Assembly: GCA_965203415.1 (NCBI GenBank)
Contig: CBDBCS010000006.1
Span: 1,502,531 to 1,566,530 of the forward strand
DNA from: Alphaproteobacteria bacterium
GTDB lineage: Bacteria > Pseudomonadota > Alphaproteobacteria > CBDBCS01
Direction of reading: 5' to 3'
Length of the DNA stretch: 64,000 nucleotides
Shown here: positions 1 to 64,000 of the stretch, one piece after another
How positions within the stretch are numbered: position 1 is the first letter of the stretch
How the letters are laid out: every line of letters begins with the position of its first letter
Translations under genes and position numbers: made by a program
Notes under the pieces: generated by a model
Database searches by the model: none
The model's input: only the letters and a program-made list of their open reading frames with translations
What the model was told of the DNA's origin: nothing

Positions 1-560
1 CTTATGATCTGGCGGCTCTGCCGTCGCAGCTCCACAACCGCCCCGAGCTCATCGCCCCGCGGCTGGAGGCCAAAATCCGTCAGGCTCGGCCGCTCTACCA
101 GCACATTCTCATCGGGTATGGCGATTGCGGCACAGGCGGCGGCGTGGATGCCTTATGCCGGAAATACGGCGTGACCCGACTGCCAGGAGACCATTGTTAC
201 GCGTTTTATGCGGGTCTCGACCATTTTGCGGCCCTCTGCGAGGAGGAGCTGGGGACCTTTTTTCTGACCGATTATCTGGCGCGCTTTTTTCCTCAATTGA
301 TTCTGCGAGGCCTGGGCATCGAGGCGAACCCTTCTCTCAAGTCGGTTTATTTCGGGAATTACCGGCGCTTAGTGTATCTGGCACAGCGCGAGGCGCCTGA
401 GCTCGATGCTCGGGCCGAACAAGCCGCGGCGAGCTTGGGACTCGCCTATGAGAGGCGTTGGACCGGCTATGGCCTTTTGGCCGAGACGCTCCGTCGCACC
501 GCGGCGCGCCAAGAACTCGAGGAACCCCGGAAAACCCGGGAACCCGTGCCGCCCGAATAA
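1..560 (+). CDS. DUF1638 domain-containing protein (5' end outside window)
   Basis: The frame is open from base 3 to the TAA at 558-560. The translation (...YQHILIGYGDCGTGGGVDALCRKYGVTRLPGDHCYAFYAG...FFLTDYLARFF) matches the conserved DUF1638 core as I remember it. The N-terminus is cut by the window edge. Confidence 0.7.
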   Translation, partial: YDLAALPSQLHNRPELIAPRLEAKIRQARPLYQHILIGYGDCGTGGGVDALCRKYGVTRLPGDHCYAFYAGLDHFAALCEEELGTFFLTDYLARFFPQLILRGLGIEANPSLKSVYFGNYRRLVYLAQREAPELDARAEQAAASLGLAYERRWTGYGLLAETLRRTAARQELEEPRKTREPVPPE

Positions 561-715
561 TAAACATTTGGGTGAAACGGCCTCGCTCGAGGTCTCCCTC
601 CCCCTCGAGGGCCTTCCGGGTGCGCCTTCCGGATGCATTCGGGGCACGTTCCGGGTGGTGTGTTCGATTCGCACGGCGCCCTCGAGCTTGGGCTTGATTG
701 GGGTTCGAGGCGGCT

Positions 716-1060
716 TTACTCCGCATCCCCCTCGCCGGCTTCGGGATTGAAATAGCGTTCCCACTTTTTTTCGACGTCTTTGAAGGCGTCGGCGTCGGCA
801 GGCGGGTCTTTTCTACGCGTGATATTCGGCCATTTTTCAGCGTAATCCCGGTTGGTCTCGACCCAAGCCTCGGCTTCGGGCAGCGTATCGGGTTTGATGG
901 CATCGACGGGGCATTCGGGCTCGCAGACGCCGCAGTCGATGCATTCGTCTGGGTGGATCACCAGCATATTGTCGCCCTCATAGAAGCAGTCGACGGGGCA
1001 GACTTCGACGCAGTCGGTGTATTTACAGCGGATACACGCGTCATTCACGATATAGGTCAT
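716..1060 (-). CDS. fdxA: 7Fe ferredoxin (3Fe-4S plus 4Fe-4S), FdxA type
   Basis: The 114 aa product starts [29 protein letters not shown] and contains [18 protein letters not shown]. This is the classic Azotobacter-type ferredoxin cysteine pattern. Confidence 0.9.
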
Positions 1061-1460
1061 AGAAGCACCTTTAGGGCTCCCGCCAGTTCGGGAGGGAGAC
1101 CGACAGAGTCAGACATTTCAGCCACGAAATCCGGGGCAACCCGGGGGAATTTCGGCTCAAGCCATCCGGCGAATCGACACCGGACCCCTCACCGGACCAC
1201 ACTCGCGGCACCAGCCGACCGGACCGGCCAACCGGGCAAGCAACTTAAAACAAAAGAGAGCCCATAGCAAGAGCCTCCTCATTTTACAGCTATCCACTTG
1301 ACAATTCAATCCTTCGAATCTATTCCCGACGTATGTCTGTTCCGGCCTGCTCCCGAAACTCTGCGGGAGGCCGCCGGCCCTCGGGGGAGGTGTGCCGCGT
1401 CCGGAAGAGGCCCCAGGAGAAAAACGCAAGATGGCTCGGTATGGGTTATTTTGCGCGGGT

Positions 1461-1535
1461 GGTGGCTGTAGCTCAGTTGGTCAGAGCGCCTGGTTGTGGT
1501 TCAGGAGGTCGTGGGTTCAAACCCCATCAGCCACC
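1461..1535 (+). tRNA. tRNA-His (anticodon GTG)
   Basis: I folded the cloverleaf by hand. The acceptor stem GTGGCTG (1462-1468) pairs with CAGCCAC (1528-1534). An extra G at -1 (1461) pairs with the discriminator C (1535), as expected for bacterial tRNA-His. The D arm is GCTC/GAGC, the anticodon loop is TTGTGGT and the T loop is GGTTCAAAC. CCA is not encoded. Confidence 0.9.
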
Positions 1536-1844
1536 CTTGTCCGTCTCCGTCCCCCTGCACGGCACCGCGAGGGGACCTTGTTCCTGTTTTAGGGCTCCGT
1601 TTCAATTTTTCAACTTTTTTCAACTTGGAGGAAAGGGACTCGTGAGAGAGTCCGGCCTTCTCTCCCGTCGTGGCATGCCCGCATGGGGCTTTATCATGAG
1701 GCTTTATCGAGTTTTCGCACAGAACTTTTTCCACATTCCGGGAAAAAGTGCTAGAATCGAGCGGCCCTCTTGTGTGCCCCTTGGGTTTGGATAGCTTAAG
1801 CTTAAGGCTTAGCTTCCTTGTGAGCGTGGGGTTTATGGCGGGGC

Positions 1845-3461
1845 TTGTACAGAAAGGAAGCTCTTATTTCGCGCGCCCACGGACGTCTGACGGGGTTTGT
1901 GTTTTTCACGGTCTGCCTTTTGGCGGGTGTGGCCTTGGTGTGCCTCGCCGGTCTTCTGGCGGTTCAGGCTCAGCGTCAGCACTGGTTTCACCAATTGCGT
2001 CTAGCCGCCCCCTTGTCCGGGCCCGGGCTGGAGCGGCTAGAGGAAGAGGCAAGCTCGCCCGCTTTCGTGCCCGCCGTCCGATGCCGCGAGGTCTATCCAG
2101 ACGAGTGGATTGATGCCACGGCCAACGGTCTCTTGGACCGCGCCTTATGGCGCGCACTCTGGTGGAGTCTGGACCCGTCCCGAGCCCCTGAAGCACGTTG
2201 CTATGTCTGGCCCGCCTCGCCTGAGAGCGGTGTAGACCCCGGTGTAGATCCCGGTGTAGACCCCGCCGGTTCTGGCGGTGTCCCGGCGGAGACCTCGCCA
2301 GCAGACCCGCAGCTAGAGCCCCTCCTGGGCCCGCTTGAGACCCCCGTCTCCCCTTTAACCCAGGATTCAACCCGGGCTTTAACCCAGAATTCAACCCCGG
2401 GCCACCGGGGCGGGCTGGAGGTCCTCACAAACGCTTCGAGCCTATCGTATCAACTCCAGATCACGGTGTGGCTGACGTCTTTTTTCGCCTTATTTTTTCT
2501 GGTTCTGCTGACTGCGGGATTCTGGTTGTACCGACACTGGGTTGCCGACCCGCTCCGAGCCATCGTGCGCATGTCAGAAGATTTTGGCCACGACCCCTCT
2601 TCCCCGCATGCGATTCTTGTGGCGACGGACCGGCGCGATATTATTGGCGTCTTACAGCGGACTTTTGTTCAAATGCAGCAGATTATTCGACTCAATTTGT
2701 TCGAGAATAGCCGCATGGTCGCCGTCGGCGAGTCCGTCCTGAAAATCATTCACGATGTGAAAAATATCATGGCACGCGTCATGATCGCCTGCGAGACCAT
2801 CATGAAAGACCCTAAGCACGAAAAAGACGCCGAGCAAATCATGCACGCGGTCGAACGCGTGACACACTTGGTCAATCGGACGCTGAACTATGTGACCGAA
2901 GAGCGCCGGTCCAATAAAGAAAAGGACTTCGGGCCGGTCTCGGTGTTGCAGGTTTTCGAGGATGTCGTCCAAAGTCTCCAGCGTTCCGGGGAGCTCGAAG
3001 ACAAAACGGGCGGCCCCAAAAGCGAGGGCGGCCCCGGCGGCCCCGGCGGCCCCGGCGGCCCCGGGCCCGTGACACCAGGACCACCCGGGCCCGTGACGAT
3101 AGACTGTCCGCGCTCGCTCGTTGTCAAGCTGGATGGGGAGGACCTCTATCGGGCTCTTTTGAATCTGGCCCAGAACGCTTTGGAGGCTCGGGCGACGCGC
3201 GTCACCCTCAAGGGCGAAGCGTTCGAAGGCAGTGTGATGATCACGGTTTGCGATGACGCAGGCGGTCTGCCGGACCATGTCCTGAATAATCTATTCACGC
3301 CCTTCAAAACGAGTAGCCATCAAGGAGGCGCTGGCCTGGGTTTGGCAATTGTTCACGAACTTGTGACAGGCAATGGCGGGACTTTCGACTTGATTTCCAC
3401 GGGAAAAGATGGTACGTGCTTCAAGGCTGTTTTCTTCAGCGAGGCACACGAGACACAATAG
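1845..3461 (+). CDS. membrane sensor histidine kinase (orphan, no adjacent response regulator)
   Basis: There is an N-terminal TM segment and a second TM segment (WLTSFFALFFLVLLTAGFWLY). An H-box-like IHDVKNIM is present, along with C-terminal HATPase motifs NLAQNALEA and GGAGLGLAIVHELVTGNGGTFDL. The start is a TTG and is uncertain. Confidence 0.8.
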   Translation: MYRKEALISRAHGRLTGFVFFTVCLLAGVALVCLAGLLAVQAQRQHWFHQLRLAAPLSGPGLERLEEEASSPAFVPAVRCREVYPDEWIDATANGLLDRALWRALWWSLDPSRAPEARCYVWPASPESGVDPGVDPGVDPAGSGGVPAETSPADPQLEPLLGPLETPVSPLTQDSTRALTQNSTPGHRGGLEVLTNASSLSYQLQITVWLTSFFALFFLVLLTAGFWLYRHWVADPLRAIVRMSEDFGHDPSSPHAILVATDRRDIIGVLQRTFVQMQQIIRLNLFENSRMVAVGESVLKIIHDVKNIMARVMIACETIMKDPKHEKDAEQIMHAVERVTHLVNRTLNYVTEERRSNKEKDFGPVSVLQVFEDVVQSLQRSGELEDKTGGPKSEGGPGGPGGPGGPGPVTPGPPGPVTIDCPRSLVVKLDGEDLYRALLNLAQNALEARATRVTLKGEAFEGSVMITVCDDAGGLPDHVLNNLFTPFKTSSHQGGAGLGLAIVHELVTGNGGTFDLISTGKDGTCFKAVFFSEAHETQ

Positions 3462-3576
3462 GCACGTCCGTAGTCATGTCCAAAGAAGAGTGTGCTCGTG
3501 AAAGCTTGATTCCCTACGCCAGGCGTCTTTTTTGAAGGAATTTGAAAAAGAAAGTTCGGAAGGAGGTCCGATAAAT

Positions 3577-4662
3577 ATGGAAAAGAATACCAGGAGAACG
3601 AAATATCTGAGGATTTCTCTCTCTCTTTTTTCCTTGTGGAGGTCCTTGTCGCTACGGCCTCAGCGAGGCGGCCTGCTGGTGCCCGTCTTGTCCGGCCCTG
3701 GGTCCGCGGCTTTCGCGGATTCCTCCGATGGACGCAGCGAACCCATGCGGCCCGTTCGTCATTTCGTTCGTCTTGTTCGGCGTCTCGTCCCGGGTTTTGT
3801 GGGTTGGGGCTTCATGCTCCCCGTGAGTCTCGGTCTCGGGGTTTCTTTTGCCGCTTGGGGTGCCGAAAAAGGAGCTCTTGAAAGGCAGTTCTCGCCCAGT
3901 ACGCTGGCCGAGCCGGCTCAGATTCTGGATGATGGCCCCTATGCGGCGTTTCTCGACCGCTATGTCCGCGAGGGCGAGGGCATCCATTGGGTGGATTATG
4001 GCGGCGTCTCGGCGGCCGACCGAGCGGCCCTCAGGGGCTATATCGACACCTTAACGCAAATGGACCCGAGCCCCGAAAACCTGACGCGTGCCCAACAAGT
4101 AGCCTACTGGATCAATCTATACAACGCTGTGACGCTGGATGTTGTGCTGGATTTCTACCCCGTGGAGACGATCCGAGATATTCGGCTCGGCGGGTTTCTG
4201 TCGCCCGGCCCTTGGGGGCGGGAATTGGTGACGGTGTCCGGGCTGGATTTATCGCTCGACGACATAGAGCACACGATTTTGCGTGGGATTTTCGGAGAAA
4301 TACGGGTGCATTATGCCGTGAATTGCGCCTCTTACTCCTGCCCGAATCTTTTAGAACGCCCCTGGCGGGCCGAGACCTTGGAAGAAGACCTGGAGGCCGC
4401 CGCCCGATACTATGTCAACTCGCCCCAGGGCGTGTGGTTTGACGAAGAGGGAAAACCTCAGGTTTCCAGCATTTATCACTGGTACAGCGAGGATTTCGGC
4501 GAGACCAAAGCGGAAGTGCTCGACCATATTCGCCTTTTCGCTTCGCCCGAATTACGGAAAAAATTGGAGCCCTATAGCACATACGACGACCACGATTATG
4601 ACTGGAGCCTCAATGATCTCGCCAGACTGTCCGATGATGGTTCCCTGTCCGATGGGTCGTAG
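3577..4662 (+). CDS. DUF547 domain-containing protein
   Basis: The motifs WINLYNAVTLDVVLDFYP, LSLDDIEHTILRG and VHYAVNCASYSCPNL are typical of DUF547. The ATG at 3577 is preceded by GGAAGGAGG. An alternative ATG at 3745 lies directly before a signal-peptide-like segment. The ORF track begins at a TTG at 3532. Confidence 0.7.
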   Translation: MEKNTRRTKYLRISLSLFSLWRSLSLRPQRGGLLVPVLSGPGSAAFADSSDGRSEPMRPVRHFVRLVRRLVPGFVGWGFMLPVSLGLGVSFAAWGAEKGALERQFSPSTLAEPAQILDDGPYAAFLDRYVREGEGIHWVDYGGVSAADRAALRGYIDTLTQMDPSPENLTRAQQVAYWINLYNAVTLDVVLDFYPVETIRDIRLGGFLSPGPWGRELVTVSGLDLSLDDIEHTILRGIFGEIRVHYAVNCASYSCPNLLERPWRAETLEEDLEAAARYYVNSPQGVWFDEEGKPQVSSIYHWYSEDFGETKAEVLDHIRLFASPELRKKLEPYSTYDDHDYDWSLNDLARLSDDGSLSDGS

Positions 4663-4880
4663 GGGCAGGGGCAAGGGCCGCCTCGCCTGGCATAGCCTGG
4701 CATACCCCCTCCGTGCTTTTTCGCCACCGCGGGAGCGTTTCTTCGCCTGATTGCCTGCTTGATTGACCGCCTGATTGACTAATAGGGGGCTGCTGCCGGA
4801 GGGATGGACCGCAGGGGCTCCAAAGCCCTCGGCTCTAGAGCCAAGGGCTCCAGAGCCGAGGATTCTCCAGGGATTATAGT

Positions 4881-5756
4881 GTGTTTGCCTCCTTTTTCGT
4901 GACGCCTGATTCTCTGAGGGCGCGTCTGGAAACAGAGCCAGCGTCCTGTGTTCTCCTGGACGCCCGCTGGGTCGGCGGGCGTGCGCCTTTGCGAGCCCTC
5001 TATGAAGAAGCCCATATCCCCGGAGCCCGTCTTTTCGACATAGACACGATATGCGACTCGAGCGCGCCTTTTCCGCATATGGTCGCCTCGCCAGAGCACT
5101 TTGAGGCCCTGATGAATGCGATGGGGATTTCCTCGTCGGATACGCTTATAGTTTATGACCAGTTGGGCTGCCACTTGGCGGCGCCGCGTGTGTGGTGGAA
5201 TTTCCGCCTCATGGGTCACGCGTCTGTTTATCTCTTGGAGGGCGGCTTGAGACGTTGGCAAGCGCTTGGCTTGCCGCTGGCGTCGGGGCCCGCGCCGGCA
5301 CCGGCACCCGCCCGCGATGGACAGTTTAAGGCCCGTTTTGTGCCAGAGCGCTATTTAGACTATGGCTTGCTGCGCGAATGGCAGGCGTCGCGGGTTCCTT
5401 TTTTTCTCCTGGACAATCGGAGCCCCGAACGCTTTTCCGGGGCCATCGCCGAGCCTCGCCCCGATGTGGCTGCCGGGGCCATAGAGGGCTCTGTGAATGT
5501 GCCTTTCGAAGAATTATGCGAGCCCGATTTCTCCGCCTTGCGCCCCGCCGAAGAGCTGCGAGCTCGTTTCGCCAGCTGCGGCCTGCCGGATACAGGCCGT
5601 GCCCCACCGTCGCTCCCTGTTGTGACGACCTGCGGTTCCGGTGTAACCGCCTGTATCGCCGCCCTCGCCCTAGAGCAGGCGGGTCTGGGCCCCGCCCGCG
5701 TCTATGACGGTTCCTGGACGGAATACGCTTTGCGGACTGCCTCGACGCGTCCTTAA
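4881..5756 (+). CDS. sseA: 3-mercaptopyruvate/thiosulfate sulfurtransferase (tandem rhodanese)
   Basis: It has the two-rhodanese layout and the active-site loop TTCGSGVTAC. The start codon is GTG. Confidence 0.85.
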   Translation: MFASFFVTPDSLRARLETEPASCVLLDARWVGGRAPLRALYEEAHIPGARLFDIDTICDSSAPFPHMVASPEHFEALMNAMGISSSDTLIVYDQLGCHLAAPRVWWNFRLMGHASVYLLEGGLRRWQALGLPLASGPAPAPAPARDGQFKARFVPERYLDYGLLREWQASRVPFFLLDNRSPERFSGAIAEPRPDVAAGAIEGSVNVPFEELCEPDFSALRPAEELRARFASCGLPDTGRAPPSLPVVTTCGSGVTACIAALALEQAGLGPARVYDGSWTEYALRTASTRP

Positions 5757-5812
5757 AGACGCGTCCCCTTGTCGGGAGCGGGGCCGCCGCCCTCTGCTGC
5801 GGCCCGTCGTGA

Positions 5813-7111
5813 TTAGTACCGGTAGTGGGCGGGCTTAAACGGGCCGTCGGGACTCTCGAGTCCGATATAGCGCGCCTGTTCCGCACTGAGCCGCGTCAGG
5901 CTTGCTCCGAGCTTTTCCAGATGCAACATGGCGACTTCTTCGTCGAGTTTTCTCGGGAGTTGATAGACTTGATTGTCGTACTGGTGGCCGCTCTGGAAGA
6001 GTTCTATCTGGGCCAAGACCTGGTTCGAGAAGCTGGTACTCATGACGAAACTGGGGTGGCCGGTCGCGCACCCTAAATTGACGAGGCGTCCCTCGGCCAA
6101 GAGCACCAGGCGTTTGCCGTCCGGGAAGACGATTTCGTCGACCTGAGGCTTGATATTGCGCCAGGTAAAATTGCGTAGAGCGTCCACTTGGATCTCGTTA
6201 TTAAAGTGGCCGATATTGCACACGACGGCCCCGTCGCGCATGGTACGCATGTGCTCCAGGCAGAGGACGTCCGTGTTCCCCGTGGCCGTGATGACAATAT
6301 CCGCGCGCGCGGCCGCTTGTTCGACGGTGACGACCTCATAGCCCTCCATCGCGGCCTGGAGGGCGCAAATCGGGTCTATTTCGCTGACGAGCACGCGGCA
6401 TCCGGCCTGTCTGAGCCCCGCCGCCGTTCCCTTGCCGACATCGCCATAGCCGCAGACGAGTGCTACTTTTCCCGCCATCATGAGGTCCGTCGCGCGCCGA
6501 AGAGCGTCCACGGCGGACTCGCGGCACCCGTAGATATTGTCAAATTTAGATTTTGTCACCGCATCGTTGACGTTGAAGGCAGGCACGCGGAGTTTTCCCT
6601 GTTTCGCCGCTTCATAGAGGCGCAAGACGCCTGTTGTGGTTTCCTCGGACAGGCCCCGGACGGCCTTGAGTCTGTCCGGATAGTCTTGATGCATCATCCA
6701 GGTGAGGTCTCCGCCGTCGTCTAGGATCATATTGGCCTCCCATGCGGGATTGCCTTCTATGGTTTGCCTCAGGCACCAGTCGTATTCGTCTTCGGTTTCG
6801 CCTTTCCACGCGAAGACAGGGACGCCGCGAACGGCGACGGCCGCCGCCGCCTGGTCCTGCGTCGAGAAGATATTGCACGACGACCATCGCACCTGAGCCC
6901 CTAAGGCCATGAGCGTCTCTATGAGAACGGCCGTCTGGACCGTCATATGAAGGCACCCTAGAATGCGGGCGCCCTCGAGAGGGCGTGTCTCTTGATAGCG
7001 GCGGCGCAACGCCATTAAACCGGGCATTTCCGGCTCGGCGAGTTCGATCTCGTGCCGGCCTCGGTCGGCTAGGGTGATATCCGCGACTTTATAATCCTGT
7101 TTCTGTGTCAT
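5813..7111 (-). CDS. ahcY: adenosylhomocysteinase
   Basis: The product runs from [36 protein letters not shown] to KPAHYRY with an NAD-binding GYGDVGKG motif. I chose the internal ATG at 7111 over the ORF-track start at 7270 because the extra 53 aa have no counterpart in AhcY. Confidence 0.95.
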
Positions 7112-7164
7112 GAGTGTTTTGACTCCTGTTGGTTCGTTATCAGGGCCCAAGAGGCCCCCAGCCT

Positions 7165-8886
7165 TTAGACTTGCGGCCCTTGCGAAAATTTTTTGCGAAA
7201 AAGCTCCCGTTGCTGCTGCGTCAGAGCCAAAGCCAGACGCCACCCCTGAGACCCAAGCGACTCGGCACACACCGCCCGCTGGCTATAGAGCCAAGAACGT
7301 GCTTTAGCGGCCTCCCACCCCAACTCCAGGACCATCCGGTATCTCGGGGGGGCCAGCAGAGCCTCGATGCGTTCCCCTAGCACGTCCAGCCCCCGGCCGT
7401 CAAGAGCCGAAACTTGAACGACAGGGCCTCCTGTGACGGGCTCTCCCGTGGTTTTTTCGCCCTCCGAGCCGTTCGTTTCACCCGTTTCAAGAGAGGCCAG
7501 GGCATCACACAGAGCATCATGAAGGGCATCTGTTTTATTCATGACCTCCAGCACGGGGGGTGTTTTTTGTCCTTCGAACAGGTCTTCCAGGACGTTGCGC
7601 ACGGTCTGTCTGTGCATAGCGTCAAACGGGTCGGTTGCGTCGCGCACCAGAAGAATCAACTCGGCGTATCGGGCTTCTTCCATGGTGGCGCGAAACGCCG
7701 CGAAAAGAGGCGGCGGTAAATGCCGGATAAAGCCGACCGTGTCTGAAAGTAGAATACATTTGCCTCCGGGAAGCCGGACGCGCGACAAACGCGGGTCGAG
7801 TGTCGCAAACGCCATATCGTCCACATAGGCCTGATGCCCGGCGAGTCGGTTGAAAAGGCTCGTTTTTCCGACATTCGTATAGCCGACGAGCGTCACAAGC
7901 GGATAAGGTAGGTTGCGTCGAGCTTGCCGTTGCACGTCACGCGTGCGCCGAATGCGCTGGAGACCCGTCCGACACGTTTTAATGCGTTGCTCGAGCAGGC
8001 GCCGGTCCAGTTCTATTTGGCGTTCGCCGGGGCCTCCGACGAAGTTTTGGCGGCCTCGCTGGCGTTCCAGATGGGTCCATTGCCGGACGAGGCGCGCTCG
8101 ACGCCAGGACAAACGCGCCAGCATCACCTGGAGTCGACCCTCGTGGGTGAGGGCTCTTGCCGCGAAAATCGCTAAAATGAGCTCCGTTCGCCCGAGGATG
8201 GGGCATTCGAGCTGCCGCTCCAGGTTTCTTTGCTCGGCGGGGGTGAGATCCTGACTGAAGACGATGCGTTGGGCTCGTTTTTCCTGGCACTGGTCTCGGA
8301 GGATCGCCACCTGGCCCTTCTGGAGCCGGACCGTGGAACGCCCCGGGGCTCGCCACGGGTTCGCTTCCCGCCCGCCTCGCCGCGGCGAGGGCGAGCGCGG
8401 ACAATAAGAACCGACCAATTCGCCGCCGTAAGAGCAGATCAGACTCTGCATTTCGGCTAGGACCTGGTCGAGCTCCATGCTTCTCAAGCTTTTCCGAGGC
8501 ACAAGACGCCCTGCAAAAGCGTGTCCGGTCGAACTCGCCGACCCCGTAGACGCCGCCGCACCGGAAAATCCGGGAGGCAAGTCAGCCGGGAAAGCCGAGA
8601 GGCCATCGGGTTCCCACGCCAGGCCGGCTGCCTCGGTTTCGGATGAGCCATGGGATGAGATATGTGTCGAATCGAAGCGTATCTCCGAGGGCATCCCGAA
8701 GGGGAGGTCCGCGGATAGGCGGCCTGGACTCGGCCCGGATGTCGCGCTTGTGGACGCGTGGCCCCTGGCAGGAACTGCTCCCGAAGGCGGCCTGAACCCG
8801 GCCCGGGAAACAAAAGAGCCAGCGGCGGCGCACACCAAAAAGACACGCTCGCGTTCTGTCTGGCCTGTTTGGCCGGCTTGGCTCAT
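7165..8886 (-). CDS. hflX: GTPase HflX with an enlarged low-complexity N-terminal insertion
   Basis: It has the HflX N-domain ([24 protein letters not shown]...WTHLERQRG) and the G motifs [17 protein letters not shown] and NKTD. I chose the ATG at 8886 ([18 protein letters not shown]...) because the 9045 start would overlap hfq. Confidence 0.85.
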
Positions 8887-8924
8887 TTTTCCCGGCGTTG
8901 TCGCCTTCGTCGTGAGGTCCGTGC

Positions 8925-8984
8925 CACAGTTCTGCCCCCGGCAGTTCTGCCCCCGGCAGTCCTGCCCCTGGCAGTTCTGCGCGC
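8925..8984. repeat. 15 bp x4 tandem repeat in the hfq-hflX spacer, each unit containing the self-complementary GGCAGTTCTGCC
   Basis: The units CACAGTTCTGCCCCC, GGCAGTTCTGCCCCC, GGCAGTCCTGCCCCT and GGCAGTTCTGCGCGC were read directly from the sequence. Confidence 0.85.
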
Positions 8985-8998
8985 GGGGGAGGGTGGGG

Positions 8999-9310
8999 TC
9001 AATAGCCCTCTTCGCCTTCGTAATAGTCCCCGCCGGCGTCCTCATCCTGTCCGGCGGCGGCGTCTCCCCGTGGCGGAGGGTCTATCTCCGTGTTCGACAA
9101 ATCGATGGGCTTATGCGGCATCACCGTCGAGATGGCGTGTTTATACACCAGCTGAAGCTGTATCTCTCGTTTCAAGAGAACCGTGTAGCTATCAAACCAC
9201 GTGACAATGCCCTGGAGTTTGACACCATTCACCAGAAAGATAGTCAGGAAGACTTTGTTCCTGCGGCACTCATTCAGAAAACTGTCCTGAAGGTTTGGTT
9301 TTTTTGTCAT
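8999..9310 (-). CDS. hfq: RNA chaperone Hfq with an acidic C-terminal tail
   Basis: The Sm1/Sm2 core is [40 protein letters not shown]...VYKHAISTV. It lies directly upstream of hflX. Confidence 0.95.
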
Positions 9311-9746
9311 GCTTATTCACCCCTGTTTGACAGACATCATTTTCGCGGACGTCACAGACGTCATCCTGCGTCATCTCGCATACATCCGTGGCATCTGGCA
9401 CAAAGACGGCTCGTTTGCGTGCCACCGCTCTCTCCCCGGGGCCCCAGAAAGGCCCAAAAAGCCGGAAGGACACAGACGCCAACGTGATAGGACTATCCTA
9501 AAGGCAAAATGAACAAAAAGCAAGCACTCCGGAGGAGCGGCCTCAAAAGAGCCGGAAGAGACCGTGAGACGAGCTCTGAAAGGCTGTTACGGTTTACAAC
9601 CAATTCGGATTATAATGTCCGGGTAAGCCGCCGATCAGGTTTTTGGGTGGCTCTGCGTTTCTTAAGAGGCTCTTGATTTTTTCAGTCTGGATTTTTCAAA
9701 CCGAATTTGCTATGAAATAGGGCGTAAAGAGGGCTTAAAACTGTCT

Positions 9747-9998
9747 ATGCCAATCGCATCATCTTTCGCATCATCTTTGACAGAGGACGAGGAATTGCGC
9801 CTGCCTTCCCCCTGCGTCGGCGTGTGTCGACTGGACGCGAACGACCATTGCCTGGGGTGTTTCCGCACCATAGACGAAATCCGAGAGTGGCCCAACGCCG
9901 ATCTCAACCGTCAATTGGCTATTCTGGACCAGCTTCGAGTGCGGCGGGTCTCGAACGGGGGGCGAGGGCGACGCTCTAATGCGCGCCGGAGAGGGTAG
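9747..9998 (+). CDS. DUF1289 domain-containing protein (YdhL-like)
   Basis: PSPCVGVCRLDANDHCLGCFRTIDEIREW is the characteristic DUF1289 cysteine motif. Confidence 0.75.
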   Translation: MPIASSFASSLTEDEELRLPSPCVGVCRLDANDHCLGCFRTIDEIREWPNADLNRQLAILDQLRVRRVSNGGRGRRSNARRRG

Positions 9999-10066
9999 AG
10001 GCTCGGCGGCGGGCCTCCAGCGTCCGTCCGTCCCGAGAGAAACCCAGGAGAAGCCCGAGAGTCCGT

Positions 10067-10096
10067 CCGCCTCCCCTTTGGGGGGCGGGCTTTTTT
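10067..10096 (+). terminator. rho-independent terminator after the DUF1289 gene
   Basis: The hairpin is CCGCCTCCCC-TTT-GGGGGGCGG (about 9 bp of GC stem with one bulge). It is followed by CTTTTTT at 10090-10096. Confidence 0.55.
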
Positions 10097-10105
10097 AGAG
10101 GAATT

Positions 10106-12467
10106 TTGACTTTGACCTGGACCGAAGGAAACCCCGAGCCTCCTGCGTCTGCGTCGTTACCGCCGTGGGTGAGTTCTCTCAACCCTCGCCAGCGTGAAGC
10201 TGTAACGCATACCGAGGGGCCCGTGCTCGTCACGGCGGGGGCGGGCACCGGCAAAACGCGCGTTCTGACGACACGTCTGGCCTGGCTTCTGCACGAAGAG
10301 AAAGCGCCTCCCTGGCGTTTATTATGCGTCACGTTCACGAATAAAGCCGCGAACGAGATGCGGTCTCGCCTGGAAAAAATGATGCCCATGGAGACCGTGC
10401 GGGATCTCTGGATGGGAACGTTTCACGCGCTCTCGATGCGGCTTCTCCGGCGTTCTCCCGAGAGCGTCGGCTTGAAACCGGATTTTGGAATCATGAGTCC
10501 CGACGACCAGCTTCGTTTAATGAAGCGTTTGGCGGGCGAGTTCCAGATTGACCCGAAACTATGGCCGCCCCGCCGCCTTTTGTCCGAAATCGAGCGTTGG
10601 AAGGATAAAGCTCTTTTTCCGGAGGACGTGACGCCTGCGGTCTTTTCTCAGAACCGTCCTCAGAATCGTCGTGTTTCCAACATGGTGGAAATCTATCGGG
10701 CGTATCAGGCCATTCTCGCAGAGATGAATTTTGTGGATTTTGGCGATCTGCTTCTGTATGCCCTCCGTCTGATTCAGAGCGACGCCGACCTGCGGCATAA
10801 ATTTTCGTATATCTTGGTGGATGAGTACCAGGATACCAATCATGCCCAGTACTTATGGCTCAAGGCTTTGGCAGAGGGTTCTGGCAATCTCTGTTGCGTC
10901 GGCGACGAGGACCAGTCTATTTACGGCTGGCGCGGGGCAGAGATTTCTAACATTCTCTCTTTTGAGAAGGATTTCCCTCGGGTCAAATATATTCCTCTGG
11001 AGGAAAATTATCGTTCGGACCAGACTATTTTGGATGCGGCCTCGGGTCTTATCACGAAAAACAAGGGGCGTCTGATAAAAAAGGAGCTTCGTTCGGGGCT
11101 TTCGAGGCGGGGTGGTGAAAAAATCAAAGTCCACGAGACACGCAGCGAAGCCGAGCAGAGCTGGAAGCTGGTGGACACTATTCTGGCTTATCACGATCGG
11201 GGAGCCGCGCTGACGTCGATGGGCATTCTCGTTCGGGCGAGTTATATGACGGACCGCATCGAGGACCGCCTTACGAAGCACAGAATTCCCTATATTGTCT
11301 ACGGCAATCCACGTTTTCTGGAGCGCGCCGAGGTTCAAACGATGTTGGCTTATCTGCGTTTGGTCCATCGCTCGTTCGATGACCCGGCATTTGAGCGTGC
11401 CGTCAATCAGCCCCCGCGCGGGATCGGGGAAGCCACAATGCGGGACTTGCAGGACCAGAAACATACCGGAGAGTCTCTTTTTGACTGTGCCCGTCGGTCT
11501 CTTTCTGTGGGTCTCGTATCAAAGCGAGCTCGGGTTGGTTTGCAGTTTTTTGTAGACCTCATTCTAGAGGCACGCACGCGTCTGGAGGCTCTGACAAAGG
11601 CGAGTGCCGGTGCGCCGCCGTCCTCGTCGCTTGCCGAGCTGGCTCGATGGATGCTGGAGGCCTCTGGCTTGGGGCCGCACTACATATTTTCAGAAGCTCC
11701 CGATGCCCCGGGCGTCTGGATAATTTGAAAGCCTTTATCACGAACCTGGCCGAAGAGCAGGATCTGGGAACGTATCTCGACCGGGTGGCCCTCATGGAGA
11801 GCGTCGCGCAAGGAGAAGACGGGGCGCAGAAAGATCACGTTGTCCTGATGACCATTCACGCAGCCAAGGGCCTGGAATTCGACAATGTCTTTCTGCCCTA
11901 TTGGACCGAGAAGCATTTCCCAATCCACGCGCGCTGGAATCGACGGACCGCGGGGAAGCTCTGGAGGAGGAACGCCGCTTGGCCTATGTGGCTCTGACGC
12001 GGGCGCGGCACCGGGTTTCTATTTTCTGGTCGAGCACGCTCTGGACTTTTCAGAATTTTCCAGAGGAAGCCTTCCCCTCACGCTTTATCGGCAACATTCC
12101 GACACATTTGCGGCTTCATTCTCAGACCTATGCTTCTGTGGGCGCGTCCGGTGAGCGGCCCGGCAATTCTTTCCGGAATGATGCCGGCGGCAGACAAACG
12201 GCCGTATCGGCTAGCTCGATGGAAAAAAGACAGCTCCCCGTTTGGAAGCCCGGGGTGCGGGTGTTGTCAGGCCAATTCGGAGAGGGAACCGTTCTGGGCT
12301 ATTCCGCCTTGGGGCAGTGCCGTGTCCGCTTCGAGGATGGTCAGGCTCGGAACATTTTGGCCTCCTATTTACGGGAGGCGCCCGCCGAGAGTCGTGCCCC
12401 CGGTGCCGGTGGGCTTGATGGCCCCGGCGGTCCCGGTGCCAGCGGTAGGGCCCAAGCTAAAGGCTAA
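10106..12467 (+). pseudogene. uvrD: UvrD/Rep-family ATP-dependent DNA helicase interrupted by two -1 frameshifts
   Basis: The Walker A region LVTAGAGTGKTRVLTTRLAWLL and the motifs VDEYQDTN and GDEDQSIYGWRGA are in the first frame. The helicase continuation RLDNLKAFI...TIHAAKGLEFDNVFLP is in a second frame. FPNPRALES...LEEERRLAYVALTRA is in a third frame. The shifts sit in a CCCCGGG run near 11703-11709 and in a TTTCCC run near 11915-11921. Confidence 0.8.
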
Positions 12468-13771
12468 AAGCCCGCCCCGCACGTCTTCACAATGAGCGTC
12501 AAACCCTGCCCTCCGCCGATGCACAGCGTCACCATCCCATAGTTTCCCCCGCCTGGAGCTCGCCGGCGCAGCTCGTGGACGAGTTTCGTCAGTAAAATCG
12601 CTCCCGTTGCGCCGATAGGGTGCCCCAAGGCAATGGCGCCTCCGTTGACATTGGTCTTTTCCGGGTCGAATCGCAGAGCCTCGGCCACCGCACAAGCCTG
12701 AGCCGCAAAAGCCTCGTTCGATTCGATGAGGTCTATATCCGCCAAAGCAAGCCCCGCTCGCGCCAGAGCCTGCCGCGTCGCAGGAATCGGGCCTAGTCCC
12801 ATATGCTCGGGGGCGACCCCGCCATAGCCATAGCTGACCACCTCGGCCGCCGGGACGAGACGGTGGTGACGAACGGCCGACTCGCTGGCGAAAAGCACAG
12901 CCGCCGCCCCGTCATTGACGCCAGACGCATTCCCCGCCGTGACACACGCCGCCGCCTCCGCCTCCGGAGCAGGCTCGCCCCCAGGAAAAAGAGGCGGAAG
13001 GTGAGCCAAGGCCTCGGCGGTGATATCGCTTCGTACGTGTTCGTCTCGGCTAAAGAGAGTCGTCTGTCCCTTGCGCCCGGTCATGCGCCCGGTCACAGAG
13101 ATGGGCTCGATCTGAGATTCGAAAAAGCCCGACGCAAGAGCCCGCGTGGCTCGCTGGTGACTCTGCAGCGCAAGACGGTCCTGGGTTTCTCGGCTGATTT
13201 TGTACAATTGCGCCAGGTTCTCGGCGGTTTTGCCCATAGGCCCCGCGCCAAAAGGGTCCGTCAGAGCCGCAAGCAACAGGTCTTGGGCCTCGGTATTGCC
13301 CAGACGCTCCCCCCACCGGAGGGCAGGTAAGAGATAACCAGCTTGGCTCATGGACTCCACGCCGACGGCGAGAACCATGGCGGCTTCGCCAAGACGCAGC
13401 AGATGAATGGCACTCACCGCCGCCTGGAGCCCGCTGCCGCAAAGCCGATTGACACTGAAAGCTCCGCTCGTTTCGGGGAGCCCCGCCCCCAGAGCGATCA
13501 CCCGCGCCAGATACAGATCGCGGCCCCGAGTCGGTAAAACCGTGCCGAGACACACATGATCCGTGGCTCGGGCGAGAGTCTCCGCCTCTTGTTTCGTCGC
13601 GTCCGTCGCGGCCTCGTCTTCCGGGGTGGCCTGTATGCGTCTTTTTCTGGCGACCTCGTGCAAGAGGCCTCGGCATACAAGCACCCCCATCTGCTCGGGC
13701 GAGACGCTGGCCAGGGCTCCCCCGAAGCGTCCGATGGCCGTCCGCCTGGCCTCGACGAGATAAATCTTCAC
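12464..13771 (-). CDS. acetyl-CoA C-acetyltransferase (thiolase II)
   Basis: The N-terminus is [18 protein letters not shown]. The active-site region is [11 protein letters not shown] and the C-terminal motifs are [17 protein letters not shown] and CIGGGQG. Confidence 0.9.
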
Positions 13772-13792
13772 CGGGTTCTCAAAACCATAGGT

Positions 13793-14656
13793 TCAATCTT
13801 CGGCCAGGAATTCGTCATAAAAGCTCAGGGGATTTAAGACGAGCCCGACGCCGACATACGTGTAATCCGCGTCGCCAAGGTCATAATGAACAAGATCCGC
13901 AGAGAGCCCCAGAGCCGGGTTAAAATAATGCACAAGGCCGATGCCGATATTCCAGCCGAACGCCAGTTTTCCAAAAGCGTCGTCGCCGTCCAGCGTCGAG
14001 GCGTCCGACGTCCGGCCAAAAGCGACAAAGCCCGGGCCTATTTTCAAAATAGAATTCGGCGTTAAAGCGAAACGCCTGCTGATATTCGCGCCTAGGACAC
14101 GATATTCTACTTTCACACGGTTGGACTCGGTCACGGCGGTGCTGCCGAGATTGCTCTCGAAGCTGTAAGCCGCGGGAGAGCTGCCCGCGCCGTAAATCTG
14201 CCGAGTCTGGTAAGCCGTCCGGGCATAGAGAAAACTGAGGCCCCAACTCCATTGAGGGTTGAAATAATTATCATAGGCAAGCCGAAAAGCTCGGCTTTCT
14301 TCTTTTTCAACGCCCGCCCCGCCGAGGGGCGATGGGCTGTTATTCTCGAGACTCGTCCCGATGAAATAGGAGTGCTCTGGCGCCCGGGGCGAGGACGGGG
14401 AGGGGGACGGGCGCACAGACTCAGGCGTGGGAGGCGGAGCCTCTTGAGCCGGGGCCTCGCCTGGGGCAACGAGGGCGAAACAAGCCCACATGACAGAAAC
14501 GAAGAAAAAATATCTCACAGAAAGCAGACGGAAGACAGACAGAAAATAGACGGTAGACAGAACGGAAAACAGGGACGGAAGATAGGGGCGGAAAACAACG
14601 GCACGCCAGACACCCCCGGAGCAACGCGTCATGCAGGCGGCGGCCTCTCGGGCCAT
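13793..14656 (-). CDS. putative outer-membrane beta-barrel protein
   Basis: There is a signal-like segment ending ALVAPGEAPA, followed by alternating hydrophobic and aromatic beta-strand patterns with a C-terminal ...YTYVGVGLVLNP. The family assignment is weak and the start is uncertain. Confidence 0.45.
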   Translation of the reverse strand: MAREAAACMTRCSGGVWRAVVFRPYLPSLFSVLSTVYFLSVFRLLSVRYFFFVSVMWACFALVAPGEAPAQEAPPPTPESVRPSPSPSSPRAPEHSYFIGTSLENNSPSPLGGAGVEKEESRAFRLAYDNYFNPQWSWGLSFLYARTAYQTRQIYGAGSSPAAYSFESNLGSTAVTESNRVKVEYRVLGANISRRFALTPNSILKIGPGFVAFGRTSDASTLDGDDAFGKLAFGWNIGIGLVHYFNPALGLSADLVHYDLGDADYTYVGVGLVLNPLSFYDEFLAED

Positions 14657-15229
14657 TTCATAGGGCGTTCCCCGGGCGAAGACTCTAACGACTCGACGGA
14701 GGCCCTGTCAAGACAAGCCGCCAAGACAAGCCGTCAAGCCGACGAGAAAGACAGACTCAAGAGCAAGCCGGGGTCTTTTGTCTCATGTCACGCCCTCCAT
14801 GCCAACGTGGCCAAGAGACAAGCTCGTTTAGGCACAAGCGCGACACAAGGACGACATCATCTCACGAACGGGTTCACAAGGAACACAGGAGGCCTCAAAA
14901 CACGACCCAATGCAACGAGAAAACCATAGCCGGGACACGGCACAATCGCATGACCAGGTGGGGCATGACCGGGTGGGCGGCCATGCACCCCCCATAGGAC
15001 GAGCCCTCGCCCGAGACACCCTCGATGGACCCTTGGCCGGACGCCTCTCCAGCCGTCTCCGACGAGGCCGCCTACCGGGGGCACGCCCCCGCCACGGAAC
15101 GACCCGGCAGAGACCCGGCCTAGGACTCGGCCCCAGCCGTGCGCGGGGATTCTAACGCGGTTGCGCGATGAAAGCAAGTTTTTTCTGGAAGCCTTAGGCG
15201 AATTTTTGGAAAACACCTTGCGTGTCGCT

Positions 15230-16500
15230 CGGGCCCGCCGGGGGCCGCCGGGGGTTGTTTCTCCGCTGCCCTCGCCGCCGATTCTTTCCAACGCAGGTAT
15301 GGGTTGGGGCCCGCCGGGATCCTGTCGGAGGCCGTCTCCCTGCGGGAAAACGAACGGTTTTCAGATAAAATCTGGACCGCCGGGGGTCGCCGGGAGCCGT
15401 CCCCCTGCACCCTATCGATCGATGCCGACGACGGAACCGCCAGTATGGGTTGGAGCACACCGGGGCAAGTCTTCCCGCAATGAAGGCGGCCGAACCCTCG
15501 GCTATGATGGGGCCGCCGGGGCCCACCGGGGGCAAGCGGCACCATGACCGCCAGAGCCTCCACGGGTGTCGTTCGGGCCCGCCGGGAGCCGTCTCCTCGC
15601 TGCCCTCGCCGCCGATTCTTTCCAACGCAGGTATGGGTTGGGGCCCGCCGGGAGCCTGTCGGAGGCCTGTCGGAGGCCGTCTCCCTGCGGAAAAACGAAC
15701 GATTTTCAGATAAAATCTGGGCCGCCGGGGCCCGCCGGGGGCCATCTCCCTGCACACTATCGATCGATGCCGACGACGGAACCGCCAGTATGGGTTGGAG
15801 CTCACCGGGGCAAGTCTTCCCGCAATGAAGGCGGCCGAACCCTCGGCTATGATGGGGCCGCCGGGGCCCACCGGGGGCTGTTTCCCCGCCAGGCTCGTCA
15901 GCGACGGGCGTGCCAGCGAGTATGGGTTGGGGCCCGCCGGGAGCCATCTCCCTGCACACTATCGATCGATGCCGACGACGGAACCGCCAGTATGGGTTGG
16001 GGCTCGCCGGGGCAGGTCTTCCCGCAATGAAGGCGGCCGAACCCTCGGCTATGATGGGGCCGCCGGGGCCCACCGGGGGCCGTTTCCCCGCCAGGCTCGT
16101 CAGCGACGGGCGTGCCAGCGAGTATGGGTTGGGGCTCACCGGGAGCCGTCTCCCTGCATCCTATCGATCAATGCCGACGACGGAACCGCCAGTATGGGTT
16201 GGGGCCACCGGGGCAAGTCTTCCCGCAATGAAGGCGGCCGAACCCTCGGCTATGATGGGGCCGCCGGGGCCCGCCGGGGGCCGTCTCCCTGCACCCTATC
16301 GATCGATGCCGACGACGGAACCACCAGTATGGGTTGGAGGCCGCCGGGGCAAGTCTTCCCGCAATGAAGGCGGCCGAACCCTCAGCTATGATGAGGCCGC
16401 CGGGGCCGCCGGGGCCGTCTCCCCGCAGCGGCTTGACGGAACACACCTTCAATAGCGTATGGGTTGGAGGCCGCCGGGGCAAGTCTTCCCGCGTCCGTCG
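15230..16500. repeat. mosaic modular tandem repeat built on ten copies of GTATGGGTTGG
   Basis: The 11-mer starts at 15297, 15443, 15631, 15788, 15920, 15990, 16122, 16192, 16327 and 16457. Four module bodies recur 2 to 6 times at near identity. All six frames are open, but the copy spacings are not consistently multiples of 3. Confidence 0.9.
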
Positions 16501-16711
16501 TCGTCTTTGTGCGCTCTCATCGTGTATGACAGGCAATCGTGTGAAAATGGTGTGAGACTTGGAGGGAGGGCTCTGCGGGCCGGCCTTGAAAGCCATCGAG
16601 GCATGTGCTAGCGAGGGGAACGGTGCGGCCTCGTTTCTTTTCAGAGAGAATCTCGAAGAGAACGAGCGGAAGACAGCCCAAGCACGACTTGAATTTCTGG
16701 AGGAGGAGCTT

Positions 16712-17878
16712 ATGCGTCTTTTTGAAAGATATTTCGGCAGCTATCTCAGCTATCCGGGATATTCCGGCGGATATTCCGGCAAACATCCCGGCAAACATCC
16801 CGGCAGGGTTCTCGGTTTGGGCTCCCGGCTTTTTTTCCGGCTTTTTTTTCCGCTTTTCGTTCTGCTAGGAGGCCCGCTGGCAGGCGGCGCGTTTGTGTTT
16901 CCGTCGCAGATTTGGGCTCAGGAATCGCAGGAGTCGCAAGAATCTTCCGGCGAGCTCCCGGTTCTTCGTGTTTACACGTACGACTCTTTCAGTTCCGAGT
17001 GGGGCCCAGGGCCGCGCCTCCAGGAGCTCTTTGAGGCAACATGCGCTTGTCAGCTCGTTTTTGTGCCGCACACCGATGCGGTGACTTTGCTCACGCGCCT
17101 CCAATTTGAGGGCTCCCGAGCCAAAGCGGACGTTATTTTGGGACTCGACACGACTCTGATGCACGAGGCGCAGTCTCATGCTCAGCCGCACGGTTTAGAA
17201 CTCCCCGAGACCCTCCGAGGCGTCGAGGCATGGGACAATGAATTCTTTGTGCCTTTCGATTGGGGTTTTTTTGCGTTTGTCTATGATGCGCGGCGGTATG
17301 ACGGGCCGCCTTTGGACTCTTTTGAGGCTTTGCGGGCGGCCCCGGTTCGCCTTTTGATCCAGGACCCTCGAAGTGCCAGCCCGGGCTTGGGTTTGGTTTT
17401 GTGGATACAACATCTGTACGGCTCGGAAGCCGCCGAGGTCTGGGGCGACCTGAACCCGAAAATCGTCACCGTGACCGCCGACTGGAGTACCTCGTATCAG
17501 CTTTTTCTGCAGGGCGAGGCCGATATGGTGCTGTCCTACGCGACATCGCCTTTCTACCACCGCCTCGTGGAGGGCGAGGACCATATCCGCGCCTTCTATT
17601 TCCAGGAGGGCCACTATCAACAGACAGAGGTCGCCGCTCTTGCCGCCCAGGCCTCGCAGCCGGACCTGGCGCGCCGTTTTTTGTCCTTCTTGCTCTCCCC
17701 TGAGGCCCAGAGCGTACTCCCGACGCACCAGTGGATGTACCCCGTTCATCCGGACGTCGCTCTGCCAGAGGGCTTCGACGAGCCGCCGACAGACATACGC
17801 GCCCTGACCCACACCCCCGAGGAAGTCGCCCGCCATCGACGCACCTGGACGCAGGCGTGGCTTGACGCTCGTTTTTGA
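16712..17878 (+). CDS. thiB: thiamine ABC transporter periplasmic binding protein
   Basis: LRVYTYDSFSSEWGPGP...ADVILGLDTTLM is typical of TbpA/ThiB. The ATG at 16712 follows GGAGGAGGAG. It is followed by thiP and thiQ. Confidence 0.85.
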   Translation: MRLFERYFGSYLSYPGYSGGYSGKHPGKHPGRVLGLGSRLFFRLFFPLFVLLGGPLAGGAFVFPSQIWAQESQESQESSGELPVLRVYTYDSFSSEWGPGPRLQELFEATCACQLVFVPHTDAVTLLTRLQFEGSRAKADVILGLDTTLMHEAQSHAQPHGLELPETLRGVEAWDNEFFVPFDWGFFAFVYDARRYDGPPLDSFEALRAAPVRLLIQDPRSASPGLGLVLWIQHLYGSEAAEVWGDLNPKIVTVTADWSTSYQLFLQGEADMVLSYATSPFYHRLVEGEDHIRAFYFQEGHYQQTEVAALAAQASQPDLARRFLSFLLSPEAQSVLPTHQWMYPVHPDVALPEGFDEPPTDIRALTHTPEEVARHRRTWTQAWLDARF

Positions 17879-18567
17879 AGATACGCTTGCCGGCAGTGCA
17901 GGCGGGGAAGGGGCGAGGGTGAAGCCGCGGTCCAAGAGAACCCTCGACGAGTCTGGCTCGTGGCCTGGACTTTTCTTTTTTTGCTTGGTTCGCCTGCGGG
18001 CGGCTTGATTTTTCAGAGGCGAGGGGACGGACACAGCGCGCCGCCGCCGGGCCCTGCCATGACCCATCCATCATGACGCCATGGCTTTTTAAGGGGTCTT
18101 TGACGGGAATGTTCTGGTTTTTGGGGGGTCTATGGCAGAGACCGTCTCATCGTCTGTTTCAAGAGTCTGTTTTCATGCTTTGGTCTCTTCGTGGCATGCT
18201 TGTTCGCAGGAACAAAGAAAGCCCGACACGGGCCCATGGTTTTACATGGTTTTACATGGCTTTACAAAACAGAGCTTCATGCCACTTTCACAAACGGCAA
18301 GGCCGTCGTCGGCAGACGGCCTGCTCGTTCAAACGACTGGTCTGCGCTTCAAGAGACGGTGGCGAGGGTGTTTCTCCGCATCTTTTCACACCGGTTTTCA
18401 CACCAGGGGGCCCCCCGGACTGTGAGCTGCACGCCGGGAAGGATCCGGCATGAGTCGAGTTGGGGGTCCGCAGAGGCTTGGCCGAGCCGCATGCCCTTTG
18501 TTTTAGTTCTTTTCTCGCTCGTCTGGCGGGTCTTCTTGTTTTTCACACCCCCTTCAGAGTGCGTTCC

Positions 18568-20295
18568 GTGGAACGCCTAGATTCGGCTTCGCCCCGGGTT
18601 GTGTCTTGGGTGGTGCCCGGGCTGTCGCCTTGGTGGGGCAGGCTCGGTCTTGGGTTGGCGTTATGGCTTCCGCTCGGCGGTCTGGGCGGCCTGTTGAGCT
18701 GGCTCTTATTCGGGCCCGCCGGCGGCGTGCCGGAGCCCCCCGGCAGTGGGCTCTTTCCAGCCCTCTTCCAGGCGTCGAGTTGGGTCTGGAGGCTCTTGCA
18801 ATTCACCATGCTCGAGTCTTTTTTGTCGGCTTTCTTCAGCCTTCTGATCGGTTTTGTGTGGGCTCGTGGGCTTGTGCGGCGTTCTTTTCCCCGCTTTCTG
18901 CACCCGGTTCCCTATATGCTGGCGAGTTTCGCCATGCCGCAGATTGTGGTTCTCTTTGCTTTCGTCCAGTTTTGGGGGAGCCAGGGTGTCGTGGAGGCCC
19001 TCTTTCAGCCCTATCAGACCGGTCTCTTGGAGCGAGGCTGGTATTACGGCCTGGAAGGCGTGGTACTCGTCCATATTTTTTACAACGCCCCCTTCTTTGC
19101 CCTGGTTTTTTATCAGGTTCTGAGCTCTATCCCGGCCGAGCGTCTCCAATTGGCCCTTCATCTGGGTTTTCGAGACGTCGATTATCTGAGACTTCTGGAC
19201 CTCCCGGTTGTTTTCAAAACGGTCCTGCCTGCGTTCGGGCTTGTTTTTTTTCTGTGTTTCACCAGCTTTACCCCCGTTCTCGTTCTGGGAGGCGGCCCGC
19301 CTAATCAAACGCTGGAGGTCGCTCTTTACCAGGCGATGCGTCTGGACTACGCCCCGACCACGGCCATGAGCCTTGCGCTTTTGCAAGGTGTTCTCCTGGT
19401 TCCGATGCTGTTTTTTCTGGTGCACACGTCTCGGACGCGTCTGACCTTGGCGCATGCCCCGCCGCGTCGAGCCGTGAAACACCGTGTCGATTCGAAAAAC
19501 ACGACGGCTCTTCTGGCGGACGCCTTCGGTTTTTTGTTGTTTTTGGTTTTGGTTCTCTTTCCTCTTGCGGGTCTAGTCGCAACGGGGTTGCCTTTAGTGC
19601 CTCTGTGGTTCGAATCGGGGAGCGTGCCGTGGTTTGCACCGTGGCTGGCTTTGGGGAGGTCGCTCTTGATTGGGCTGGGCAGTGGCGTGCTTGCCGTTTT
19701 CGGCGCGCTCTGTCTCGTGCAAGCCGGGCGTTCCGCCGGGCGTTCCGCCGGGCGTTCCACCGGACGTTCCGAGACCCGCTGGGTTTTTGCCGCCTTGAGC
19801 CCTTTTCTCATGCCTGTCGGCATGGCGGGGCTCGTTTTTTTCTTGACCCTGAGTTCCTTCACAGACCCAGGGCCGTGGCTTATCCCGGTGGCTATTGCGA
19901 TCAATGGGACGCATCTGATTCCTCTGGCGTTTTTGTTGGTCCGTCCGCTCGTACGGGAACTGGAGCAGCGTTATAAGGCTCAACTCATTGTGTTAAAGGT
20001 TTCGGGTCTGTCAGGGTTCTGGCGCGTAGACTGGCCGAGTCTGGCTCCGGGCTTGCGGACGATTTTCGTCTTATGCGTGTGTCTGGGCTTCGGCGAGATG
20101 ACCGTCGCTGTGTTTTTTGCTTCGCCGGAAGGGCCGAGTTTACCGCTTTTACTTCTCCGAGCGATGGGGCATTACCGTTTTGACTATGCGGCTAGTCTGG
20201 CTTTTCTGCTTTTGGTGAGTTTTCTCGTTTTGGCTCATTTTCCCTTTTCGTTATGCGCCCGGCTCGCGAGAAACTTGAGCAGAATCCAGCTATAA
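18568..20295 (+). CDS. thiP: thiamine ABC transporter permease (duplicated permease domains)
   Basis: This is a long polytopic protein with two permease halves, sitting between thiB and thiQ. The ORF is open from 18460. The GTG at 18568 precedes the first TM segment, but the start is uncertain. Confidence 0.8.
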   Translation: MERLDSASPRVVSWVVPGLSPWWGRLGLGLALWLPLGGLGGLLSWLLFGPAGGVPEPPGSGLFPALFQASSWVWRLLQFTMLESFLSAFFSLLIGFVWARGLVRRSFPRFLHPVPYMLASFAMPQIVVLFAFVQFWGSQGVVEALFQPYQTGLLERGWYYGLEGVVLVHIFYNAPFFALVFYQVLSSIPAERLQLALHLGFRDVDYLRLLDLPVVFKTVLPAFGLVFFLCFTSFTPVLVLGGGPPNQTLEVALYQAMRLDYAPTTAMSLALLQGVLLVPMLFFLVHTSRTRLTLAHAPPRRAVKHRVDSKNTTALLADAFGFLLFLVLVLFPLAGLVATGLPLVPLWFESGSVPWFAPWLALGRSLLIGLGSGVLAVFGALCLVQAGRSAGRSAGRSTGRSETRWVFAALSPFLMPVGMAGLVFFLTLSSFTDPGPWLIPVAIAINGTHLIPLAFLLVRPLVRELEQRYKAQLIVLKVSGLSGFWRVDWPSLAPGLRTIFVLCVCLGFGEMTVAVFFASPEGPSLPLLLLRAMGHYRFDYAASLAFLLLVSFLVLAHFPFSLCARLARNLSRIQL

Positions 20296-20303
20296 CAAGA
20301 GGC

Positions 20304-20969
20304 ATGTTACATTGGACGCGTCTCGTCTTGCTTCGAGGGTCTCGCGAGATAACCGTGGCTCCCATGCGTTTCCCGCCTCAGATGGTGGCCGTTCTGGGGC
20401 CCTCGGGGAGCGGCAAAACGAGTTTTTTTCACGCGCTGAGCGGGCTCCTTCCCTTTCACGAGGGCCACGTTTTCCTGGACGACCGGGAGCTCACGCGCCT
20501 GCCGGGCGGGGCCCGGCCTGTGAGTCTCATGTTTCAGAATTTGGACTTGTTCGAGCATTTGCGCGTTCTAGACAATGTGGCTTTGGGTCTCGGGCCGCGG
20601 CACTTGAGACGCCATCGAAAGCAGGCTTTGTCGTTTCTGTCTCGGGTGGCTCTGGCAGAGAAGGCCATGGCGTTTCCGGGAGACCTCTCGGGCGGGGAGC
20701 AACGGCGGGTGGCCTTGGCCCGAGTCCTTTTAAGAGCTTCTCTATGCCCGATTGTGCTCCTGGATGAGCCTTTCGCGTCCGTGGACCCCCGCCGCCGTCA
20801 AGAGCTTGTCCTCTGGCTTCAGGGGCAACAGCGCGCGCTGGGTCTGTATATTTTCATTGCGACGCATCTCCAGAAAGAGGCCGACCAATGGGCGCAACGC
20901 GTTTTGCTCTTTCAGGATGGGTGTTTGAACGAAAGCCTCCACGAGACACCGAGACACGATGGGCGGTGA
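20304..20969 (+). CDS. thiQ: thiamine ABC transporter ATP-binding protein
   Basis: It has Walker A GPSGSGKTS, the ABC signature LSGGEQRRVALAR and Walker B IVLLDEP. I chose the ATG at 20304, just after the thiP stop. Confidence 0.85.
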   Translation: MLHWTRLVLLRGSREITVAPMRFPPQMVAVLGPSGSGKTSFFHALSGLLPFHEGHVFLDDRELTRLPGGARPVSLMFQNLDLFEHLRVLDNVALGLGPRHLRRHRKQALSFLSRVALAEKAMAFPGDLSGGEQRRVALARVLLRASLCPIVLLDEPFASVDPRRRQELVLWLQGQQRALGLYIFIATHLQKEADQWAQRVLLFQDGCLNESLHETPRHDGR

Positions 20970-20972
20970 ATC

Positions 20973-21240
20973 CCAGGATAAACCGGTGGATAAGCCGGGG
21001 ATAAGCCGGTGGATAAACCGGTCGTGGGCCATGCAAAAAGACGTGGACAAGTCTAAACGATATGTGGATAAGCCTACAGTAAACTCGAACGTGTAGTAGA
21101 CTGCCGAGATATTTTCCGCTCGTGTTTTCCGGGCTGAAGGTCCCTCGGGCGTCTCCGGCGCGGCGGCGGACTTGGCGCTGCCGGCAATTTTGAAGCATAC
21201 GAATATAGATACGAAATAGATTTGGCGTGTTTGTGGATAG
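20973..21240. promoter_or_regulatory. cluster of DnaA-box-like 9-mers plus tandem AT-rich 12-mers
   Basis: A perfect TGTGGATAA (reverse complement of TTATCCACA) is at 21063-21071. GGTGGATAA occurs at 20985-20993 and 21008-21016, CGTGGACAA at 21042-21050 and TGTGGATAG at 21232-21240, all in the same orientation. ACGAATATAGAT and ACGAAATAGAT lie in tandem at 21199-21221 within an AT-rich patch. Confidence 0.45.
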
Positions 21241-21862
21241 ACTTTATTCCGAGAAACCCTCTTCCTCTGATTCCTCTGACGGCGTCAATCCCATCGACCA
21301 GCTGGAGGCCATGTTCGTCCGTTTCGACTGGCCCTATGACCGCGTGGCCGAGAACCGATTGGCCGTAGGCACTCAGGGCAAATGGTGTCTCTATCATCTT
21401 CTTTTCGAGTGGCAGCCGGACCTGGAGGGCTTTCAGGTCGTGAGCCGCTTCGATTTCACCATGCGTGAGGGACTGGCTGACAAACTGGACCGCCTTCTCA
21501 ATTTGATTAACGGCAAGACATGGCTTGGTCATTTTGAACGGTGTCCAGATGACGCAACGCTGCTGTATCGGGTTGGTCTGCCTACGCGCGGTTTGGGCGG
21601 CATGCCTCAGGCGATTCTGCGCGACGTCATCGATACCGTCCTCTCGTCCTGTGAGTGCTATTATCCTGCTTTCCAATATGTGATTTGGGCTCGGCGCTCG
21701 CCCGAAGCGGCTTTGGCCCAGGCTCTCCTGGACAATAGCAGGAACGAGGCCGCCGCCGCCGCCGCCGCCGCCGCACCCGGGGATGATGCCGAACGCGACC
21801 GCGACGACGCTCCGGATGAGCCTGCTGGTGGGCCTGCGGGCGGGCCGGAAAAGAGCCCCTGA
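21227..21862 (+). CDS. YbjN domain-containing protein with poly-Ala/acidic tail
   Basis: PIDQLEAMFVRFDWPYDRV...YHLLFEWQPDLEGFQVVSRFDF fits the YbjN-type fold family. Its position upstream of proC is common in alphaproteobacteria. The start is a GTG and is uncertain. Confidence 0.65.
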   Translation: MFVDRLYSEKPSSSDSSDGVNPIDQLEAMFVRFDWPYDRVAENRLAVGTQGKWCLYHLLFEWQPDLEGFQVVSRFDFTMREGLADKLDRLLNLINGKTWLGHFERCPDDATLLYRVGLPTRGLGGMPQAILRDVIDTVLSSCECYYPAFQYVIWARRSPEAALAQALLDNSRNEAAAAAAAAAPGDDAERDRDDAPDEPAGGPAGGPEKSP

Positions 21863-21864
21863 CG

Positions 21865-23058
21865 GTGATACAGACGGTGGCCCAGAAAAAAGACGCACCG
21901 CCGCCTGAAAAGCCGCCCAGCGGGCTCGCCGAGCGAGCCCCGGCTGGAGCGGCACATAAAACCGGGCATAAAACCGCGCATAAAACCGGGACGCGGCCCT
22001 CGCCCAAGCCGTCGCCGCCCCCCGGGGCGGCTCCTGGGTCGCCCGGCTCGCCCCGCCGGCGTTCGGTGCCCCGAGCTGGCCTCGGGAAGGCCGCCCCAGA
22101 GGCGGGCCTCCTGATGATAGGGTGCGGCACGATGGGTCAGGCTCTGCTGGACCGCTGGCTTATTGCCGGGCGTATCCAGGCGAAGTTTCCGGCGACCATT
22201 GTAGACCCCCAGCGTTTTTCGACTTTGGCGGCTCCTAGAAAAGCCGTGCGTGCCTTTGCCGCTCTAGAGGACATTCCCGCCCGGCGAAAATTTGACACGG
22301 TTCTCCTAGCTGTCAAACCGTCGGATTATGAAAAAACATGTCTGGAACTGCGAGCCTGGCTCGTCGAGCGGTACGCGCGTTTCAAGACTGCCCCGCCCTC
22401 GCTGTTGATCTCCGTGATGGCCGGCATCGGCACGAACCTCCTCCAGGCCGTTTTCGAGGCGCCGGTTTCGCTTCCCGAGGCGGCTTCGGGCTCGGGTGCC
22501 ACAGACCAGAGTTCAGCCTCGGGCCTAGCCCCGGGAGTATCCCCCGGATCGTCTTCGTCCTTTTTTACGGGTCTGTCGATTGTTCGAGCCATGCCGAATT
22601 TACCGGTGGCCGTTGGGCATGGTCTGACGTTTTTGTGTCCCTCGGGGCGTTGTCGCAAAGGAGCCCTCCGTCGAGCGACGACTCTCTTTAAGGCGACGGG
22701 TCAGACCATTCTGTTGGAACAGGAAAACGCGATGAACGCGGCAACGGCTATTTCGGGTTCGGGGCCGGCCTATATCTGTTTATTCATCGAATCGATGGTG
22801 GAAGCCAGTTGCTATCTGGGTCTGCCCGAGGACATGGCTTCGCAGGTCGTGCCTCAGGTTTTAGAGGGTGCCCTTCGGCTGCTATCGGCTTCGGGCCAGA
22901 CGCCGCGGCAGTTGCGGGAGGCGGTCACCTCCCCCGAGGGTTCGACCGAGGCGGCTCTGGCCGTTCTGATGGACGAGCGTCACGGCATGCCGGCTCTCGT
23001 TCGGCGTGCCGTCATTCTTGCCCGCGACCGAGGCCGCGAATTGGGAATCCGGCATTGA
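21865..23058 (+). CDS. proC: pyrroline-5-carboxylate reductase (N-terminal low-complexity extension or later start)
   Basis: It has the dinucleotide fold MIGCGTMGQALL and the C-terminal signature AISGSGPAYICLFIESM...REAVTSPEGSTEAAL. The first internal ATG is at 22114, and the true start may lie between 21865 and 22114. Confidence 0.85.
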   Translation: MIQTVAQKKDAPPPEKPPSGLAERAPAGAAHKTGHKTAHKTGTRPSPKPSPPPGAAPGSPGSPRRRSVPRAGLGKAAPEAGLLMIGCGTMGQALLDRWLIAGRIQAKFPATIVDPQRFSTLAAPRKAVRAFAALEDIPARRKFDTVLLAVKPSDYEKTCLELRAWLVERYARFKTAPPSLLISVMAGIGTNLLQAVFEAPVSLPEAASGSGATDQSSASGLAPGVSPGSSSSFFTGLSIVRAMPNLPVAVGHGLTFLCPSGRCRKGALRRATTLFKATGQTILLEQENAMNAATAISGSGPAYICLFIESMVEASCYLGLPEDMASQVVPQVLEGALRLLSASGQTPRQLREAVTSPEGSTEAALAVLMDERHGMPALVRRAVILARDRGRELGIRH

Positions 23059-23114
23059 GAGACGCCGCCGCGCGTGGGGCGGCCCTGCCCCTTCGAGCCC
23101 AATTTCTGGAAGCG

Positions 23115-23624
23115 ATGTCTCTGGCGGTGCATAGTGTGTATGTCCTCACCAGTGGCGGCGAGGGCTTGACGTTATCGGCTTTCAGCTCTTTAGCGGTAGA
23201 CGGGCCTCAACCGACGATTCTGGCGTGTGTCCATCGCCAGAGTCCCGCCCAGCGGGTGGCTCGGTTACGTTGTTCTTTCGCGGTCAATTTGCTCGGGGCG
23301 ACGCAGCGGACGGTCGCAGAAAAATTTGCAGGGTGGGGCGGCGTGCGGTCGGGGCAGGAGAAATTCGCCGCCGCGCGCTGGTCCCATTTTGAGAGCGGCA
23401 ATGTCTATATGCCAGAGGCCCTCATGGCTCTGGATTGTCAGTTGAGAACCTATCACCGCCTGGATACGCATATGGTTCTCATCGGGTCGGTGCGCGAGGT
23501 CTATTTGTCCGGGGCTGCCACCGACGCTGCGCCATCTTCCTCCCGGGGGTCAGCTCGGGGGTCGGGCGAGCCTCTCACCTATGCCCGGCGCCAGTTTCAA
23601 GCCCCGGCTCCATCCTCGGAATAG
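23115..23624 (+). CDS. flavin reductase family protein
   Basis: FLEAMSLAVHSVYVLTSGGEG...LSAFSSLAVDGPQPTILACV is the flavin reductase-like split-barrel pattern. An alternative TTG at 23055 overlaps the proC stop as TTGA. Confidence 0.7.
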   Translation: MSLAVHSVYVLTSGGEGLTLSAFSSLAVDGPQPTILACVHRQSPAQRVARLRCSFAVNLLGATQRTVAEKFAGWGGVRSGQEKFAAARWSHFESGNVYMPEALMALDCQLRTYHRLDTHMVLIGSVREVYLSGAATDAAPSSSRGSARGSGEPLTYARRQFQAPAPSSE

Positions 23625-23644
23625 GGCCCCGGAATAGGACTCGG

Positions 23645-26362
23645 TCAAGCTCCCGCCCGTCGGGTTCTCGGAGCCGTCTTCCGCTTGGTTCCGGCTTTTG
23701 CCGTGGTTTTTTTCCGGGCTGTTTTCCGGGCCGAGTCCGGGTCTGCGCCGTTCGAGATGTGCTTCTCCAGGAGTCGACCGAGCTCTTCATCAGAGAACGC
23801 CTCGTCCTGCATCGTTCGAGGCAGGGCCGCTCGATAGTTTTGCCAAAAGAGCGTCCGCCCGAAACGCGAGACAAGCAGATAAACGGGCTGTCCGCGCCAA
23901 GTTCCAATCTGGCGTCCGCGTTTTACCGCGCGTTGTTCGCTTTCGTGGATTAGAGCGACGGCGTGGTTTTCACCGATCGTGAAGGCCTCTTCGTGGTCTT
24001 TCAGCCTCACATTGGAGCCCCGATACTGGAGATAGGGCCCGTAGGGCCCGATTTTAGAAAAAATCGGCTCGCCGCTTTCGGGATGGAGGGCAACTTGGCG
24101 TGGCAGACTCAGACATTTGAGAGCCAGTTCCAAAGTCGCCTGGTCGGGCCGATAAGACTTAGGCAAGCTGGTGCGGCGCGCCACTTTCGCGTCCTCGCCC
24201 TGTTGAAAATAGAACCCATAGGGGCCTTTCCGAAAAGAAATCGGTTCTCCCGAGTCATTTGTGCCCAGCAGACGCGGCTGCCCTGGCCCCTCGGGAGGCG
24301 TCTTGGGGGTGTCGCCCGCTTGGGGCTCCCCGAGTTTCGACTCTATTTTCGACGCTATTCCCGTCGCCGAGGTCGAAGCGGCCGAAGCGGCCGAAGAGTC
24401 TGCCGTCTCGTCGGTTCCAATCGAGTGGATATATTTGCAATCAGGGTAATTCGAACAGCCGAAGAAAAGAGACCGAGGGAAAATTTTCAGCTGCAAAGAG
24501 CCCTCCCCGCACTGCCGGCACTTCATGAGAGCCGCAAGATCGCCTCCCGGCGGACATTTGAGAAAATAGCCTCCTAAAGCCTCGTGCAGATGGTGCTGGA
24601 CGGTTCGATTATCGATCTCTTGAGCGGTCTCGATTTTAGAGGCAAAATCCTTCCAGAAGGCCTCCAGGACTTCGCGCCATAGGTGCGTCCCATTGGCGAC
24701 ACTATCGAGTTCCTCTTCCAGGTTCGAGGTAAATTCGTTTTTGACGTAAGCGGCGAACCACTCTTTGAGATAGGCCGAGACCAACATCCCGGTCTCAGAG
24801 GGGACCAAGCGTTGCTTGTGCTGGACGACATAATTGCGTTGCTGCAGAACGCGGAGAATAGAGGCATAGGTCGAAGGACGCCCAATGCCCTGTTCTTCCA
24901 GTTCTCGGACCAAGCCGGCTTCGTTGAAGCGCGGCGGCGGTTTCGTGAAATGCTGCGTTTTGGAAAACCGGACTTTGAAGAGCTCTTGCCCGACCTCCAG
25001 AGGCGGAAGGAGCGCCGTGGGTTTTTCCGTCTCTTCGGTGGTGGGGGTCGGTTTATAGATTTTCAGGAAACCCTCGAAGGTGCAGACGAGGCCCGAGGCG
25101 CGCAGCTCCGTCCCTTCGTGGCCGGTCTGAATGACAGCCGTCGTTTGTTCAAAAGCCGCCGGGCGCATGCCGCTCGCCAGGGCGCGCCGCCAGACCAGTT
25201 CGTAAAGCTCCAGAGCCTCTTCAGGCAGAGTCCGTCCCGCTGTGGCTTTGAGCTCCTGGGGGGTTCGAGAAAAATCCGTAGGCCGGATTGCCTCGTGGGC
25301 TTCCTGGGCGTTTCGGACTTTGGATTTATAGACGGTGGGCTTGTCGGGCAGATAGGTTTTTCCCAGTTCCTGGGCGATATAGGCTCTTTGTTGTTGGATA
25401 GCCTGCTGGGCGAGGGCAACCGAATCCGTCCGATGGTAGGTAATCAGCCCGACGTGCCCCTGTCCCGCGAGCGTTGCGCCCTCATAGAGGCGTTGGGCTA
25501 GCTCCATGGTTTTCGTGACGCTGAAACGCAGCCGGCGCGAGGCCTCCTGCTGGAGGGTGGAGGTGATAAAAGGCGGAAACGGGCGGCGTAGAACCTGCTT
25601 GCTGTCGCTTTTTGCGACCCTGAAAGGCGTTTTCTCGGCGCGTTCGAGGGCGTGCGCCGCCGCCTCTTCGTTCTGGAGTCCCATTTTGGGGAGGACGCGC
25701 CCCTCTAGTCGGTAGAGACGGGCCTCGAAGGTTGGGGCTTCTTCCGTTTGTTGGGTCTTGAGGTGGCCTTGGACGGTCCAATACTCTTGAGGCTCGAATC
25801 GATTGATTTCCAGTTCTCGGTCGCAGACAATGCGCAGAGCCACCGATTGAACGCGCCCCGCCGAGCGCGCCCCGCTCAATTTTCGCCACAAAACAGGCGA
25901 GAGCTCAAACCCTACCAGATAATCCAGCGCGCGCCGAGCCAGATAGGCTTCGATGAGAGCCAGATTCAGGTCCCGCGGGTTCTGGACGGCTTGAGTGACG
26001 GCTCCTTTTGTGATTTCGTGGAAAACAACGCGTCGAGGTGGCGTTTCAAGACGATTTTTGTCCTCTTTGGTTAAGAGCTGGCACAAATGCCAAGCGATGG
26101 CCTCGCCCTCGCGGTCTGGGTCGGTCGCCAGCAAAAGAGCCTGATTGCGTCGCAGAGCTTCTCGAATCGCCTTCAGATACCCCGCGCCTCTGGGGGAGAG
26201 CGTCCAGTGCATGCGGAAGCCGTGTTCGGGCTCGACCATGCCGTTTTTGCTCGCCAGGTCTCGCAGATGGCCGTAGGTCGCGAGGACCTCATAGTCGGAA
26301 CCCAGATAGTTACGAACGGTTTTGGCTTTGGAAGGCGACTCTACAACCAGGAGCGTGGACAT
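23645..26362 (-). CDS. topA: DNA topoisomerase I
   Basis: The Toprim start is MSTLLVVESPSKAKTV...YGHLRDL. The active-site region is GLITYHRTDS. The C-terminal zinc-ribbon-like segment is CRQCGEGSLQLK...GCSNYPDC, followed by a basic tail. Confidence 0.95.
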   Translation of the reverse strand: MSTLLVVESPSKAKTVRNYLGSDYEVLATYGHLRDLASKNGMVEPEHGFRMHWTLSPRGAGYLKAIREALRRNQALLLATDPDREGEAIAWHLCQLLTKEDKNRLETPPRRVVFHEITKGAVTQAVQNPRDLNLALIEAYLARRALDYLVGFELSPVLWRKLSGARSAGRVQSVALRIVCDRELEINRFEPQEYWTVQGHLKTQQTEEAPTFEARLYRLEGRVLPKMGLQNEEAAAHALERAEKTPFRVAKSDSKQVLRRPFPPFITSTLQQEASRRLRFSVTKTMELAQRLYEGATLAGQGHVGLITYHRTDSVALAQQAIQQQRAYIAQELGKTYLPDKPTVYKSKVRNAQEAHEAIRPTDFSRTPQELKATAGRTLPEEALELYELVWRRALASGMRPAAFEQTTAVIQTGHEGTELRASGLVCTFEGFLKIYKPTPTTEETEKPTALLPPLEVGQELFKVRFSKTQHFTKPPPRFNEAGLVRELEEQGIGRPSTYASILRVLQQRNYVVQHKQRLVPSETGMLVSAYLKEWFAAYVKNEFTSNLEEELDSVANGTHLWREVLEAFWKDFASKIETAQEIDNRTVQHHLHEALGGYFLKCPPGGDLAALMKCRQCGEGSLQLKIFPRSLFFGCSNYPDCKYIHSIGTDETADSSAASAASTSATGIASKIESKLGEPQAGDTPKTPPEGPGQPRLLGTNDSGEPISFRKGPYGFYFQQGEDAKVARRTSLPKSYRPDQATLELALKCLSLPRQVALHPESGEPIFSKIGPYGPYLQYRGSNVRLKDHEEAFTIGENHAVALIHESEQRAVKRGRQIGTWRGQPVYLLVSRFGRTLFWQNYRAALPRTMQDEAFSDEELGRLLEKHISNGADPDSARKTARKKTTAKAGTKRKTAPRTRRAGA

Positions 26363-26943
26363 AAAACAAGGCGAACCATAAGACGATGCAGGAAACAGGG
26401 TGGGAAGCGATTCTGAGCGAATGAAGCAACAATACAGCCGAAAGGGAAAATAAAGTCAAAAAATAAACAGACGAGGCCGTCCGGACGACTCTGTTCAGAC
26501 GGGTCTGTTCGGGTTTTCTCCTTGCATGGCCGGGTGAGCGGCCCTGACTCCTGTAAGCCACGAAGGGCACCAAGAAGGACGACCGGCAGGATACGCCGCT
26601 AGCATATTCCGGGGCAAAAAACAAGCCTTCTCGCCCTTTGTCACCCTTCGGCCTCGGATTCCGCCCGGGTCATCCCCGGGTCATCCCCGGATTATTTCTG
26701 GTGTCTCTTTCAGGGAGGGGCCAGGGACATGGATAGGGAGGGCACAAAACGCAGCTGGGTTAAGGCAGCCTTGACAGCCTTCGCCACGCCTTTTCCCACG
26801 CTTTTTTATAGGCTCTCTTTCCGAGCCGGCTCAAGAGGGGGTGATTCGGAAAAGATTTTTCTCAAACCCTATTTGTGATTCGCGTTATGATAGGGGCTCA
26901 AGTGTATTTCGGACGCCGCGCACCGTGTGGCCAGAACAGAACT

Positions 26944-28110
26944 ATGAACGACAGCCCGTGTAAAACCCCAGGTAAAACCCCAGCTCAAGCCTCGCGTCAA
27001 AAACCGAGCGGCCCGAGCGGCCGGCCACGGCCAGCCCGCGCTCCGGCCCCGGACGACGGCGACGGTGCCTCGGCTCAAGAGAAGATCCGTCGCTTTGCCG
27101 CCGGCATCGGCTTGGCGGAGATGCGTGTAACTCAGCCGCATTTATCGGCATCCGTTCGGTCGAATCTCCGTCGTTTTGTCTCAGAGAAGGCCTATTTAGA
27201 CATGCACTGGATGGCCGACAAACTGGAGCGGCGTCTTTTTCCGCTCAGTCTTCTGCCGGGCACCCGCTCTGTTTTAGTTTTCGGGCTCTCGTATGCGCCG
27301 TCGGCCCCGCCGTTGCGTTTCTTGCACCGGCCGAGCCGAGGCTTAATCTCGGTCTATGCCCAAGGCAAAGATTATCATCGTCTGATGCTCAAGCGTCTCC
27401 GGCAAGTCGGTGTTTTCATCCAGTCGAACTGGCCGGCGTCAGAGCTGCGTCTTTTTGTAGACACGGCCCCCGTGGCCGAGAAGCCTCTGGCTCAGCAAGC
27501 AGGCCTAGGCTGGCAGGGGAAACACACCAATCTCGTTTCGCGCACGCACGGGAGCTGGCTTTTTCTTGGGTCGCTTTTTACGACCTTGGCTCTGCCGCCG
27601 GACCCGCCTCAGGGTCAGTTGTGCGGGTCGTGTCGTTTGTGTCTGACGGCCTGTCCGACGGCGGCTTTGGCGACGCCTTATCGCCTCAATGTCGCAGAGT
27701 GTCTCGCTTATTACACCATCGAGCACAAAGGGGCCATTCCCATGCATCTTCGACGCGCCATGAGTAATCGTGTCTTTGGGTGTGATGATTGTCTCGCGGT
27801 GTGTCCGTGGAATAAATTTGCGCAGGCGACTCGGGAGACGGACTTCAAAACGCGTTTTTCGTCGTATCATTTGCGTGATTTTTTGTCTCTGGACGAGGCG
27901 TCCTTTCGAGACGTCTTTCGTCAGACGCCGGTGCGGCGGCTCGGTCACCGGCTTTTTTTGCGCAATTGTCTCATTGCGGCGGGCAATAGCCGCGACCGAA
28001 CGCTTTTGGCTCGCCTGCGTGTTTTTGCCCGAGACCCCGACCCGTTGCTGGCCGAACACGCGACTTGGGCTGTGAGGGAGCTCGAGGAAGAGGCCTCGTC
28101 GGATGCGTAG
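26944..28110 (+). CDS. queG: tRNA epoxyqueuosine(34) reductase
   Basis: The Fe-S motifs CGSCRLCLTACPT and FGCDDCLAVCPWNKF are present, plus YTIEHKGAIP. The ATG at 26944 fits better than the GTG at 26875. Confidence 0.9.
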   Translation: MNDSPCKTPGKTPAQASRQKPSGPSGRPRPARAPAPDDGDGASAQEKIRRFAAGIGLAEMRVTQPHLSASVRSNLRRFVSEKAYLDMHWMADKLERRLFPLSLLPGTRSVLVFGLSYAPSAPPLRFLHRPSRGLISVYAQGKDYHRLMLKRLRQVGVFIQSNWPASELRLFVDTAPVAEKPLAQQAGLGWQGKHTNLVSRTHGSWLFLGSLFTTLALPPDPPQGQLCGSCRLCLTACPTAALATPYRLNVAECLAYYTIEHKGAIPMHLRRAMSNRVFGCDDCLAVCPWNKFAQATRETDFKTRFSSYHLRDFLSLDEASFRDVFRQTPVRRLGHRLFLRNCLIAAGNSRDRTLLARLRVFARDPDPLLAEHATWAVRELEEEASSDA

Positions 28111-29200
28111 CGGCGGTCCGGCTCTTGCGCCGGTCTTTTTGCTCGCCGACATTGGGGGCACGAATCTACGTCTCAGTCTTGCCGACCGTCGAGGGCTTGA
28201 CCCGGACTCGGTCTGTGCGCTGCGTGTGGCCGATTATCCGTCTTTAGAGGCGGCTCTTTTAGAGTATCTCCGGAGCCGTTCGGTTCGGGTTTGGCCGCGG
28301 CTGGCGGCTCTGGCGGTTGCGGCTCCGACCGAGGGCTGGGCTCAAAGCGGCACCGTTGCCATGACGAATCATCGATGGGTCCTCCGGCGGGACGCCCTCG
28401 AGCAGAGCCTCGGGTTTTCCGAGCTTTTGGTGGTCAATGATTTTTTTGCTCAGGCGCGGGCTTTGCCGGCTCTGCCTGTCGCCGCTTTTCGAGAAGTCCA
28501 AGCCGGGAACGCGCCAGCCATTCCCGTCACAAACGCGCCAGGACTCCTGGGGCTCCCGCGTGTGATCCTGGGGCCCGGGACAGGCTTGGGCTTGGCGACG
28601 CTGTTTCACGAACAGGCTACATGGCGCGTCTTTACAGGCGAGGGCGGGCATGCGACTCTTTCCGTGCGCGACCGTCGTGACCATGCGCTTGTGGCTTGGG
28701 CCTGGGCGCATCTGGGGGCTCGAAGAGCCGCCTGTTCGTCTTCGGATTCGCCGCCTCCGCACCTCTCGGTCGAGCGTTTTTTATCGGGCGAGGGCTTGAG
28801 ACTCTTGTGGCGTTTTCATGCGCAGTTTTCTGCTTCTGAAGACCCGGGAAAAGACCCCAGGAAAGACCCCGGGAAAACGCCCGCCGCTCGTGAGATCGCG
28901 TCCCGAGCCCAAGAGGGGGCGTGTTCTGTCTGTGTAGCGGCTCTGGATCATTTTTGCAGTCTTCTGGGGACGGCTGCTTCCAATGCGGCTCTGACGATCG
29001 GAGCCAGCGGCGGCGTCTATCTGGCTGGAGGCATCTTGCCCCAAATCGAGACTTTTTTTCTACGCAGCTCTTTCCTGGCGTCTTTCAATCAGAAAGGCCG
29101 CTTTGCGTATTGGCTCCAGAGGACGCCGGTTTATCTCGTTCTGGACGACCGAGCCTCGTTATCTGGGTGCTGGCAGATGGCTCTGGAGCAGTTCCAGTAA
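28103..29200 (+). CDS. glk: glucokinase
   Basis: LLADIGGTNLRLSL and GPGTGLG...GEGGH are glucokinase/ROK-like ATP-binding motifs. The gene overlaps the queG stop by 8 bp. Confidence 0.8.
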   Translation: MRSGGPALAPVFLLADIGGTNLRLSLADRRGLDPDSVCALRVADYPSLEAALLEYLRSRSVRVWPRLAALAVAAPTEGWAQSGTVAMTNHRWVLRRDALEQSLGFSELLVVNDFFAQARALPALPVAAFREVQAGNAPAIPVTNAPGLLGLPRVILGPGTGLGLATLFHEQATWRVFTGEGGHATLSVRDRRDHALVAWAWAHLGARRAACSSSDSPPPHLSVERFLSGEGLRLLWRFHAQFSASEDPGKDPRKDPGKTPAAREIASRAQEGACSVCVAALDHFCSLLGTAASNAALTIGASGGVYLAGGILPQIETFFLRSSFLASFNQKGRFAYWLQRTPVYLVLDDRASLSGCWQMALEQFQ

Positions 29201-30598
29201 CGCTTGGCCGGACGGGCGAAATTGGTTGTCTAGCCACATCGTCTGGGCTCGGGCCAGGGCTTGGCCTAGGTCTCGGCCCGGCCGATAGCCTTGCTCGATC
29301 AAATCCGCCCCGCGGAGCGGAAAAACCGGCGGCACAAACGCCCGGATGGCCCGCAGAAGCTCGCGATAGTTCGGATAGCTCAACGCGCCATGGAGATAAG
29401 CCCAACCGGCCCGACCTTGGCACAGGGCAGAGCCCTCCAGCCAGCAGAGCCCGCGCCAAATGCGCCGGAAGCCTCTGTCCGTCAGGTCCGGCTCGGAGGG
29501 CCAAGCCGGCGGTTTGTCGCATACGCTCGCGAGGAACCGGGCCTCGTCGCGGGAGCACCGAAGCTTTTCGGCCGTTTCTCCGGCATGCCCTTCGGGGGCC
29601 AGCAGACCGAAGCCCAAATTGGGATTGGGCGCGAGGCCCGCCGCTAAAGCATAACGCCACCGGGGCCAGCTCTGCGGCCGAAACTCCAGCCCCAAGTGCG
29701 AAAGAAGCCCGTGCGAGGCCATCAGACGGATGGCTCGGCCTGCCTGGGGCAGGGTCAGGAGTTTTCGCAATTCGTCCTGGACGCGCTCTCGAGAGAGCCG
29801 CTCCACCCTAGGCGCACACGCTTGAAGCGCGTGCCTATGGTGCCGGTCGGGCGGCTTTTTGGCGAACCGAACCCAGAACCGGTAATACCGCATCACCCTG
29901 AGATAGTCTTCCTGAAACCGCTGATAGGGGTCGCCGCACGTTCGCACGCGGCCCTCGTGCAGGTCCTGGAGGCCCGTCCCGAGCGGGTCTAGAACCTCGC
30001 CGTCTCGGTTGACATACAGAGCGTTCAGCGTCAAATCGCGTCGCGCGGCATCGGCCTCGATCGAGACCCCAAAGCGTACCCGCGCATGCCGCCCGTCGGG
30101 GTGCGAGTCGCTCCGAAAACTTGTGATCTCGGCTTGGAAGCCCTCTTTGACAAAAGTCACGGTCCCGTGGCGGAGGCCCGTGTCTAATAGCTTGACGCCG
30201 GGATAGGGACCGAGACGCTCTTTGACCGCCGCCGGGGCCAGAGGCGTCGCGAAATCATAATCGCGTTTCCAGGCAGAGGCCCCTGCCGATTTATCTGATG
30301 TATCCGAGAGAGACAAGGCCAAAAGAGCGTCGCGAACGCTGCCGCCGACCAGAAAGAGCTCGTGCCGGTCAAATCGAGAAAAAAGCCACAGCAATTGCGG
30401 CGGGCCGAGCCGGTCTAGTCTCAACCGACCCAAAGCGATGCCGCCAGAGAAGGCTCGAGCCCCAGATAAGCAAGGAGCCCAAGGAGACACACCATCCCTA
30501 AAAGTGCGAAACGCTCTATATGCCGGCGAACCGCGGGCTTGACAAGCCAGAACCAGACGAGACAAGCACTCAGGAGGACCAGAAAAGGCCAAAACCAC
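29159..30598 (-). CDS. cca: CCA-adding enzyme / poly(A) polymerase family nucleotidyltransferase
   Basis: It has LFLVGGSVRDALL, DYDFAT and RDLTLNALY. The start is uncertain. Its 3' end overlaps the glk 3' end by 42 bp. Confidence 0.75.
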   Translation of the reverse strand: MVLAFSGPPECLSRLVLACQARGSPAYRAFRTFRDGVSPWAPCLSGARAFSGGIALGRLRLDRLGPPQLLWLFSRFDRHELFLVGGSVRDALLALSLSDTSDKSAGASAWKRDYDFATPLAPAAVKERLGPYPGVKLLDTGLRHGTVTFVKEGFQAEITSFRSDSHPDGRHARVRFGVSIEADAARRDLTLNALYVNRDGEVLDPLGTGLQDLHEGRVRTCGDPYQRFQEDYLRVMRYYRFWVRFAKKPPDRHHRHALQACAPRVERLSRERVQDELRKLLTLPQAGRAIRLMASHGLLSHLGLEFRPQSWPRWRYALAAGLAPNPNLGFGLLAPEGHAGETAEKLRCSRDEARFLASVCDKPPAWPSEPDLTDRGFRRIWRGLCWLEGSALCQGRAGWAYLHGALSYPNYRELLRAIRAFVPPVFPLRGADLIEQGYRPGRDLGQALARAQTMWLDNQFRPSGQALLELLQSHLPAPR

Positions 30599-30649
30599 TT
30601 CAGAAAGAGCATGAAACGGAGGCGTATGAAAGAAGGCGGCTTCTCAAAC

Positions 30650-31459
30650 TCAAAGCTCGTCGAGCATGCCAAGGCAAAAGAGGGCCCCGCCGCTCGGGAT
30701 ATAGAATTTACCGTTTTTTTCGAACCCCGTCTCAATGAGTCGATAATAGACCGCACGCGTCAAGAGAGCCTCGAGGCGGCCCCGGACTCGGACCAGCGGG
30801 AGGCGTTCCACCGGAACCGGAGAAGCCGCCGGTGAAGACTCTGCCGGGGCCTCGGGCGGGGCCGCGCCAACTCGGGCGAGACGGAGGGGATGGGCTCGGT
30901 CTAAAGGAAAGGTTTCTCCCAGATTGGTGGTAAACAGGACCTCGCCGGCCTGGCCGGCGTTTCCGGTTCGGACGGCCATGTCCGAGACCGTGAAAGGGGC
31001 CAGTTCGACCTCGATGAGGCCGCACTCGGCCGGGGTGATAAGCCAATAACGCCCGACAAAATCCCGATGCAGAACGCGCGCAAAAAGCCGACACAGAGGC
31101 TGCCGGCCGATGGGACTTTTGCGATAATACCAGGTCCCGTCTCGGCCGATGGCGAGATCAAAACGACCGCATCGCTCCGGAATTCGAAAAGGGACCGACA
31201 CGCCAAGCGGATAGCCCCAAGCCTGGACTCGCGCCGACGTCGCGGACGCCTCAGAAACACCCGCGACTCCTGCGATCCCGGCGACCCCTGTGCTGCCTAG
31301 AAGAGGCCCTGCCGCTGTCGTCTCTGGAGTGCCTCCCGAACCATCCCGGGGCTCCTGGGTCGCATCCCGGGTCGGACGAACGGGCGGCCCATCGTCCGAG
31401 GACGAAAAACCCTTTAAGGGGGGGAAGGTGGGGGTCTCATCCAGAATCATCGGAGGCAT
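30650..31459 (-). CDS. DUF1285 domain-containing protein
   Basis: DGTWYYRKSPIGRQPLCRLFARVL...YWLITPAECGLIEV is typical of DUF1285. Confidence 0.7.
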   Translation of the reverse strand: MPPMILDETPTFPPLKGFSSSDDGPPVRPTRDATQEPRDGSGGTPETTAAGPLLGSTGVAGIAGVAGVSEASATSARVQAWGYPLGVSVPFRIPERCGRFDLAIGRDGTWYYRKSPIGRQPLCRLFARVLHRDFVGRYWLITPAECGLIEVELAPFTVSDMAVRTGNAGQAGEVLFTTNLGETFPLDRAHPLRLARVGAAPPEAPAESSPAASPVPVERLPLVRVRGRLEALLTRAVYYRLIETGFEKNGKFYIPSGGALFCLGMLDEL

Positions 31460-31920
31460 TCAGAACAGTCTTGAGCTGCAGTTTAAGGCGCAATGAGACC
31501 CAGTCCATCCCAGGTCCATCCCGGTATCCATTCCCATGTCCATCTCGGTCCAGGGCTGCGGCTCTTTTCAAACATAAGCTTCTTCCCTGCAATTGTATTG
31601 CATCACCCGGGGGGAGAACCGAGCCAGAGAACGGCGTCTGACGGCCGGGCTTGGCGGCCGGGGCCATCATGCCAGATTTTAGAATTTTCTTCAAAAAAAG
31701 CAATCTTGTTTTTCCTGTTTTTCCGTTCTAGACTCTCCGTCCGGCCAGCTGTGTGTCAGCTGTGTGCCCGGCGGTATGGCCGAGGCTCTCCGCCGAGCCC
31801 CGCCGCCGCACAAAGAGAAGCGAGAAAGGCGTTTTGGGTCTCGTCTGCCCTTATGTGTGCTTCGTCTGCATGCGGCGGCAGCGGGTCGGGTCGGGTTCAG
31901 GTTCGGTACAGTCTAGGCCC

Positions 31921-31973
31921 CTCGAGGCCACGCCTCTCGAGGCTACGCCTCTCGAGGCCACGCCTCTCGAGGC
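31921..31973. repeat. 15 bp x3.5 tandem repeat CTCGAGGCCACGCCT
   Basis: Copies start at 31921, 31936, 31951 and 31966 in the intergenic region upstream of the yqeY-like gene. Confidence 0.85.
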
Positions 31974-32061
31974 TTTTCGAGGGCCTCTTTCAAGCTTGTT
32001 TCAAATAGTTCAAAACAGTCCAGCATCCAGATTACGTGGTGAGGACGCTCTGTGAGGTGCG

Positions 32062-32553
32062 ATGATGCGTGAAAAAATCAAGGCCGCTCTGCCGGAGGCA
32101 CTTCGGTCCGGCGACAAAGTGGCGACGAAAACGCTGCGTTTAATTCTCGCGGCGATCAAAGACCGAGACATCGTCGCTCGAGCCGAAGGCGAAGACGAAT
32201 TCGACGAGGCCAGCTTAACCACCATGCTCCACGGCATGATTAAGCAGCGGCGCGAATCGATACGGCAATTTCGGAAGGGAAACCGCCCGGACCTGGTCGA
32301 AGCCGAAGAGGCCGAGATTGCCATTATTTCTCGTTTTTTGCCCGAGCCTCTTTCGCCCGACGAACTCCGTGCGGCCGTTCTCGCGGCGATAGACCAGACC
32401 CAGCCGTCGGGTCTCAAGGACATGGGGGGCGTGCTGGAGTGTCTCAAGGCCGCCCACCCCGGCCAGATAGACGTAGCCGCCGCCGCCAAAATGGTGAAGG
32501 CTCTCTTGCTGGAGGGAAACGGAACCGCGGCAGCAGGCGGCGAGGAGGCCTAG
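32062..32553 (+). CDS. GatB/YqeY domain-containing protein
   Basis: MMREKIKAALPEALRSGDKVATKTLRLILAAIKDRDI is the canonical YqeY N-terminus. Confidence 0.85.
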   Translation: MMREKIKAALPEALRSGDKVATKTLRLILAAIKDRDIVARAEGEDEFDEASLTTMLHGMIKQRRESIRQFRKGNRPDLVEAEEAEIAIISRFLPEPLSPDELRAAVLAAIDQTQPSGLKDMGGVLECLKAAHPGQIDVAAAAKMVKALLLEGNGTAAAGGEEA

Positions 32554-32656
32554 CCACAAAAGGAGCACTCACACCGATCCCCCCCACCGACACCCGGCCG
32601 CCCGACCTTTTCCCCGCCACCTTTGCCCGACGGAGCGGCCTTGTGTGCGCCCGTTT

Positions 32657-33838
32657 TTATGGTCTCGATTTGGGTTTTCCAGGCGGGGCCTCACTGGGCA
32701 TCTCTGGATTTCTCGAGACCTGGCCGTCGCCTTCCGTGATCAGCTGTCCCGATAAAACGAGCTGCGTGAGTCCCGCTCGCATCAACGGCGTTGGGCCGTC
32801 AAAAACGTCGGCGAGGGTCGCGATGCTGATAGGTTCCTCGGTCAACAGGCGAAGAATCTCGGCCCGAGCCCGGTCCAGGTCTGAAGAGGTGAAGGTGTTC
32901 ACGGTCGAAGGCGATGCAGGCGGCGCAGGATTATTATCCCGAGACTCCTGAAGCCCCGTCCCCGCCAGAGCCGGGGGCGGATAAGAGTCTTGGAGATGAT
33001 CCACAATATCCTGACCTTTCTCAACAAGCAAGGCTCCGTCGCGAATTAAATGATTGCAGCCGCTGGACCGGCCCAGAGCGGGAAAGCCGGGGACGGCGCC
33101 GACCTCCCGCCCGAAATCCAGCGCATGCCCCGCCGTCTGGAGCGAACCAGAATGAAGCGTCGCCTCGATGACGAGCGTGAAACAACTCAGACCCGCCAGC
33201 AGGCGGTTGCGGCGAGGAAAATGCCGGTTCGAGGGCTTGAAACCCAGCGGACTTTCACTCAAAACGACCCCCTCCACGCATAATTCTTCGTATAGCCCTT
33301 GGTTTTCGGACGGATAGACATAGTCTACGCCGCCGGCAAACACCGCGATGGACCCCGTCGATAGAGCCGCTTTATTGACAACCGTGTCAATGCCCCGAGC
33401 AAAACCAGAGGCAATGGCGTACGAGGCCTCGCCCAGGGTCCGGGCGATGGTGCCGGCAAGACTCTCGCCCGAATGCGACGAGGCCCGCGACCCAACAATG
33501 GCAATCGGGGCGCGTTCCAACAAATCGGCACGGCCAAGCACAGCTAGAACAGGCGGCGGCGACTCGAGGTGCCCCAAAAGCCACGGATAAGCCTTTTCGC
33601 CCAGAAAAAGAAACCGCCCTCGGCGCTTTTCCAGAGCCTCCATTTCCCGCTCGACCGACCCGCGCGAGGCCAAAACCAACTTCTTGCGATACCCCGATTG
33701 TGCCACTAAATCCGGTAGACCCCGGAGGGCCGCTTCACCCGTGTGGAAAATTTTCAGAATCTCGGTGAAGAAAACAGGCCCAATCCGAGGCGTGCGTATC
33801 AATTGCAGCCGGGCTATTTTTTCTTTTGTTGTAAACAT
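32657..33838 (-). CDS. dprA: DNA-processing protein DprA
   Basis: IAIVGSRASS...ASGFARGIDT...AVFAGGVDYVYP...NRHFPRRNRLLAGL are DprA Rossmann-domain motifs. Confidence 0.9.
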   Translation of the reverse strand: MFTTKEKIARLQLIRTPRIGPVFFTEILKIFHTGEAALRGLPDLVAQSGYRKKLVLASRGSVEREMEALEKRRGRFLFLGEKAYPWLLGHLESPPPVLAVLGRADLLERAPIAIVGSRASSHSGESLAGTIARTLGEASYAIASGFARGIDTVVNKAALSTGSIAVFAGGVDYVYPSENQGLYEELCVEGVVLSESPLGFKPSNRHFPRRNRLLAGLSCFTLVIEATLHSGSLQTAGHALDFGREVGAVPGFPALGRSSGCNHLIRDGALLVEKGQDIVDHLQDSYPPPALAGTGLQESRDNNPAPPASPSTVNTFTSSDLDRARAEILRLLTEEPISIATLADVFDGPTPLMRAGLTQLVLSGQLITEGDGQVSRNPEMPSEAPPGKPKSRP

Positions 33839-34014
33839 ATCTCAAAAATACAGCTCAAATATGGTTCAGAGAAAAAGGGTCTTCCGCGGGCCCTGGCTCT
33901 GGGGCCTTGGTTTCTTGCCGCCCTGCGTCCTGTTGTCTCCTTTTATAGCGTAGTATACCCTGTCTATCGCAAGTCTTTCTTGTGGCGTGGCTCGCCCGGA
34001 TGCTTACCGAGGGC

Positions 34015-35487
34015 TTACATGCGCCAGAATCTCCTCGAGAACAGAATTAGAAAGGCGACGATTTCCAGCCTCCCGACCAGCATGGCGCCCACAAAAATAG
34101 CTTGAGCCGGCGCGTTCAGCTCGCCATAAGTCCCCGAAGGCCCAAGCGTCGGCCCTAAAGCCGGGCCCACATTCGCCAGCGAAGCGGCCGCCGCCGACAC
34201 GGCATCAATAAAAGGGAGACCGCAAAAAGCAAGCGCCAACGTCACGACAACGAGCGAAACAATGAAAAGCGTGAAATAGCCCGTCACAGCTCGCACCACA
34301 TGAGGCGAAAGATTGCGGTCGTTAAAACGATGGACAAAAACCCGTTGCGGTTGAAGGCTCGCGAAAATCACAGAGGACAAATTCTGAAAGAGGACGAAAA
34401 TTCGAAACTGTTTGAACCCACAGGACGTAGACCCAGCACACCCGCCGCACAACATCAGAATGAGAAAAAGCGTCCAGATAGGACTGCCCCAGGCCGAATA
34501 ATCGACCGTGGTGTAGCCCGTTCCCGTGAGCGTCGTGGTGACACTGAACAGAATGTCGCGTAGAGTCTGCCAGGAAGACACCGTCTCGAATCGCGGAAAA
34601 ACCCAGAGAGCGGTGAGAACACAAGCCCCTCCCCAGAACACGAGAAAACACGTCAGTTGATCGTCGCGCAGACGCTTGCGCGGCGGCCGCCCGGGCTGAA
34701 AAAGACGCACATAATAGAGAAACGGGGCCGCCGAAAGCATCATGAAAACAATGGCGAGGGCCTCCACAGACGCACTTCCGAAATAGCCCAAAGAGGCATC
34801 GTGCGTCGAAAAGCCACCGGTCGAAACCGTCGTCATGGCGTGGCATAGCGCGTCAAAGAGACTCATGCCGGCTAGATAATAAGAAAGACCGCACAAAAAC
34901 GTCAGCCCGATATACAGATTGAGCAGCCAGAACGCCATCTTGGAGAGGCGCGGGGTCGTTTTCTCGAAATTATCGAAAAACTCCAGACGGAAGAGCTGCA
35001 TCCCGCCCAGAGCCAGCGTCGGCAAAACCGAGGTCGCAAGCACAATAATCCCCAGACCTCCCAGCCATTGGAGCTCGGCCCGCCAGAGCAGAAGACCGCC
35101 GGACATGCGGTCCAACCCTGTCAGAACCGTCGCACCTGTGGTCGTCAGGCCCGAGGTCGCTTCAAAAAGAGCCTCCAGGAAGGGCAACTCGGGCAGGCAG
35201 AGCAAAAAGGGAAGCGAGGCACATACCGATAAACCAGACCAGGCAAAACACATCGCCCAGATCGTGCTTCGACTCTCGAGAGGCTGAATTTGCTCGCTCC
35301 GGGTCGCCAGGAATAAGAGAACGCCCGCAAGCAAAATGATGAAAAAACTGGTCAAGAGACCTTCCCATTCGGCGCGTTGGTCGCTCACATCGATCAGGAC
35401 AGGCGGTAGCAGAAAACACGAGAGCGCAATCAGCAAAATGCCCATAAGACGCCCGAAAGCAGGCCAGGCTCGGGTCAGAGAAGCCAT
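34015..35487 (-). CDS. trkH: TrkH family potassium uptake protein
   Basis: This is a polytopic protein with repeated selectivity-filter-like segments TTTGAT, STGGFS, LTGTGYT and LANVGP. Confidence 0.9.
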   Translation of the reverse strand: MASLTRAWPAFGRLMGILLIALSCFLLPPVLIDVSDQRAEWEGLLTSFFIILLAGVLLFLATRSEQIQPLESRSTIWAMCFAWSGLSVCASLPFLLCLPELPFLEALFEATSGLTTTGATVLTGLDRMSGGLLLWRAELQWLGGLGIIVLATSVLPTLALGGMQLFRLEFFDNFEKTTPRLSKMAFWLLNLYIGLTFLCGLSYYLAGMSLFDALCHAMTTVSTGGFSTHDASLGYFGSASVEALAIVFMMLSAAPFLYYVRLFQPGRPPRKRLRDDQLTCFLVFWGGACVLTALWVFPRFETVSSWQTLRDILFSVTTTLTGTGYTTVDYSAWGSPIWTLFLILMLCGGCAGSTSCGFKQFRIFVLFQNLSSVIFASLQPQRVFVHRFNDRNLSPHVVRAVTGYFTLFIVSLVVVTLALAFCGLPFIDAVSAAAASLANVGPALGPTLGPSGTYGELNAPAQAIFVGAMLVGRLEIVAFLILFSRRFWRM

Positions 35488-35784
35488 CGAAGAAACCTAC
35501 AATGAAACGACAAGGAGACCTACAGGGCCGAAAAAACAGAGAAATGGTGTGCCCAAAAGGGGGTGCTTTTCGGCCAGACGTTCCTCCGGACGTTCATCCG
35601 GACACCTGTTGTTCCCCGTACGACGACGGCTTTCAGCCGGATTGCCTGCTGCCCGAGCTCTCTAGCCGGGCCGCCGAAGAGGCACCGGCGAGACACCGGC
35701 GAGATACATCCGGGGCGAAAGATGGCTTCGCCGCCCACGGCCACGGTGGGGCGGCGGCGGCGGGGCGCGTGCAGAGGACGGCGT

Positions 35785-36276
35785 CTAGCGGCTTTGATAC
35801 ACGCGGTGGCACGATTTGCACGAGCCGCCAATCACGCGCACCTGAGCCCGCATCGCCTCTAGGTCCTGCGACTGGGCGATTTTCTCCAACTGGGCCGCAT
35901 CCCGGCGGAACTGAGCCATGCGCATGGAGAAATCCTCATAACTCGTCCAGATTTTAGCTTCGGCCTTGGTTTCGCCGGTGGCCTCGGGGGTTGCCACGGC
36001 AAAAGAGCCCGCCGCCACAACCGAGAGCCGCGCTAAAATTTCCGCCAGATGCCGATACCCGTTCTCCTGAGGCGTGATTTCGTCCCGAAGGTACAAATCC
36101 AGACTCTTGAGGGTGTGCTCCAGGCTTGCCATCGTGTTTTTGCGGTGCTCGAGCTGGTCGTTGTCCCCCGCATAGGCTCGCATGGCACCGCCTGACACGC
36201 CACTTAAGGCAAACGCGGCAAGGCTTAAAAAGGCGACCAAGCTCTTTTGGATTTTCAGCTTCATTTTCAAAATCAC
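35785..36276 (-). CDS. class II cytochrome c (cytochrome c'/c556-like)
   Basis: It has a signal peptide ending AYA, a four-helix-bundle-sized body and a single heme site CKSCH close to the C-terminus. Confidence 0.7.
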   Translation of the reverse strand: MILKMKLKIQKSLVAFLSLAAFALSGVSGGAMRAYAGDNDQLEHRKNTMASLEHTLKSLDLYLRDEITPQENGYRHLAEILARLSVVAAGSFAVATPEATGETKAEAKIWTSYEDFSMRMAQFRRDAAQLEKIAQSQDLEAMRAQVRVIGGSCKSCHRVYQSR

Positions 36277-36356
36277 GCTCTAGTTTCTTTGTGTTGCAAC
36301 GGAAAGAACCGCCCTCGAGGCTAGCATAAAGCGGAGCTCAAGGTCAATTGCCGGAG

Positions 36357-38405
36357 TCAACCGGACCCAGACCCGGCTCCATAGCCCCGCGGCGTCCATC
36401 CCAGCGTCCGCCCCGCGAGTTCGGTATACTGACTTGTTCGACTCCCGACAAGGACCAGAGACATCATATCGACCTGTTCGATGGTCTCGGCCAAAAAAGC
36501 TCCCAGGCGGTAGGTCTGGACCCATTCTTGAGGCCGCCCGAGAGACCGAGCCCAAACAAGCGGCGTTTGAGGGCCCCGATAACGCCTGAAAAGCGCCAGT
36601 GTTTCCGGCAAGAGGATTCGACGATTGTCGCTCTGGGGGTTATACAGAGCACAGACGAAATCCGCCTGAGCCGCATGGCGCACTCGACTCCGAATCACGG
36701 CGGCCGGTGTCAATAAGTCCGACAGAGAAATCGCACAAAAATCGTGTCCCAGAAACCCACCCAGCCGAGCGGCAGCCAATTGCATCGCGGTGATACTTGG
36801 CACGACCTCCCACTGGATGCCTCGCCGCATCGGAGACCGGGCACCGGCCAGGCGTTCGGCAACAAGACTCGCCAGACCATAAATGTTCGGGTCTCCCGAG
36901 CACACAAGGGCTACTTTTTCGCCTTTCTCGGCCAAGTCCAGCGCGTAGTCAACGCGCTCGACCTCTGTGCCGAGAGGAAACGCATGGCATTGTGCATGAG
37001 GGGCCGGCGGGACTTGGTCTAGATAAAACTGATAGCCCACCCAATGGCGGCTTTCGGCGAGCGCGATGGTGGCTCGAGGACTTCGATAGGCCCCCGCCCC
37101 GGGGCCCAGACCGACAATAGCGAGATGACCCAGCGCTCGCCCCGGTATTCGAGACGGCACAAGCGGCTCTCGAGACGCCGCCACCGCCACGGTGCACATC
37201 GCGTTCTTTTGCTTCGGCATCAGAAGCTGGCTGCCTGCTCCAGCCATTAAAAGCGCGGCGGCTTCGGCGACCGAGGGCGTCCCAACCGCTTGACGAACCG
37301 CCTCGGACGGGTTGGGGACGCCGAGCGAAGCCAGCTCGTGCGGTTCGAAAAAACGCAGAGGACATCTCAGACGCTGTGCCAAAGCGTGCAAGCCCGCCTC
37401 GTCTGCCTTGAGCGTCAGACTGCCGAGAACCGCGACCGCCGCCGGGTCCAACCCCGCGCGCTCGAGGCACGCGAGAATAAACGCACAAACAGTTTCGACC
37501 TTGGCGCCTCGAGCCATGCCGACGCCCAGAGCAAGCCCAGGCGGGGTATAAACAAGCCGAGCCCGAGATGCTCCCCGGGATGCCACCCCGGATGCCCGGG
37601 AGGATTGTCTGGACGACGGTCTGTTTCGAGTCTCATGCCGGGTTTCCTCCTCCTGTCCCGGCGTTTTTTTCTGTTGAGGGCTGGGCTCTCGAAAAACCGT
37701 AATCAGGAGATCCGGGCCCTCGGTGGTTCGTTCCTCAGAACGTTCCCCGGGGCGTTCCTCTTTAGAAGCCAAACCCGCGTCTAAAAGTCCGAGCGAGGCT
37801 AAATCATAGGGCGTCTCGATCCAGAGTCTCTGCCCAAGAGCCAGCTTGGTCCGCATCGCGCGCCAGGCTTCTTGAGGCTCTGGCGTTCGACACGTCCAGC
37901 CGGGCGGCGGGGCCTCCAAAGAGGCTCCCGCTCCCGCAGCGGCGGGGTTGTCGAGAAGCTCGTCCTCTTTTGTGTCTTTTGCGTCTTGTCCCACGCACCG
38001 AGCCAGGAGTTGCTCCCCTCCGTGGTGCCGCCCGAGCAGAAGAATAGGCTGCGTCGAAGAAGCATGGCGGTCCACGACCAGGACGGGCGGCTCGAGATGC
38101 TTGTCGCGCAACACAGGCGCCAGACACCGGACGACCAGGCCACACGACCCATAGACCACAAGAGCCACTCGATTCAGAAACAGAGTCGTCAATAAATTCG
38201 GGACATTCTCAAATTCCAATTCCTGGTCGGTGAGCCGGACTCGGGGCTTCAGGCCGTACAAAAGAGCCTCGGGCAGACGCGTCTGGCGCAGCTTCCGAGC
38301 CGGCTCGACGCTGCTTTCCGACAGCACAACCAGAGCTAGCCCCGTCCCCAATTCCGTGCCCCCCGGGTCCGTACCCGGCTCCGGGTTTATGGTGTCTGTG
38401 GTCAC
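36357..38405 (-). CDS. fused CbiG (cobalt-precorrin-5A hydrolase-like) / precorrin-3B C17-methyltransferase (CobJ/CbiH)
   Basis: The N-terminal half has CbiG-like segments (ALVVYGSCGLVVRCLAPVL and LALGVGMARGA...LKADEAGL). The C-terminal half is a tetrapyrrole methylase (LAIVGLGPGAG...VALVCSGDPNIYGLAS). The GTG at 38405 overlaps the cobI stop as GTGA. The ORF track starts at 38480. Confidence 0.8.
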   Translation of the reverse strand: MTTDTINPEPGTDPGGTELGTGLALVVLSESSVEPARKLRQTRLPEALLYGLKPRVRLTDQELEFENVPNLLTTLFLNRVALVVYGSCGLVVRCLAPVLRDKHLEPPVLVVDRHASSTQPILLLGRHHGGEQLLARCVGQDAKDTKEDELLDNPAAAGAGASLEAPPPGWTCRTPEPQEAWRAMRTKLALGQRLWIETPYDLASLGLLDAGLASKEERPGERSEERTTEGPDLLITVFREPSPQQKKTPGQEEETRHETRNRPSSRQSSRASGVASRGASRARLVYTPPGLALGVGMARGAKVETVCAFILACLERAGLDPAAVAVLGSLTLKADEAGLHALAQRLRCPLRFFEPHELASLGVPNPSEAVRQAVGTPSVAEAAALLMAGAGSQLLMPKQKNAMCTVAVAASREPLVPSRIPGRALGHLAIVGLGPGAGAYRSPRATIALAESRHWVGYQFYLDQVPPAPHAQCHAFPLGTEVERVDYALDLAEKGEKVALVCSGDPNIYGLASLVAERLAGARSPMRRGIQWEVVPSITAMQLAAARLGGFLGHDFCAISLSDLLTPAAVIRSRVRHAAQADFVCALYNPQSDNRRILLPETLALFRRYRGPQTPLVWARSLGRPQEWVQTYRLGAFLAETIEQVDMMSLVLVGSRTSQYTELAGRTLGWTPRGYGAGSGSG

Positions 38406-39097
38406 GACGAGGGCTCCTTTCGGCGGCACAGAAGCATGGAAAAATAGGGGGCCTCGAGCGGGGCCTCGTCCAGAGGACAAATATGTTCGCCAGGGAGGGT
38501 GATACGCTCTAGATAGAGCGTCCGAAAGGCCGTTTCATACGTGGCCAGGAGGTCTCGAAGGCGGGGCAGATGCCGGCCAAGCTTGAGAATCACCAGCGCC
38601 TCATTCTGTTCCAGAGCCCGCGCCAAATGGGCATCCGAAAGCGAAGCCGGCACAATCGCCAGCCGGTCCTGATGGCCGACAAGCGGAAAAAAACCCAGGC
38701 AGGGTGCCGCCGTGATAGAGGAAACGCCCGGTACAATCGTCACAGGAAAACGCCCCATAAAACGCTGGAACAAATACTGAAAAGACCCGTGCAATAGAGC
38801 ATCCCCAACGCATCCCACAAAGACCTTTTTGCCGGCAGCCAGAGGCGGCGTGAGCATTCTTTCGGCCTCTTCATACGTCGGGTCCTCGCGGCGGAGCCGG
38901 TCCGTCCAATGAAAACGCATCACATAGGTCTGAACCCCAGGACGAGGTTTCAAATGCGGGCTCGCAATCTGATGCGCCAATGAAGGGCCCTCTGGGGGGG
39001 CAGGCCAGACAAGCCAGTCCGCCGCCTGTAAGAGCTCACAGGCGCGCACCGTGACAAGTCCCGGGTCCCCGGGTCCTAGGCCGACACCATAGAGCAT
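38402..39097 (-). CDS. cobI: precorrin-2 C20-methyltransferase
   Basis: MLYGVGLGPGDPGLVTVRA...GDALLHGSF is the tetrapyrrole methylase pattern. It sits between cobL and the cbiG/cobJ fusion. Confidence 0.8.
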   Translation of the reverse strand: MLYGVGLGPGDPGLVTVRACELLQAADWLVWPAPPEGPSLAHQIASPHLKPRPGVQTYVMRFHWTDRLRREDPTYEEAERMLTPPLAAGKKVFVGCVGDALLHGSFQYLFQRFMGRFPVTIVPGVSSITAAPCLGFFPLVGHQDRLAIVPASLSDAHLARALEQNEALVILKLGRHLPRLRDLLATYETAFRTLYLERITLPGEHICPLDEAPLEAPYFSMLLCRRKEPSS

Positions 39098-40374
39098 GGC
39101 TTGTCTCGATTCTGTTTCTTTTCAAGAACAAAGTGGGAAAGCGGCAGGCGCGGCCGCCAGGTTGTATGCGTGTCACTCAGAGCCTCGGCGTGCAGAGTCT
39201 GGAGACGCGTGAGCTCCCCGCCCCAGCACCGATAGGCCGCTTGAAGGCAGGCTTCGCCCTCCAAAGTGACGGCGTGCGCGACCAGACGCCCGCCTTCCCG
39301 GAGCAACGCATGCGCACGCTGGAGCCTCTCCATGGAAAGCCCGCCGCCTATAAAAACAGCGTCGGGCGTCCCGCCAGGCCGGGCGCCGGGTTTGTCGCCG
39401 GTTGTGTCCCAGGCTTCCTCATAAGAGGCGTGCCGGATCTCCACCCGCCGGCTCGAGTCTACCCCCGCCAGCTTCGAGACATTCCGCCGGCATAGAGCCA
39501 CACGCCGAGCATTGTGCTCAAAAGCCAGGACGCGGCCGCCGAGTCGAGCCCACTCGACCGAGACCCCGCCGCACCCCGCCCCAAGGTCATAGAGCAAAGC
39601 TCCCGGATACGGATTGAGTCCCGCCAGAGCCAATAAACGCCCCGCCCGTCGCGTGAGTTGCCCGTCGTGTTCAAAGCTCGAATCGGCGAGGCCAAATCGA
39701 GGCTCGAAGGCACCGGAAACGGTCAGCTGCACGGCGCAAAGATGCAGCGTGCCTGTCAAAACGCTGTCGGACGGATACCCGCCCGCTTGGCCCAGAATCT
39801 GCGTCTGTTGAGGCGTCCCGAGATCGCTCAAGACGGCGAAAAAAGCGTCCGCCTGCCCCTGGTCTCGGAGATAACGCGCCAAAAGCCCCGGGCTGGTCCG
39901 GTCGCGGCACAGCACCAGCCAGCGGGCTCGCGCATAGAGATAAGGCCGAAAAGCTTCGGGGGACTCTTCTAGGAGACTCAAGTGTTCGCACGCAAGCGGG
40001 TCCCACATCAGAAACGCACACGCCAATTGAAAGGCGCCTGGGGCTGGCAGAATTCTGAACGGCGCATGCCAGGCCTGGGTTTCAGAACAATAGGCGGCCG
40101 GAAAATGAGCCGCTAAAGCCCGACCTAAACCAAAAACCATCGGGTCGCCCGAAGCCAAAAGCGCAATCTTTTGCGCTTTGTTTTGACGCAGATAAGGCAC
40201 GAGATGCGCCATAAGCGGTTTTGTATAGACGCTTGCGCGCGCTCGAAGGGCTGGTTCTAAAAACTGGAGATGACGTTCGGCACCCCATATGTGCTCGGCT
40301 TGGTGCAGGAACGCGAGGCCCTCGGACGGCATCGTCCCGTCCGCCTGCACGCCGATGAGATACCAGTTGGCCAC
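39076..40374 (-). CDS. cobL: precorrin-6Y C5,15-methyltransferase (decarboxylating), CbiE/CbiT fusion
   Basis: The N-terminal half is methylase-like (LLASGDPMVFGLG). The C-terminal half has the SAM-binding motif LYDLGAGCGGVSVEW. Confidence 0.8.
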   Translation of the reverse strand: MANWYLIGVQADGTMPSEGLAFLHQAEHIWGAERHLQFLEPALRARASVYTKPLMAHLVPYLRQNKAQKIALLASGDPMVFGLGRALAAHFPAAYCSETQAWHAPFRILPAPGAFQLACAFLMWDPLACEHLSLLEESPEAFRPYLYARARWLVLCRDRTSPGLLARYLRDQGQADAFFAVLSDLGTPQQTQILGQAGGYPSDSVLTGTLHLCAVQLTVSGAFEPRFGLADSSFEHDGQLTRRAGRLLALAGLNPYPGALLYDLGAGCGGVSVEWARLGGRVLAFEHNARRVALCRRNVSKLAGVDSSRRVEIRHASYEEAWDTTGDKPGARPGGTPDAVFIGGGLSMERLQRAHALLREGGRLVAHAVTLEGEACLQAAYRCWGGELTRLQTLHAEALSDTHTTWRPRLPLSHFVLEKKQNRDKPCSMVSA

Positions 40375-40395
40375 GGTGCGCTCAAAGACCGGGTC

Positions 40396-41385
40396 TCAGC
40401 GCGTCGGCTGGGGCGGGTCTTGACGATAGTCGTAAAAACCGCGTCCCTTTTTCCGGCCGTACCATCCTGCCTCGACGTATTTTGTCAGGAGCGGACACGG
40501 CCGGTATTTGGGGTCTCCCAGTTCCTTGTGGAGGCTCTGCATGACGGCCAGGCATGTATCCAGACCGATGAAATCCGCCAAGGCTAGAGGCCCCATCGGA
40601 TGATGTGCTCCCAGTCGAAGAGCCTCGTCAATGGAGGCCACCGTCCCGACGCCCTCGTAAAGCGTATAGACGGCCTCATTAATCATCGGGAGTAAAATTC
40701 GATTGACAATAAAAGCCGGGAAATCGGCCGCAACGGCGACCGTCTTGCCTAACGTCGAGGCAAACCCGCAGACCGTCTCGAAAGTTGCTTGCGAGGTCGC
40801 CAGGCCTCGGATGACCTCGACCAGTTTCATTTTGGCGACGGGGTTCATGAAATGCAACCCGATGAAGCGTTCGGGACAAGAGCTCGCCGCTCCCAGACGC
40901 GTGACGGAAATCGACGACGTATTGGTCGCCAGAACCGCAGACGGTTTGACGGTCGGGCCTAGACGACGCCATAGAGCTTGTTTCTCGGCCTCGTTTTCGG
41001 GGATGGCTTCGATGATTAAATCGGCCTGACGGCCTATTTCTGCCAGCTCGTGTTCCCAGCGGAATCGAGAAAAAAGCCGGGCCTGGTCCGCCGCCGAGAG
41101 CCGGTTGCTCGTCGCAAAACGTGTCGCTTGTGCCTCGAGGTGTCTTTGAGCCCTCGTGCGGGCACCCGTTTCATCGCCCGGTTCATAGAGGCGTACCTCG
41201 AATCCGTGGCGGGCACACAAGAGGGCAATGCCGCTCCCCATTTGGCCGACGCCCAGAACACCGACGGTTTGGATCCGGTCTTGGATTGGGGTCTCGACGA
41301 GGCTGCCCTCGCCGGACGAGGTGGACGCGGCGGCCTGGTCCTGTGTTTTCATGGGTTTTATAGGTTTTATGGGCTTCTTATCCAT
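40396..41385 (-). CDS. hbd: 3-hydroxybutyryl-CoA / 3-hydroxyacyl-CoA dehydrogenase
   Basis: It has the NAD fold VGVLGVGQMGSGIA, the motifs TNTSSISVT and HFMNPV, and a C-terminal GRKKGRGFYDY. Confidence 0.85.
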   Translation of the reverse strand: MDKKPIKPIKPMKTQDQAAASTSSGEGSLVETPIQDRIQTVGVLGVGQMGSGIALLCARHGFEVRLYEPGDETGARTRAQRHLEAQATRFATSNRLSAADQARLFSRFRWEHELAEIGRQADLIIEAIPENEAEKQALWRRLGPTVKPSAVLATNTSSISVTRLGAASSCPERFIGLHFMNPVAKMKLVEVIRGLATSQATFETVCGFASTLGKTVAVAADFPAFIVNRILLPMINEAVYTLYEGVGTVASIDEALRLGAHHPMGPLALADFIGLDTCLAVMQSLHKELGDPKYRPCPLLTKYVEAGWYGRKKGRGFYDYRQDPPQPTR

Positions 41386-41510
41386 TTTTCATTTCATCGC
41401 CGGGGCCGCCAGAGGCCTACGGTCTAGCAACCCAATCTAGCAAAGGACAGACCGCTTGCCAAGAATGACGGCTCACGGTTTCTCCGGTTCCCCCGGTTTA
41501 TCCGGGGCGT

Positions 41511-42896
41511 TCAAGGAGCCCGCTCCAGAATTTTGGCAAGAGTCTCAAAATTGCCCGCCGCATCGGCGCGTTCATCGGGGCTCTGTTCGATAAATTTCTC
41601 GAGAGCCGGCTGATAGTGAATAGCTTTATCGATGGCGGGGTCCGACCCCTGCCTGTAGGCTCCCAGCTGTATGAGTTCGCGCATGCGCTCATAGGTCGCC
41701 ATGAGACTCAAGGCTCGGGCCAGCAGGTGGTTTTCGCGCTCGTGATTGCAGCGCGGCAGCGCCCTCGAGACCGACTTGAGAATATCAATCGCCGGGAAAC
41801 GACGGCGTTGCGCGATTTCTCTGGAAAGCATGATATGCCCGTCGAGGATGCCTCGCACCGCGTCCGAGATGGGTTCATTTTCGTCATCGCCCTCCACGAG
41901 GACCGTGAAGAGAGCCGTAATGTCGCCTTGCGTGCTTTTCTCCATGCCTGGCCCCGCCCGCTCGAGCAGATTGGGCAGAAGGGCGAATACCGTCGGCGTA
42001 TAGCCTCTGGAACTGGGCGGCTCGCCCGCCGAGAGCCCAATCTCGCGCTGAGCCATGGCAAAACGCGTCAGCGAGTCCATCAGCAAAAGGACGCTGGCTC
42101 CCTGGTCTCGGAAGTATTCGGCGACCGTCATCGCGGTGGTCGCCGCCAAACGCCGGGTGAGAGCCATTTCCTCGGCGGTCGAGACAATCGCAACGGTTCG
42201 TTTTTTGCCCGCTTCGCCCAGATGGACGTCCAGGAATTCTCGGACTTCGCGGCCGCGTTCTCCGATGAGCCCTAGGACGATGATATCGGCTCGGGCGAAT
42301 CGAGCAATCTGGCCGAGTAAAATGGACTTGCCGACCCCGCTGCCCGAGAAAATGCCCATGCGTTGGCCTCGGCAACACGGCGTGAACGTATCCAGAGCCC
42401 GAATCGAAAGCGGGAGTTTCGGCCCAAGAGGCCGCCTCTTTGCCGCCGCCGGTGGGGAAGACGCCAACACATAGTCTCTGGGGCCGTAAAGCAACGGCGG
42501 CCCGCCGTCTATTGCGCCTCCGAAGGCGTTGAGAACCCGCCCCAGCCACGTGGGATGCGGCCTCAAAGCAGGCGTGTGACGCTGGAGCGTCACACGCATC
42601 CCAGGCCCCACCCCGCCGAGGGGGCCATAGGGCAAAGCGAAAGCCGCCTCGTGTTCGATGGCGACGACCTCCAGGGCGAGGGGCGGGGCAGGCACCGAGG
42701 GTGCCGAGGGTGCTGAGGGCACCGGGGGCACCGAAGACCCCGGAGACCTGTGAGCGACGCATCGGTCTCCCAGACACACGAGAGGCGTTAGGCCTCGAAT
42801 TTCGACTGTATTGCCGCGCACGCCGGCCACCGACCCCACGATTTGGTGGGTTGGGATTTCCTCGATTTTGGCGCTTACAATATCAAAGAGACTCAT
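41511..42896 (-). CDS. fliI: flagellar/type III secretion export ATPase FliI/YscN family
   Basis: It has Walker A GIFSGSGVGKSILLG, Walker B VLLLMDSLTRFA and the motifs PPSRGYTPTVF and AIDILKSVSR. No other flagellar gene lies in the window. Confidence 0.85.
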   Translation of the reverse strand: MSLFDIVSAKIEEIPTHQIVGSVAGVRGNTVEIRGLTPLVCLGDRCVAHRSPGSSVPPVPSAPSAPSVPAPPLALEVVAIEHEAAFALPYGPLGGVGPGMRVTLQRHTPALRPHPTWLGRVLNAFGGAIDGGPPLLYGPRDYVLASSPPAAAKRRPLGPKLPLSIRALDTFTPCCRGQRMGIFSGSGVGKSILLGQIARFARADIIVLGLIGERGREVREFLDVHLGEAGKKRTVAIVSTAEEMALTRRLAATTAMTVAEYFRDQGASVLLLMDSLTRFAMAQREIGLSAGEPPSSRGYTPTVFALLPNLLERAGPGMEKSTQGDITALFTVLVEGDDENEPISDAVRGILDGHIMLSREIAQRRRFPAIDILKSVSRALPRCNHERENHLLARALSLMATYERMRELIQLGAYRQGSDPAIDKAIHYQPALEKFIEQSPDERADAAGNFETLAKILERAP

Positions 42897-43012
42897 TCAA
42901 AAAAACCTCAATCCGGCCCGGCCCGGGCAATTCCGGGAGGAGCGGCCGCCTCCCCGCCCTGGCTCCCTCCGTCAGTCCGACACGATTCGATACGATTCGA
43001 CACACTATCAAC

Positions 43013-43730
43013 ACAGACCAGGCAAGACAGGCCAGACAGGCCAGGCCAGACAGGCCAGGCCAGACAGGCCAGGCAAGACAGGCCAGGCAAGACAGGCCAG
43101 GCAAGACAGGCCAGGCAAGACAGGCAAGACAGGCCAGGCAAGACAGGCCAGGCAAGACAGGCCAGGTCAAGACAGGCCAGGTCAAGACAGGCCAGGTCAA
43201 GACAGGCCAGGTCAAGACAGGCCAGGTCAAGACAGGCCAGGTCAAGACAGCCCAGGTCAAGACAGGCCAGGTCAAGACAGCCCAGGCAAGACAGTCCAGG
43301 CAAGACAGCCCAGGTCAAGATAGCCCAGGCAAGACAGCCCAGGTCAAGACAGCCCAGGCAAGACAGGCCAGGCAAGACAGTCCAGGTCAAGACAGTCCAG
43401 GTCAAGACAGCCCAGGCAAGACAGGCCAGGCAAGACAGCCCAGGCAAGACAGCCCAGGTCAAGACAGCCCAGGCAAGACAGTCCAGGCAAGACAGCCCAG
43501 GTCAAGACAGGCCAGGCAAGACAGTCCAGGCAAGACAGCCCAGGTCAAGACAGCCCAGGCAAGACAGCCCAGGTCAAGACAGCCAGGCAAGACAGCCCAG
43601 GCAAGACAGCCCAGGCAAGACATGCCAGGCAAGACATGCCAGGCAAGACAGCCCAGGTCAAGACAGACCAGGCAAGACAGGCCAGGCAACACAGGCCAGG
43701 TCAAGACAGACCAGGTCAACACAGCCCAGC
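43013..43730. repeat. minisatellite array 1, about 49 units of GACAG[G/C/T]CCAGG(T)CAA (14 or 15 bp)
   Basis: Read directly from the sequence. Runs of the 14-mer GACAGGCCAGGCAA and the 15-mer GACAGGCCAGGTCAA are interleaved with single-base variants. Confidence 0.95.
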
Positions 43731-43772
43731 CCGAGTCGGCAGTCTGGCACAAGCGCGCTCGAAAAGCCACCC

Positions 43773-44137
43773 GGCTCCATCTACCTGGCTCCATCTACCT
43801 GGCTCCATCTCCCCGTCTCCATCTCCCCGTCTCCATCTACCTGGTTCCATCTACCTGGCTCCATCTACCCGGCTCCATCTACCTGGCTCCATCTACCCGG
43901 CTCCATCTACCTGGCTCCATCTACCCGGCTCCATCTACCTGGCTCCATCTACCTGGCTCCATCTACCCGGCTCCATCTACCTGGCTCCATCTACCTGGCT
44001 CCATCTAGCCGTCTCCATCTAGCCGTCTCCATCTAGCCGTCTCCATCTCCCCGTCTCCATCTCCCCGTCTCCATCTCCCCGTCTCCATCTATCCGGCTCC
44101 ATCTACCCGTCTCCATCTACCCGGCAAATCTACCCGG
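43773..44137. repeat. minisatellite array 2, about 26 units of 14 bp G[G/T]CTCCATCT[A/C][C/G]C[C/T]
   Basis: Read directly from the sequence. The unit variants are GGCTCCATCTACCT, GGCTCCATCTACCC, GTCTCCATCTCCCC and GTCTCCATCTAGCC. The array ends about 80 bp before the argB ATG. Confidence 0.95.
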
Positions 44138-44216
44138 CCAAAGCCCTCCTGTCCGGGTGGTTTCTCTGTCCCCGCTTGCCAGGCCCGAGACGGCCGTGCT
44201 ATGGGTGTTGGCTCGT

Positions 44217-45098
44217 ATGGCACGGACTCAACAACATTTGCGCTGGCTTGCGCGCGCGGGTCTCTTGAAAGAGATCCTGCCTTATATGCAGCGGCATAAG
44301 GGCCGTGTGGTCGTCGTCAAATACGGCGGAGCCGCCCTTAAAGAGGATGCGCTCGCCAATCATTTCGCGAGCGACATTGCGCTCTTGCATCAAGTCGGCA
44401 TCCGTCCCATCATCGTTCACGGCGGGGGGCCTCAAGTGACGGCTTTTTTGGAGCGTCTCACGATTGACTCGCACAAAATAGACGGCTTGCGCGCCACCAG
44501 TTCCGAGGCCATTCCCGTCGTTGAAATGGTGCTCTCGGGCCAGGTGAATCGCACCATTGTGACGGCGATCAATCAGGCGGGTGGCCAGGCCGTGGGGCTT
44601 TCGGGTCGCGATGGGAATTTAGCTCTGGCTCGTCCGCTCCGCAAGACGGCTCAGGGTCGAGCCATCGATCTGGGATTCGTCGGCGAGATCGATTCTGTAG
44701 AAACGGCTTTTTTGCAGCATCTCGTTCAGGCGGGTTATATCCCTGTTTTGGCGCCTCTGGCGCCCGATACGGCCGGGCGAGTCTATAACGTGAACGCCGA
44801 CGAAATGGCCCAAGCCGTCAGCTGCGCGATGAAGGCCGACCGACTCATTGTGCTCACCGACGTAGAGGGCGTGCTCGACGAAAGCGGCAAAATTCTGTTA
44901 GAGTTATCGCTCCAAGACTGTCGGAATTTGATAAACAGCGGCGTGGTTTCAGGTGGCATGCTCCCGAAGCTCCACACGTGCATGGCGGCGGTGGCCGCAG
45001 GCACCGGCGGAGCCGTGATTCTAGACGGGCGCGTGCAGCATTCTCTTTTGCTGGAGCTTTTCACGGACCTCGGTGCGGGCACGCTCATCCACGCCTAG
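44217..45098 (+). CDS. argB: acetylglutamate kinase
   Basis: VVVVKYGGAAL...IRPIIVHGGGPQV...YNVNADEMA are classic ArgB motifs. I chose the ATG at 44217. The ORF is open from a GTG at 44157. Confidence 0.9.
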   Translation: MARTQQHLRWLARAGLLKEILPYMQRHKGRVVVVKYGGAALKEDALANHFASDIALLHQVGIRPIIVHGGGPQVTAFLERLTIDSHKIDGLRATSSEAIPVVEMVLSGQVNRTIVTAINQAGGQAVGLSGRDGNLALARPLRKTAQGRAIDLGFVGEIDSVETAFLQHLVQAGYIPVLAPLAPDTAGRVYNVNADEMAQAVSCAMKADRLIVLTDVEGVLDESGKILLELSLQDCRNLINSGVVSGGMLPKLHTCMAAVAAGTGGAVILDGRVQHSLLLELFTDLGAGTLIHA

Positions 45099-45117
45099 GC
45101 CGGGCTCGACGGATTTT

Positions 45118-46698
45118 ATGCCGATTATTCTGCCCGTCGACCAAATGCAGGAGGCCGACCAGCGCGCGATTCGCGCCGGCACAAGCGGTATCGTGCTGAT
45201 GGCTCGAGCGGGGGTGCATGTCGGCCAGCATGCGGCAGAGATGCTCGCCGGTTGCGACCCGACGGTTGCGCCCGTTTTAGTCCTCTGCGGCCCGGGCAAA
45301 AACGGAGGCGATGGGTTCGTCGCCGCCCGCTGGCTTCAGGAACACCGTTTTCCCGTTCGAGTCGCCTTTCTGGGCGTGCCGGAGGCCCTCGTGGGGGAGA
45401 CGGCGCATCATGCGTCGCTCTGGCGTGGGCCGACGGTGCCTCTGACGTTGGATGGCGTGCGTTTTTCGCGCACCGAGGCCCCGTCTTCCGACGGTTGGGC
45501 TCTTGTGATAGACGCTCTTTTTGGCATCGGGCTGACGCGGCCGCTTGGGACGCACGTTCAGACCGTCCTCGATAGCCTGAGCGACCATCGGGTTTTGGCC
45601 GTGGACCTCCCGAGCGGGGTGCGCGGCGACGACGGGCAACTCGAGGGCCGCCCGCTCCAGGCCGAGCGGACGGTCACCTTTGTGCGCCATAAACCGGGGC
45701 ATATTTTTCCGCCAGGCCGCGAGCTGTGTGGCTCGATTCGCCTGGTCGACATCGGCATAGAGGCCCGGCATCTCGAGGCTCTGCCGGATGTGGTTTACGT
45801 CAACCAGCCCCCCGTGGTCCGCCTGCCCGCATGGGACGACCACAAATACCGCCGAGGTATCGCCAGCTTTGTCCTAGGACGCTACCCGGGCGCGAGCCTG
45901 CTGGCCGCTCGAGCCTGCGCAAATGCAGGGTGTGGCCTCGTTCGTCTCTACGGAACCCCAGACCAGGCGGTGCTGGCGCATCTAGGGGCTCCTTTTGCAA
46001 CCTTTGAAACGCTGGAAACGCTTTGGAAGACGGACGCCCGGGCGTCCTTGTCGTCTTCTCCGCCCAGTGTTTATCGAGAGGCCCTCGTGCTGGGGAGCGG
46101 CTGGGATGCCGCCCCGTTTCTGCCCGAGATGGTGGCTCGGCTTCTTCGCACGAACCGGACGTGCATTTTGGACGGCGGCGTCTTTCACGCCTTTAGCGGG
46201 CGTTGGGCCGAGCTCGCCGAGCTCTGTGCGGCCGCGGCGCGGCCGGTGATTCTGACCCCGCACGCCGGTGAGTTCGCTCGACTGACAGGCGAGACGCAAA
46301 AAGGCGACCTTTTGGCTCTGGCGCGTCTTTGGTCCGGGAAACTGAAGGCGATTTTAGTCCTCAAAGGCGCGGTTCCGATTATTGCGCACCCTGGCGGGCG
46401 GCTGATCGTCCAGCTGGAGGCGCCTCCGCGTTTGGCTCAGGGAGGCTCGGGCGATCTATTGACGGGCCTCATTGCCTCGCGGCTGCTGGACGCCCCGGAG
46501 GATGCGGCGGGCCTGGCTGGAACAACCTTGGCTGGGACATGCGGCGGCGTCTGGCTGCATAACGAGGCGGCACGCTTGATGCCGCCGTGGCTTCATGTGG
46601 CTCATTTGCCGGATTATGTGCCTCAAGCTCTGTCTCGAGCCACGGCGGAGGCCGCCCCGCCCCCTGCCTCATCTCCCGGGGCCCCCGTGGCACGATGA
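45118..46698 (+). CDS. nnr: bifunctional NAD(P)H-hydrate epimerase / ADP-dependent dehydratase
   Basis: The N-terminal YjeF_N part reads MPIILPVDQMQEADQ...VLCGPGKNGGDGFV. The C-terminal carbohydrate-kinase-like part reads HKYRRG...GSGDLLTG. Confidence 0.85.
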   Translation: MPIILPVDQMQEADQRAIRAGTSGIVLMARAGVHVGQHAAEMLAGCDPTVAPVLVLCGPGKNGGDGFVAARWLQEHRFPVRVAFLGVPEALVGETAHHASLWRGPTVPLTLDGVRFSRTEAPSSDGWALVIDALFGIGLTRPLGTHVQTVLDSLSDHRVLAVDLPSGVRGDDGQLEGRPLQAERTVTFVRHKPGHIFPPGRELCGSIRLVDIGIEARHLEALPDVVYVNQPPVVRLPAWDDHKYRRGIASFVLGRYPGASLLAARACANAGCGLVRLYGTPDQAVLAHLGAPFATFETLETLWKTDARASLSSSPPSVYREALVLGSGWDAAPFLPEMVARLLRTNRTCILDGGVFHAFSGRWAELAELCAAAARPVILTPHAGEFARLTGETQKGDLLALARLWSGKLKAILVLKGAVPIIAHPGGRLIVQLEAPPRLAQGGSGDLLTGLIASRLLDAPEDAAGLAGTTLAGTCGGVWLHNEAARLMPPWLHVAHLPDYVPQALSRATAEAAPPPASSPGAPVAR

Positions 46699-48008
46699 GC
46701 CAGGTGCCCGCCTCGAGGGTCTCTTCCGGGGCCGCCTCCGGGGCCTCGCCGAACCTTCGGAACAGGACGATCTTTTGCCACGATAACCTAGAGGTCCTCC
46801 AGGGCATCAATTCGGCTTGCGTCGACCTGATCTACATGGACCCGCCTTTCAACAAAAAGAAAGTCTTCACCGCGCCGATCGGGAGTAGTGCCGAGGGGGC
46901 CTCTTTCAGCGATATCTTCCGAGAAGAGGACGTCAAAGGCGAGTGGCTCCAGACCCTCAAAGAGGACGAAGACGCCGTCTATGGCTTTTTGATGGGCATC
47001 CGGAACCACGGGAATACGTATAATTTTTGTTATTTGGCCTATATGGCGATCCGGCTCCTGGCGTGTCGGCGCATTTTGAAACCGACTGGGAGTCTCTATT
47101 TGCACTGCGACCCGACCATGTCGCATTATTTGAAAATCCTCTTGGATGGTATCTTCGGCGAACAAAACTTTAGGAATGAACTGATATGGAGCTACCAAAC
47201 CGGGGGCTCAAGCAAAAAATGGTTCGGGAGGAAACACGATACGGTGTTGTTTTACTCTAAAACAGGGGGGTATCACATCGACCTCTATAAGGTGAAAGAG
47301 CCGCGCTCCGAGAAAAGCCTCAAAAGAGCCAAAAATCCAAAAGGCTCGAGGTTTAATCTGGCCGAAAATGAGCTTCGTCTCCCGAACGATGTCTGGCACC
47401 TTCAAGCCTTAAACGCCATGTCTAAAGAGCGCACTGGTTATCCGACTCAAAAGCCTGTGGCGTTGCTGGAGCGCGTACTCCAGGCCAGCTGCCCCGAGGG
47501 CGGTCTGGTTCTGGACCCGTTTTGCGGCTGTGCCACGACCTGCATCGCCGCAGAAAAACTGGGGAGACAATGGGTCGGCATCGACGTCATCTCTAAAACC
47601 TTTGAGCTCGTCAAGAAGCGTCTCCTTGAAGAGGTCGCCGAGTGCAAAGAACTGTTTGACACGGAGAAAGATGTCTTTTTCCGCACAAAACCCCCTATGC
47701 GCACAGACAAAGGCGCAAACGAAAGAGAACAGAAATACGTCTATGTCGTCTCGAACGAGGCCTATGACGGTCTGTATAAAGTCGGCATTGCCTCGGATGT
47801 GAAGCACCGGCTCGGCAGTTATCAGACGAGCGACCCGCATCGGGGGTATCGGCTCGAGTGTGCCCGCCTCACGCCGCATTTCCGGGCGCTCGAGAAGCAC
47901 ATCCACAGGCGTTTTGACGCACGCCACGAATGGGTCAGAGCCAAACTGGACGCCATCCGAGAAGCCCTCGAGACCTATCCCGAGACCTATGAAAACCCCG
48001 ACCCTTGA
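46695..48008 (+). CDS. beta-class N6/N4 DNA methyltransferase fused to a C-terminal T5orf172 (GIY-YIG superfamily) domain
   Basis: Motif IV DLIYMDPPFNKKK precedes YPTQKPVALLERVL and motif I VLDPFCGCATTCIAAEKLGRQWVGID. The C-terminal part is KYVYVVSNEAYDGLYKVGIASDVKHRLGSYQTS...LEKHIHRRFDARHEWV. The ATG overlaps the nnr stop as ATGA. Confidence 0.8.
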   Translation: MSQVPASRVSSGAASGASPNLRNRTIFCHDNLEVLQGINSACVDLIYMDPPFNKKKVFTAPIGSSAEGASFSDIFREEDVKGEWLQTLKEDEDAVYGFLMGIRNHGNTYNFCYLAYMAIRLLACRRILKPTGSLYLHCDPTMSHYLKILLDGIFGEQNFRNELIWSYQTGGSSKKWFGRKHDTVLFYSKTGGYHIDLYKVKEPRSEKSLKRAKNPKGSRFNLAENELRLPNDVWHLQALNAMSKERTGYPTQKPVALLERVLQASCPEGGLVLDPFCGCATTCIAAEKLGRQWVGIDVISKTFELVKKRLLEEVAECKELFDTEKDVFFRTKPPMRTDKGANEREQKYVYVVSNEAYDGLYKVGIASDVKHRLGSYQTSDPHRGYRLECARLTPHFRALEKHIHRRFDARHEWVRAKLDAIREALETYPETYENPDP

Positions 48009-48182
48009 GACGACCTCGATGCAGAGCCGCGTCGAATCCCGCCTCCCCCCCATAGGAGGCATGGGGCTCTCGGGGTTTCGGCAGAGGGACCTTTTCTCTT
48101 TTTTTCTGTTCCTGTTTTGGTTTTTTTCGGGCTCTCGTCTAGTTTTCTTGGGCCTCCGGCCTATAGGCATGAGGATTGCCAA

Positions 48183-48211
48183 TTGACATGAAGCTCTTTT
48201 TTGTTTAGTTT
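48183..48211 (+). promoter_or_regulatory. candidate sigma70-type promoter for the cytochrome oxidase cluster
   Basis: TTGACA (48183-48188), a 17 bp spacer and TAGTTT (48206-48211) sit in a locally AT-rich patch upstream of the cox subunit II gene. Confidence 0.3.
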
Positions 48212-48423
48212 CACTTTAAGTTCACCTTCGCCCCTGATTCATCCCTGGTTCATCCCTGGCGGTTTTGGTGACGCTTCTGGCGGGGAGGGCTGGCATGGGG
48301 CCTGGCATGAAGGTAGGCCGATGTTGTGTTTCGGGAGTTTTGTTGCAGGGTCTTGATGAAATGAATGACAAAGTGAATTGCGGGGGTAATCCCAAAGAAA
48401 TCCCCACAGAAATCATAGAGCGG

Positions 48424-49416
48424 ATGCAGCGGGCAGTTTTTCCCGGAGGAGGCCGCTCTTTCGGGCGTGTTTTCAGGAAAATCGCGAATTTCAGGCAACG
48501 CCCGGCGGGGTCCCCGGGGTCTTTGAGGCCAAAAGGCGGACTCTTGCGCTGGCGGCGGGCTTTTTTCGGTCGTTTCGGTCGGCCTCTGTTTTTTTGGCTG
48601 GCGGTTTGGGTTGTTTCGGCAGGGGCCTCGGCCCAGGCTCAGAGTCCCGGAGCCGCCGCCACCCAGACCGGGGCCGCCGACAATTGGCAAATGGGGCTCC
48701 AAACGCCCGTCACGCCCGTGGCCCGAGACATGTATGTTTTCCACAATTCGATTCTCATGCCGGTTGTTGCCTTCGTCTCGCTCCTGGTCCTGTGTCTGTT
48801 GGCCTTTGTCTGCATCCGCTTTTCCGCCAAACGGAACCCCGAGCCCGCCTCTTGGGCTCATAACGTCCGGCTAGAATTGGTGTGGACCTCGATTCCCGCG
48901 CTGACGTTGGTTGTGATTGCCGTTTTTTCCTTTCAGCTCCTCGCGAAGATCGACCGAATCCCAGAGGCAGACATGACGCTCAAAGTGGTCGGCCACCAAT
49001 GGTATTGGAGCTATGAGTACCCAGACCACGGTCAGCTCGCCTTTGACGCCTTTTTAGTGCCAGAGGAGGACCTGAAACCCGGCCAACTCCGTCTGATGAC
49101 GACGGATAACGAGGTCGTCTTGCCCATCAATCAAACGGTGCGGCTGACCCTGACCGCGAGCGATGTCTTGCATAGCTGGGCCGTGCCGTCTCTGGGCGTG
49201 CGGATGGATACCGTCCCCGGCCAACTCAACGAGACCTGGGTCCGAATCGAACACGAGGGCGTCTATTACGGGTTTTGCTCTGAGCTTTGCGGGGCGAATC
49301 ACGCCTATATGCCGATTATGATCCGAGCCGTTTCGCCCGAAGCCTTCGCGGCATGGGTTCTCGAAGCCAGCGAGACGCTTGCCTCAACCGGCGGCGGCGG
49401 CGGCCGTCGGCCCTGA
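48424..49416 (+). CDS. coxB: cytochrome c oxidase subunit II
   Basis: It has two TM helices followed by HQWYWSYEYPD and the CuA site HSWAVPSLGVRMD...CSELCGANHAYM. The start is uncertain (ATG at 48424 or 48361; the ORF is open from 48265). Confidence 0.9.
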   Translation: MQRAVFPGGGRSFGRVFRKIANFRQRPAGSPGSLRPKGGLLRWRRAFFGRFGRPLFFWLAVWVVSAGASAQAQSPGAAATQTGAADNWQMGLQTPVTPVARDMYVFHNSILMPVVAFVSLLVLCLLAFVCIRFSAKRNPEPASWAHNVRLELVWTSIPALTLVVIAVFSFQLLAKIDRIPEADMTLKVVGHQWYWSYEYPDHGQLAFDAFLVPEEDLKPGQLRLMTTDNEVVLPINQTVRLTLTASDVLHSWAVPSLGVRMDTVPGQLNETWVRIEHEGVYYGFCSELCGANHAYMPIMIRAVSPEAFAAWVLEASETLASTGGGGGRRP

Positions 49417-49503
49417 AGCAATATGCGGCTCGTGCGTCCAGCCCTGTCCGGGGATTTCTGAGGATTTCTGAAAGTATTTTTTTTTAACAGAGACTTTTTT
49501 TAA

Positions 49504-51195
<1,692 letters not shown>

Positions 51196-51297
51196 ACCGA
51201 TGCGAGTCCTATGCGGGCAGGACAAGCGGGCTCGTTGGCGCCCGGTTTTCTATCGGCTTGGGTCGTGCCGGCCTGGGCCGTTCCGGCTTGGGCCGTG

Positions 51298-52314
51298 ATG
51301 CCTGTTATGCCTGTTGTGTCTTCCTCTTCTGTTTCCCGTCGTCCCCCGCCGAGGGCTCGGCGGCCCGGCGGGCCGCTGGCGACGGAGGCGGTGGCGGCTC
51401 CGTTTCAACCCAGGCTCCGAGATTATTTCATCATTCTCAAGCCTCGGGTGATGGTTTTGGTTATTTTCACGGCTCTGGTTGGGATGAGTCTGGCTTCTAG
51501 TCTGGGCTCTAATCTGGCCTCGGGCGGGTTTTTTTTAGCCCCGGCGCATCTTATCTCTCTTTTCGCCATTGCGGTTGGCGCGGGGGCTTCTGGCGGTCTC
51601 AATATGTGGTACGAGCGCAGGCTGGACGGTTTGATGCAGCGTACCCAGAGCCGCCCTCTTCCGCAGGGGCGGGTGAGTCCCGAGAGCGTTTTAATTTTCT
51701 CCTCTCTTTTAGCCGGCGGCTCTGTCCTGGTTCTGGGTTTAAACGCGGGCTGGCTTGCGGGGGGGCTTCTCGCCTTCACCATTTTGTTTTATGTTCTTGT
51801 CTACACGGTTTACCTGAAGCCTCTGACGGACCAGAACATTGTTCTGGGGGGGTTAGCTGGAGCGATGCCGCCTCTGATTGGATGGGCGGCGGTCTCGGGT
51901 TTGGATTTGTGGCGTCCGGTTTCGCTGGTTATCTTGATTTTCATGTGGACGCCGCCGCATTTTTGGGCTCTGGCTCTCACGCGTCAGGAGGACTATGCCC
52001 GTGCGAATCTGCCCATGCTGCCGCTCACGCGCGGCGTCCGGACGGCGGCGCGCCATATTTTTGTCTATCTCGTTTTGCTGCTTCCCGTCAGCTTCTTGCC
52101 TTATTTTGCGGGGTTGGGGGGTTTTCTTTATGGGGCGACCTCGGGCGTGTTGGGGTGTGTTTTCGTGTATCTGGGCTGGAAGCTGAAGCGCGCCGTCGAC
52201 CGGGACCTTGCCTGGAGGGCTCCTGCGCTTAGGCTCTTTTTTTTCTCTATTCTTTATTTGTTTGTCCTGTTTCTGGTTCTGGGGTTTGAGTCTCTCTTTT
52301 TTCTTCTGTCATGA
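51298..52314 (+). CDS. ctaB: protoheme IX farnesyltransferase (heme O synthase)
   Basis: LRDYFIILKPRVMVLVIFTALVGM...YERRLDGLMQRTQSRPLPQGR and WTPPHFWALAL are present. I chose the ATG at 51298. The ORF is open from 51211. Confidence 0.9.
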   Translation: MPVMPVVSSSSVSRRPPPRARRPGGPLATEAVAAPFQPRLRDYFIILKPRVMVLVIFTALVGMSLASSLGSNLASGGFFLAPAHLISLFAIAVGAGASGGLNMWYERRLDGLMQRTQSRPLPQGRVSPESVLIFSSLLAGGSVLVLGLNAGWLAGGLLAFTILFYVLVYTVYLKPLTDQNIVLGGLAGAMPPLIGWAAVSGLDLWRPVSLVILIFMWTPPHFWALALTRQEDYARANLPMLPLTRGVRTAARHIFVYLVLLLPVSFLPYFAGLGGFLYGATSGVLGCVFVYLGWKLKRAVDRDLAWRAPALRLFFFSILYLFVLFLVLGFESLFFLLS

Positions 52315-52442
52315 AACGCAATTCCGAACAACGAGCTCTCTATCGTCGTAAAAGGCGCACGAATTATGCGCTTTTAATTCTGCTGGGAGGCACGTGTCTT
52401 TTATTTTTCGTCATGGCTCTTTTTCGTTTCGCCGCAGGGTGA
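52311..52442 (+). CDS. small single-TM protein of the cta cluster (43 aa)
   Basis: I translated it by hand: MKRNSEQRALYRRKRRTNYALLILLGGTCLLFFVMALFRFAAG. The ATG overlaps the ctaB stop as ATGA. It is below the ORF-track length cutoff. A small ORF occupies this position in other alphaproteobacterial cta clusters. Confidence 0.4.
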   Translation: MKRNSEQRALYRRKRRTNYALLILLGGTCLLFFVMALFRFAAG

Positions 52443-52492
52443 TGGGCCAGGAGGATGAAACCGGAGGATGAAACCAGCGTGATAAGTCTGCC

Positions 52493-53188
52493 ATGAAGCC
52501 CTTGGATCTTGTTCGGGATAGGCTCTGGGACCGTGTGGCGAGACCCCAGCGCATGGCTTTGGGGCTTGGGGTTCTCGTGATAGCCATGGTGGGCTTGAGT
52601 TTTGCCTCGGTGCCGCTTTACCAAATTTTCTGTCGTGTGACGGGGTATGGCGGGACGACTCAGACGGCGTCCGTGGCCCCGGGACAGGACGGCGGCCCGA
52701 CGGCGGACCCCCCGCTCGTGTCCGGGGCAGAGCCCGCCGAGCCCATTCGTGTTCGTTTCGATGCGCAGGTGAATGCTCGATTGCCCTGGGCTTTCGAGCC
52801 TCACCAAACCGAGATGACGCTGGCGATGGGTCAGATGGCGACGGCCTATTTTCGCGCGACCAATCTGGACGAGCGGGCTCGGGCTGGGACGGCTTTGTTC
52901 AATTTAACGCCTCAAAAGGCCGCCATTCATTTTTTCAAAATAGAGTGCTTTTGTTTCACAGCTCAAGAACTCCAGCCCGGCGAGACGCTGGATTTCGCGG
53001 TGACCTTCCGGGTAGACCCCGAGCTCGCCACGGACCCCGCCACAGAAGAAGTCCGAACGGTGACCTTGTCCTATCACTTTTTTCCCCTCGATGAGCGGAA
53101 GGAAGACGACCGAGCTGCCCTCGGACTCGGCAGCAGGACGGACGCCGCACAAGACCCGCCGCCCCTCACGAGACCACCCCCGTCATGA
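52493..53188 (+). CDS. ctaG: cytochrome c oxidase assembly protein CtaG/Cox11
   Basis: SFASVPLYQIFCRVTGYGGTTQ and KIECFCFTAQELQPGE are Cox11 signatures. Confidence 0.9.
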   Translation: MKPLDLVRDRLWDRVARPQRMALGLGVLVIAMVGLSFASVPLYQIFCRVTGYGGTTQTASVAPGQDGGPTADPPLVSGAEPAEPIRVRFDAQVNARLPWAFEPHQTEMTLAMGQMATAYFRATNLDERARAGTALFNLTPQKAAIHFFKIECFCFTAQELQPGETLDFAVTFRVDPELATDPATEEVRTVTLSYHFFPLDERKEDDRAALGLGSRTDAAQDPPPLTRPPPS

Positions 53189-53341
53189 CGCATCTTTGAG
53201 TCCATCTTTGGACGCCTTGACAATTTGGGACAATTGGTTTGAATTCTATTTGATATTTGACTGGTTATCCTTCAGAATCATCCGGAATATCATCCAGGCC
53301 CGATTTTTTTCATTCGCCAGACCCAGAGAGACACTATAGCT

Positions 53342-54196
53342 ATGTCCCATCCTACAGCACCTCCAGAGCACGGTTACCATCTTGTCAATCCCAGCCCCTG
53401 GCCGGTTCTTGGGGCCTTGTCGGGGTTTGTGTTTGCCATAGGGCTTCTTCTCGTGATGAAGGCGGATTATTTTTTTGTATCTCGGGCCGATAGTTTCCGA
53501 AATTTAGGTCTCTTGCCGCTTCTCCCTGGCGTGGCCTTGATGGGAGCGACCATGTATTTTTGGTGGCGTGATGTCCTCGTCGAATCGGCGGAGGGCTCTC
53601 ATACACCCATTGTCCAGCTCGGACTGCGGTACGGTATGGTGCTGTTTATCGCCTCGGAGGTGATGTTTTTCGTAGCCTTTTTCTGGGCCTTTTTCGATGC
53701 GTCTCTTTTTCCGGCCGACAGCTTCAGTCGGGTGGAAGCTCTGGGTGGGACGTGGCCGCCTCAAAATATAGAAACCATCCCGGCCTGGGGCCTGCCTTTC
53801 GTCAATACCGTGATTTTGCTTTTGTCAGGAGTGACGGTGACGTGGGCGCATCACGCGATTCTAGAGGATAAGCAAAAGGACTCGGTTGTGGCTCTGGCTC
53901 TCACCGTGGGCCTGGGAGTGTTGTTCACGGCTTTTCAGGCTTACGAGTACTTTCACGCCTCTTTCGGGCTTCAGGACGGCGTTTATGCTTCCACCTTTTA
54001 CCTGGCAACGGGGTTTCACGGGTTTCACGTCCTCGTCGGCACGATTTTCTTGACCGTGTGTCTGGTTCGCGCGACTCAGGGAGCCTTTAAGCCGAACCAG
54101 CACTTCGGCTTCGAGGCCGCCGCATGGTATTGGCATTTTGTGGATGTCGTTTGGCTCTTTCTCTTTTGCTGCGTCTATTGGTGGGGAGGGGCTTAA
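53342..54196 (+). CDS. ctaE: cytochrome c oxidase subunit III
   Basis: HGYHLVNPSPWP, FYLATGFHGFHVLVGT and AAWYWHFVDVVWLFLF are present. Confidence 0.95.
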   Translation: MSHPTAPPEHGYHLVNPSPWPVLGALSGFVFAIGLLLVMKADYFFVSRADSFRNLGLLPLLPGVALMGATMYFWWRDVLVESAEGSHTPIVQLGLRYGMVLFIASEVMFFVAFFWAFFDASLFPADSFSRVEALGGTWPPQNIETIPAWGLPFVNTVILLLSGVTVTWAHHAILEDKQKDSVVALALTVGLGVLFTAFQAYEYFHASFGLQDGVYASTFYLATGFHGFHVLVGTIFLTVCLVRATQGAFKPNQHFGFEAAAWYWHFVDVVWLFLFCCVYWWGGA

Positions 54197-54201
54197 GGCC
54201 C

Positions 54202-55038
54202 GTGGTCGGCTTGAGGCCCCGGTTAATCCGAGCCGTCCCGGCTCTTTTTACGATTGTCGTTTTTTGTATTTTGACGGGCTTGGGGGTCTGGCAACTCCAG
54301 AGGCTCGCTTGGAAAGAAGGCCGCATCTCGACCCTGGAGGAGCGCTCCCGTCAAGCCAGCCTCGTTTATGAGGGTCAGACCCTCACCCGAGCCGAGCACG
54401 AATTTCGTATCCTGACCATCGAGGGACACTGGTGGCCAGACCAGGAGCTCTTCAAAGTCGGCAGGTCTCGACGAGGCGAACCCGGCTTTCACGTTTTTGT
54501 CCCTCTTTTAACCGGACAGGGCCTGTTGGTTCTTCTCAATCGAGGCTTCGTGCCTCCGGAACACAAGGATAGAGCCACACGCCCAGAAGATTTTTCTGGA
54601 GATTTGTCCGGAGACGTTTCCGAAGACTTGTCCTCTGGGGCGGGGGTGCCCGTTCAAGTTTCGGCGATGGTCCGCTTTCCGCCTCCGAGAGAAAGCGTCT
54701 TCACGCCCCCCAATGAGCCCCACAATAATCTTTGGTTTTCGGTGGCTCCGTCTCAAATGGCTCTTTATCTTTCAGAGTCTCCGGCTCTAGAGCCTCCGGC
54801 GGCAGTGGAGTCTTCGTCTTTAGAGACCCGTCTTGTTGCGCCTTTTTACCTGCTTGCGGACGTCAACCCCTATGGGCCCTTGCCAGAGGGAGCTCCGTGG
54901 CGCGTAGAGATCCGGAATTTTCATCTCCAATATGCCTTGACCTGGTTCGGCCTCGCTTTGAGTCTGCTAGGTGTTTATTTTTTTTACAGGCGCAGCCAAA
55001 AACATCCGGAACAACCGGAACATCCGGCACAAAAATAG
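54202..55038 (+). CDS. SURF1 family cytochrome oxidase biogenesis protein
   Basis: It has LTGLGVWQLQRLAWKEGRI and a C-terminal NFHLQYALTWFGLAL. The GTG at 54202 is the first in-frame start after the ctaE stop. The ORF track starts at 54124. Confidence 0.8.
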   Translation: MVGLRPRLIRAVPALFTIVVFCILTGLGVWQLQRLAWKEGRISTLEERSRQASLVYEGQTLTRAEHEFRILTIEGHWWPDQELFKVGRSRRGEPGFHVFVPLLTGQGLLVLLNRGFVPPEHKDRATRPEDFSGDLSGDVSEDLSSGAGVPVQVSAMVRFPPPRESVFTPPNEPHNNLWFSVAPSQMALYLSESPALEPPAAVESSSLETRLVAPFYLLADVNPYGPLPEGAPWRVEIRNFHLQYALTWFGLALSLLGVYFFYRRSQKHPEQPEHPAQK

Positions 55039-55075
55039 GCATGCGCTCTGGAGCCGGTCCGGCCGGTCCGGCTGG

Positions 55076-55753
55076 TCAGACGCCCCACACGGCCCCGCGT
55101 GGGATATAGCCGCTCAGTTCGGTGCCGTGCTCCTGTCGGGCTAGTTTGACGTGGCACCATGCGTGTCCCTCGTGGGTGTCGCAAGCGATAAGCTCTAAGG
55201 CGACGGCCTTATAGAGGACCGCTAAACGCGGGGCGTCAAAGTCCGGCCGCCGAAACAGCGAAATCGAATCGAGAGCCACAACCACCGTCCGTCGAGCTTT
55301 TAACTGACTCTGGTGGATCCACCCTGTGTGACCCTCAAAATCGGTGACGCGGTACCAGTGGTCGATTTTCGCCTCGGCGAGGACAGGCATATGCCGAGCC
55401 CGATAGATGAATTTAATGGGCCGAGATAGCGAAGGCCCACTCCGGACGTGGCTCTTGTCGAATCGAAGTGAAAAAAATCGGGCTTCGAACGGAGTCGACT
55501 GGCTCAGCCCAGAAGAGGCAAAAGCTAGAAAAAGTAAGAGAAGACCGAGAAAAAACGCCGAAAGAGCATGCTTGCCCCGCTTGCCGCTCCCTGTTGGAGC
55601 CGGAGCCGGCCCCACCGCGGCGGCTTTTATGCCGCACATCTTGTGTTTCGGGTGTTTCGGGTGTCTCTGTTTTGGGCTCTCGGAGGCCCTTTCTCCCGAA
55701 CAAGACGCCGAGGCGGCGGTTTGCATCCATAGAAGCTCAGCTTGTTTCTGCAC
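55076..55753 (-). CDS. SH3-like domain-containing secreted protein (DUF1058-like)
   Basis: A signal peptide is followed by two SH3b-like segments (RSGPSLSRPIKFIY...WYRVTDFEGHTGWIHQS and ISLFRRPDFDAPRLAVL...). The start is uncertain. Confidence 0.55.
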   Translation of the reverse strand: MQKQAELLWMQTAASASCSGERASESPKQRHPKHPKHKMCGIKAAAVGPAPAPTGSGKRGKHALSAFFLGLLLLFLAFASSGLSQSTPFEARFFSLRFDKSHVRSGPSLSRPIKFIYRARHMPVLAEAKIDHWYRVTDFEGHTGWIHQSQLKARRTVVVALDSISLFRRPDFDAPRLAVLYKAVALELIACDTHEGHAWCHVKLARQEHGTELSGYIPRGAVWGV

Positions 55754-56017
55754 GACACCCGTATCGGAAGCCTAAAAAAAACTTTTTCTGATGTCGATTT
55801 TAGGCCTTTTTAGGCCTTTTGACACCTTCGGCTTCCTTATTTTTGACCTGGCCCGCGCTTTTTGCGTGTCCGCCCGCCCTCACCCGAGCCGACCAACGAG
55901 ACAGGTTTGTTCCCTTTAGGAGGTGTCTCTCTCCCTTGCTTCGTTCTGCCTGCCGCCGCCGCCCGCGCCGGCGGGGGTGCAAGTCCCCCGGCCTCGGATC
56001 ACCGGATCGTGCGTGTG

Positions 56018-58561
56018 TCAGTGGTCGCGCCGTCGGGGTTTTCCACGGTCGCCACCCCGGTCCCGGTCGCCGCCGCCGCCGCCGCCGCCGTGACGCCTGG
56101 CGCCCCCCCCGTGGCGATCGCCGCCGCCGCCTAAGCCGGGAGGCAAATTGACCTCGTTTTCGTCGTTTCGACCCTGTGGCGGGCGACTCCTGCCGTATGG
56201 TCTAGGCCCGCCGCCCCCGCCGCCGGAAGGCGAGGGTGTGCGAAACGAACCGCCGCCGCCATCGCGGTCCCGGCCGCCGTCTCGGTATCCGCCGCCGCCG
56301 CCAGAGCGAGAATACCCGCCGCCCCCTCGGCTGCCGCCATCGCGGTCTCGGCCACCGTCTCGGAATCCGCCGCCCCCGTGACGATCGCCGCCGCGTCCCG
56401 CTCCGCCCCTGTCGCGCCCAGAGGGGCGTGGAACAGCATCCGGACGCAAGGTGCCACTCGTCTGGTCTACCATGCGTATAGAGAGGTCGATTTTACCTCT
56501 CGGGTCGACGTCCTGGCAGAGCACCCAGACTTTATCGCCGACATTGACGATATCCTCGACTTTTCCGACGCGATAATCCGCGAGCTCAGAGATATGCGCA
56601 AGGCCGGTCTGGTGCCCGTTCAGAAAATCCACGAAAGCCCCGAAATCTGCGATACGTGCGACGGTGCCCTCGTAGATTTGGCCTGGGGTGGGCTCGGCGA
56701 CGATCTGTTCAATCCACGCTTTGGTTCTTTCCCCGGCCTCCTGAGACTGGGCAAAAACGCGGATTTCGCCGCTATCCTCGATGTCGATTTTACACCCTGT
56801 GGCCTCGGTGATTTCGCGGATGACTTTACCGCCGGTTCCGATGACGTCGCGGATTTTCTCTTTATCGATTTGGATCATCATCGCAATGGGGGCATAAGGC
56901 GACAATTCCGTGCGTGGTTCGGGCAGAGCCTCGGCCATGCGGTCCAGAATGAACAGACGCCCTTTTCGAGCCTGCTCGAGGGCCTCGGCCATCATCTCGA
57001 ACGTCACAGAGGTGATCTTGATGTCCATTTGCAGGGCCGTAATGCCTTCGTGCGTTCCAGCGACCTTGAAATCCATATCGCCCAAGTGGTCCTCATCGCC
57101 CAGAATATCGGACAAAATGGCGTATTCGTCCGCCTCTTTGACGAGGCCCATGGCAATCCCTGCCACGTGGCGAGGCAGCGGCACGCCCGCATCCATCAAA
57201 GCTAAAGAGCCGCCGCAGACCGTGGCCATGGAGGACGAACCATTCGACTCGGTGATCTCCGAGACCAGGCGGAGCGTATAAGGGAAGGCCATTTTGGACG
57301 GCAGCAGGGCTCGCAGGGCGCGCCAGGCGAGCTTGCCGTGGCCAATTTCGCGCCGGCCTGGCGGGCGCATCGGCCGCGCCTCGCCGACGGAATAGGGCGG
57401 AAAATTATAGTGAAGCAGAAAGGACTCTTTGTACTCTTTCTCCAGCGTATCGATGATTTGCTCGTCCGTGCTACTGCCGAGCGTTGCGACCACCAGAGCT
57501 TGGGTCTCGCCGCGGGTAAACAGAGCCGACCCGTGCGTCCGTGGCAGGAATCCCATATCGATGTGGATGGGTCGGATGGTATCCAGGGCTCGACCGTCGA
57601 TGCGCCGCCGCTCGGCTAAGAGGGCGCCGCGCATCACTTCTTTCTCCAATTTTTTGGTTAAATGAGGAACGGCGGCGTGCATTTCGGGCGTGGTCGATTC
57701 GGGCAGGGCTTCGAGGATGGACGCTCGGTGGTTTTCGAGAACCGAGCCTCGTTCGACTTTATCGGTCAGGCGATAGGCCTCGGTAAAGGCCTGTTCGTGC
57801 TGGCTCTTGATAGAGCGATACAGGTCGTGGACCTCGGGCGGGGTTTCAGGCAAGACCCATCTGGGTTTGCCGGCCTGTTCCACGAGGGCCTCGATGGTAT
57901 CCAGGACGGGCCCGCACGCCTGATGGCCAAATTGCAGAGCCTCCAGCATTTGGGTTTCCGAGAGTTCGTGGGCCTCCGATTCGACCATGAGAATCCCCTC
58001 GCGCGTGCAGGCCATGACAAGATTGAGTCGACTCTCGGCGAGCTGGCTGGTGGTTGGATTCAGCACAAAGGCATCGTTCACGAGTCCGACTCGTGCCCCA
58101 GCGATGGGGCCTCCGAACGGCACGCCCGCCAGGCCCAAAGCCGCCGAGGCCCCCGTCATGGCAATCACGTCGGAATCGTTTTCGCCGTCAAAAGACAGCA
58201 CGGTGCAGACGACGTGGATCTCGTTTCGGAAGGTGCTGGGAAAAAGCGGGCGAATCGGCCGGTCGATGAGGCGCGACACGAGGGTCTCTTTCTCGGAGGG
58301 GCGGCCCTCACGCTTGAAAAACCCGCCGGGAATTTTGCCCGCCGCGAAGGTTTTTTCCTGGTAATTGACGGTCAGCGGGAGAAAATCCAAGTCCGGCTTC
58401 GCCTGGCGAGCGGCCACCGCCGTGCAGAGCACACGGGTATCGCCGTAGCTCACATAGACGGCTCCGTCGGCCTGGCGGGCGATTCGGCCCGTTTCTAGCG
58501 TCAGGGTCTGAGGCCCCCACGCGACATGCTGCTGCTTCTGAGTTTCTGATATATCTGACAT
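56018..58561 (-). CDS. pnp: polyribonucleotide nucleotidyltransferase (PNPase) with a 144-aa RGG/GGD-rich C-terminal tail
   Basis: There are two RNase PH domains, a KH domain (IGTGGKVIREI) and an S1 domain (YEGTVARIADFGAFVDF). The frame then stays open through a Gly/Arg/Asp repeat to 56018. I chose the ATG at 58561 (MSDISETQKQ). Confidence 0.95.
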   Translation of the reverse strand: MSDISETQKQQHVAWGPQTLTLETGRIARQADGAVYVSYGDTRVLCTAVAARQAKPDLDFLPLTVNYQEKTFAAGKIPGGFFKREGRPSEKETLVSRLIDRPIRPLFPSTFRNEIHVVCTVLSFDGENDSDVIAMTGASAALGLAGVPFGGPIAGARVGLVNDAFVLNPTTSQLAESRLNLVMACTREGILMVESEAHELSETQMLEALQFGHQACGPVLDTIEALVEQAGKPRWVLPETPPEVHDLYRSIKSQHEQAFTEAYRLTDKVERGSVLENHRASILEALPESTTPEMHAAVPHLTKKLEKEVMRGALLAERRRIDGRALDTIRPIHIDMGFLPRTHGSALFTRGETQALVVATLGSSTDEQIIDTLEKEYKESFLLHYNFPPYSVGEARPMRPPGRREIGHGKLAWRALRALLPSKMAFPYTLRLVSEITESNGSSSMATVCGGSLALMDAGVPLPRHVAGIAMGLVKEADEYAILSDILGDEDHLGDMDFKVAGTHEGITALQMDIKITSVTFEMMAEALEQARKGRLFILDRMAEALPEPRTELSPYAPIAMMIQIDKEKIRDVIGTGGKVIREITEATGCKIDIEDSGEIRVFAQSQEAGERTKAWIEQIVAEPTPGQIYEGTVARIADFGAFVDFLNGHQTGLAHISELADYRVGKVEDIVNVGDKVWVLCQDVDPRGKIDLSIRMVDQTSGTLRPDAVPRPSGRDRGGAGRGGDRHGGGGFRDGGRDRDGGSRGGGGYSRSGGGGGYRDGGRDRDGGGGSFRTPSPSGGGGGGPRPYGRSRPPQGRNDENEVNLPPGLGGGGDRHGGGARRHGGGGGGGDRDRGGDRGKPRRRDH

Positions 58562-59080
58562 ATGTGTTCTGCTTTCTAAGAATTTTTCGTTCTTTTTCAA
58601 AAATTTCGAACCGAAATAGACCTCAAACAAAAGAGGGTATTTCGTTCGCCACACTCGACTGGGATTCGGCCAGTCTCCGGCCGGCACGGTGTCCGGCTCA
58701 TCTGTGAATAGGCTTCACAAAACGATTCATTGAACAAAAAAGAGAGAAGAGGGTCTCATAAGGGCTGCGGCTGCCTCCCTTTGATCTGTGTCCTCCAGGG
58801 GGAGGAGGTGCCTTCATAGCATCCGCCTCCTTGCTCTGGGGACGGACGAGGCCAAACCAGACGAACCGACGGTTCCGGCTTCGACGGCAATGAAAAGAGG
58901 GATCGAATTTTTCTCCGTGGCCCCACAGGCGTCGCAACAGAGCCCGGGCAATTTCACAAATTCCTTTTATGTTCTTCTATGTTCTTCTCACCTTTTTCCT
59001 ATGGCTTTGACGGGCCTCGGCGAGCCCATGTGTCGGCTCAATCTGCCTTTGTCTCTCGTGCCGATTCTAATCTAATGACT

Positions 59081-59350
59081 CTAACGACGCAGGCCGAGCC
59101 GCTTAATCAGGTCAAGATATCGGTCGCGGTGATGGGTCATCAAATAGTTCAGAAGCCGCCGCCGCCGCCCGACCATTTTCAAAAGCCCGCGCCGCGAATG
59201 GTGGTCCTTGGCGTGCGTTCCAAAATGAGAAGTCAAAAGCTTAATACGCTCGGTGAGCAGAGCAACTTGGACGTCGGCAGAACCTGTATCCAAACTCCCC
59301 CGGCCGTAGCCCGAGATGATTTCCTTTTTTCGACTCGATTCAAGAGACAT
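59081..59350 (-). CDS. rpsO: 30S ribosomal protein S15
   Basis: The 89 aa product is [43 protein letters not shown]...[20 protein letters not shown]. This uses the internal ATG of the longer track ORF. Confidence 0.95.
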
Positions 59351-59632
59351 CCCGACCGTTCCTTGCAAACTTTCTCTCGCACACTGTCCAATCACCCGGA
59401 TAGACACACGCGGGCGTCTCCCCGCGGGCTTTTTCCTGGCATACACCAGCTTACACTGGGAAGCACGCCTCGCTCCAGTCTTATCAACAGAAAAGAGCCT
59501 AACACGGATTCGTGTCACTTGTCGAGAACAAAAATGGAAAAGAAATATTTTATTTTTATGGTTTCGTGGATATTTCGTGGAGAGCTTGCTCGGGTGCTGC
59601 ACCTGACTAGGTGTTTCACCTGACCAGGTGTC

Positions 59633-60397
59633 TCACGCGCCCCTGTCAGAGTCCCCGCTGCTGGGGGGAAGCTGCTGGAGAAGCGATAGTGTTTGGCCCT
59701 CTCGAATGGCCTGTTCCAGCTGAGCCAGCTCTAAAGCGTCCTGGATTTCGAAAAAACCCAGCCGGTAGCGGCATAATTCTTTCAAATGCCCATAGGTGCC
59801 AAGCGCGAGCCCCAGGTCTCGGGCCAGAGACCGCATATAGGTGCCTTTGCCGCACTCGACCCTCAGCGCAACCTCGTGGCCCTCGTATCGGAGAAGCTCT
59901 ATCGAGAAAATCTCCACCATCACAGGTTGGAACTCGAATTCCACATTCTGGCGCGCCAGCCGATAGCCGCGGACGCCGTCTCTTTTTTTGGCGGAAAAAC
60001 GCGGCGGAATTTGAGCGATTCGACCTTGAAACGGCTCTAGAGCCGCTTCGACGCGCTTTCGTGTCGGCAAAACGCCGTGCCAAGCGCGCACGGGCTGCCC
60101 CGTTACGTCCAGACTATCGGTCTCGAGACCCAGTTGGATCGTTAAGGCATAGCCTTTTCTCGACTCGACGAGGCGCGACACCGTCTTGGTGGCGCGCTGA
60201 AGGGCAAGCGGTAAACACCCGCGGGCAAAAGGATCCAGCGTGCCAGCGTGTCCCAGCTTGATTTTTTTCCGTGTCACCCCATACGTCTCGGCAAGAGCCC
60301 GCCGGATACGCTGCGTCGCTTGAGAAGAACTCACGCCAGGCGGCTTGCTCATGTTAAACCAGCCAGAGGGGACCGGTGCCCTCGAGGAGACCGTCAT
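59633..60397 (-). CDS. truB: tRNA pseudouridine(55) synthase
   Basis: It has KPPGVSS followed by the catalytic GHAGTLDPFARG. At 254 aa it is short and appears to lack a long PUA extension. Confidence 0.85.
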   Translation of the reverse strand: MTVSSRAPVPSGWFNMSKPPGVSSSQATQRIRRALAETYGVTRKKIKLGHAGTLDPFARGCLPLALQRATKTVSRLVESRKGYALTIQLGLETDSLDVTGQPVRAWHGVLPTRKRVEAALEPFQGRIAQIPPRFSAKKRDGVRGYRLARQNVEFEFQPVMVEIFSIELLRYEGHEVALRVECGKGTYMRSLARDLGLALGTYGHLKELCRYRLGFFEIQDALELAQLEQAIREGQTLSLLQQLPPSSGDSDRGA

Positions 60398-60404
60398 GAA
60401 ACCG

Positions 60405-61199
60405 TTACGCTTTCGAAAGAGGGGCTTGGGCCTGGCTTTGGCTTGGGGCTCTTATCTCATACCCTGCCTCTCGGAGGCGGGCGTGGATGGCCCGGGCACA
60501 GGCCAGCCCCCCAGGATTATCGCCGTGCAAAGCCAGCGATTCAACCGGCACGGGCTTCGCTCGCCCGCCCTGCGTCACGAGGGTGCCGCTTGCAAGCAGA
60601 GCCACGGTGCGCTCTGCCACGACCTCCGGGTCTGTGAGAACCGCCCCGGGTTCGCTCCGCGGCGTCAGCGTCCCGTCTTCACGATAGGTTCGGTCGGTGA
60701 AGACCTCTCGGACCATCCGGCACGCTTGGTCCCGAGCCGCTGTCTCCAGGGCCGTATGAGGCGACACATAAATGTTTAAGCCGGCGTCAAACGCCCGAAA
60801 GGCCGCCATTAAACACGTCGCCAGCTCTAGGTCCTCGGAGGCCTGATTATAGAGAGCCCCATGAAGCTTGACATGCCGAAGTGTGCCTCCCTGCGCCCGC
60901 GCCATGCCCCCAAGAGCCCCAAGTTGATAATGAACCATAGACGTTAGGTCCTCTTGAGACCATCCGGTCATGCGCCGGCGACCGAAGCCCTCTTTGTCGG
61001 GATAGCCCGGATGCGCCCCAAGCGCCAGACCATGCCGCAGACACAGCTCGATAGACCGCCGCATGGTGGACGGGTCGCTGGCATGAAACCCGCACGCTAA
61101 ATTCGCACTGGAAACGAGAGGCGCCAAATTGGTGTCGTCTCCCATGCGCCACGGCCCGAAGGACTCGCCCATATCGGCGTTGAGATCAATGAATTTCAA
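60405..61199 (-). CDS. pxpA: 5-oxoprolinase subunit PxpA (LamB/YcsF family)
   Basis: MKFIDLNADMGESFGPWRMGDD...ACGFHASDP...VKLHGALYN are present. Confidence 0.9.
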   Translation of the reverse strand: MKFIDLNADMGESFGPWRMGDDTNLAPLVSSANLACGFHASDPSTMRRSIELCLRHGLALGAHPGYPDKEGFGRRRMTGWSQEDLTSMVHYQLGALGGMARAQGGTLRHVKLHGALYNQASEDLELATCLMAAFRAFDAGLNIYVSPHTALETAARDQACRMVREVFTDRTYREDGTLTPRSEPGAVLTDPEVVAERTVALLASGTLVTQGGRAKPVPVESLALHGDNPGGLACARAIHARLREAGYEIRAPSQSQAQAPLSKA

Positions 61200-61319
61200 A
61201 AAGGTGCTCTCTTTCTGTTTTCTGTTGGCACGAATCCCTCTCGCCTGCCGCCGTCTCCGCCGTCGCCGCCGTCGCCGCCGTCGCCCGAATCCGATGGATT
61301 CGAATCGACTGGAGAGGTC

Positions 61320-62540
61320 TCACGCTTTTTTTACTCGAAAGCCCATGGCTTGCAAGTCAAAAGAGAACCGACGCGCCAGATTTTCTGCCCGCTCAAAAGA
61401 AACGAGTCGAAAGCTTATCGCGTCGCCCTCCACCGCCTGAGCCGCCCGAGGCAAATCCGCCGCAATCACCGTCGCCAGACGTATATAGCCGCCCGTCGGC
61501 GGATGGTCGGCTAGCAAAAGAACGAGCGTGCCGTCTCCCAGACGCTGGAGGTCCCCCGCCAGAACCGCCGAAGACGGCCTCGACAAAAGCGTCCGGGATG
61601 AAGCAGGGCAGGTTTCAGTTGCCTCGGTGGCACGTTGATTCTGTGGAGCCTCCGCCGCCGAGTCCCGCCGGAGACGCAAGCCAACCCGACTGCCGGCTCT
61701 TGCGACGACAAAGGGGTGCCTCAAGAGCTCCATGCGTTCGTCACGCGACAAAAAACGCGCCTGAGGATGCCAGACAATCCGAAGAGGCCCCGGCCTCCGA
61801 TAGGATGACGCCCGATAGGGCGACCCCCGATAGGGCGACCCCCGATAGGGTGACGCCCGATAGGGTCGGTTCCAGGGTTCAAGCCACCGCCGCCCGGGTG
61901 TTCCGGGGGTTTCGCTGCCGTATCGTTTTGGCGTAGACACCAGCCTATCGCCGCTTTTCAAATAGTGGCCCCACCCGAATTCAGGCCGAACAGAGCGACT
62001 CGCAAGCCAGTGCGGCCCCTCGAACCCCGCTTCGAGAGCCACATAACTATAGGCTCCCGCGGCGGGTGCGCCCTCCAGAATCAGCCGAGCCCCCGGCGGG
62101 AGCCGGAAACGCTGATAAAACGGCAGCGGGGGCCCGGAAGGCGGGGGCCCGGAAGGCGGAGATTCGGCCTCGAGAACAAGTCTGGCCGGTCGCTCTGCCC
62201 CCACCAGGCAGGCATAGGTCGCCTCGGGGCTCTCCCAGCGCATATGGCATTTTTTGCCGTGGAACTCCAGAAGCGCCGGGTAGGCAGGACGGGCAGGAGG
62301 AAGAGGCGCGCCGAAAGAATCGGGCACCCCGGAGGAGATTGTACCGGGGGCCGTCTCGGGCCCCGTCCCGGAAAGCGCTACAGGTTCGAACGGGCAGGGG
62401 AGCGGCCAGCCTAGCAGACTCCCGGCTTCGTACCACGCCAATCGGTCCGCGGCGCCCCCGGGCCCGACGCCGCTGTGTGCCCAGCCTGGTCGCCCTAAAT
62501 CCTGGAGCGTGGCCACGCCTTCGACCTCGCAGAGCCTCAA
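61320..62540 (-). CDS. pxpC: PxpC-like (KipA / allophanate hydrolase subunit 2 family) protein with repeat insertions
   Basis: The N-terminus reads VATLQDLGRPGWAHSGVGPGGAAD and the C-terminus reads PPTGGYIRLATVIAADLPRAAQ...ISFRLVS. The protein is divergent and carries two tandem-repeat inserts. Confidence 0.65.
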   Translation of the reverse strand: MRLCEVEGVATLQDLGRPGWAHSGVGPGGAADRLAWYEAGSLLGWPLPCPFEPVALSGTGPETAPGTISSGVPDSFGAPLPPARPAYPALLEFHGKKCHMRWESPEATYACLVGAERPARLVLEAESPPSGPPPSGPPLPFYQRFRLPPGARLILEGAPAAGAYSYVALEAGFEGPHWLASRSVRPEFGWGHYLKSGDRLVSTPKRYGSETPGTPGRRWLEPWNRPYRASPYRGSPYRGSPYRASSYRRPGPLRIVWHPQARFLSRDERMELLRHPFVVARAGSRVGLRLRRDSAAEAPQNQRATEATETCPASSRTLLSRPSSAVLAGDLQRLGDGTLVLLLADHPPTGGYIRLATVIAADLPRAAQAVEGDAISFRLVSFERAENLARRFSFDLQAMGFRVKKA

Positions 62541-62548
62541 AGCCCGGG

Positions 62549-64000
62549 TTATTCTTCCACCCCTGTGATGGCTAAGAGTTCGCCTCGGGCGGCGAACAAG
62601 AGATACGACGCCCGGTCTCGGTCCAGCTGGGCTTGCAGCACGCGGACGCGTCCCAGATAGACCTCGTAATAGAGATTCATCAACTCCACGAGGCTGCGTT
62701 GCCCTGCTTGGTTCTCGCGCCGGGCCGCCGCGAGCTCGTTGAGATTGGCCATCAGAAAACGCTCTAGAGCCTGGAAGCGTACCACGAAGCCCTGATAGGT
62801 CTCCCAGGCATTGCCGAGGCGTTCCAGCGTGAGCCGCTCTATCTGCAGCGTCTGCTGTTCGGCCGCCCGCAACCGAGCCCGCGCCGCCCGCTTATTGGCC
62901 CCCACGGTGCCTCCGGGTCGCAAATTCCACGTCAGATTCAAGCCGATGCTGTCTTCGGTGACCGTTTGATCGTTCATCGGAAAATCCGGGTCGGTCTCGT
63001 CATTGAATTCGCGCGTCGCATCGAGAAAAAGCGTGGGCGCATAAGCCGCACGCGCGACATCGACCTCATAGCTTCCTTGGCGTTCTCGAGCACGGGCCGC
63101 TCGAATGTCTGGATGGTTCCGAAGCACCGCGACACGGACTTCATCGAAGGTTTGCGTCGGGTTTTGAGCCTCAGAAAGGGGCTCTGGCACTTCGAGACGC
63201 CCCGGCAGCGGCCCCGCAAGCGTTTCAAGACGGGCCCGAGCCGTCACTAAAGCGAGACGATTATTGGCGACCTCCTCCTCGGCGAGAGCCACTCGATTAT
63301 CGGCTCGATTCTTTCGGGTGCGAATGCCCGGGTCCGATGCGATTTTGCGAACCAAAGCCTGACGGAGCTCATAAAGCTGATTGAGCTGATTCAAAGATAA
63401 ACGCACGAGGCCCTGGTAACGTATCACATCGTAATAGGCGATGACGATATTGCGCGCCAGTTGGTTTTTCCTGGACTCGAACTGCCAGCGAGCCGCCTGG
63501 AAGCCTTGATACGCCGCCCGATGCTGAGCGAGAACGCCGCCGCCCGACCAGAGGTCCTGACGCAACGTCAGCGTGGCATCCGTCTCACGCAGCGTCTCTT
63601 CGGTTTCGACGTCTGGATTGCCGGTATCGTCCCCATTGTTCCCACCGGTTCCGCCCGTCGTTTCGGTGGTGCGGTCTACACCGGCGTAGCGAGCCGTCAC
63701 CGATAAGGTCGGAAAATAGGCGCGCCGAGCCCGCTCCAGATTCGCTTGAGCTTCGGCAAGCTGTGCTCTGGCGAAAGCGAGCTCGGCGTTGTGCGTCAGA
63801 CCTTGACGCAGGAGGCTCGGCAGCGTGGACGGCGTCGAGACAAGGCTCGGGGCGGTATCGTCCGCATCGTCTCCCGTATTATTGCCTGCATTATTGCCTT
63901 GGGCATAGGCGGGGCTCCCGAGAAGAAAATCCTCCCGGCCGCCGCCGACCAGGAGACCCGCCAGAACCCCCGCGAGGGCCAAAAGGACCAGAGCCCCCCC
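62549..64000 (-). CDS. TolC family outer membrane efflux protein (5' end at or beyond window edge)
   Basis: It shows the duplicated TolC coiled-coil/beta pattern (LRQGLTHNAELAFARAQLAEAQANLERARRAYFPTLSVTARY, repeated later as NHPDIRAARARE...AYAPTLFLD). The frame is still open at base 64000. Confidence 0.75.
   Translation of the reverse strand, partial: GGALVLLALAGVLAGLLVGGGREDFLLGSPAYAQGNNAGNNTGDDADDTAPSLVSTPSTLPSLLRQGLTHNAELAFARAQLAEAQANLERARRAYFPTLSVTARYAGVDRTTETTGGTGGNNGDDTGNPDVETEETLRETDATLTLRQDLWSGGGVLAQHRAAYQGFQAARWQFESRKNQLARNIVIAYYDVIRYQGLVRLSLNQLNQLYELRQALVRKIASDPGIRTRKNRADNRVALAEEEVANNRLALVTARARLETLAGPLPGRLEVPEPLSEAQNPTQTFDEVRVAVLRNHPDIRAARARERQGSYEVDVARAAYAPTLFLDATREFNDETDPDFPMNDQTVTEDSIGLNLTWNLRPGGTVGANKRAARARLRAAEQQTLQIERLTLERLGNAWETYQGFVVRFQALERFLMANLNELAAARRENQAGQRSLVELMNLYYEVYLGRVRVLQAQLDRDRASYLLFAARGELLAITGVEE

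Follow-up and report, generated by a model that had tools for sequence, protein, structure and literature searches.

A DnaA-box cluster between thiQ and ybjN in an alphaproteobacterium: a probable DnaA-responsive control region of ybjN-proC

DnaA is a transcription factor as well as the initiator of replication, and its alphaproteobacterial regulon is known mainly from Caulobacter. DnaA-regulated promoters include those of gcrA, ftsZ, podJ and mipZ in Caulobacter and of nrdA, dnaA, polA and purH in E. coli. Among the loci that titrate DnaA or control its activity, datA and DARS2 need an IHF-binding site for their function, and the core of DARS1 and DARS2 holds three boxes, one of which is in the opposite orientation. 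In E. coli the DNA unwinding element (DUE) adjoins box R1. The promoter DnaA motifs of Caulobacter were described in a global transcription-start study as the 7-mers CTCCACA, ATCCACA and GTCCACA (NTCCACA; PMC4287350), and ChIP-seq in E. coli found DnaA mostly at tandem boxes that are 2 or 3 bp apart (PMC11317965). For sda, ywlC and yydA of B. subtilis, membership of the DnaA regulon was argued from boxes conserved in orthologous upstream regions (PMC2533591).

We analysed the intergenic spacer between thiQ and ybjN in a 64 kb stretch of alphaproteobacterial DNA (the window, from whose first base all coordinates are counted), for which a first-pass annotation had proposed an origin, a DnaA-titration site or a DnaA-regulated promoter. 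The spacer shares with the promoters of the DnaA regulon the presence of one to several boxes upstream of a non-oriC gene that are kept in orthologous upstream regions; with those of Caulobacter it shares an NTCCACA-type motif and with those of E. coli tandem doublets 2–3 bp apart. It differs from them in the unusual distance of its main boxes from the start codon (-164 to -242) and in their expansion by a 12 bp tandem repeat. With a probability of about 60%, we read the spacer not as an origin but as an ancestral module, enlarged by 12 bp duplication, through which DnaA binds and regulates ybjN-proC; both the binding of DnaA and its effect on expression are predictions. In the literature searched, no paper connects YbjN to either DnaA or cell-cycle control and ybjN-proC is not reported in the DnaA regulon. 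Clusters of DnaA boxes outside origins are already known; what appears to be new is ybjN-proC as a putative target, the apparent conservation of the arrangement across the Alphaproteobacteria and its local 12 bp amplification.

The spacer and its box cluster

The thiQ-ybjN spacer spans positions 20970–21226 (257 bp). Its left edge is set by the stop codon (20967–20969) of a gene for a thiQ-like ABC ATPase (20253–20969, plus strand; Pfam ABC_tran), the final gene of thiB-thiP-thiQ, for which the top NCBIfam matches are ThiB, ThiP and ThiQ, each under its curated cut-off. On the right lies ybjN (21227–21862, plus strand), which encodes a YbjN-domain protein of 211 residues (PF10722, E 2.4e-16) with homologues at 84% (P0002) and 27% (P0003) identity. 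The GTG start codon of ybjN at 21227 is backed by the gene call in a closely related locus (L001; see below), by an in-frame 3 nt indel and by the alignment with P0003. The gene for pyrroline-5-carboxylate reductase, proC (21865–23058, plus strand; P5CR_dimer, TIGR00112), begins 3 nt past ybjN, and the two are presumed to form one operon. A flavin reductase gene and then a convergent topA follow downstream of proC. The first-pass annotation had placed thiBPQ and ybjN-proC all on the plus strand, and this is the case. The rest of the window contains ahcY, hflX, a split uvrD, a thiolase gene, queG, glk, cca, dprA, trkH, cobalamin genes, fliI, argB, a gene for a CcrM-like methyltransferase, cytochrome oxidase genes, pnp and pxp genes. 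A scan of GTDB species genomes with TopA returned nothing nearer than 43–49% identity.

Direct reading of the sequence recovers the five related 9-mers of the first-pass annotation at the positions given there, all in one orientation: the perfect box TGTGGATAA (9/9) at 21063–21071, GGTGGATAA (8/9) at both 20985–20993 and 21008–21016, TGTGGATAG (8/9) at 21232–21240 within codons 2–5 of ybjN, and CGTGGACAA (7/9) at 21042–21050. A further box, CGGGGATAA (7/9), is located at 20996–21004. All are minus-strand boxes, and on that strand every one of them reads as TTATCCACA in perfect or variant form. Two weaker GGATAA cores had also been listed, of which the second is present at 20999–21004 and the first lies at 20976–20981, one base away from the claimed 20975. 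The six boxes, none with more than two mismatches, fall within 256 bp and constitute the densest cluster of the window, and the box at 21063 is the sole perfect box in 64 kb. Counted from the ybjN start codon, five of them occupy positions between -242 and -164 and the last is at +5. Their start-to-start distances of 11–12, 21 and 34 bp are helically phased. The density of boxes in one orientation, the single perfect box and the phasing are features that would also suit an oriC in which DnaA oligomerises on the box array and opens the AT-rich patch at 21184–21225, a reading that is taken up again below.

Several of the boxes belong to a 12 bp tandem array on the minus strand (GGATAARCCGGT in four copies, 20973–21022, from TRF and the box scan). 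The fourfold 12 bp repeat of the first-pass annotation is reproduced by TRF, which reports GGATAAACCGGT with a copy number of 4.0 at 20976–21022. Within the array the boxes at 20985–20993 (8/9), 20996–21004 (7/9) and 21008–21016 (8/9), together with a weak one at 20973–20981 (6/9), are arranged head to tail with gaps of 2–3 bp, and the window has no other tandem double boxes (gap of 2–3 bp, summed mismatches of four or fewer). The accompanying caveat that this genome makes many such repeats is well founded: the window contains 139 tandem arrays against 9–16 expected, 35 of them with a period of 12. This abundance favours the view that the extra boxes are a by-product of 12 bp duplication without function, and the array may indeed be neutral in that sense.

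The cluster as a whole is harder to explain in this way. We scored 300 bp stretches in 400 first-order Markov versions of the window. The window contains 11 sites with at most one mismatch (5.0 ± 2.1 expected), four of which fall in these 256 bp; the observed maximum of four such boxes on the same strand per 300 bp compares with a simulated maximum of two. After removal of one 23 bp repeat unit the count is still three, which exceeds all 400 simulations. The claim that the clustering is unlikely by chance therefore holds for boxes with at most one mismatch, and since their excess survives removal of the repeat, the tandem repeat explains only part of the cluster. Boxes with at most two mismatches behave differently: six are observed per 300 bp against a simulated maximum of five, whereas the count of four that is left once the repeat is collapsed is not unusual (23 of 400 simulations), a result on the side of the by-product.

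Conserved blocks of the spacer

The sole close relative is L001, a locus from an ENA metagenome with the same gene order and ~89% nucleotide identity to the window overall (82–86% at third codon positions). Absence of the boxes from orthologous spacers had been named as a point against a regulatory role; in L001 all six boxes recur, with order and orientation unchanged. The conservation is concentrated in two blocks. Block A (21023–21105, minus strand, 91.6% identical) carries CGTGGACAA and TGTGGATAA, a pair of like-oriented boxes (21042–21050 and 21063–21071) that are separated by 21 bp and lie at -185/-164 from the ybjN start; both are identical in L001. Block B (21183–21226, plus strand, 93% identical) is AT-rich (72% AT over 40 bp) and leads into the segment 21220–21259, which holds TGTGGATAG, itself identical in L001, and is 97% identical overall. 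Because other non-coding DNA, namely the topA-queG spacer and the mid-spacer, is only ~38–39% identical to L001 and contains many indels, the box pair and block B, at 92–93%, look constrained. The boxes outside the repeat thus sit in the most conserved blocks, which argues against a mere by-product of duplication.

Within the spacer, conservation is lowest in the tandem array. Its counterpart in L001 has five units against four in the window and a different make-up, with an identity of 0.74, and since unit number and make-up both differ the array is turning over fast. By this comparison it resembles a rapidly evolving addition. Between blocks A and B lies a variable GC-rich segment (21106–21182, plus strand) with 39% identity to L001 and 59 inserted bases. 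At its end, at ~21158–21185, is a hairpin followed by CAAUUUU, and a GC-rich hairpin before AUUUUGAAGC folds in both genomes; we tentatively regard it as the thiBPQ terminator. The fold in the window is no better than that of shuffled sequences (z -0.43), and the terminator scan made no call here. If the hairpin is a real terminator, the main boxes would lie in the thiBPQ 3' region, and the presumed promoter, in block B, would be ~100–200 bp downstream of them. A reading of the spacer as a non-coding RNA was discarded: an Rfam scan of 16000–27000 with E values up to 1 gave nothing, and the fold of block A is likewise no better than shuffles.

Block B contains TTGAAG (21190–21195), the direct repeat ACGAATATAGAT / ACGAAATAGAT (21199–21221) and ATAGAT-N5-ATAGAT. 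TRF finds the AT-rich direct repeat of the first-pass annotation as ATACGAATATAG with 2.2 copies at 21197–21221. The presence in block B of an 11/12 nt direct repeat of its own is a point for an operator of a different regulator or for repeat formation without function. From its place directly upstream of the start codon, block B is the probable ybjN promoter region. A scan of 20800–21500 for sigma-70 promoters found no site, and inspection by eye for sigma-32, EcfG and sigma-54 patterns produced nothing convincing. The AT patch (21184–21223) had been called the most AT-rich of its neighbourhood, which is correct locally; in the window as a whole it ranks only about 12th among 40-mers. It extends as far as the ybjN start codon and is typical of the intergenic patches of the window.

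Boxes beside ybjN in distant Alphaproteobacteria

A scan of metagenomes based on the YbjN alignment yielded 80 loci, with YbjN proteins 29–41% identical. In 73 of them the flanking sequence was long enough for the 300 nt upstream of ybjN to be scored. Boxes with at most one mismatch occur in 14 of the 73 (16 matches), against 1.6 expected and a maximum of six in dinucleotide shuffles, and the NTCCACA core occurs in 34, against 5.4 ± 2.1. In the same loci, the core is found in 46.6% of the upstream regions and in 7.5% of other 300 nt windows (10.9% when matched for GC content), and the corresponding rates for boxes are 19.2% and 1.9–2.4%. Overall, DnaA-type boxes are enriched four to ten times upstream of ybjN. 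When the YbjN proteins are grouped at 70% identity, the core is present in eight of 17 groups; approximately half of the distant loci are without it.

The matches range from full boxes to the bare core. A perfect TTATCCACA is found in L106, where two weaker tandem boxes adjoin it, and in L115, and 8/9 matches occur in at least ten other loci. The orientation and arrangement of the boxes vary among clades. In a marine group they form a convergent pair, TTATCCACT-N6-TGTGGnTAn; another arrangement is TT(A/T/G)TCCACA with GANTC sites on its flanks. A high-GC group has two copies of cTGTGGAC(G/A)(G/A) in the orientation seen in the window, 22 bp apart at positions that range from -186/-164 to -197/-175, and this pair (22 bp, -186/-164) parallels the pair of block A (21 bp, -185/-164). 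The form of the motif in high-GC clades, CCGTCCACAG, differs from TTATCCACA at positions 1–3, so that a different protein with specificity for TGTGGA may be its ligand. Most distant loci have one or two boxes only.

The gene upstream of ybjN is not constant. Judged from C-terminal sequences, it encodes BMFP/UbiK, a prs-like product or a Bug-type binding protein in the relatives and ThiQ in the window. Since the motif stays while the upstream gene changes, it belongs to ybjN. The three loci whose context was checked, L087, L106 and L115, share the order methyltransferase-lgt-(epimerase)-BMFP-ybjN-proC, with genes for a sigma factor or phasin and for a histidine kinase downstream, and no origin genes are nearby. 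The adjacency of ybjN and proC is also seen in L001 and L106 and probably in L087 and L115. Two apparent links to origins were rejected: an ORF of 353 residues upstream of ybjN in L106, considered as hemE, encodes an NAD-dependent epimerase beside lgt and BMFP, and the gene next to the Caulobacter origin (RP001/CCNA_00001), considered as encoding a YbjN protein, is duf299 (PMC6393856).

These comparisons bear on whether the TGTGGA(C/T)-type motif could be the operator of another alphaproteobacterial regulator. The commonest distant form, cTGTGGACGG, matches TTATCCACA in the 6 nt core only, and the arrangement changes from clade to clade, with some pairs (such as that of the marine group) palindromic as for a dimeric repressor. 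Where the motif is well developed, in contrast, the full 9 nt consensus is present, with perfect matches in the window, L001, L106 and L115 and 8/9 matches in the at least ten others. GTCCACA, ATCCACA and CTCCACA are, moreover, the DnaA motifs of the Caulobacter promoters. We regard DnaA as the most economical candidate for the protein that binds the motif, because of the full 9 nt matches, the identity of the core to that of Caulobacter and the doublets spaced as in E. coli. That the motif is an operator for some other regulator, or that the extra boxes are a functionless product of duplication, is a combined reading to which we give a low probability.

Origin, titration and promoter readings

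The features that recall an origin are real. The Cori-type oriC of Caulobacter, next to hemE, similarly has DnaA boxes of mixed strength and an AT-rich patch within ~270 bp. In the window the AT-rich patch adjoins TGTGGATAG on its 5' side, on the same strand, an arrangement that can be likened to the E. coli DUE beside R1, and in a deep-branching lineage with a rearranged genome of 1.79 Mb a non-canonical origin context is conceivable. Unlike the Caulobacter origin, the spacer lacks the hemE or duf299 neighbourhood, CtrA and IHF sites, DnaA-trios and a skew switch, and its AT patch adjoins a gene start. These differences were established as follows.

Transcription and replication components of strand skew were separated using ~40 genes, over the 64 kb only. 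To the left and right of 21 kb, the replication component is +0.007 and +0.009 for GC and -0.096 and -0.061 for AT with whole genes, and +0.019 and +0.009 for GC and -0.128 and -0.058 for AT at four-fold sites, all with wide confidence intervals; the GC and AT skews thus keep their sign across 21 kb, contrary to what an origin there would predict. Origin-linked genes were sought among the ~45 annotated ORFs of the window and none was found: the 64 kb contain no dnaA, hemE, parAB, gidAB, maf, coaE or dnaQ. The first-pass annotation had proposed locating the first three relative to the site, and none of them is near it. DnaA-trios were defined as a box with at most two mismatches, a spacer of 0–16 bp and at least three NAN trinucleotides (PMC8287927). 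Neither geometry gives an arrangement common to the window and L001, so that no box has a conserved trio; the sole match is a repeat unit of the tandem array that is absent from L001. There is no CtrA site (TTAA-N7-TTAA) in the whole window and no IHF consensus (WATCAANNNNTTR with at most one mismatch) in 20900–21320.

The AT patch gives no firm sign of an origin either, with its length of ~40 bp, its rank of only about 12th in the window and its end at the start of a gene, and the co-directional flanking genes count against one. What was likened to a DUE is more probably an ordinary, promoter-sized AT patch that reaches the ybjN start codon. Similar boxes stand beside ybjN in other Alphaproteobacteria, in non-origin contexts at the three loci checked, and an origin is therefore not needed to explain them. 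With no skew switch, origin genes, DnaA-trios, CtrA sites or IHF sites within the 64 kb, the candidate oriC of the first-pass annotation is not sustained, and we consider an origin here to be very improbable. The case carries a warning for annotation, in that a conserved and statistically significant DnaA-box cluster with an AT patch is insufficient to call an origin.

A second possibility is that the spacer titrates DnaA or controls its activity, in the manner of datA, DARS or the Bacillus clusters, and that any effect on ybjN is incidental. The head-to-tail boxes 2–3 bp apart fit the geometry of cooperative binding, the array is kept, although remodelled, in both the window and L001, and both E. 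coli and B. subtilis have non-origin clusters for which such roles are known (PMC4585315; PMC2533591). Like the six non-origin clusters of B. subtilis and datA of E. coli, the spacer is an intergenic multi-box cluster away from the origin that could bind several DnaA molecules cooperatively. It departs from them in box density, in the lack of an IHF site and in having one perfect box only. In the density/affinity index of Ishikawa, A > 0.3 for four successive boxes marks the stable sites of B. subtilis (PMC2533591); the boxes at 20985, 21008, 21063 and 21232, with a summed affinity of 7 and a mean spacing of 82 bp, give A ~0.085, which is under this threshold. The IHF site that datA and DARS2 need is missing, and all six boxes have one orientation in both genomes, unlike those of the DARS core. 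The prevalence of one or two boxes in the distant relatives suits regulation better, and the array is the part of the spacer that is least conserved. A titration role is compatible with the data but not favoured, and we judge it unlikely.

The proposal of a DnaA-regulated promoter fared best. The boxes are kept in L001 and enriched upstream of distant ybjN genes, and the three loci checked are non-origin; for the promoter itself block B is a candidate, in which no sigma-70 site was found. In the arrangement that we propose for DnaA-responsive control of ybjN-proC, the conserved core would be the same-orientation pair 21042–21050 / 21063–21071, two helical turns apart and ~165–185 bp upstream of ybjN. 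Duplication of 12 bp would have multiplied a unit of box plus flank upstream of this pair, giving a head-to-tail series of three or four boxes. Probably in the form of cooperative DnaA-ATP oligomers, DnaA would nucleate at the perfect box and spread over the phased weaker boxes, and a further molecule could occupy the +5 box of ybjN. Occupancy would follow the level of DnaA or DnaA-ATP, and the transcription of ybjN-proC would in this way be tied to the state of replication initiation. Repression is suggested by the location of the +5 box, and activation by where the upstream boxes lie in the relatives; the +5 box may be a brake, with the upstream boxes serving as a cooperative anchor or for activation.

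On a broader view, the ybjN-linked module might be an ancient and hitherto unrecognised alphaproteobacterial locus of DnaA control, either a core promoter of the DnaA regulon or a datA/DARS-like site, which tandem duplication would have expanded, in this reduced and repeat-prone lineage, to a cooperative array for DnaA; we put this forward as a speculative extension with the odds well against it. As a core promoter it would couple a protein of the YbjN family, and the synthesis of proline, to the initiation of replication, and as a datA/DARS-like site it would tune the availability of DnaA. To our knowledge, no such DnaA-control site has been defined in the Alphaproteobacteria. In the narrower reading as a control region of ybjN-proC, a DnaA-type motif that travels with these genes suggests that the initiator has a conserved output that seems not to have been reported, and the poorly understood YbjN family gains a connection to the cell cycle that can be tested. 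The array would, incidentally, also sequester some DnaA. The local 12 bp duplication also illustrates how a genome-wide mutational habit can turn one box into what may be a cooperative array.

Short tandem duplications and long arrays

The window contains 139 tandem arrays detected by TRF across positions 1–64000, compared with 9–16 in Markov-random sequence of equal composition. Periods of 12 and 9 are the commonest (35 and 27 arrays, respectively), and examples of short arrays are located at 19723–19771, 21262–21279, 21955–21990, 26960–26983, 28839–28877 and 31917–31973. Many of the short arrays are intragenic and add repeats of 3–5 residues to the encoded proteins, and many of the repeat units contain CCGG or CCNGG. 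The excess of short arrays, together with their dominant periods, intragenic placement and CCGG/CCNGG-containing units, suggests that an unusual mutational process operates throughout this genome.

The interval between fliI and argB (43028–44138) is occupied by two long minisatellite-like arrays identified by TRF, each built from a 14 bp unit: CAGGCAAGACAGGC repeated 49 times (43028–43729) and ACCCGGCTCCATCT repeated 26 times (43769–44138). Two long predicted ORFs (42701–44008 and 42843–44036, from the list of ORFs of at least 150 residues) extend through these arrays and look spurious. The region upstream of thiB (15264–16427) is filled by nested large direct repeats with periods of 345, 202, 135 and ∼66 bp and matches of 92–95% (TRF); a 339-residue ORF within it gave no match in a protein family search. 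A search of positions 16000–16560, upstream of the thiBPQ-like transporter, against Rfam with E values of up to 1 found neither a TPP riboswitch nor any other family.

Split and joined reading frames

Two ORFs, one N-terminal (10106–11728) and one C-terminal (11901–12467), together represent a split UvrD/PcrA-type helicase, with ∼100 model positions absent between them; the helicase gene may be a pseudogene or may have been interrupted by repeats. At 21865–23624, proC and an ORF with a flavin-reductase domain occupy separate, overlapping frames, whereas in the closely related metagenome locus L001 (3450–5207) the two form a single ORF of 585 residues; one of the two genomes has a frameshift or a fusion at this point.

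Elements upstream of ybjN

A marine group of distant alphaproteobacterial ybjN loci (L087, L097, L101, L105, L106, L109 and L110) shares a conserved element, TTCTGGCAC(C/G)CTAAAT, located ∼60–100 nt upstream of ybjN and downstream of a pair of DnaA boxes. A different conserved upstream element, GCAAATCAC(A)TCA(C)TTGAG, is present in soil-type loci, and both elements probably belong to promoters. The thiQ–ybjN spacer of the window has only two GANTC (CcrM methylation) sites, at 20968 and 21269. Upstream of ybjN in the distant loci L153, L140, L156, L161 and L149, and likewise in L114, L115 and L130, several GANTC sites crowd around the DnaA-type motifs, which hints at cell-cycle-dependent control.

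Follow-up and report, generated by a model that had tools for sequence, protein, structure and literature searches.

Restriction-modification enzymes that carry a nuclease and a methylase in one polypeptide, served by one specificity module, are known as Type IIC/IIG and include the MmeI family, BpuSI and Eco57I (PMC4081073). They measure ~900-1000 aa, with a PD-(D/E)XK nuclease at the N-terminus, a methylase of the gamma class (NPPY/F/W), and an S module that is either C-terminal or separate. Their frames are similar and their recognition segments divergent, and restriction (R) and modification (M) specificity change jointly (PMC4081073). Combined enzymes can be numerous, with up to 20 copies per genome in Borrelia, and their layout can vary: in the atypical Type IIC enzyme BtgZI, an alpha-class methylase is N-terminal and a PD-(D/Q)XK nuclease is C-terminal (PMC4081073).

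The T5orf172 domain is known from the ICP1 phage protein Odn (Gp88), an anti-satellite weapon in which a C-terminal T5orf172 nuclease is aimed by a DNA-binding module, the RepA_N replication-initiator domain; Odn cleaves DNA, and the E180A substitution abolishes that activity (PMC8263062). In DnmA-YeeB-YeeC, a suspected defence system, an m6A methylase is functionally linked to a T5orf172/GIY-YIG protein, with the functions distributed over three separate genes including an SF2 helicase (PMC9973331).

The gene described here lies in a 64,000-nucleotide stretch of an Alphaproteobacteria bacterium contig (CBDBCS010000006.1; hereafter the window). It encodes a 437-aa protein that combines a beta-class DPPF methylase, an internal ~80-aa target-recognition segment (TRD) and a C-terminal T5orf172 domain with predicted cleavage activity (Table 1). 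As to nuclease and methylase in one chain, the likeness to Type IIC/IIG enzymes is one of domain composition only, and without the N-terminal PD-(D/E)XK and gamma-class layout the protein was rejected as a member of that class in the strict sense. The domain order is that of BtgZI, but the methylase class and the nuclease type differ from those of that enzyme. As in Odn, the T5orf172 domain is C-terminal to an unrelated recognition module; however, Odn has no methylase and the similarity is remote (hhalign E ~1e-3). Unlike in DnmA-YeeB-YeeC, the two functions are fused, and membership of that system was rejected because no helicase neighbours the gene in the window and none is conserved in relatives.

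Our proposal, to which we give a probability of about one half, is that the gene product is a restriction-modification enzyme complete in a single polypeptide, with one swappable TRD serving both methylase and nuclease. The beta-class core would read a short DNA sequence through the embedded TRD and methylate the host chromosome there, while the T5orf172 nuclease, tethered to the same recognition module, would cut or nick beside bound unmethylated sites in phage or other foreign DNA. A new TRD would change the R and M specificities at once, and non-lethally. The nuclease activity of T5orf172 and the TRD-sharing logic of Type IIG enzymes are known already; new for this fusion family are the TRD swapping, the arrays, the lack of any conserved neighbour, the selected and almost invariant Arg and Glu opposite the catalytic pair of Odn, and the HNH-bearing sisters. 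If the nuclease is active and TRD-guided, the protein would represent a new combined restriction-modification architecture, under half the size of MmeI-type enzymes.

Table 1. Features of the fusion gene and its surroundings (positions in the window)
Feature	Position	Strand	Details and basis
nnr (YjeF_N plus Carb_kinase), 5' of the methylase gene	45073..46698	+	Pfam; context, outside the proposed system
Whole gene, beta-class DNA methyltransferase + T5orf172 fusion	46695..48008	+	437 aa plus stop; intact ORF, Pfam matches
ATGA overlap, methylase start codon / nnr stop codon	46695..46698	+	read from sequence
N-terminal extension, aa 1-19, lineage-specific, GC-rich	46695..46751	+	alignment A1, pLDDT, dN/dS
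N-terminal catalytic half of methylase, aa 20-165	46752..47189	+	motif IV DPPF at 46839-46850; HCDPTMSHYLK
TRD, hypervariable, aa ~166-245	47190..47429	+	variable block of A1
C-terminal half of methylase, aa 246-315	47430..47639	+	YPTQKP 47439-47456; AdoMet motif VLDPFCGCATTC 47508-47543
Linker, aa 316-345, including conserved RTD motif	47640..47729	+	pLDDT ~62; R336, T337, D338 invariant in A1
T5orf172 / GIY-YIG-like domain, aa 346-428	47730..47978	+	PF10544, hhalign to Odn, conservation, AF2
T5orf172 key residues: Y350; K362, G364 (YKVG); R372; E400; H404; E412, W413	47808-47810 (R372); 47892-47894 (E400)		
Terminator-like hairpin, then T-rich tract	48072..48093	+	consensus scan only; ~65 nt past stop

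A beta-class methylase and a C-terminal nuclease-type domain

The Pfam family N6_N4_Mtase (PF01555) matches aa 43-307 (E 6.2e-45, 154 bits against a cut-off of 26.7) and T5orf172 (PF10544) matches aa 348-423 (E 7e-11, 43 bits against a cut-off of 20). Both are significant within one 437-aa chain, as the original prediction had proposed, and MUG113 (PF13455) also scores above its cut-off (E 1.1e-7, 32.7 bits against 22.3). The methylase motifs follow a permuted order, with DPPF at aa 49-52, the variable block at 166-245, YPTQKP at 249-254 and VLDPFCGCATT at 272-282; the order first read from the sequence (DPPF, YPTQKP, SAM motif) is thereby borne out, and fits a beta-class enzyme. DPPF, H137 and D139 are kept in all 150 family members, and YPTQKP and the AdoMet motif, inside the PF01555 match, in 149-150 of them. 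The N-terminal catalytic half has a dN/dS of 0.05.

The best PDB matches of the methylase in sequence and fold (aa ~110-310) are M.BceJIV, M.RsrI and M.MboIIA, which have the permuted motif order in common with it. These are solved beta-class N6-adenine methylases, 23-26% identical to the window protein, and differ from it in having no C-terminal nuclease. Foldseek with the methylase model returned M.BceJIV (7e-18) and M.RsrI (2e-17), with matches ranging to 1e-14 and TM scores to target of 0.68-0.77; the aa 20-165 half of the model matches the same two enzymes. Judging from DPPF and these nearest solved relatives, the methylase core probably makes N6-methyladenine.

The earlier description of the methylase as Mod-like rather than CcrM-like proved imprecise, since the closest enzymes are the Type II beta-class RsrI, MboIIA and BceJIV, and PADLOC favours MTase_II (1e-56) over MTase_III (2.5e-34). 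A Type III Mod subunit was rejected on the weaker MTase_III match and on the neighbours, which are nnr and coxB with no adjoining Res helicase-nuclease gene. A CcrM-type cell-cycle methylase was also rejected, as the equivalog NF050803 scores only 70 bits against a cut-off of 830. The extension that precedes the core is not conserved in the family, being common to P0001 and P0002 only in alignment A1, and has a pLDDT below 50 and a dN/dS of 0.34.

The AF2 model of the T5orf172 domain has a pLDDT of 84 and a b-b-a-b-a-b-b-a topology. In 150 unique members, Y350, G364, E412 and W413 are invariant, H404 is found in 149, and K362, R372 and E400 in 148 each. The hhalign comparison of A3 with Odn places R372 opposite R148 and E400 opposite E180, in an alignment of modest strength (E 9.7e-4, probability 22%). 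The residues opposite the catalytic pair of Odn are thus not lost. The Glu equivalent is E400 of LEKHIH, and not solely the Glu of HEWV that had been put forward from the sequence.

These residues bear on whether the domain cuts at all. It might instead be a non-cutting module for DNA binding, dimerisation or regulation, comparable to the CcrM C-terminal domain or CapR, on a solitary methylase whose m6A mark would serve epigenetic control or cross-protection in a restriction-rich community. A structural search of the PDB with the C-terminal model gave no significant match to an active GIY-YIG nuclease, or to anything else, the best being the GIY-YIG proteins 1zg2, Slx1 and HIGLE (E 0.25-3, TM 0.39-0.53). 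A sequence search of solved structures with the C-terminal domain gave no match, and in PADLOC the domain matches only PDC-S57, an uncharacterised candidate family. T5orf172 domains do not have the first-helix His/Tyr of most GIY-YIG nucleases (PMC8263062). In the PLE/CapR preprint, a similar kind of endonuclease is reported to have been domesticated as a DNA-binding regulator (10.1101/2020.11.28.402263), so that belonging to the fold would be no guarantee of catalysis. The position of the gene within a housekeeping operon, translationally coupled to nnr, would also suit a regulatory role. However, domesticated binders usually lose residues such as R372 and E400, which are kept here in 148 of 150 members.

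Sister methylases point in the same direction as these residues. Among ten sisters (40-47% identity), eight end in an HNH domain that passes the Pfam cut-off; the remaining two have, respectively, a weak Mrr_cat-like tail and no such domain at all. The HNH domains have intact DH...N...N motifs and occupy the same C-terminal position as T5orf172, which is hard to explain by binding alone. The presence of non-homologous nucleases in the same position suggests that selection keeps nuclease activity and not one fold, and we consider the non-cutting alternative unlikely. The label 'orphan' originally given to the methylase is overstated, because it assumes that the C-terminal domain is not its restriction partner. 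Should the nuclease prove inactive, this would be just another solitary methylase, fitted with an accessory domain, and interest would shift mainly to the arrays and the TRD swapping.

Exchange of the recognition segment and tandem arrays

The frame is conserved, but the TRD inside it is exchanged. Median identity of the family to the window protein is 24% in the TRD versus 64% in the frame; P0002 stands at 93% over the frame and 33% over the TRD, and P0004 and P0005 at 63% (frame) and 66% (TRD). At 50% identity, the 150 sequences contain at least 72 TRD types, which could supply new specificities for cleavage and methylation and offer a simple scaffold on which to study the reading of DNA by a small TRD. 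Such swapping is consistent with a specificity module shared by methylase and nuclease, a line of reasoning established for Type IIG enzymes (PMC4081073). If R and M share one TRD, a swap would be non-lethal, which would explain both the exchange of TRD cassettes in the conserved frame and the stacking of three to eight copies. However, TRD swapping would be harmless for a solitary methylase too, and is alone no proof of a coupled nuclease. It is together with the HNH domains of the sisters that it lends comparative support to the single-chain restriction-modification idea of the original prediction.

The stacked copies are found in relatives of the window gene, as tandem arrays of 3-8 intact genes. 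Between array paralogues, DNA identity is 97-100% in the arms and spacers versus 14-50% in the TRDs, which are unrelated; the near-identity of arms and spacers implies ongoing gene conversion. The six copies in L005 represent six TRD clusters, and a truncated 5' gene copy closes the arrays in L005 and L012. Exchange of TRDs between conserved arms is also a feature of the phase-variable genes hsdS (Type I) and mod (Type III), in which one expressed gene switches among silent cassettes. In the fusion family, by contrast, every array copy is a complete and intact gene, and all specificities would therefore be expressed together. With their identical arms and unrelated TRDs, the arrays provide a testable model of how a defence specificity could diversify without lethal intermediates.

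The arrays also bear on a different account, in which T5orf172 is a selfish or recombinogenic module: breaks and nicks within or beside family copies would drive conversion, duplication, TRD capture and horizontal spread, and the solitary methylase would be cargo for epigenetic marking or for protection from neighbours' restriction, with no R-M half. The 97-100% identical arms and spacers and the truncated terminal copies would fit such a module, as would a window gene with GC below that of its flanks, and a fusion that is spread over several phyla (50-65% identity) and has no visible integrase or transposase next to it. Phage T5orf172 proteins are regarded as homing endonucleases with a modular build, which exchange domains through homology and mark the boundaries of recombination (PMC10448857), and one close T5orf172 relative carries an HNH fusion, as homing endonucleases typically do. 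However, T5orf172 is never patchy, being present in all 150 full-length members and diverging together with the frame, whereas homing endonuclease genes are typically gained and lost; the sole close relative that seemed to have lost the domain is a frameshifted contig. The HNH-type sisters build the same kind of arrays, which are thus independent of T5orf172. The window copy has stayed in place under purifying selection over ~10% DNA divergence, and no defined homing site is evident. Neither the 50,697 records of cultured phages nor the 72,556 plasmid records searched contain a match covering at least 80% of the protein, and among the best 80 viral-contig matches in IMG/VR none reaches past aa 388. 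On balance we regard the selfish-module account as doubtful. A phage T5orf172 homing endonuclease of the described kind (with CapR, DUF723 or DUF4397 Zn-finger DNA-binding repeats, and free-standing in phage genomes; PMC10448857) was rejected on these phage, plasmid and viral-contig results and because Pfam finds none of those repeats in the window protein.

The diversity of TRDs weighs as well on a third possibility, that of a methylation-coupled nicking or repair factor, which would make a MutH-like nick in the unmethylated strand at hemimethylated sites and direct repair or recombination. UvrC is among the GIY-YIG domains of the Odn alignment (PMC8263062), Slx1 is among the weak fold matches, and the context of the gene is housekeeping. 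Such a factor does not predict the at least 72 TRD types, arrays with up to eight specificities, the spread across phyla or the replacement by HNH, and repair genes are not conserved nearby. We judge it highly improbable.

Distribution of the family and the window locus

The gene is no singular oddity, as it had first appeared, but one of a large family, in which more than 120 relatives, 55-94% identical, have the same methylase-T5orf172 architecture. With ~420 aa the protein is far below the size of known combined restriction-modification enzymes, which, like the missing PD-(D/E)XK and gamma-class layout, counts against our proposal. The view that no member with this architecture has been characterised still stands, since the fusion is absent from the PDB and from the phage and plasmid records, and the literature mentioning T5orf172 holds no characterised methylase-T5orf172 fusion. 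Flanking gene families recur at no more than two fusion loci, and the neighbours observed have housekeeping functions; the gene is therefore autonomous.

Most relatives come from sponge-associated MAGs of several phyla, with sponge-specific names or out of sponge studies. Sponge-associated communities are enriched in restriction-modification systems (PMC11410982), in keeping with our proposal, and the concentration of the family in sponge MAGs across many phyla bears on this richness and on the movement of defence genes within a host-associated community. An extended version of our proposal, speculative and in our view quite unlikely, is that the family and its HNH sisters form an unrecognised class of compact, ~420-aa 'plug-and-play' restriction-modification enzymes, built from a beta-class frame, an ~80-aa TRD cassette and an interchangeable C-terminal nuclease. 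Self-homogenising arrays would express up to eight specificities, the nuclease would have a second role besides restriction of foreign DNA, stimulating the gene conversion and capture of cassettes by which the arrays grow and diversify, and the library of specificities would pass horizontally between sponge symbionts belonging to different phyla.

In the window, the gene is preceded by argB and nnr and followed by coxB, coxA and ctaB. No Res, REase or specificity gene was found near it. The earlier statement that no partner gene adjoins the methylase thus holds at this locus, and none is conserved among relatives either. The gene has a GC content of 0.48-0.56, against 0.60-0.68 in the flanks, which points to horizontal acquisition. 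The window copy is single, and would have been gained horizontally, afterwards kept vertically and co-transcribed with nnr.

Relative to the orthologue in L082, a syntenic contig of a close relative, dN/dS is 0.14 for the whole gene and 0.16 for the T5orf172 domain, versus 0.18-0.25 for the neighbours; purifying selection acts on the methylase and T5orf172 domains both. The overlap of the methylase ATG with the nnr TGA, noted in the original prediction, was confirmed (Table 1), and the same ATGA junction is present in L082. The hairpin downstream of the gene may be the end of an argB-nnr-methylase transcription unit, and its T-rich tract is also kept in L082.

Domains and methylase class of the window gene

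The window gene lies between argB and nnr upstream and coxB, coxA and ctaB downstream, and examination of the neighbouring ORFs revealed no Res, REase or specificity gene. The position of a terminator-like hairpin 3' of the gene hints at co-transcription with nnr. Only one tRNA gene was found by Rfam in the 64-kb window. In Pfam searches, the protein matched N6_N4_Mtase (PF01555, aa 43–307, E = 6.2e-45) and T5orf172 (PF10544, aa 348–423, E = 7e-11), as well as MUG113, which is akin to T5orf172 (E = 1.1e-7), all above the curated cut-offs. DPPF (aa 49–52) is followed by a variable block, YPTQKP (249–254) and VLDPFCGCATT (272–282), a succession that, judged by motif order, is of the beta-class amino-methyltransferase type. 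The original prediction thus described the ORF, its ATGA overlap with nnr, the two modules, the motif order and the neighbours correctly, and both of the Pfam families that it named are significant.

Features of the window and of contigs carrying related loci
Contig	Feature	Position	Strand	Details
Window	T3SS/flagellar-type ATPase ORF	41511-42896	-	adjoins repeat block; collinearity with L082; ATP-synt_ab and T3SS_ATPase_C
Window	14-bp tandem-repeat array	43028-43729		CAGGCAAGACAGGC x49
Window	14-bp tandem-repeat array	43769-44138		ACCCGGCTCCATCT x26
Window	methylase–T5orf172 fusion ORF	46695-48008	+	intact, 437 aa
Window	ATGA overlap, methylase ATG / nnr TGA	46695-46698	+	sequence
Window	terminator-like hairpin and T tract	48072-48093	+	3' of fusion gene
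L001	fusion array			three copies
L004	fusion array			three copies, third interrupted
L005	fusion array			six copies
L005	array terminus	15084-15200		spacer, then truncated 5' fragment of another copy
L012	array terminus	10801-10910		spacer, then truncated 5' fragment of another copy
L083	fusion array			eight full copies and two truncated
L083	truncated methylase fragment, then Methyltransf_11 gene	5866-7210
L083	truncated methylase fragment, then Methyltransf_11 gene	8594-9939
L084	fusion array			five copies, directly abutting
L017	HNH-fusion array	1-3441
L039	HNH-fusion array	6427-12050
L079	methylase with other C-terminal tail	8001-9506

PADLOC placed a Type II methylase model first (1e-56) and a Type III model second (2.5e-34). 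Among enzymes of known structure, M.BceJIV, M.RsrI and M.MboIIA, all Type II beta-class, come closest both in sequence and in predicted fold. The CcrM equivalog model gave 70 bits against a threshold of 830. Membership of the CcrM-like and Type III Mod groups was ruled out by these model scores and by context. The earlier assignment as "Mod-like rather than CcrM" was therefore imprecise, Type II being closest.

Five indirect lines of evidence agree on the C-terminal domain as a putative nuclease. T5orf172 is an experimentally supported branch of the GIY-YIG superfamily: Odn of phage ICP1, which joins a T5orf172 domain to a borrowed DNA-binding domain, cuts its target in vivo as well as in vitro and is inactivated by E180A (PMC8263062), and phage T5orf172 proteins are viewed as modular endonucleases that exchange DNA-binding modules (PMC10448857). 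A profile of the window subfamily matched Odn (E = 9.7e-4) with R372 opposite R148 and E400 opposite E180. Among 150 unique members, Y350, G364, E412 and W413 are present in all, H404 in 149, and K362, R372 and E400 in 148 each. The AF2 model of the domain is confident (pLDDT 84), with a beta-beta-alpha-beta-alpha core, for which Foldseek returned the GIY-YIG proteins UPF0213, Slx1 and HIGLE as best PDB neighbours, with E-values (0.25–3) below significance; a PDB profile search gave no relevant solved structure for the domain.

The nearest methylase relatives without T5orf172 (40–47% identity) come from Poribacteria, Dehalococcoidia and others. Of ten examined, eight end in an HNH endonuclease domain that exceeds the Pfam cut-off; the tail of another weakly resembles Mrr_cat, and the tenth has nothing there. 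Since unrelated nuclease folds occupy the same position on a homologous methylase frame, nuclease chemistry at the C-terminus is suggested to be the trait that selection keeps. A solitary methylase with a non-cutting accessory domain would have a possible precedent in PLE CapR, reported as a domesticated endonuclease in a preprint (10.1101/2020.11.28.402263), but is an unlikely reading given the near-invariant Arg and Glu and the replacement of T5orf172 by HNH in these sister methylases.

The relative in Sphingomonas sp. PB2P12 (L079) is the sole one from a named, apparently cultured organism; it keeps the methylase frame and ends in another tail, whose weak resemblance to Mrr_cat / NA-iREase1 does not reach the Pfam cut-offs. 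The nearest T5orf172 domains outside methylase fusions are in three proteins (P0121, P0122 and P0124), which include tandem double T5orf172 proteins of 627 and 773 aa, and one of 274 aa with two T5orf172-like stretches (by phmmer; Pfam finds one) followed by an HNH motif.

Distribution and history of the fusion

The window gene is an ordinary-looking single copy within a large family. The best 120 matches in the protein collection are 53–94% identical to the window protein, and all but one fragment combine PF01555 and PF10544 in 409–494 aa. A scan of species-representative genomes yielded 592 relatives. Full-length fusions with 48–59% identity occur in MAGs labelled Spirochaetia, Leptonemataceae, Flammeovirgaceae/Cytophagales, Arenicellales, Cellvibrionales and Alpha- and Gammaproteobacteria, and sponge-specific taxon names (Poribacteria, Poriferihabitaceae, Porisulfidus) predominate in the wider relative set. 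Bins could be traced to sponges: APA_bin_81 carries the fusion, and APA_bin_87 of the same study series is from Aplysina aerophoba; the source of the fusion-bearing MAG GM7GCV1 is Lamellodysidea. From gene order and relatives, we infer that the window organism is alphaproteobacterial and also a sponge associate.

None of 50,697 phage and 72,556 plasmid records covers 80% or more of the window protein, and none of the top 80 IMG/VR matches reaches past aa 388; a phage or plasmid origin of the fusion was rejected on these grounds. In the literature on T5orf172 since 2019, on T5orf172 together with methyltransferases, on sponge-symbiont methyltransferases and R-M, and on Type IIG/HNH/GIY-YIG fusions, we found neither the methylase–T5orf172 fusion nor its arrays described, and the PDB holds no solved structure of any family member, in agreement with the earlier remark that no characterised member with this architecture was known to its author.

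GC content drops to 0.48–0.56 inside the fusion gene from 0.60–0.68 in nnr and upstream, which suggests a foreign origin. Despite this drop, the gene is resident in its lineage. A contig of a close relative (L082) has the same order, argB-nnr-methylase-coxB-coxA-ctaB, with 90–91% DNA identity along the whole stretch and the same ATGA junction. Comparison of the two copies gave a dN/dS of 0.14 over the fusion gene as a whole; by part, it is 0.05 and 0.09 in the methylase halves, 0.15 in the recognition segment and 0.16 in the T5orf172 domain, compared with 0.18–0.25 for argB, nnr and coxB; the methylase and T5orf172 domains are therefore both under purifying selection.

A second, noisier contig of the L082 locus from the same sample (L166, 4427 bp; ERZ25068803) has nnr in two pieces, a frameshifted methylase and 72 gaps over 3 kb relative to the window, and represents either a co-occurring strain or an assembly error. 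It encodes P0003, a 322-aa protein with 87% identity and PF01555 only. P0003 was rejected as a natural relative lacking T5orf172, and as evidence that the domain is dispensable, because this frameshifted, noisy contig does contain the coding sequence of T5orf172, in a different frame.

Exchange of recognition segments and tandem arrays

In an alignment of 27 members, the methylase core and T5orf172 domain (the frame) are strongly conserved, and a block at aa ~166–245, which is where beta-class enzymes hold the target-recognition segment (TRD), is hypervariable, in length as well as in sequence. Across the family, identity to the window protein has a median of 64% in the frame and 24% in the TRD. 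The close relative P0002, which is encoded on a 1.79-Mb contig, shares 93% of the frame and 33% of the TRD with the window protein; the values for P0004 and P0005 are 63% and 66%. Frames have therefore traded TRDs, and the lineage of the window is no exception. The TRDs of 150 unique sequences form 72 clusters at 50% identity.

In many genomes, the fusion gene occurs in head-to-tail arrays. Within arrays, DNA identity is 97–100% over ~400 nt at the start of the gene, ~500 nt at its end (including T5orf172) and the spacers, and only 14–50% over the central ~450 nt; no two of the six L005 copies share a TRD cluster. Methylase motifs and T5orf172 residues are kept in every array copy. The gene thus multiplies in tandem, its arms homogenised and its TRDs staying different. 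The 5' fragments that end the L005 and L012 arrays may be a footprint of array growth or shrinkage.

To look for partner genes (REase, Res, helicase or specificity subunit), all ORFs of 90 aa or longer that lie up to 6 kb from a fusion gene were clustered across the fusion-holding loci; no family was common to more than two of them. The arrays are flanked by unrelated housekeeping genes. With no recurrent neighbour, one gene on its own makes up the autonomous unit. No flanking repeats or target-site duplications marking a mobile unit were found; upstream junctions have no common sequence across loci, and the only repeated elements are the within-array spacers and the terminal 5' gene remnant.

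The homogenised arms, terminal remnants and spread across phyla would also suit a selfish or recombinogenic T5orf172 nuclease with the methylase as cargo. We consider this doubtful, since the T5orf172 domain is invariably present, the window lineage shows a stable position and purifying selection, and HNH-type arrays behave identically: the HNH fusions of L017 and L039 are likewise tandem, with near-identical ends and different central segments and TRDs.

Twice inside the eight-copy L083 array, a truncated methylase fragment (143–150 aa) precedes a gene for an unrelated class-I SAM methyltransferase (Methyltransf_11, 272 aa). It looks as though array units took up a foreign gene and duplication then copied it along with them. 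L001, L013 and L019 all come from one 1,881,732-bp Spirochaetia chromosome, a small genome in which five or more T5orf172-type copies are spread over two loci and a third locus has one HNH-type copy.

Proposed activity and relation to known systems

We propose, with a probability of roughly 0.5, that the fusion protein is a restriction-modification enzyme in a single compact chain. Its methylase core and TRD would recognise and methylate a short motif, the mark probably being m6A because of DPPF and the nearest relatives, and the tethered T5orf172 nuclease would cut or nick near bound unmethylated sites. One TRD would serve both activities, so that its replacement would be safe. This is how the wide divergence of Type IIG enzymes, the MmeI family among them, is generally explained (PMC4081073), and the rampant TRD exchange and multi-specificity arrays would be in keeping with it. 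Methyl-directed nicking for repair would not predict dozens of TRD types and arrays, and is very improbable. The original interpretation is thus supported in part and considerably sharpened.

Type IIC/IIG enzymes are the nearest functional analogues. They are defined by an N-terminal PD-(D/E)XK nuclease and a gamma-class methylase, whereas in the window protein the methylase is beta-class, its TRD is internal and the T5orf172 domain sits at the C-terminus; membership fails on this defining feature. BtgZI shares the methylase-then-nuclease order, but with an alpha-class methylase and a PD-(D/Q)XK nuclease (PMC4081073). Odn resembles the window protein in having a T5orf172 nuclease, putative in the latter, aimed by a fused recognition module. 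DnmA-YeeB-YeeC also pairs an m6A methylase with a T5orf172 protein, but the two are encoded separately and accompanied by a helicase (PMC9973331). Iyer, Aravind and colleagues counted T5orf172 as one of the nuclease domains in N6A restriction-modification systems, and the association was therefore anticipated in general terms. What is notable in the family is that it combines a TRD that can be swapped, C-terminal nucleases that can replace one another and, in sponge-associated bacteria, tandem arrays.

Elsewhere in the window, the two adjacent 14-bp repeat arrays form a block between the T3SS/flagellar-type ATPase gene and argB, in which both strands show spurious long ORFs. This block is missing from the otherwise collinear L082, which has ~85 bp instead. 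Small genomes with T3SS have been reported for the sponge Alphaproteobacteria Ca. Methylospongiales (PMC7313196).
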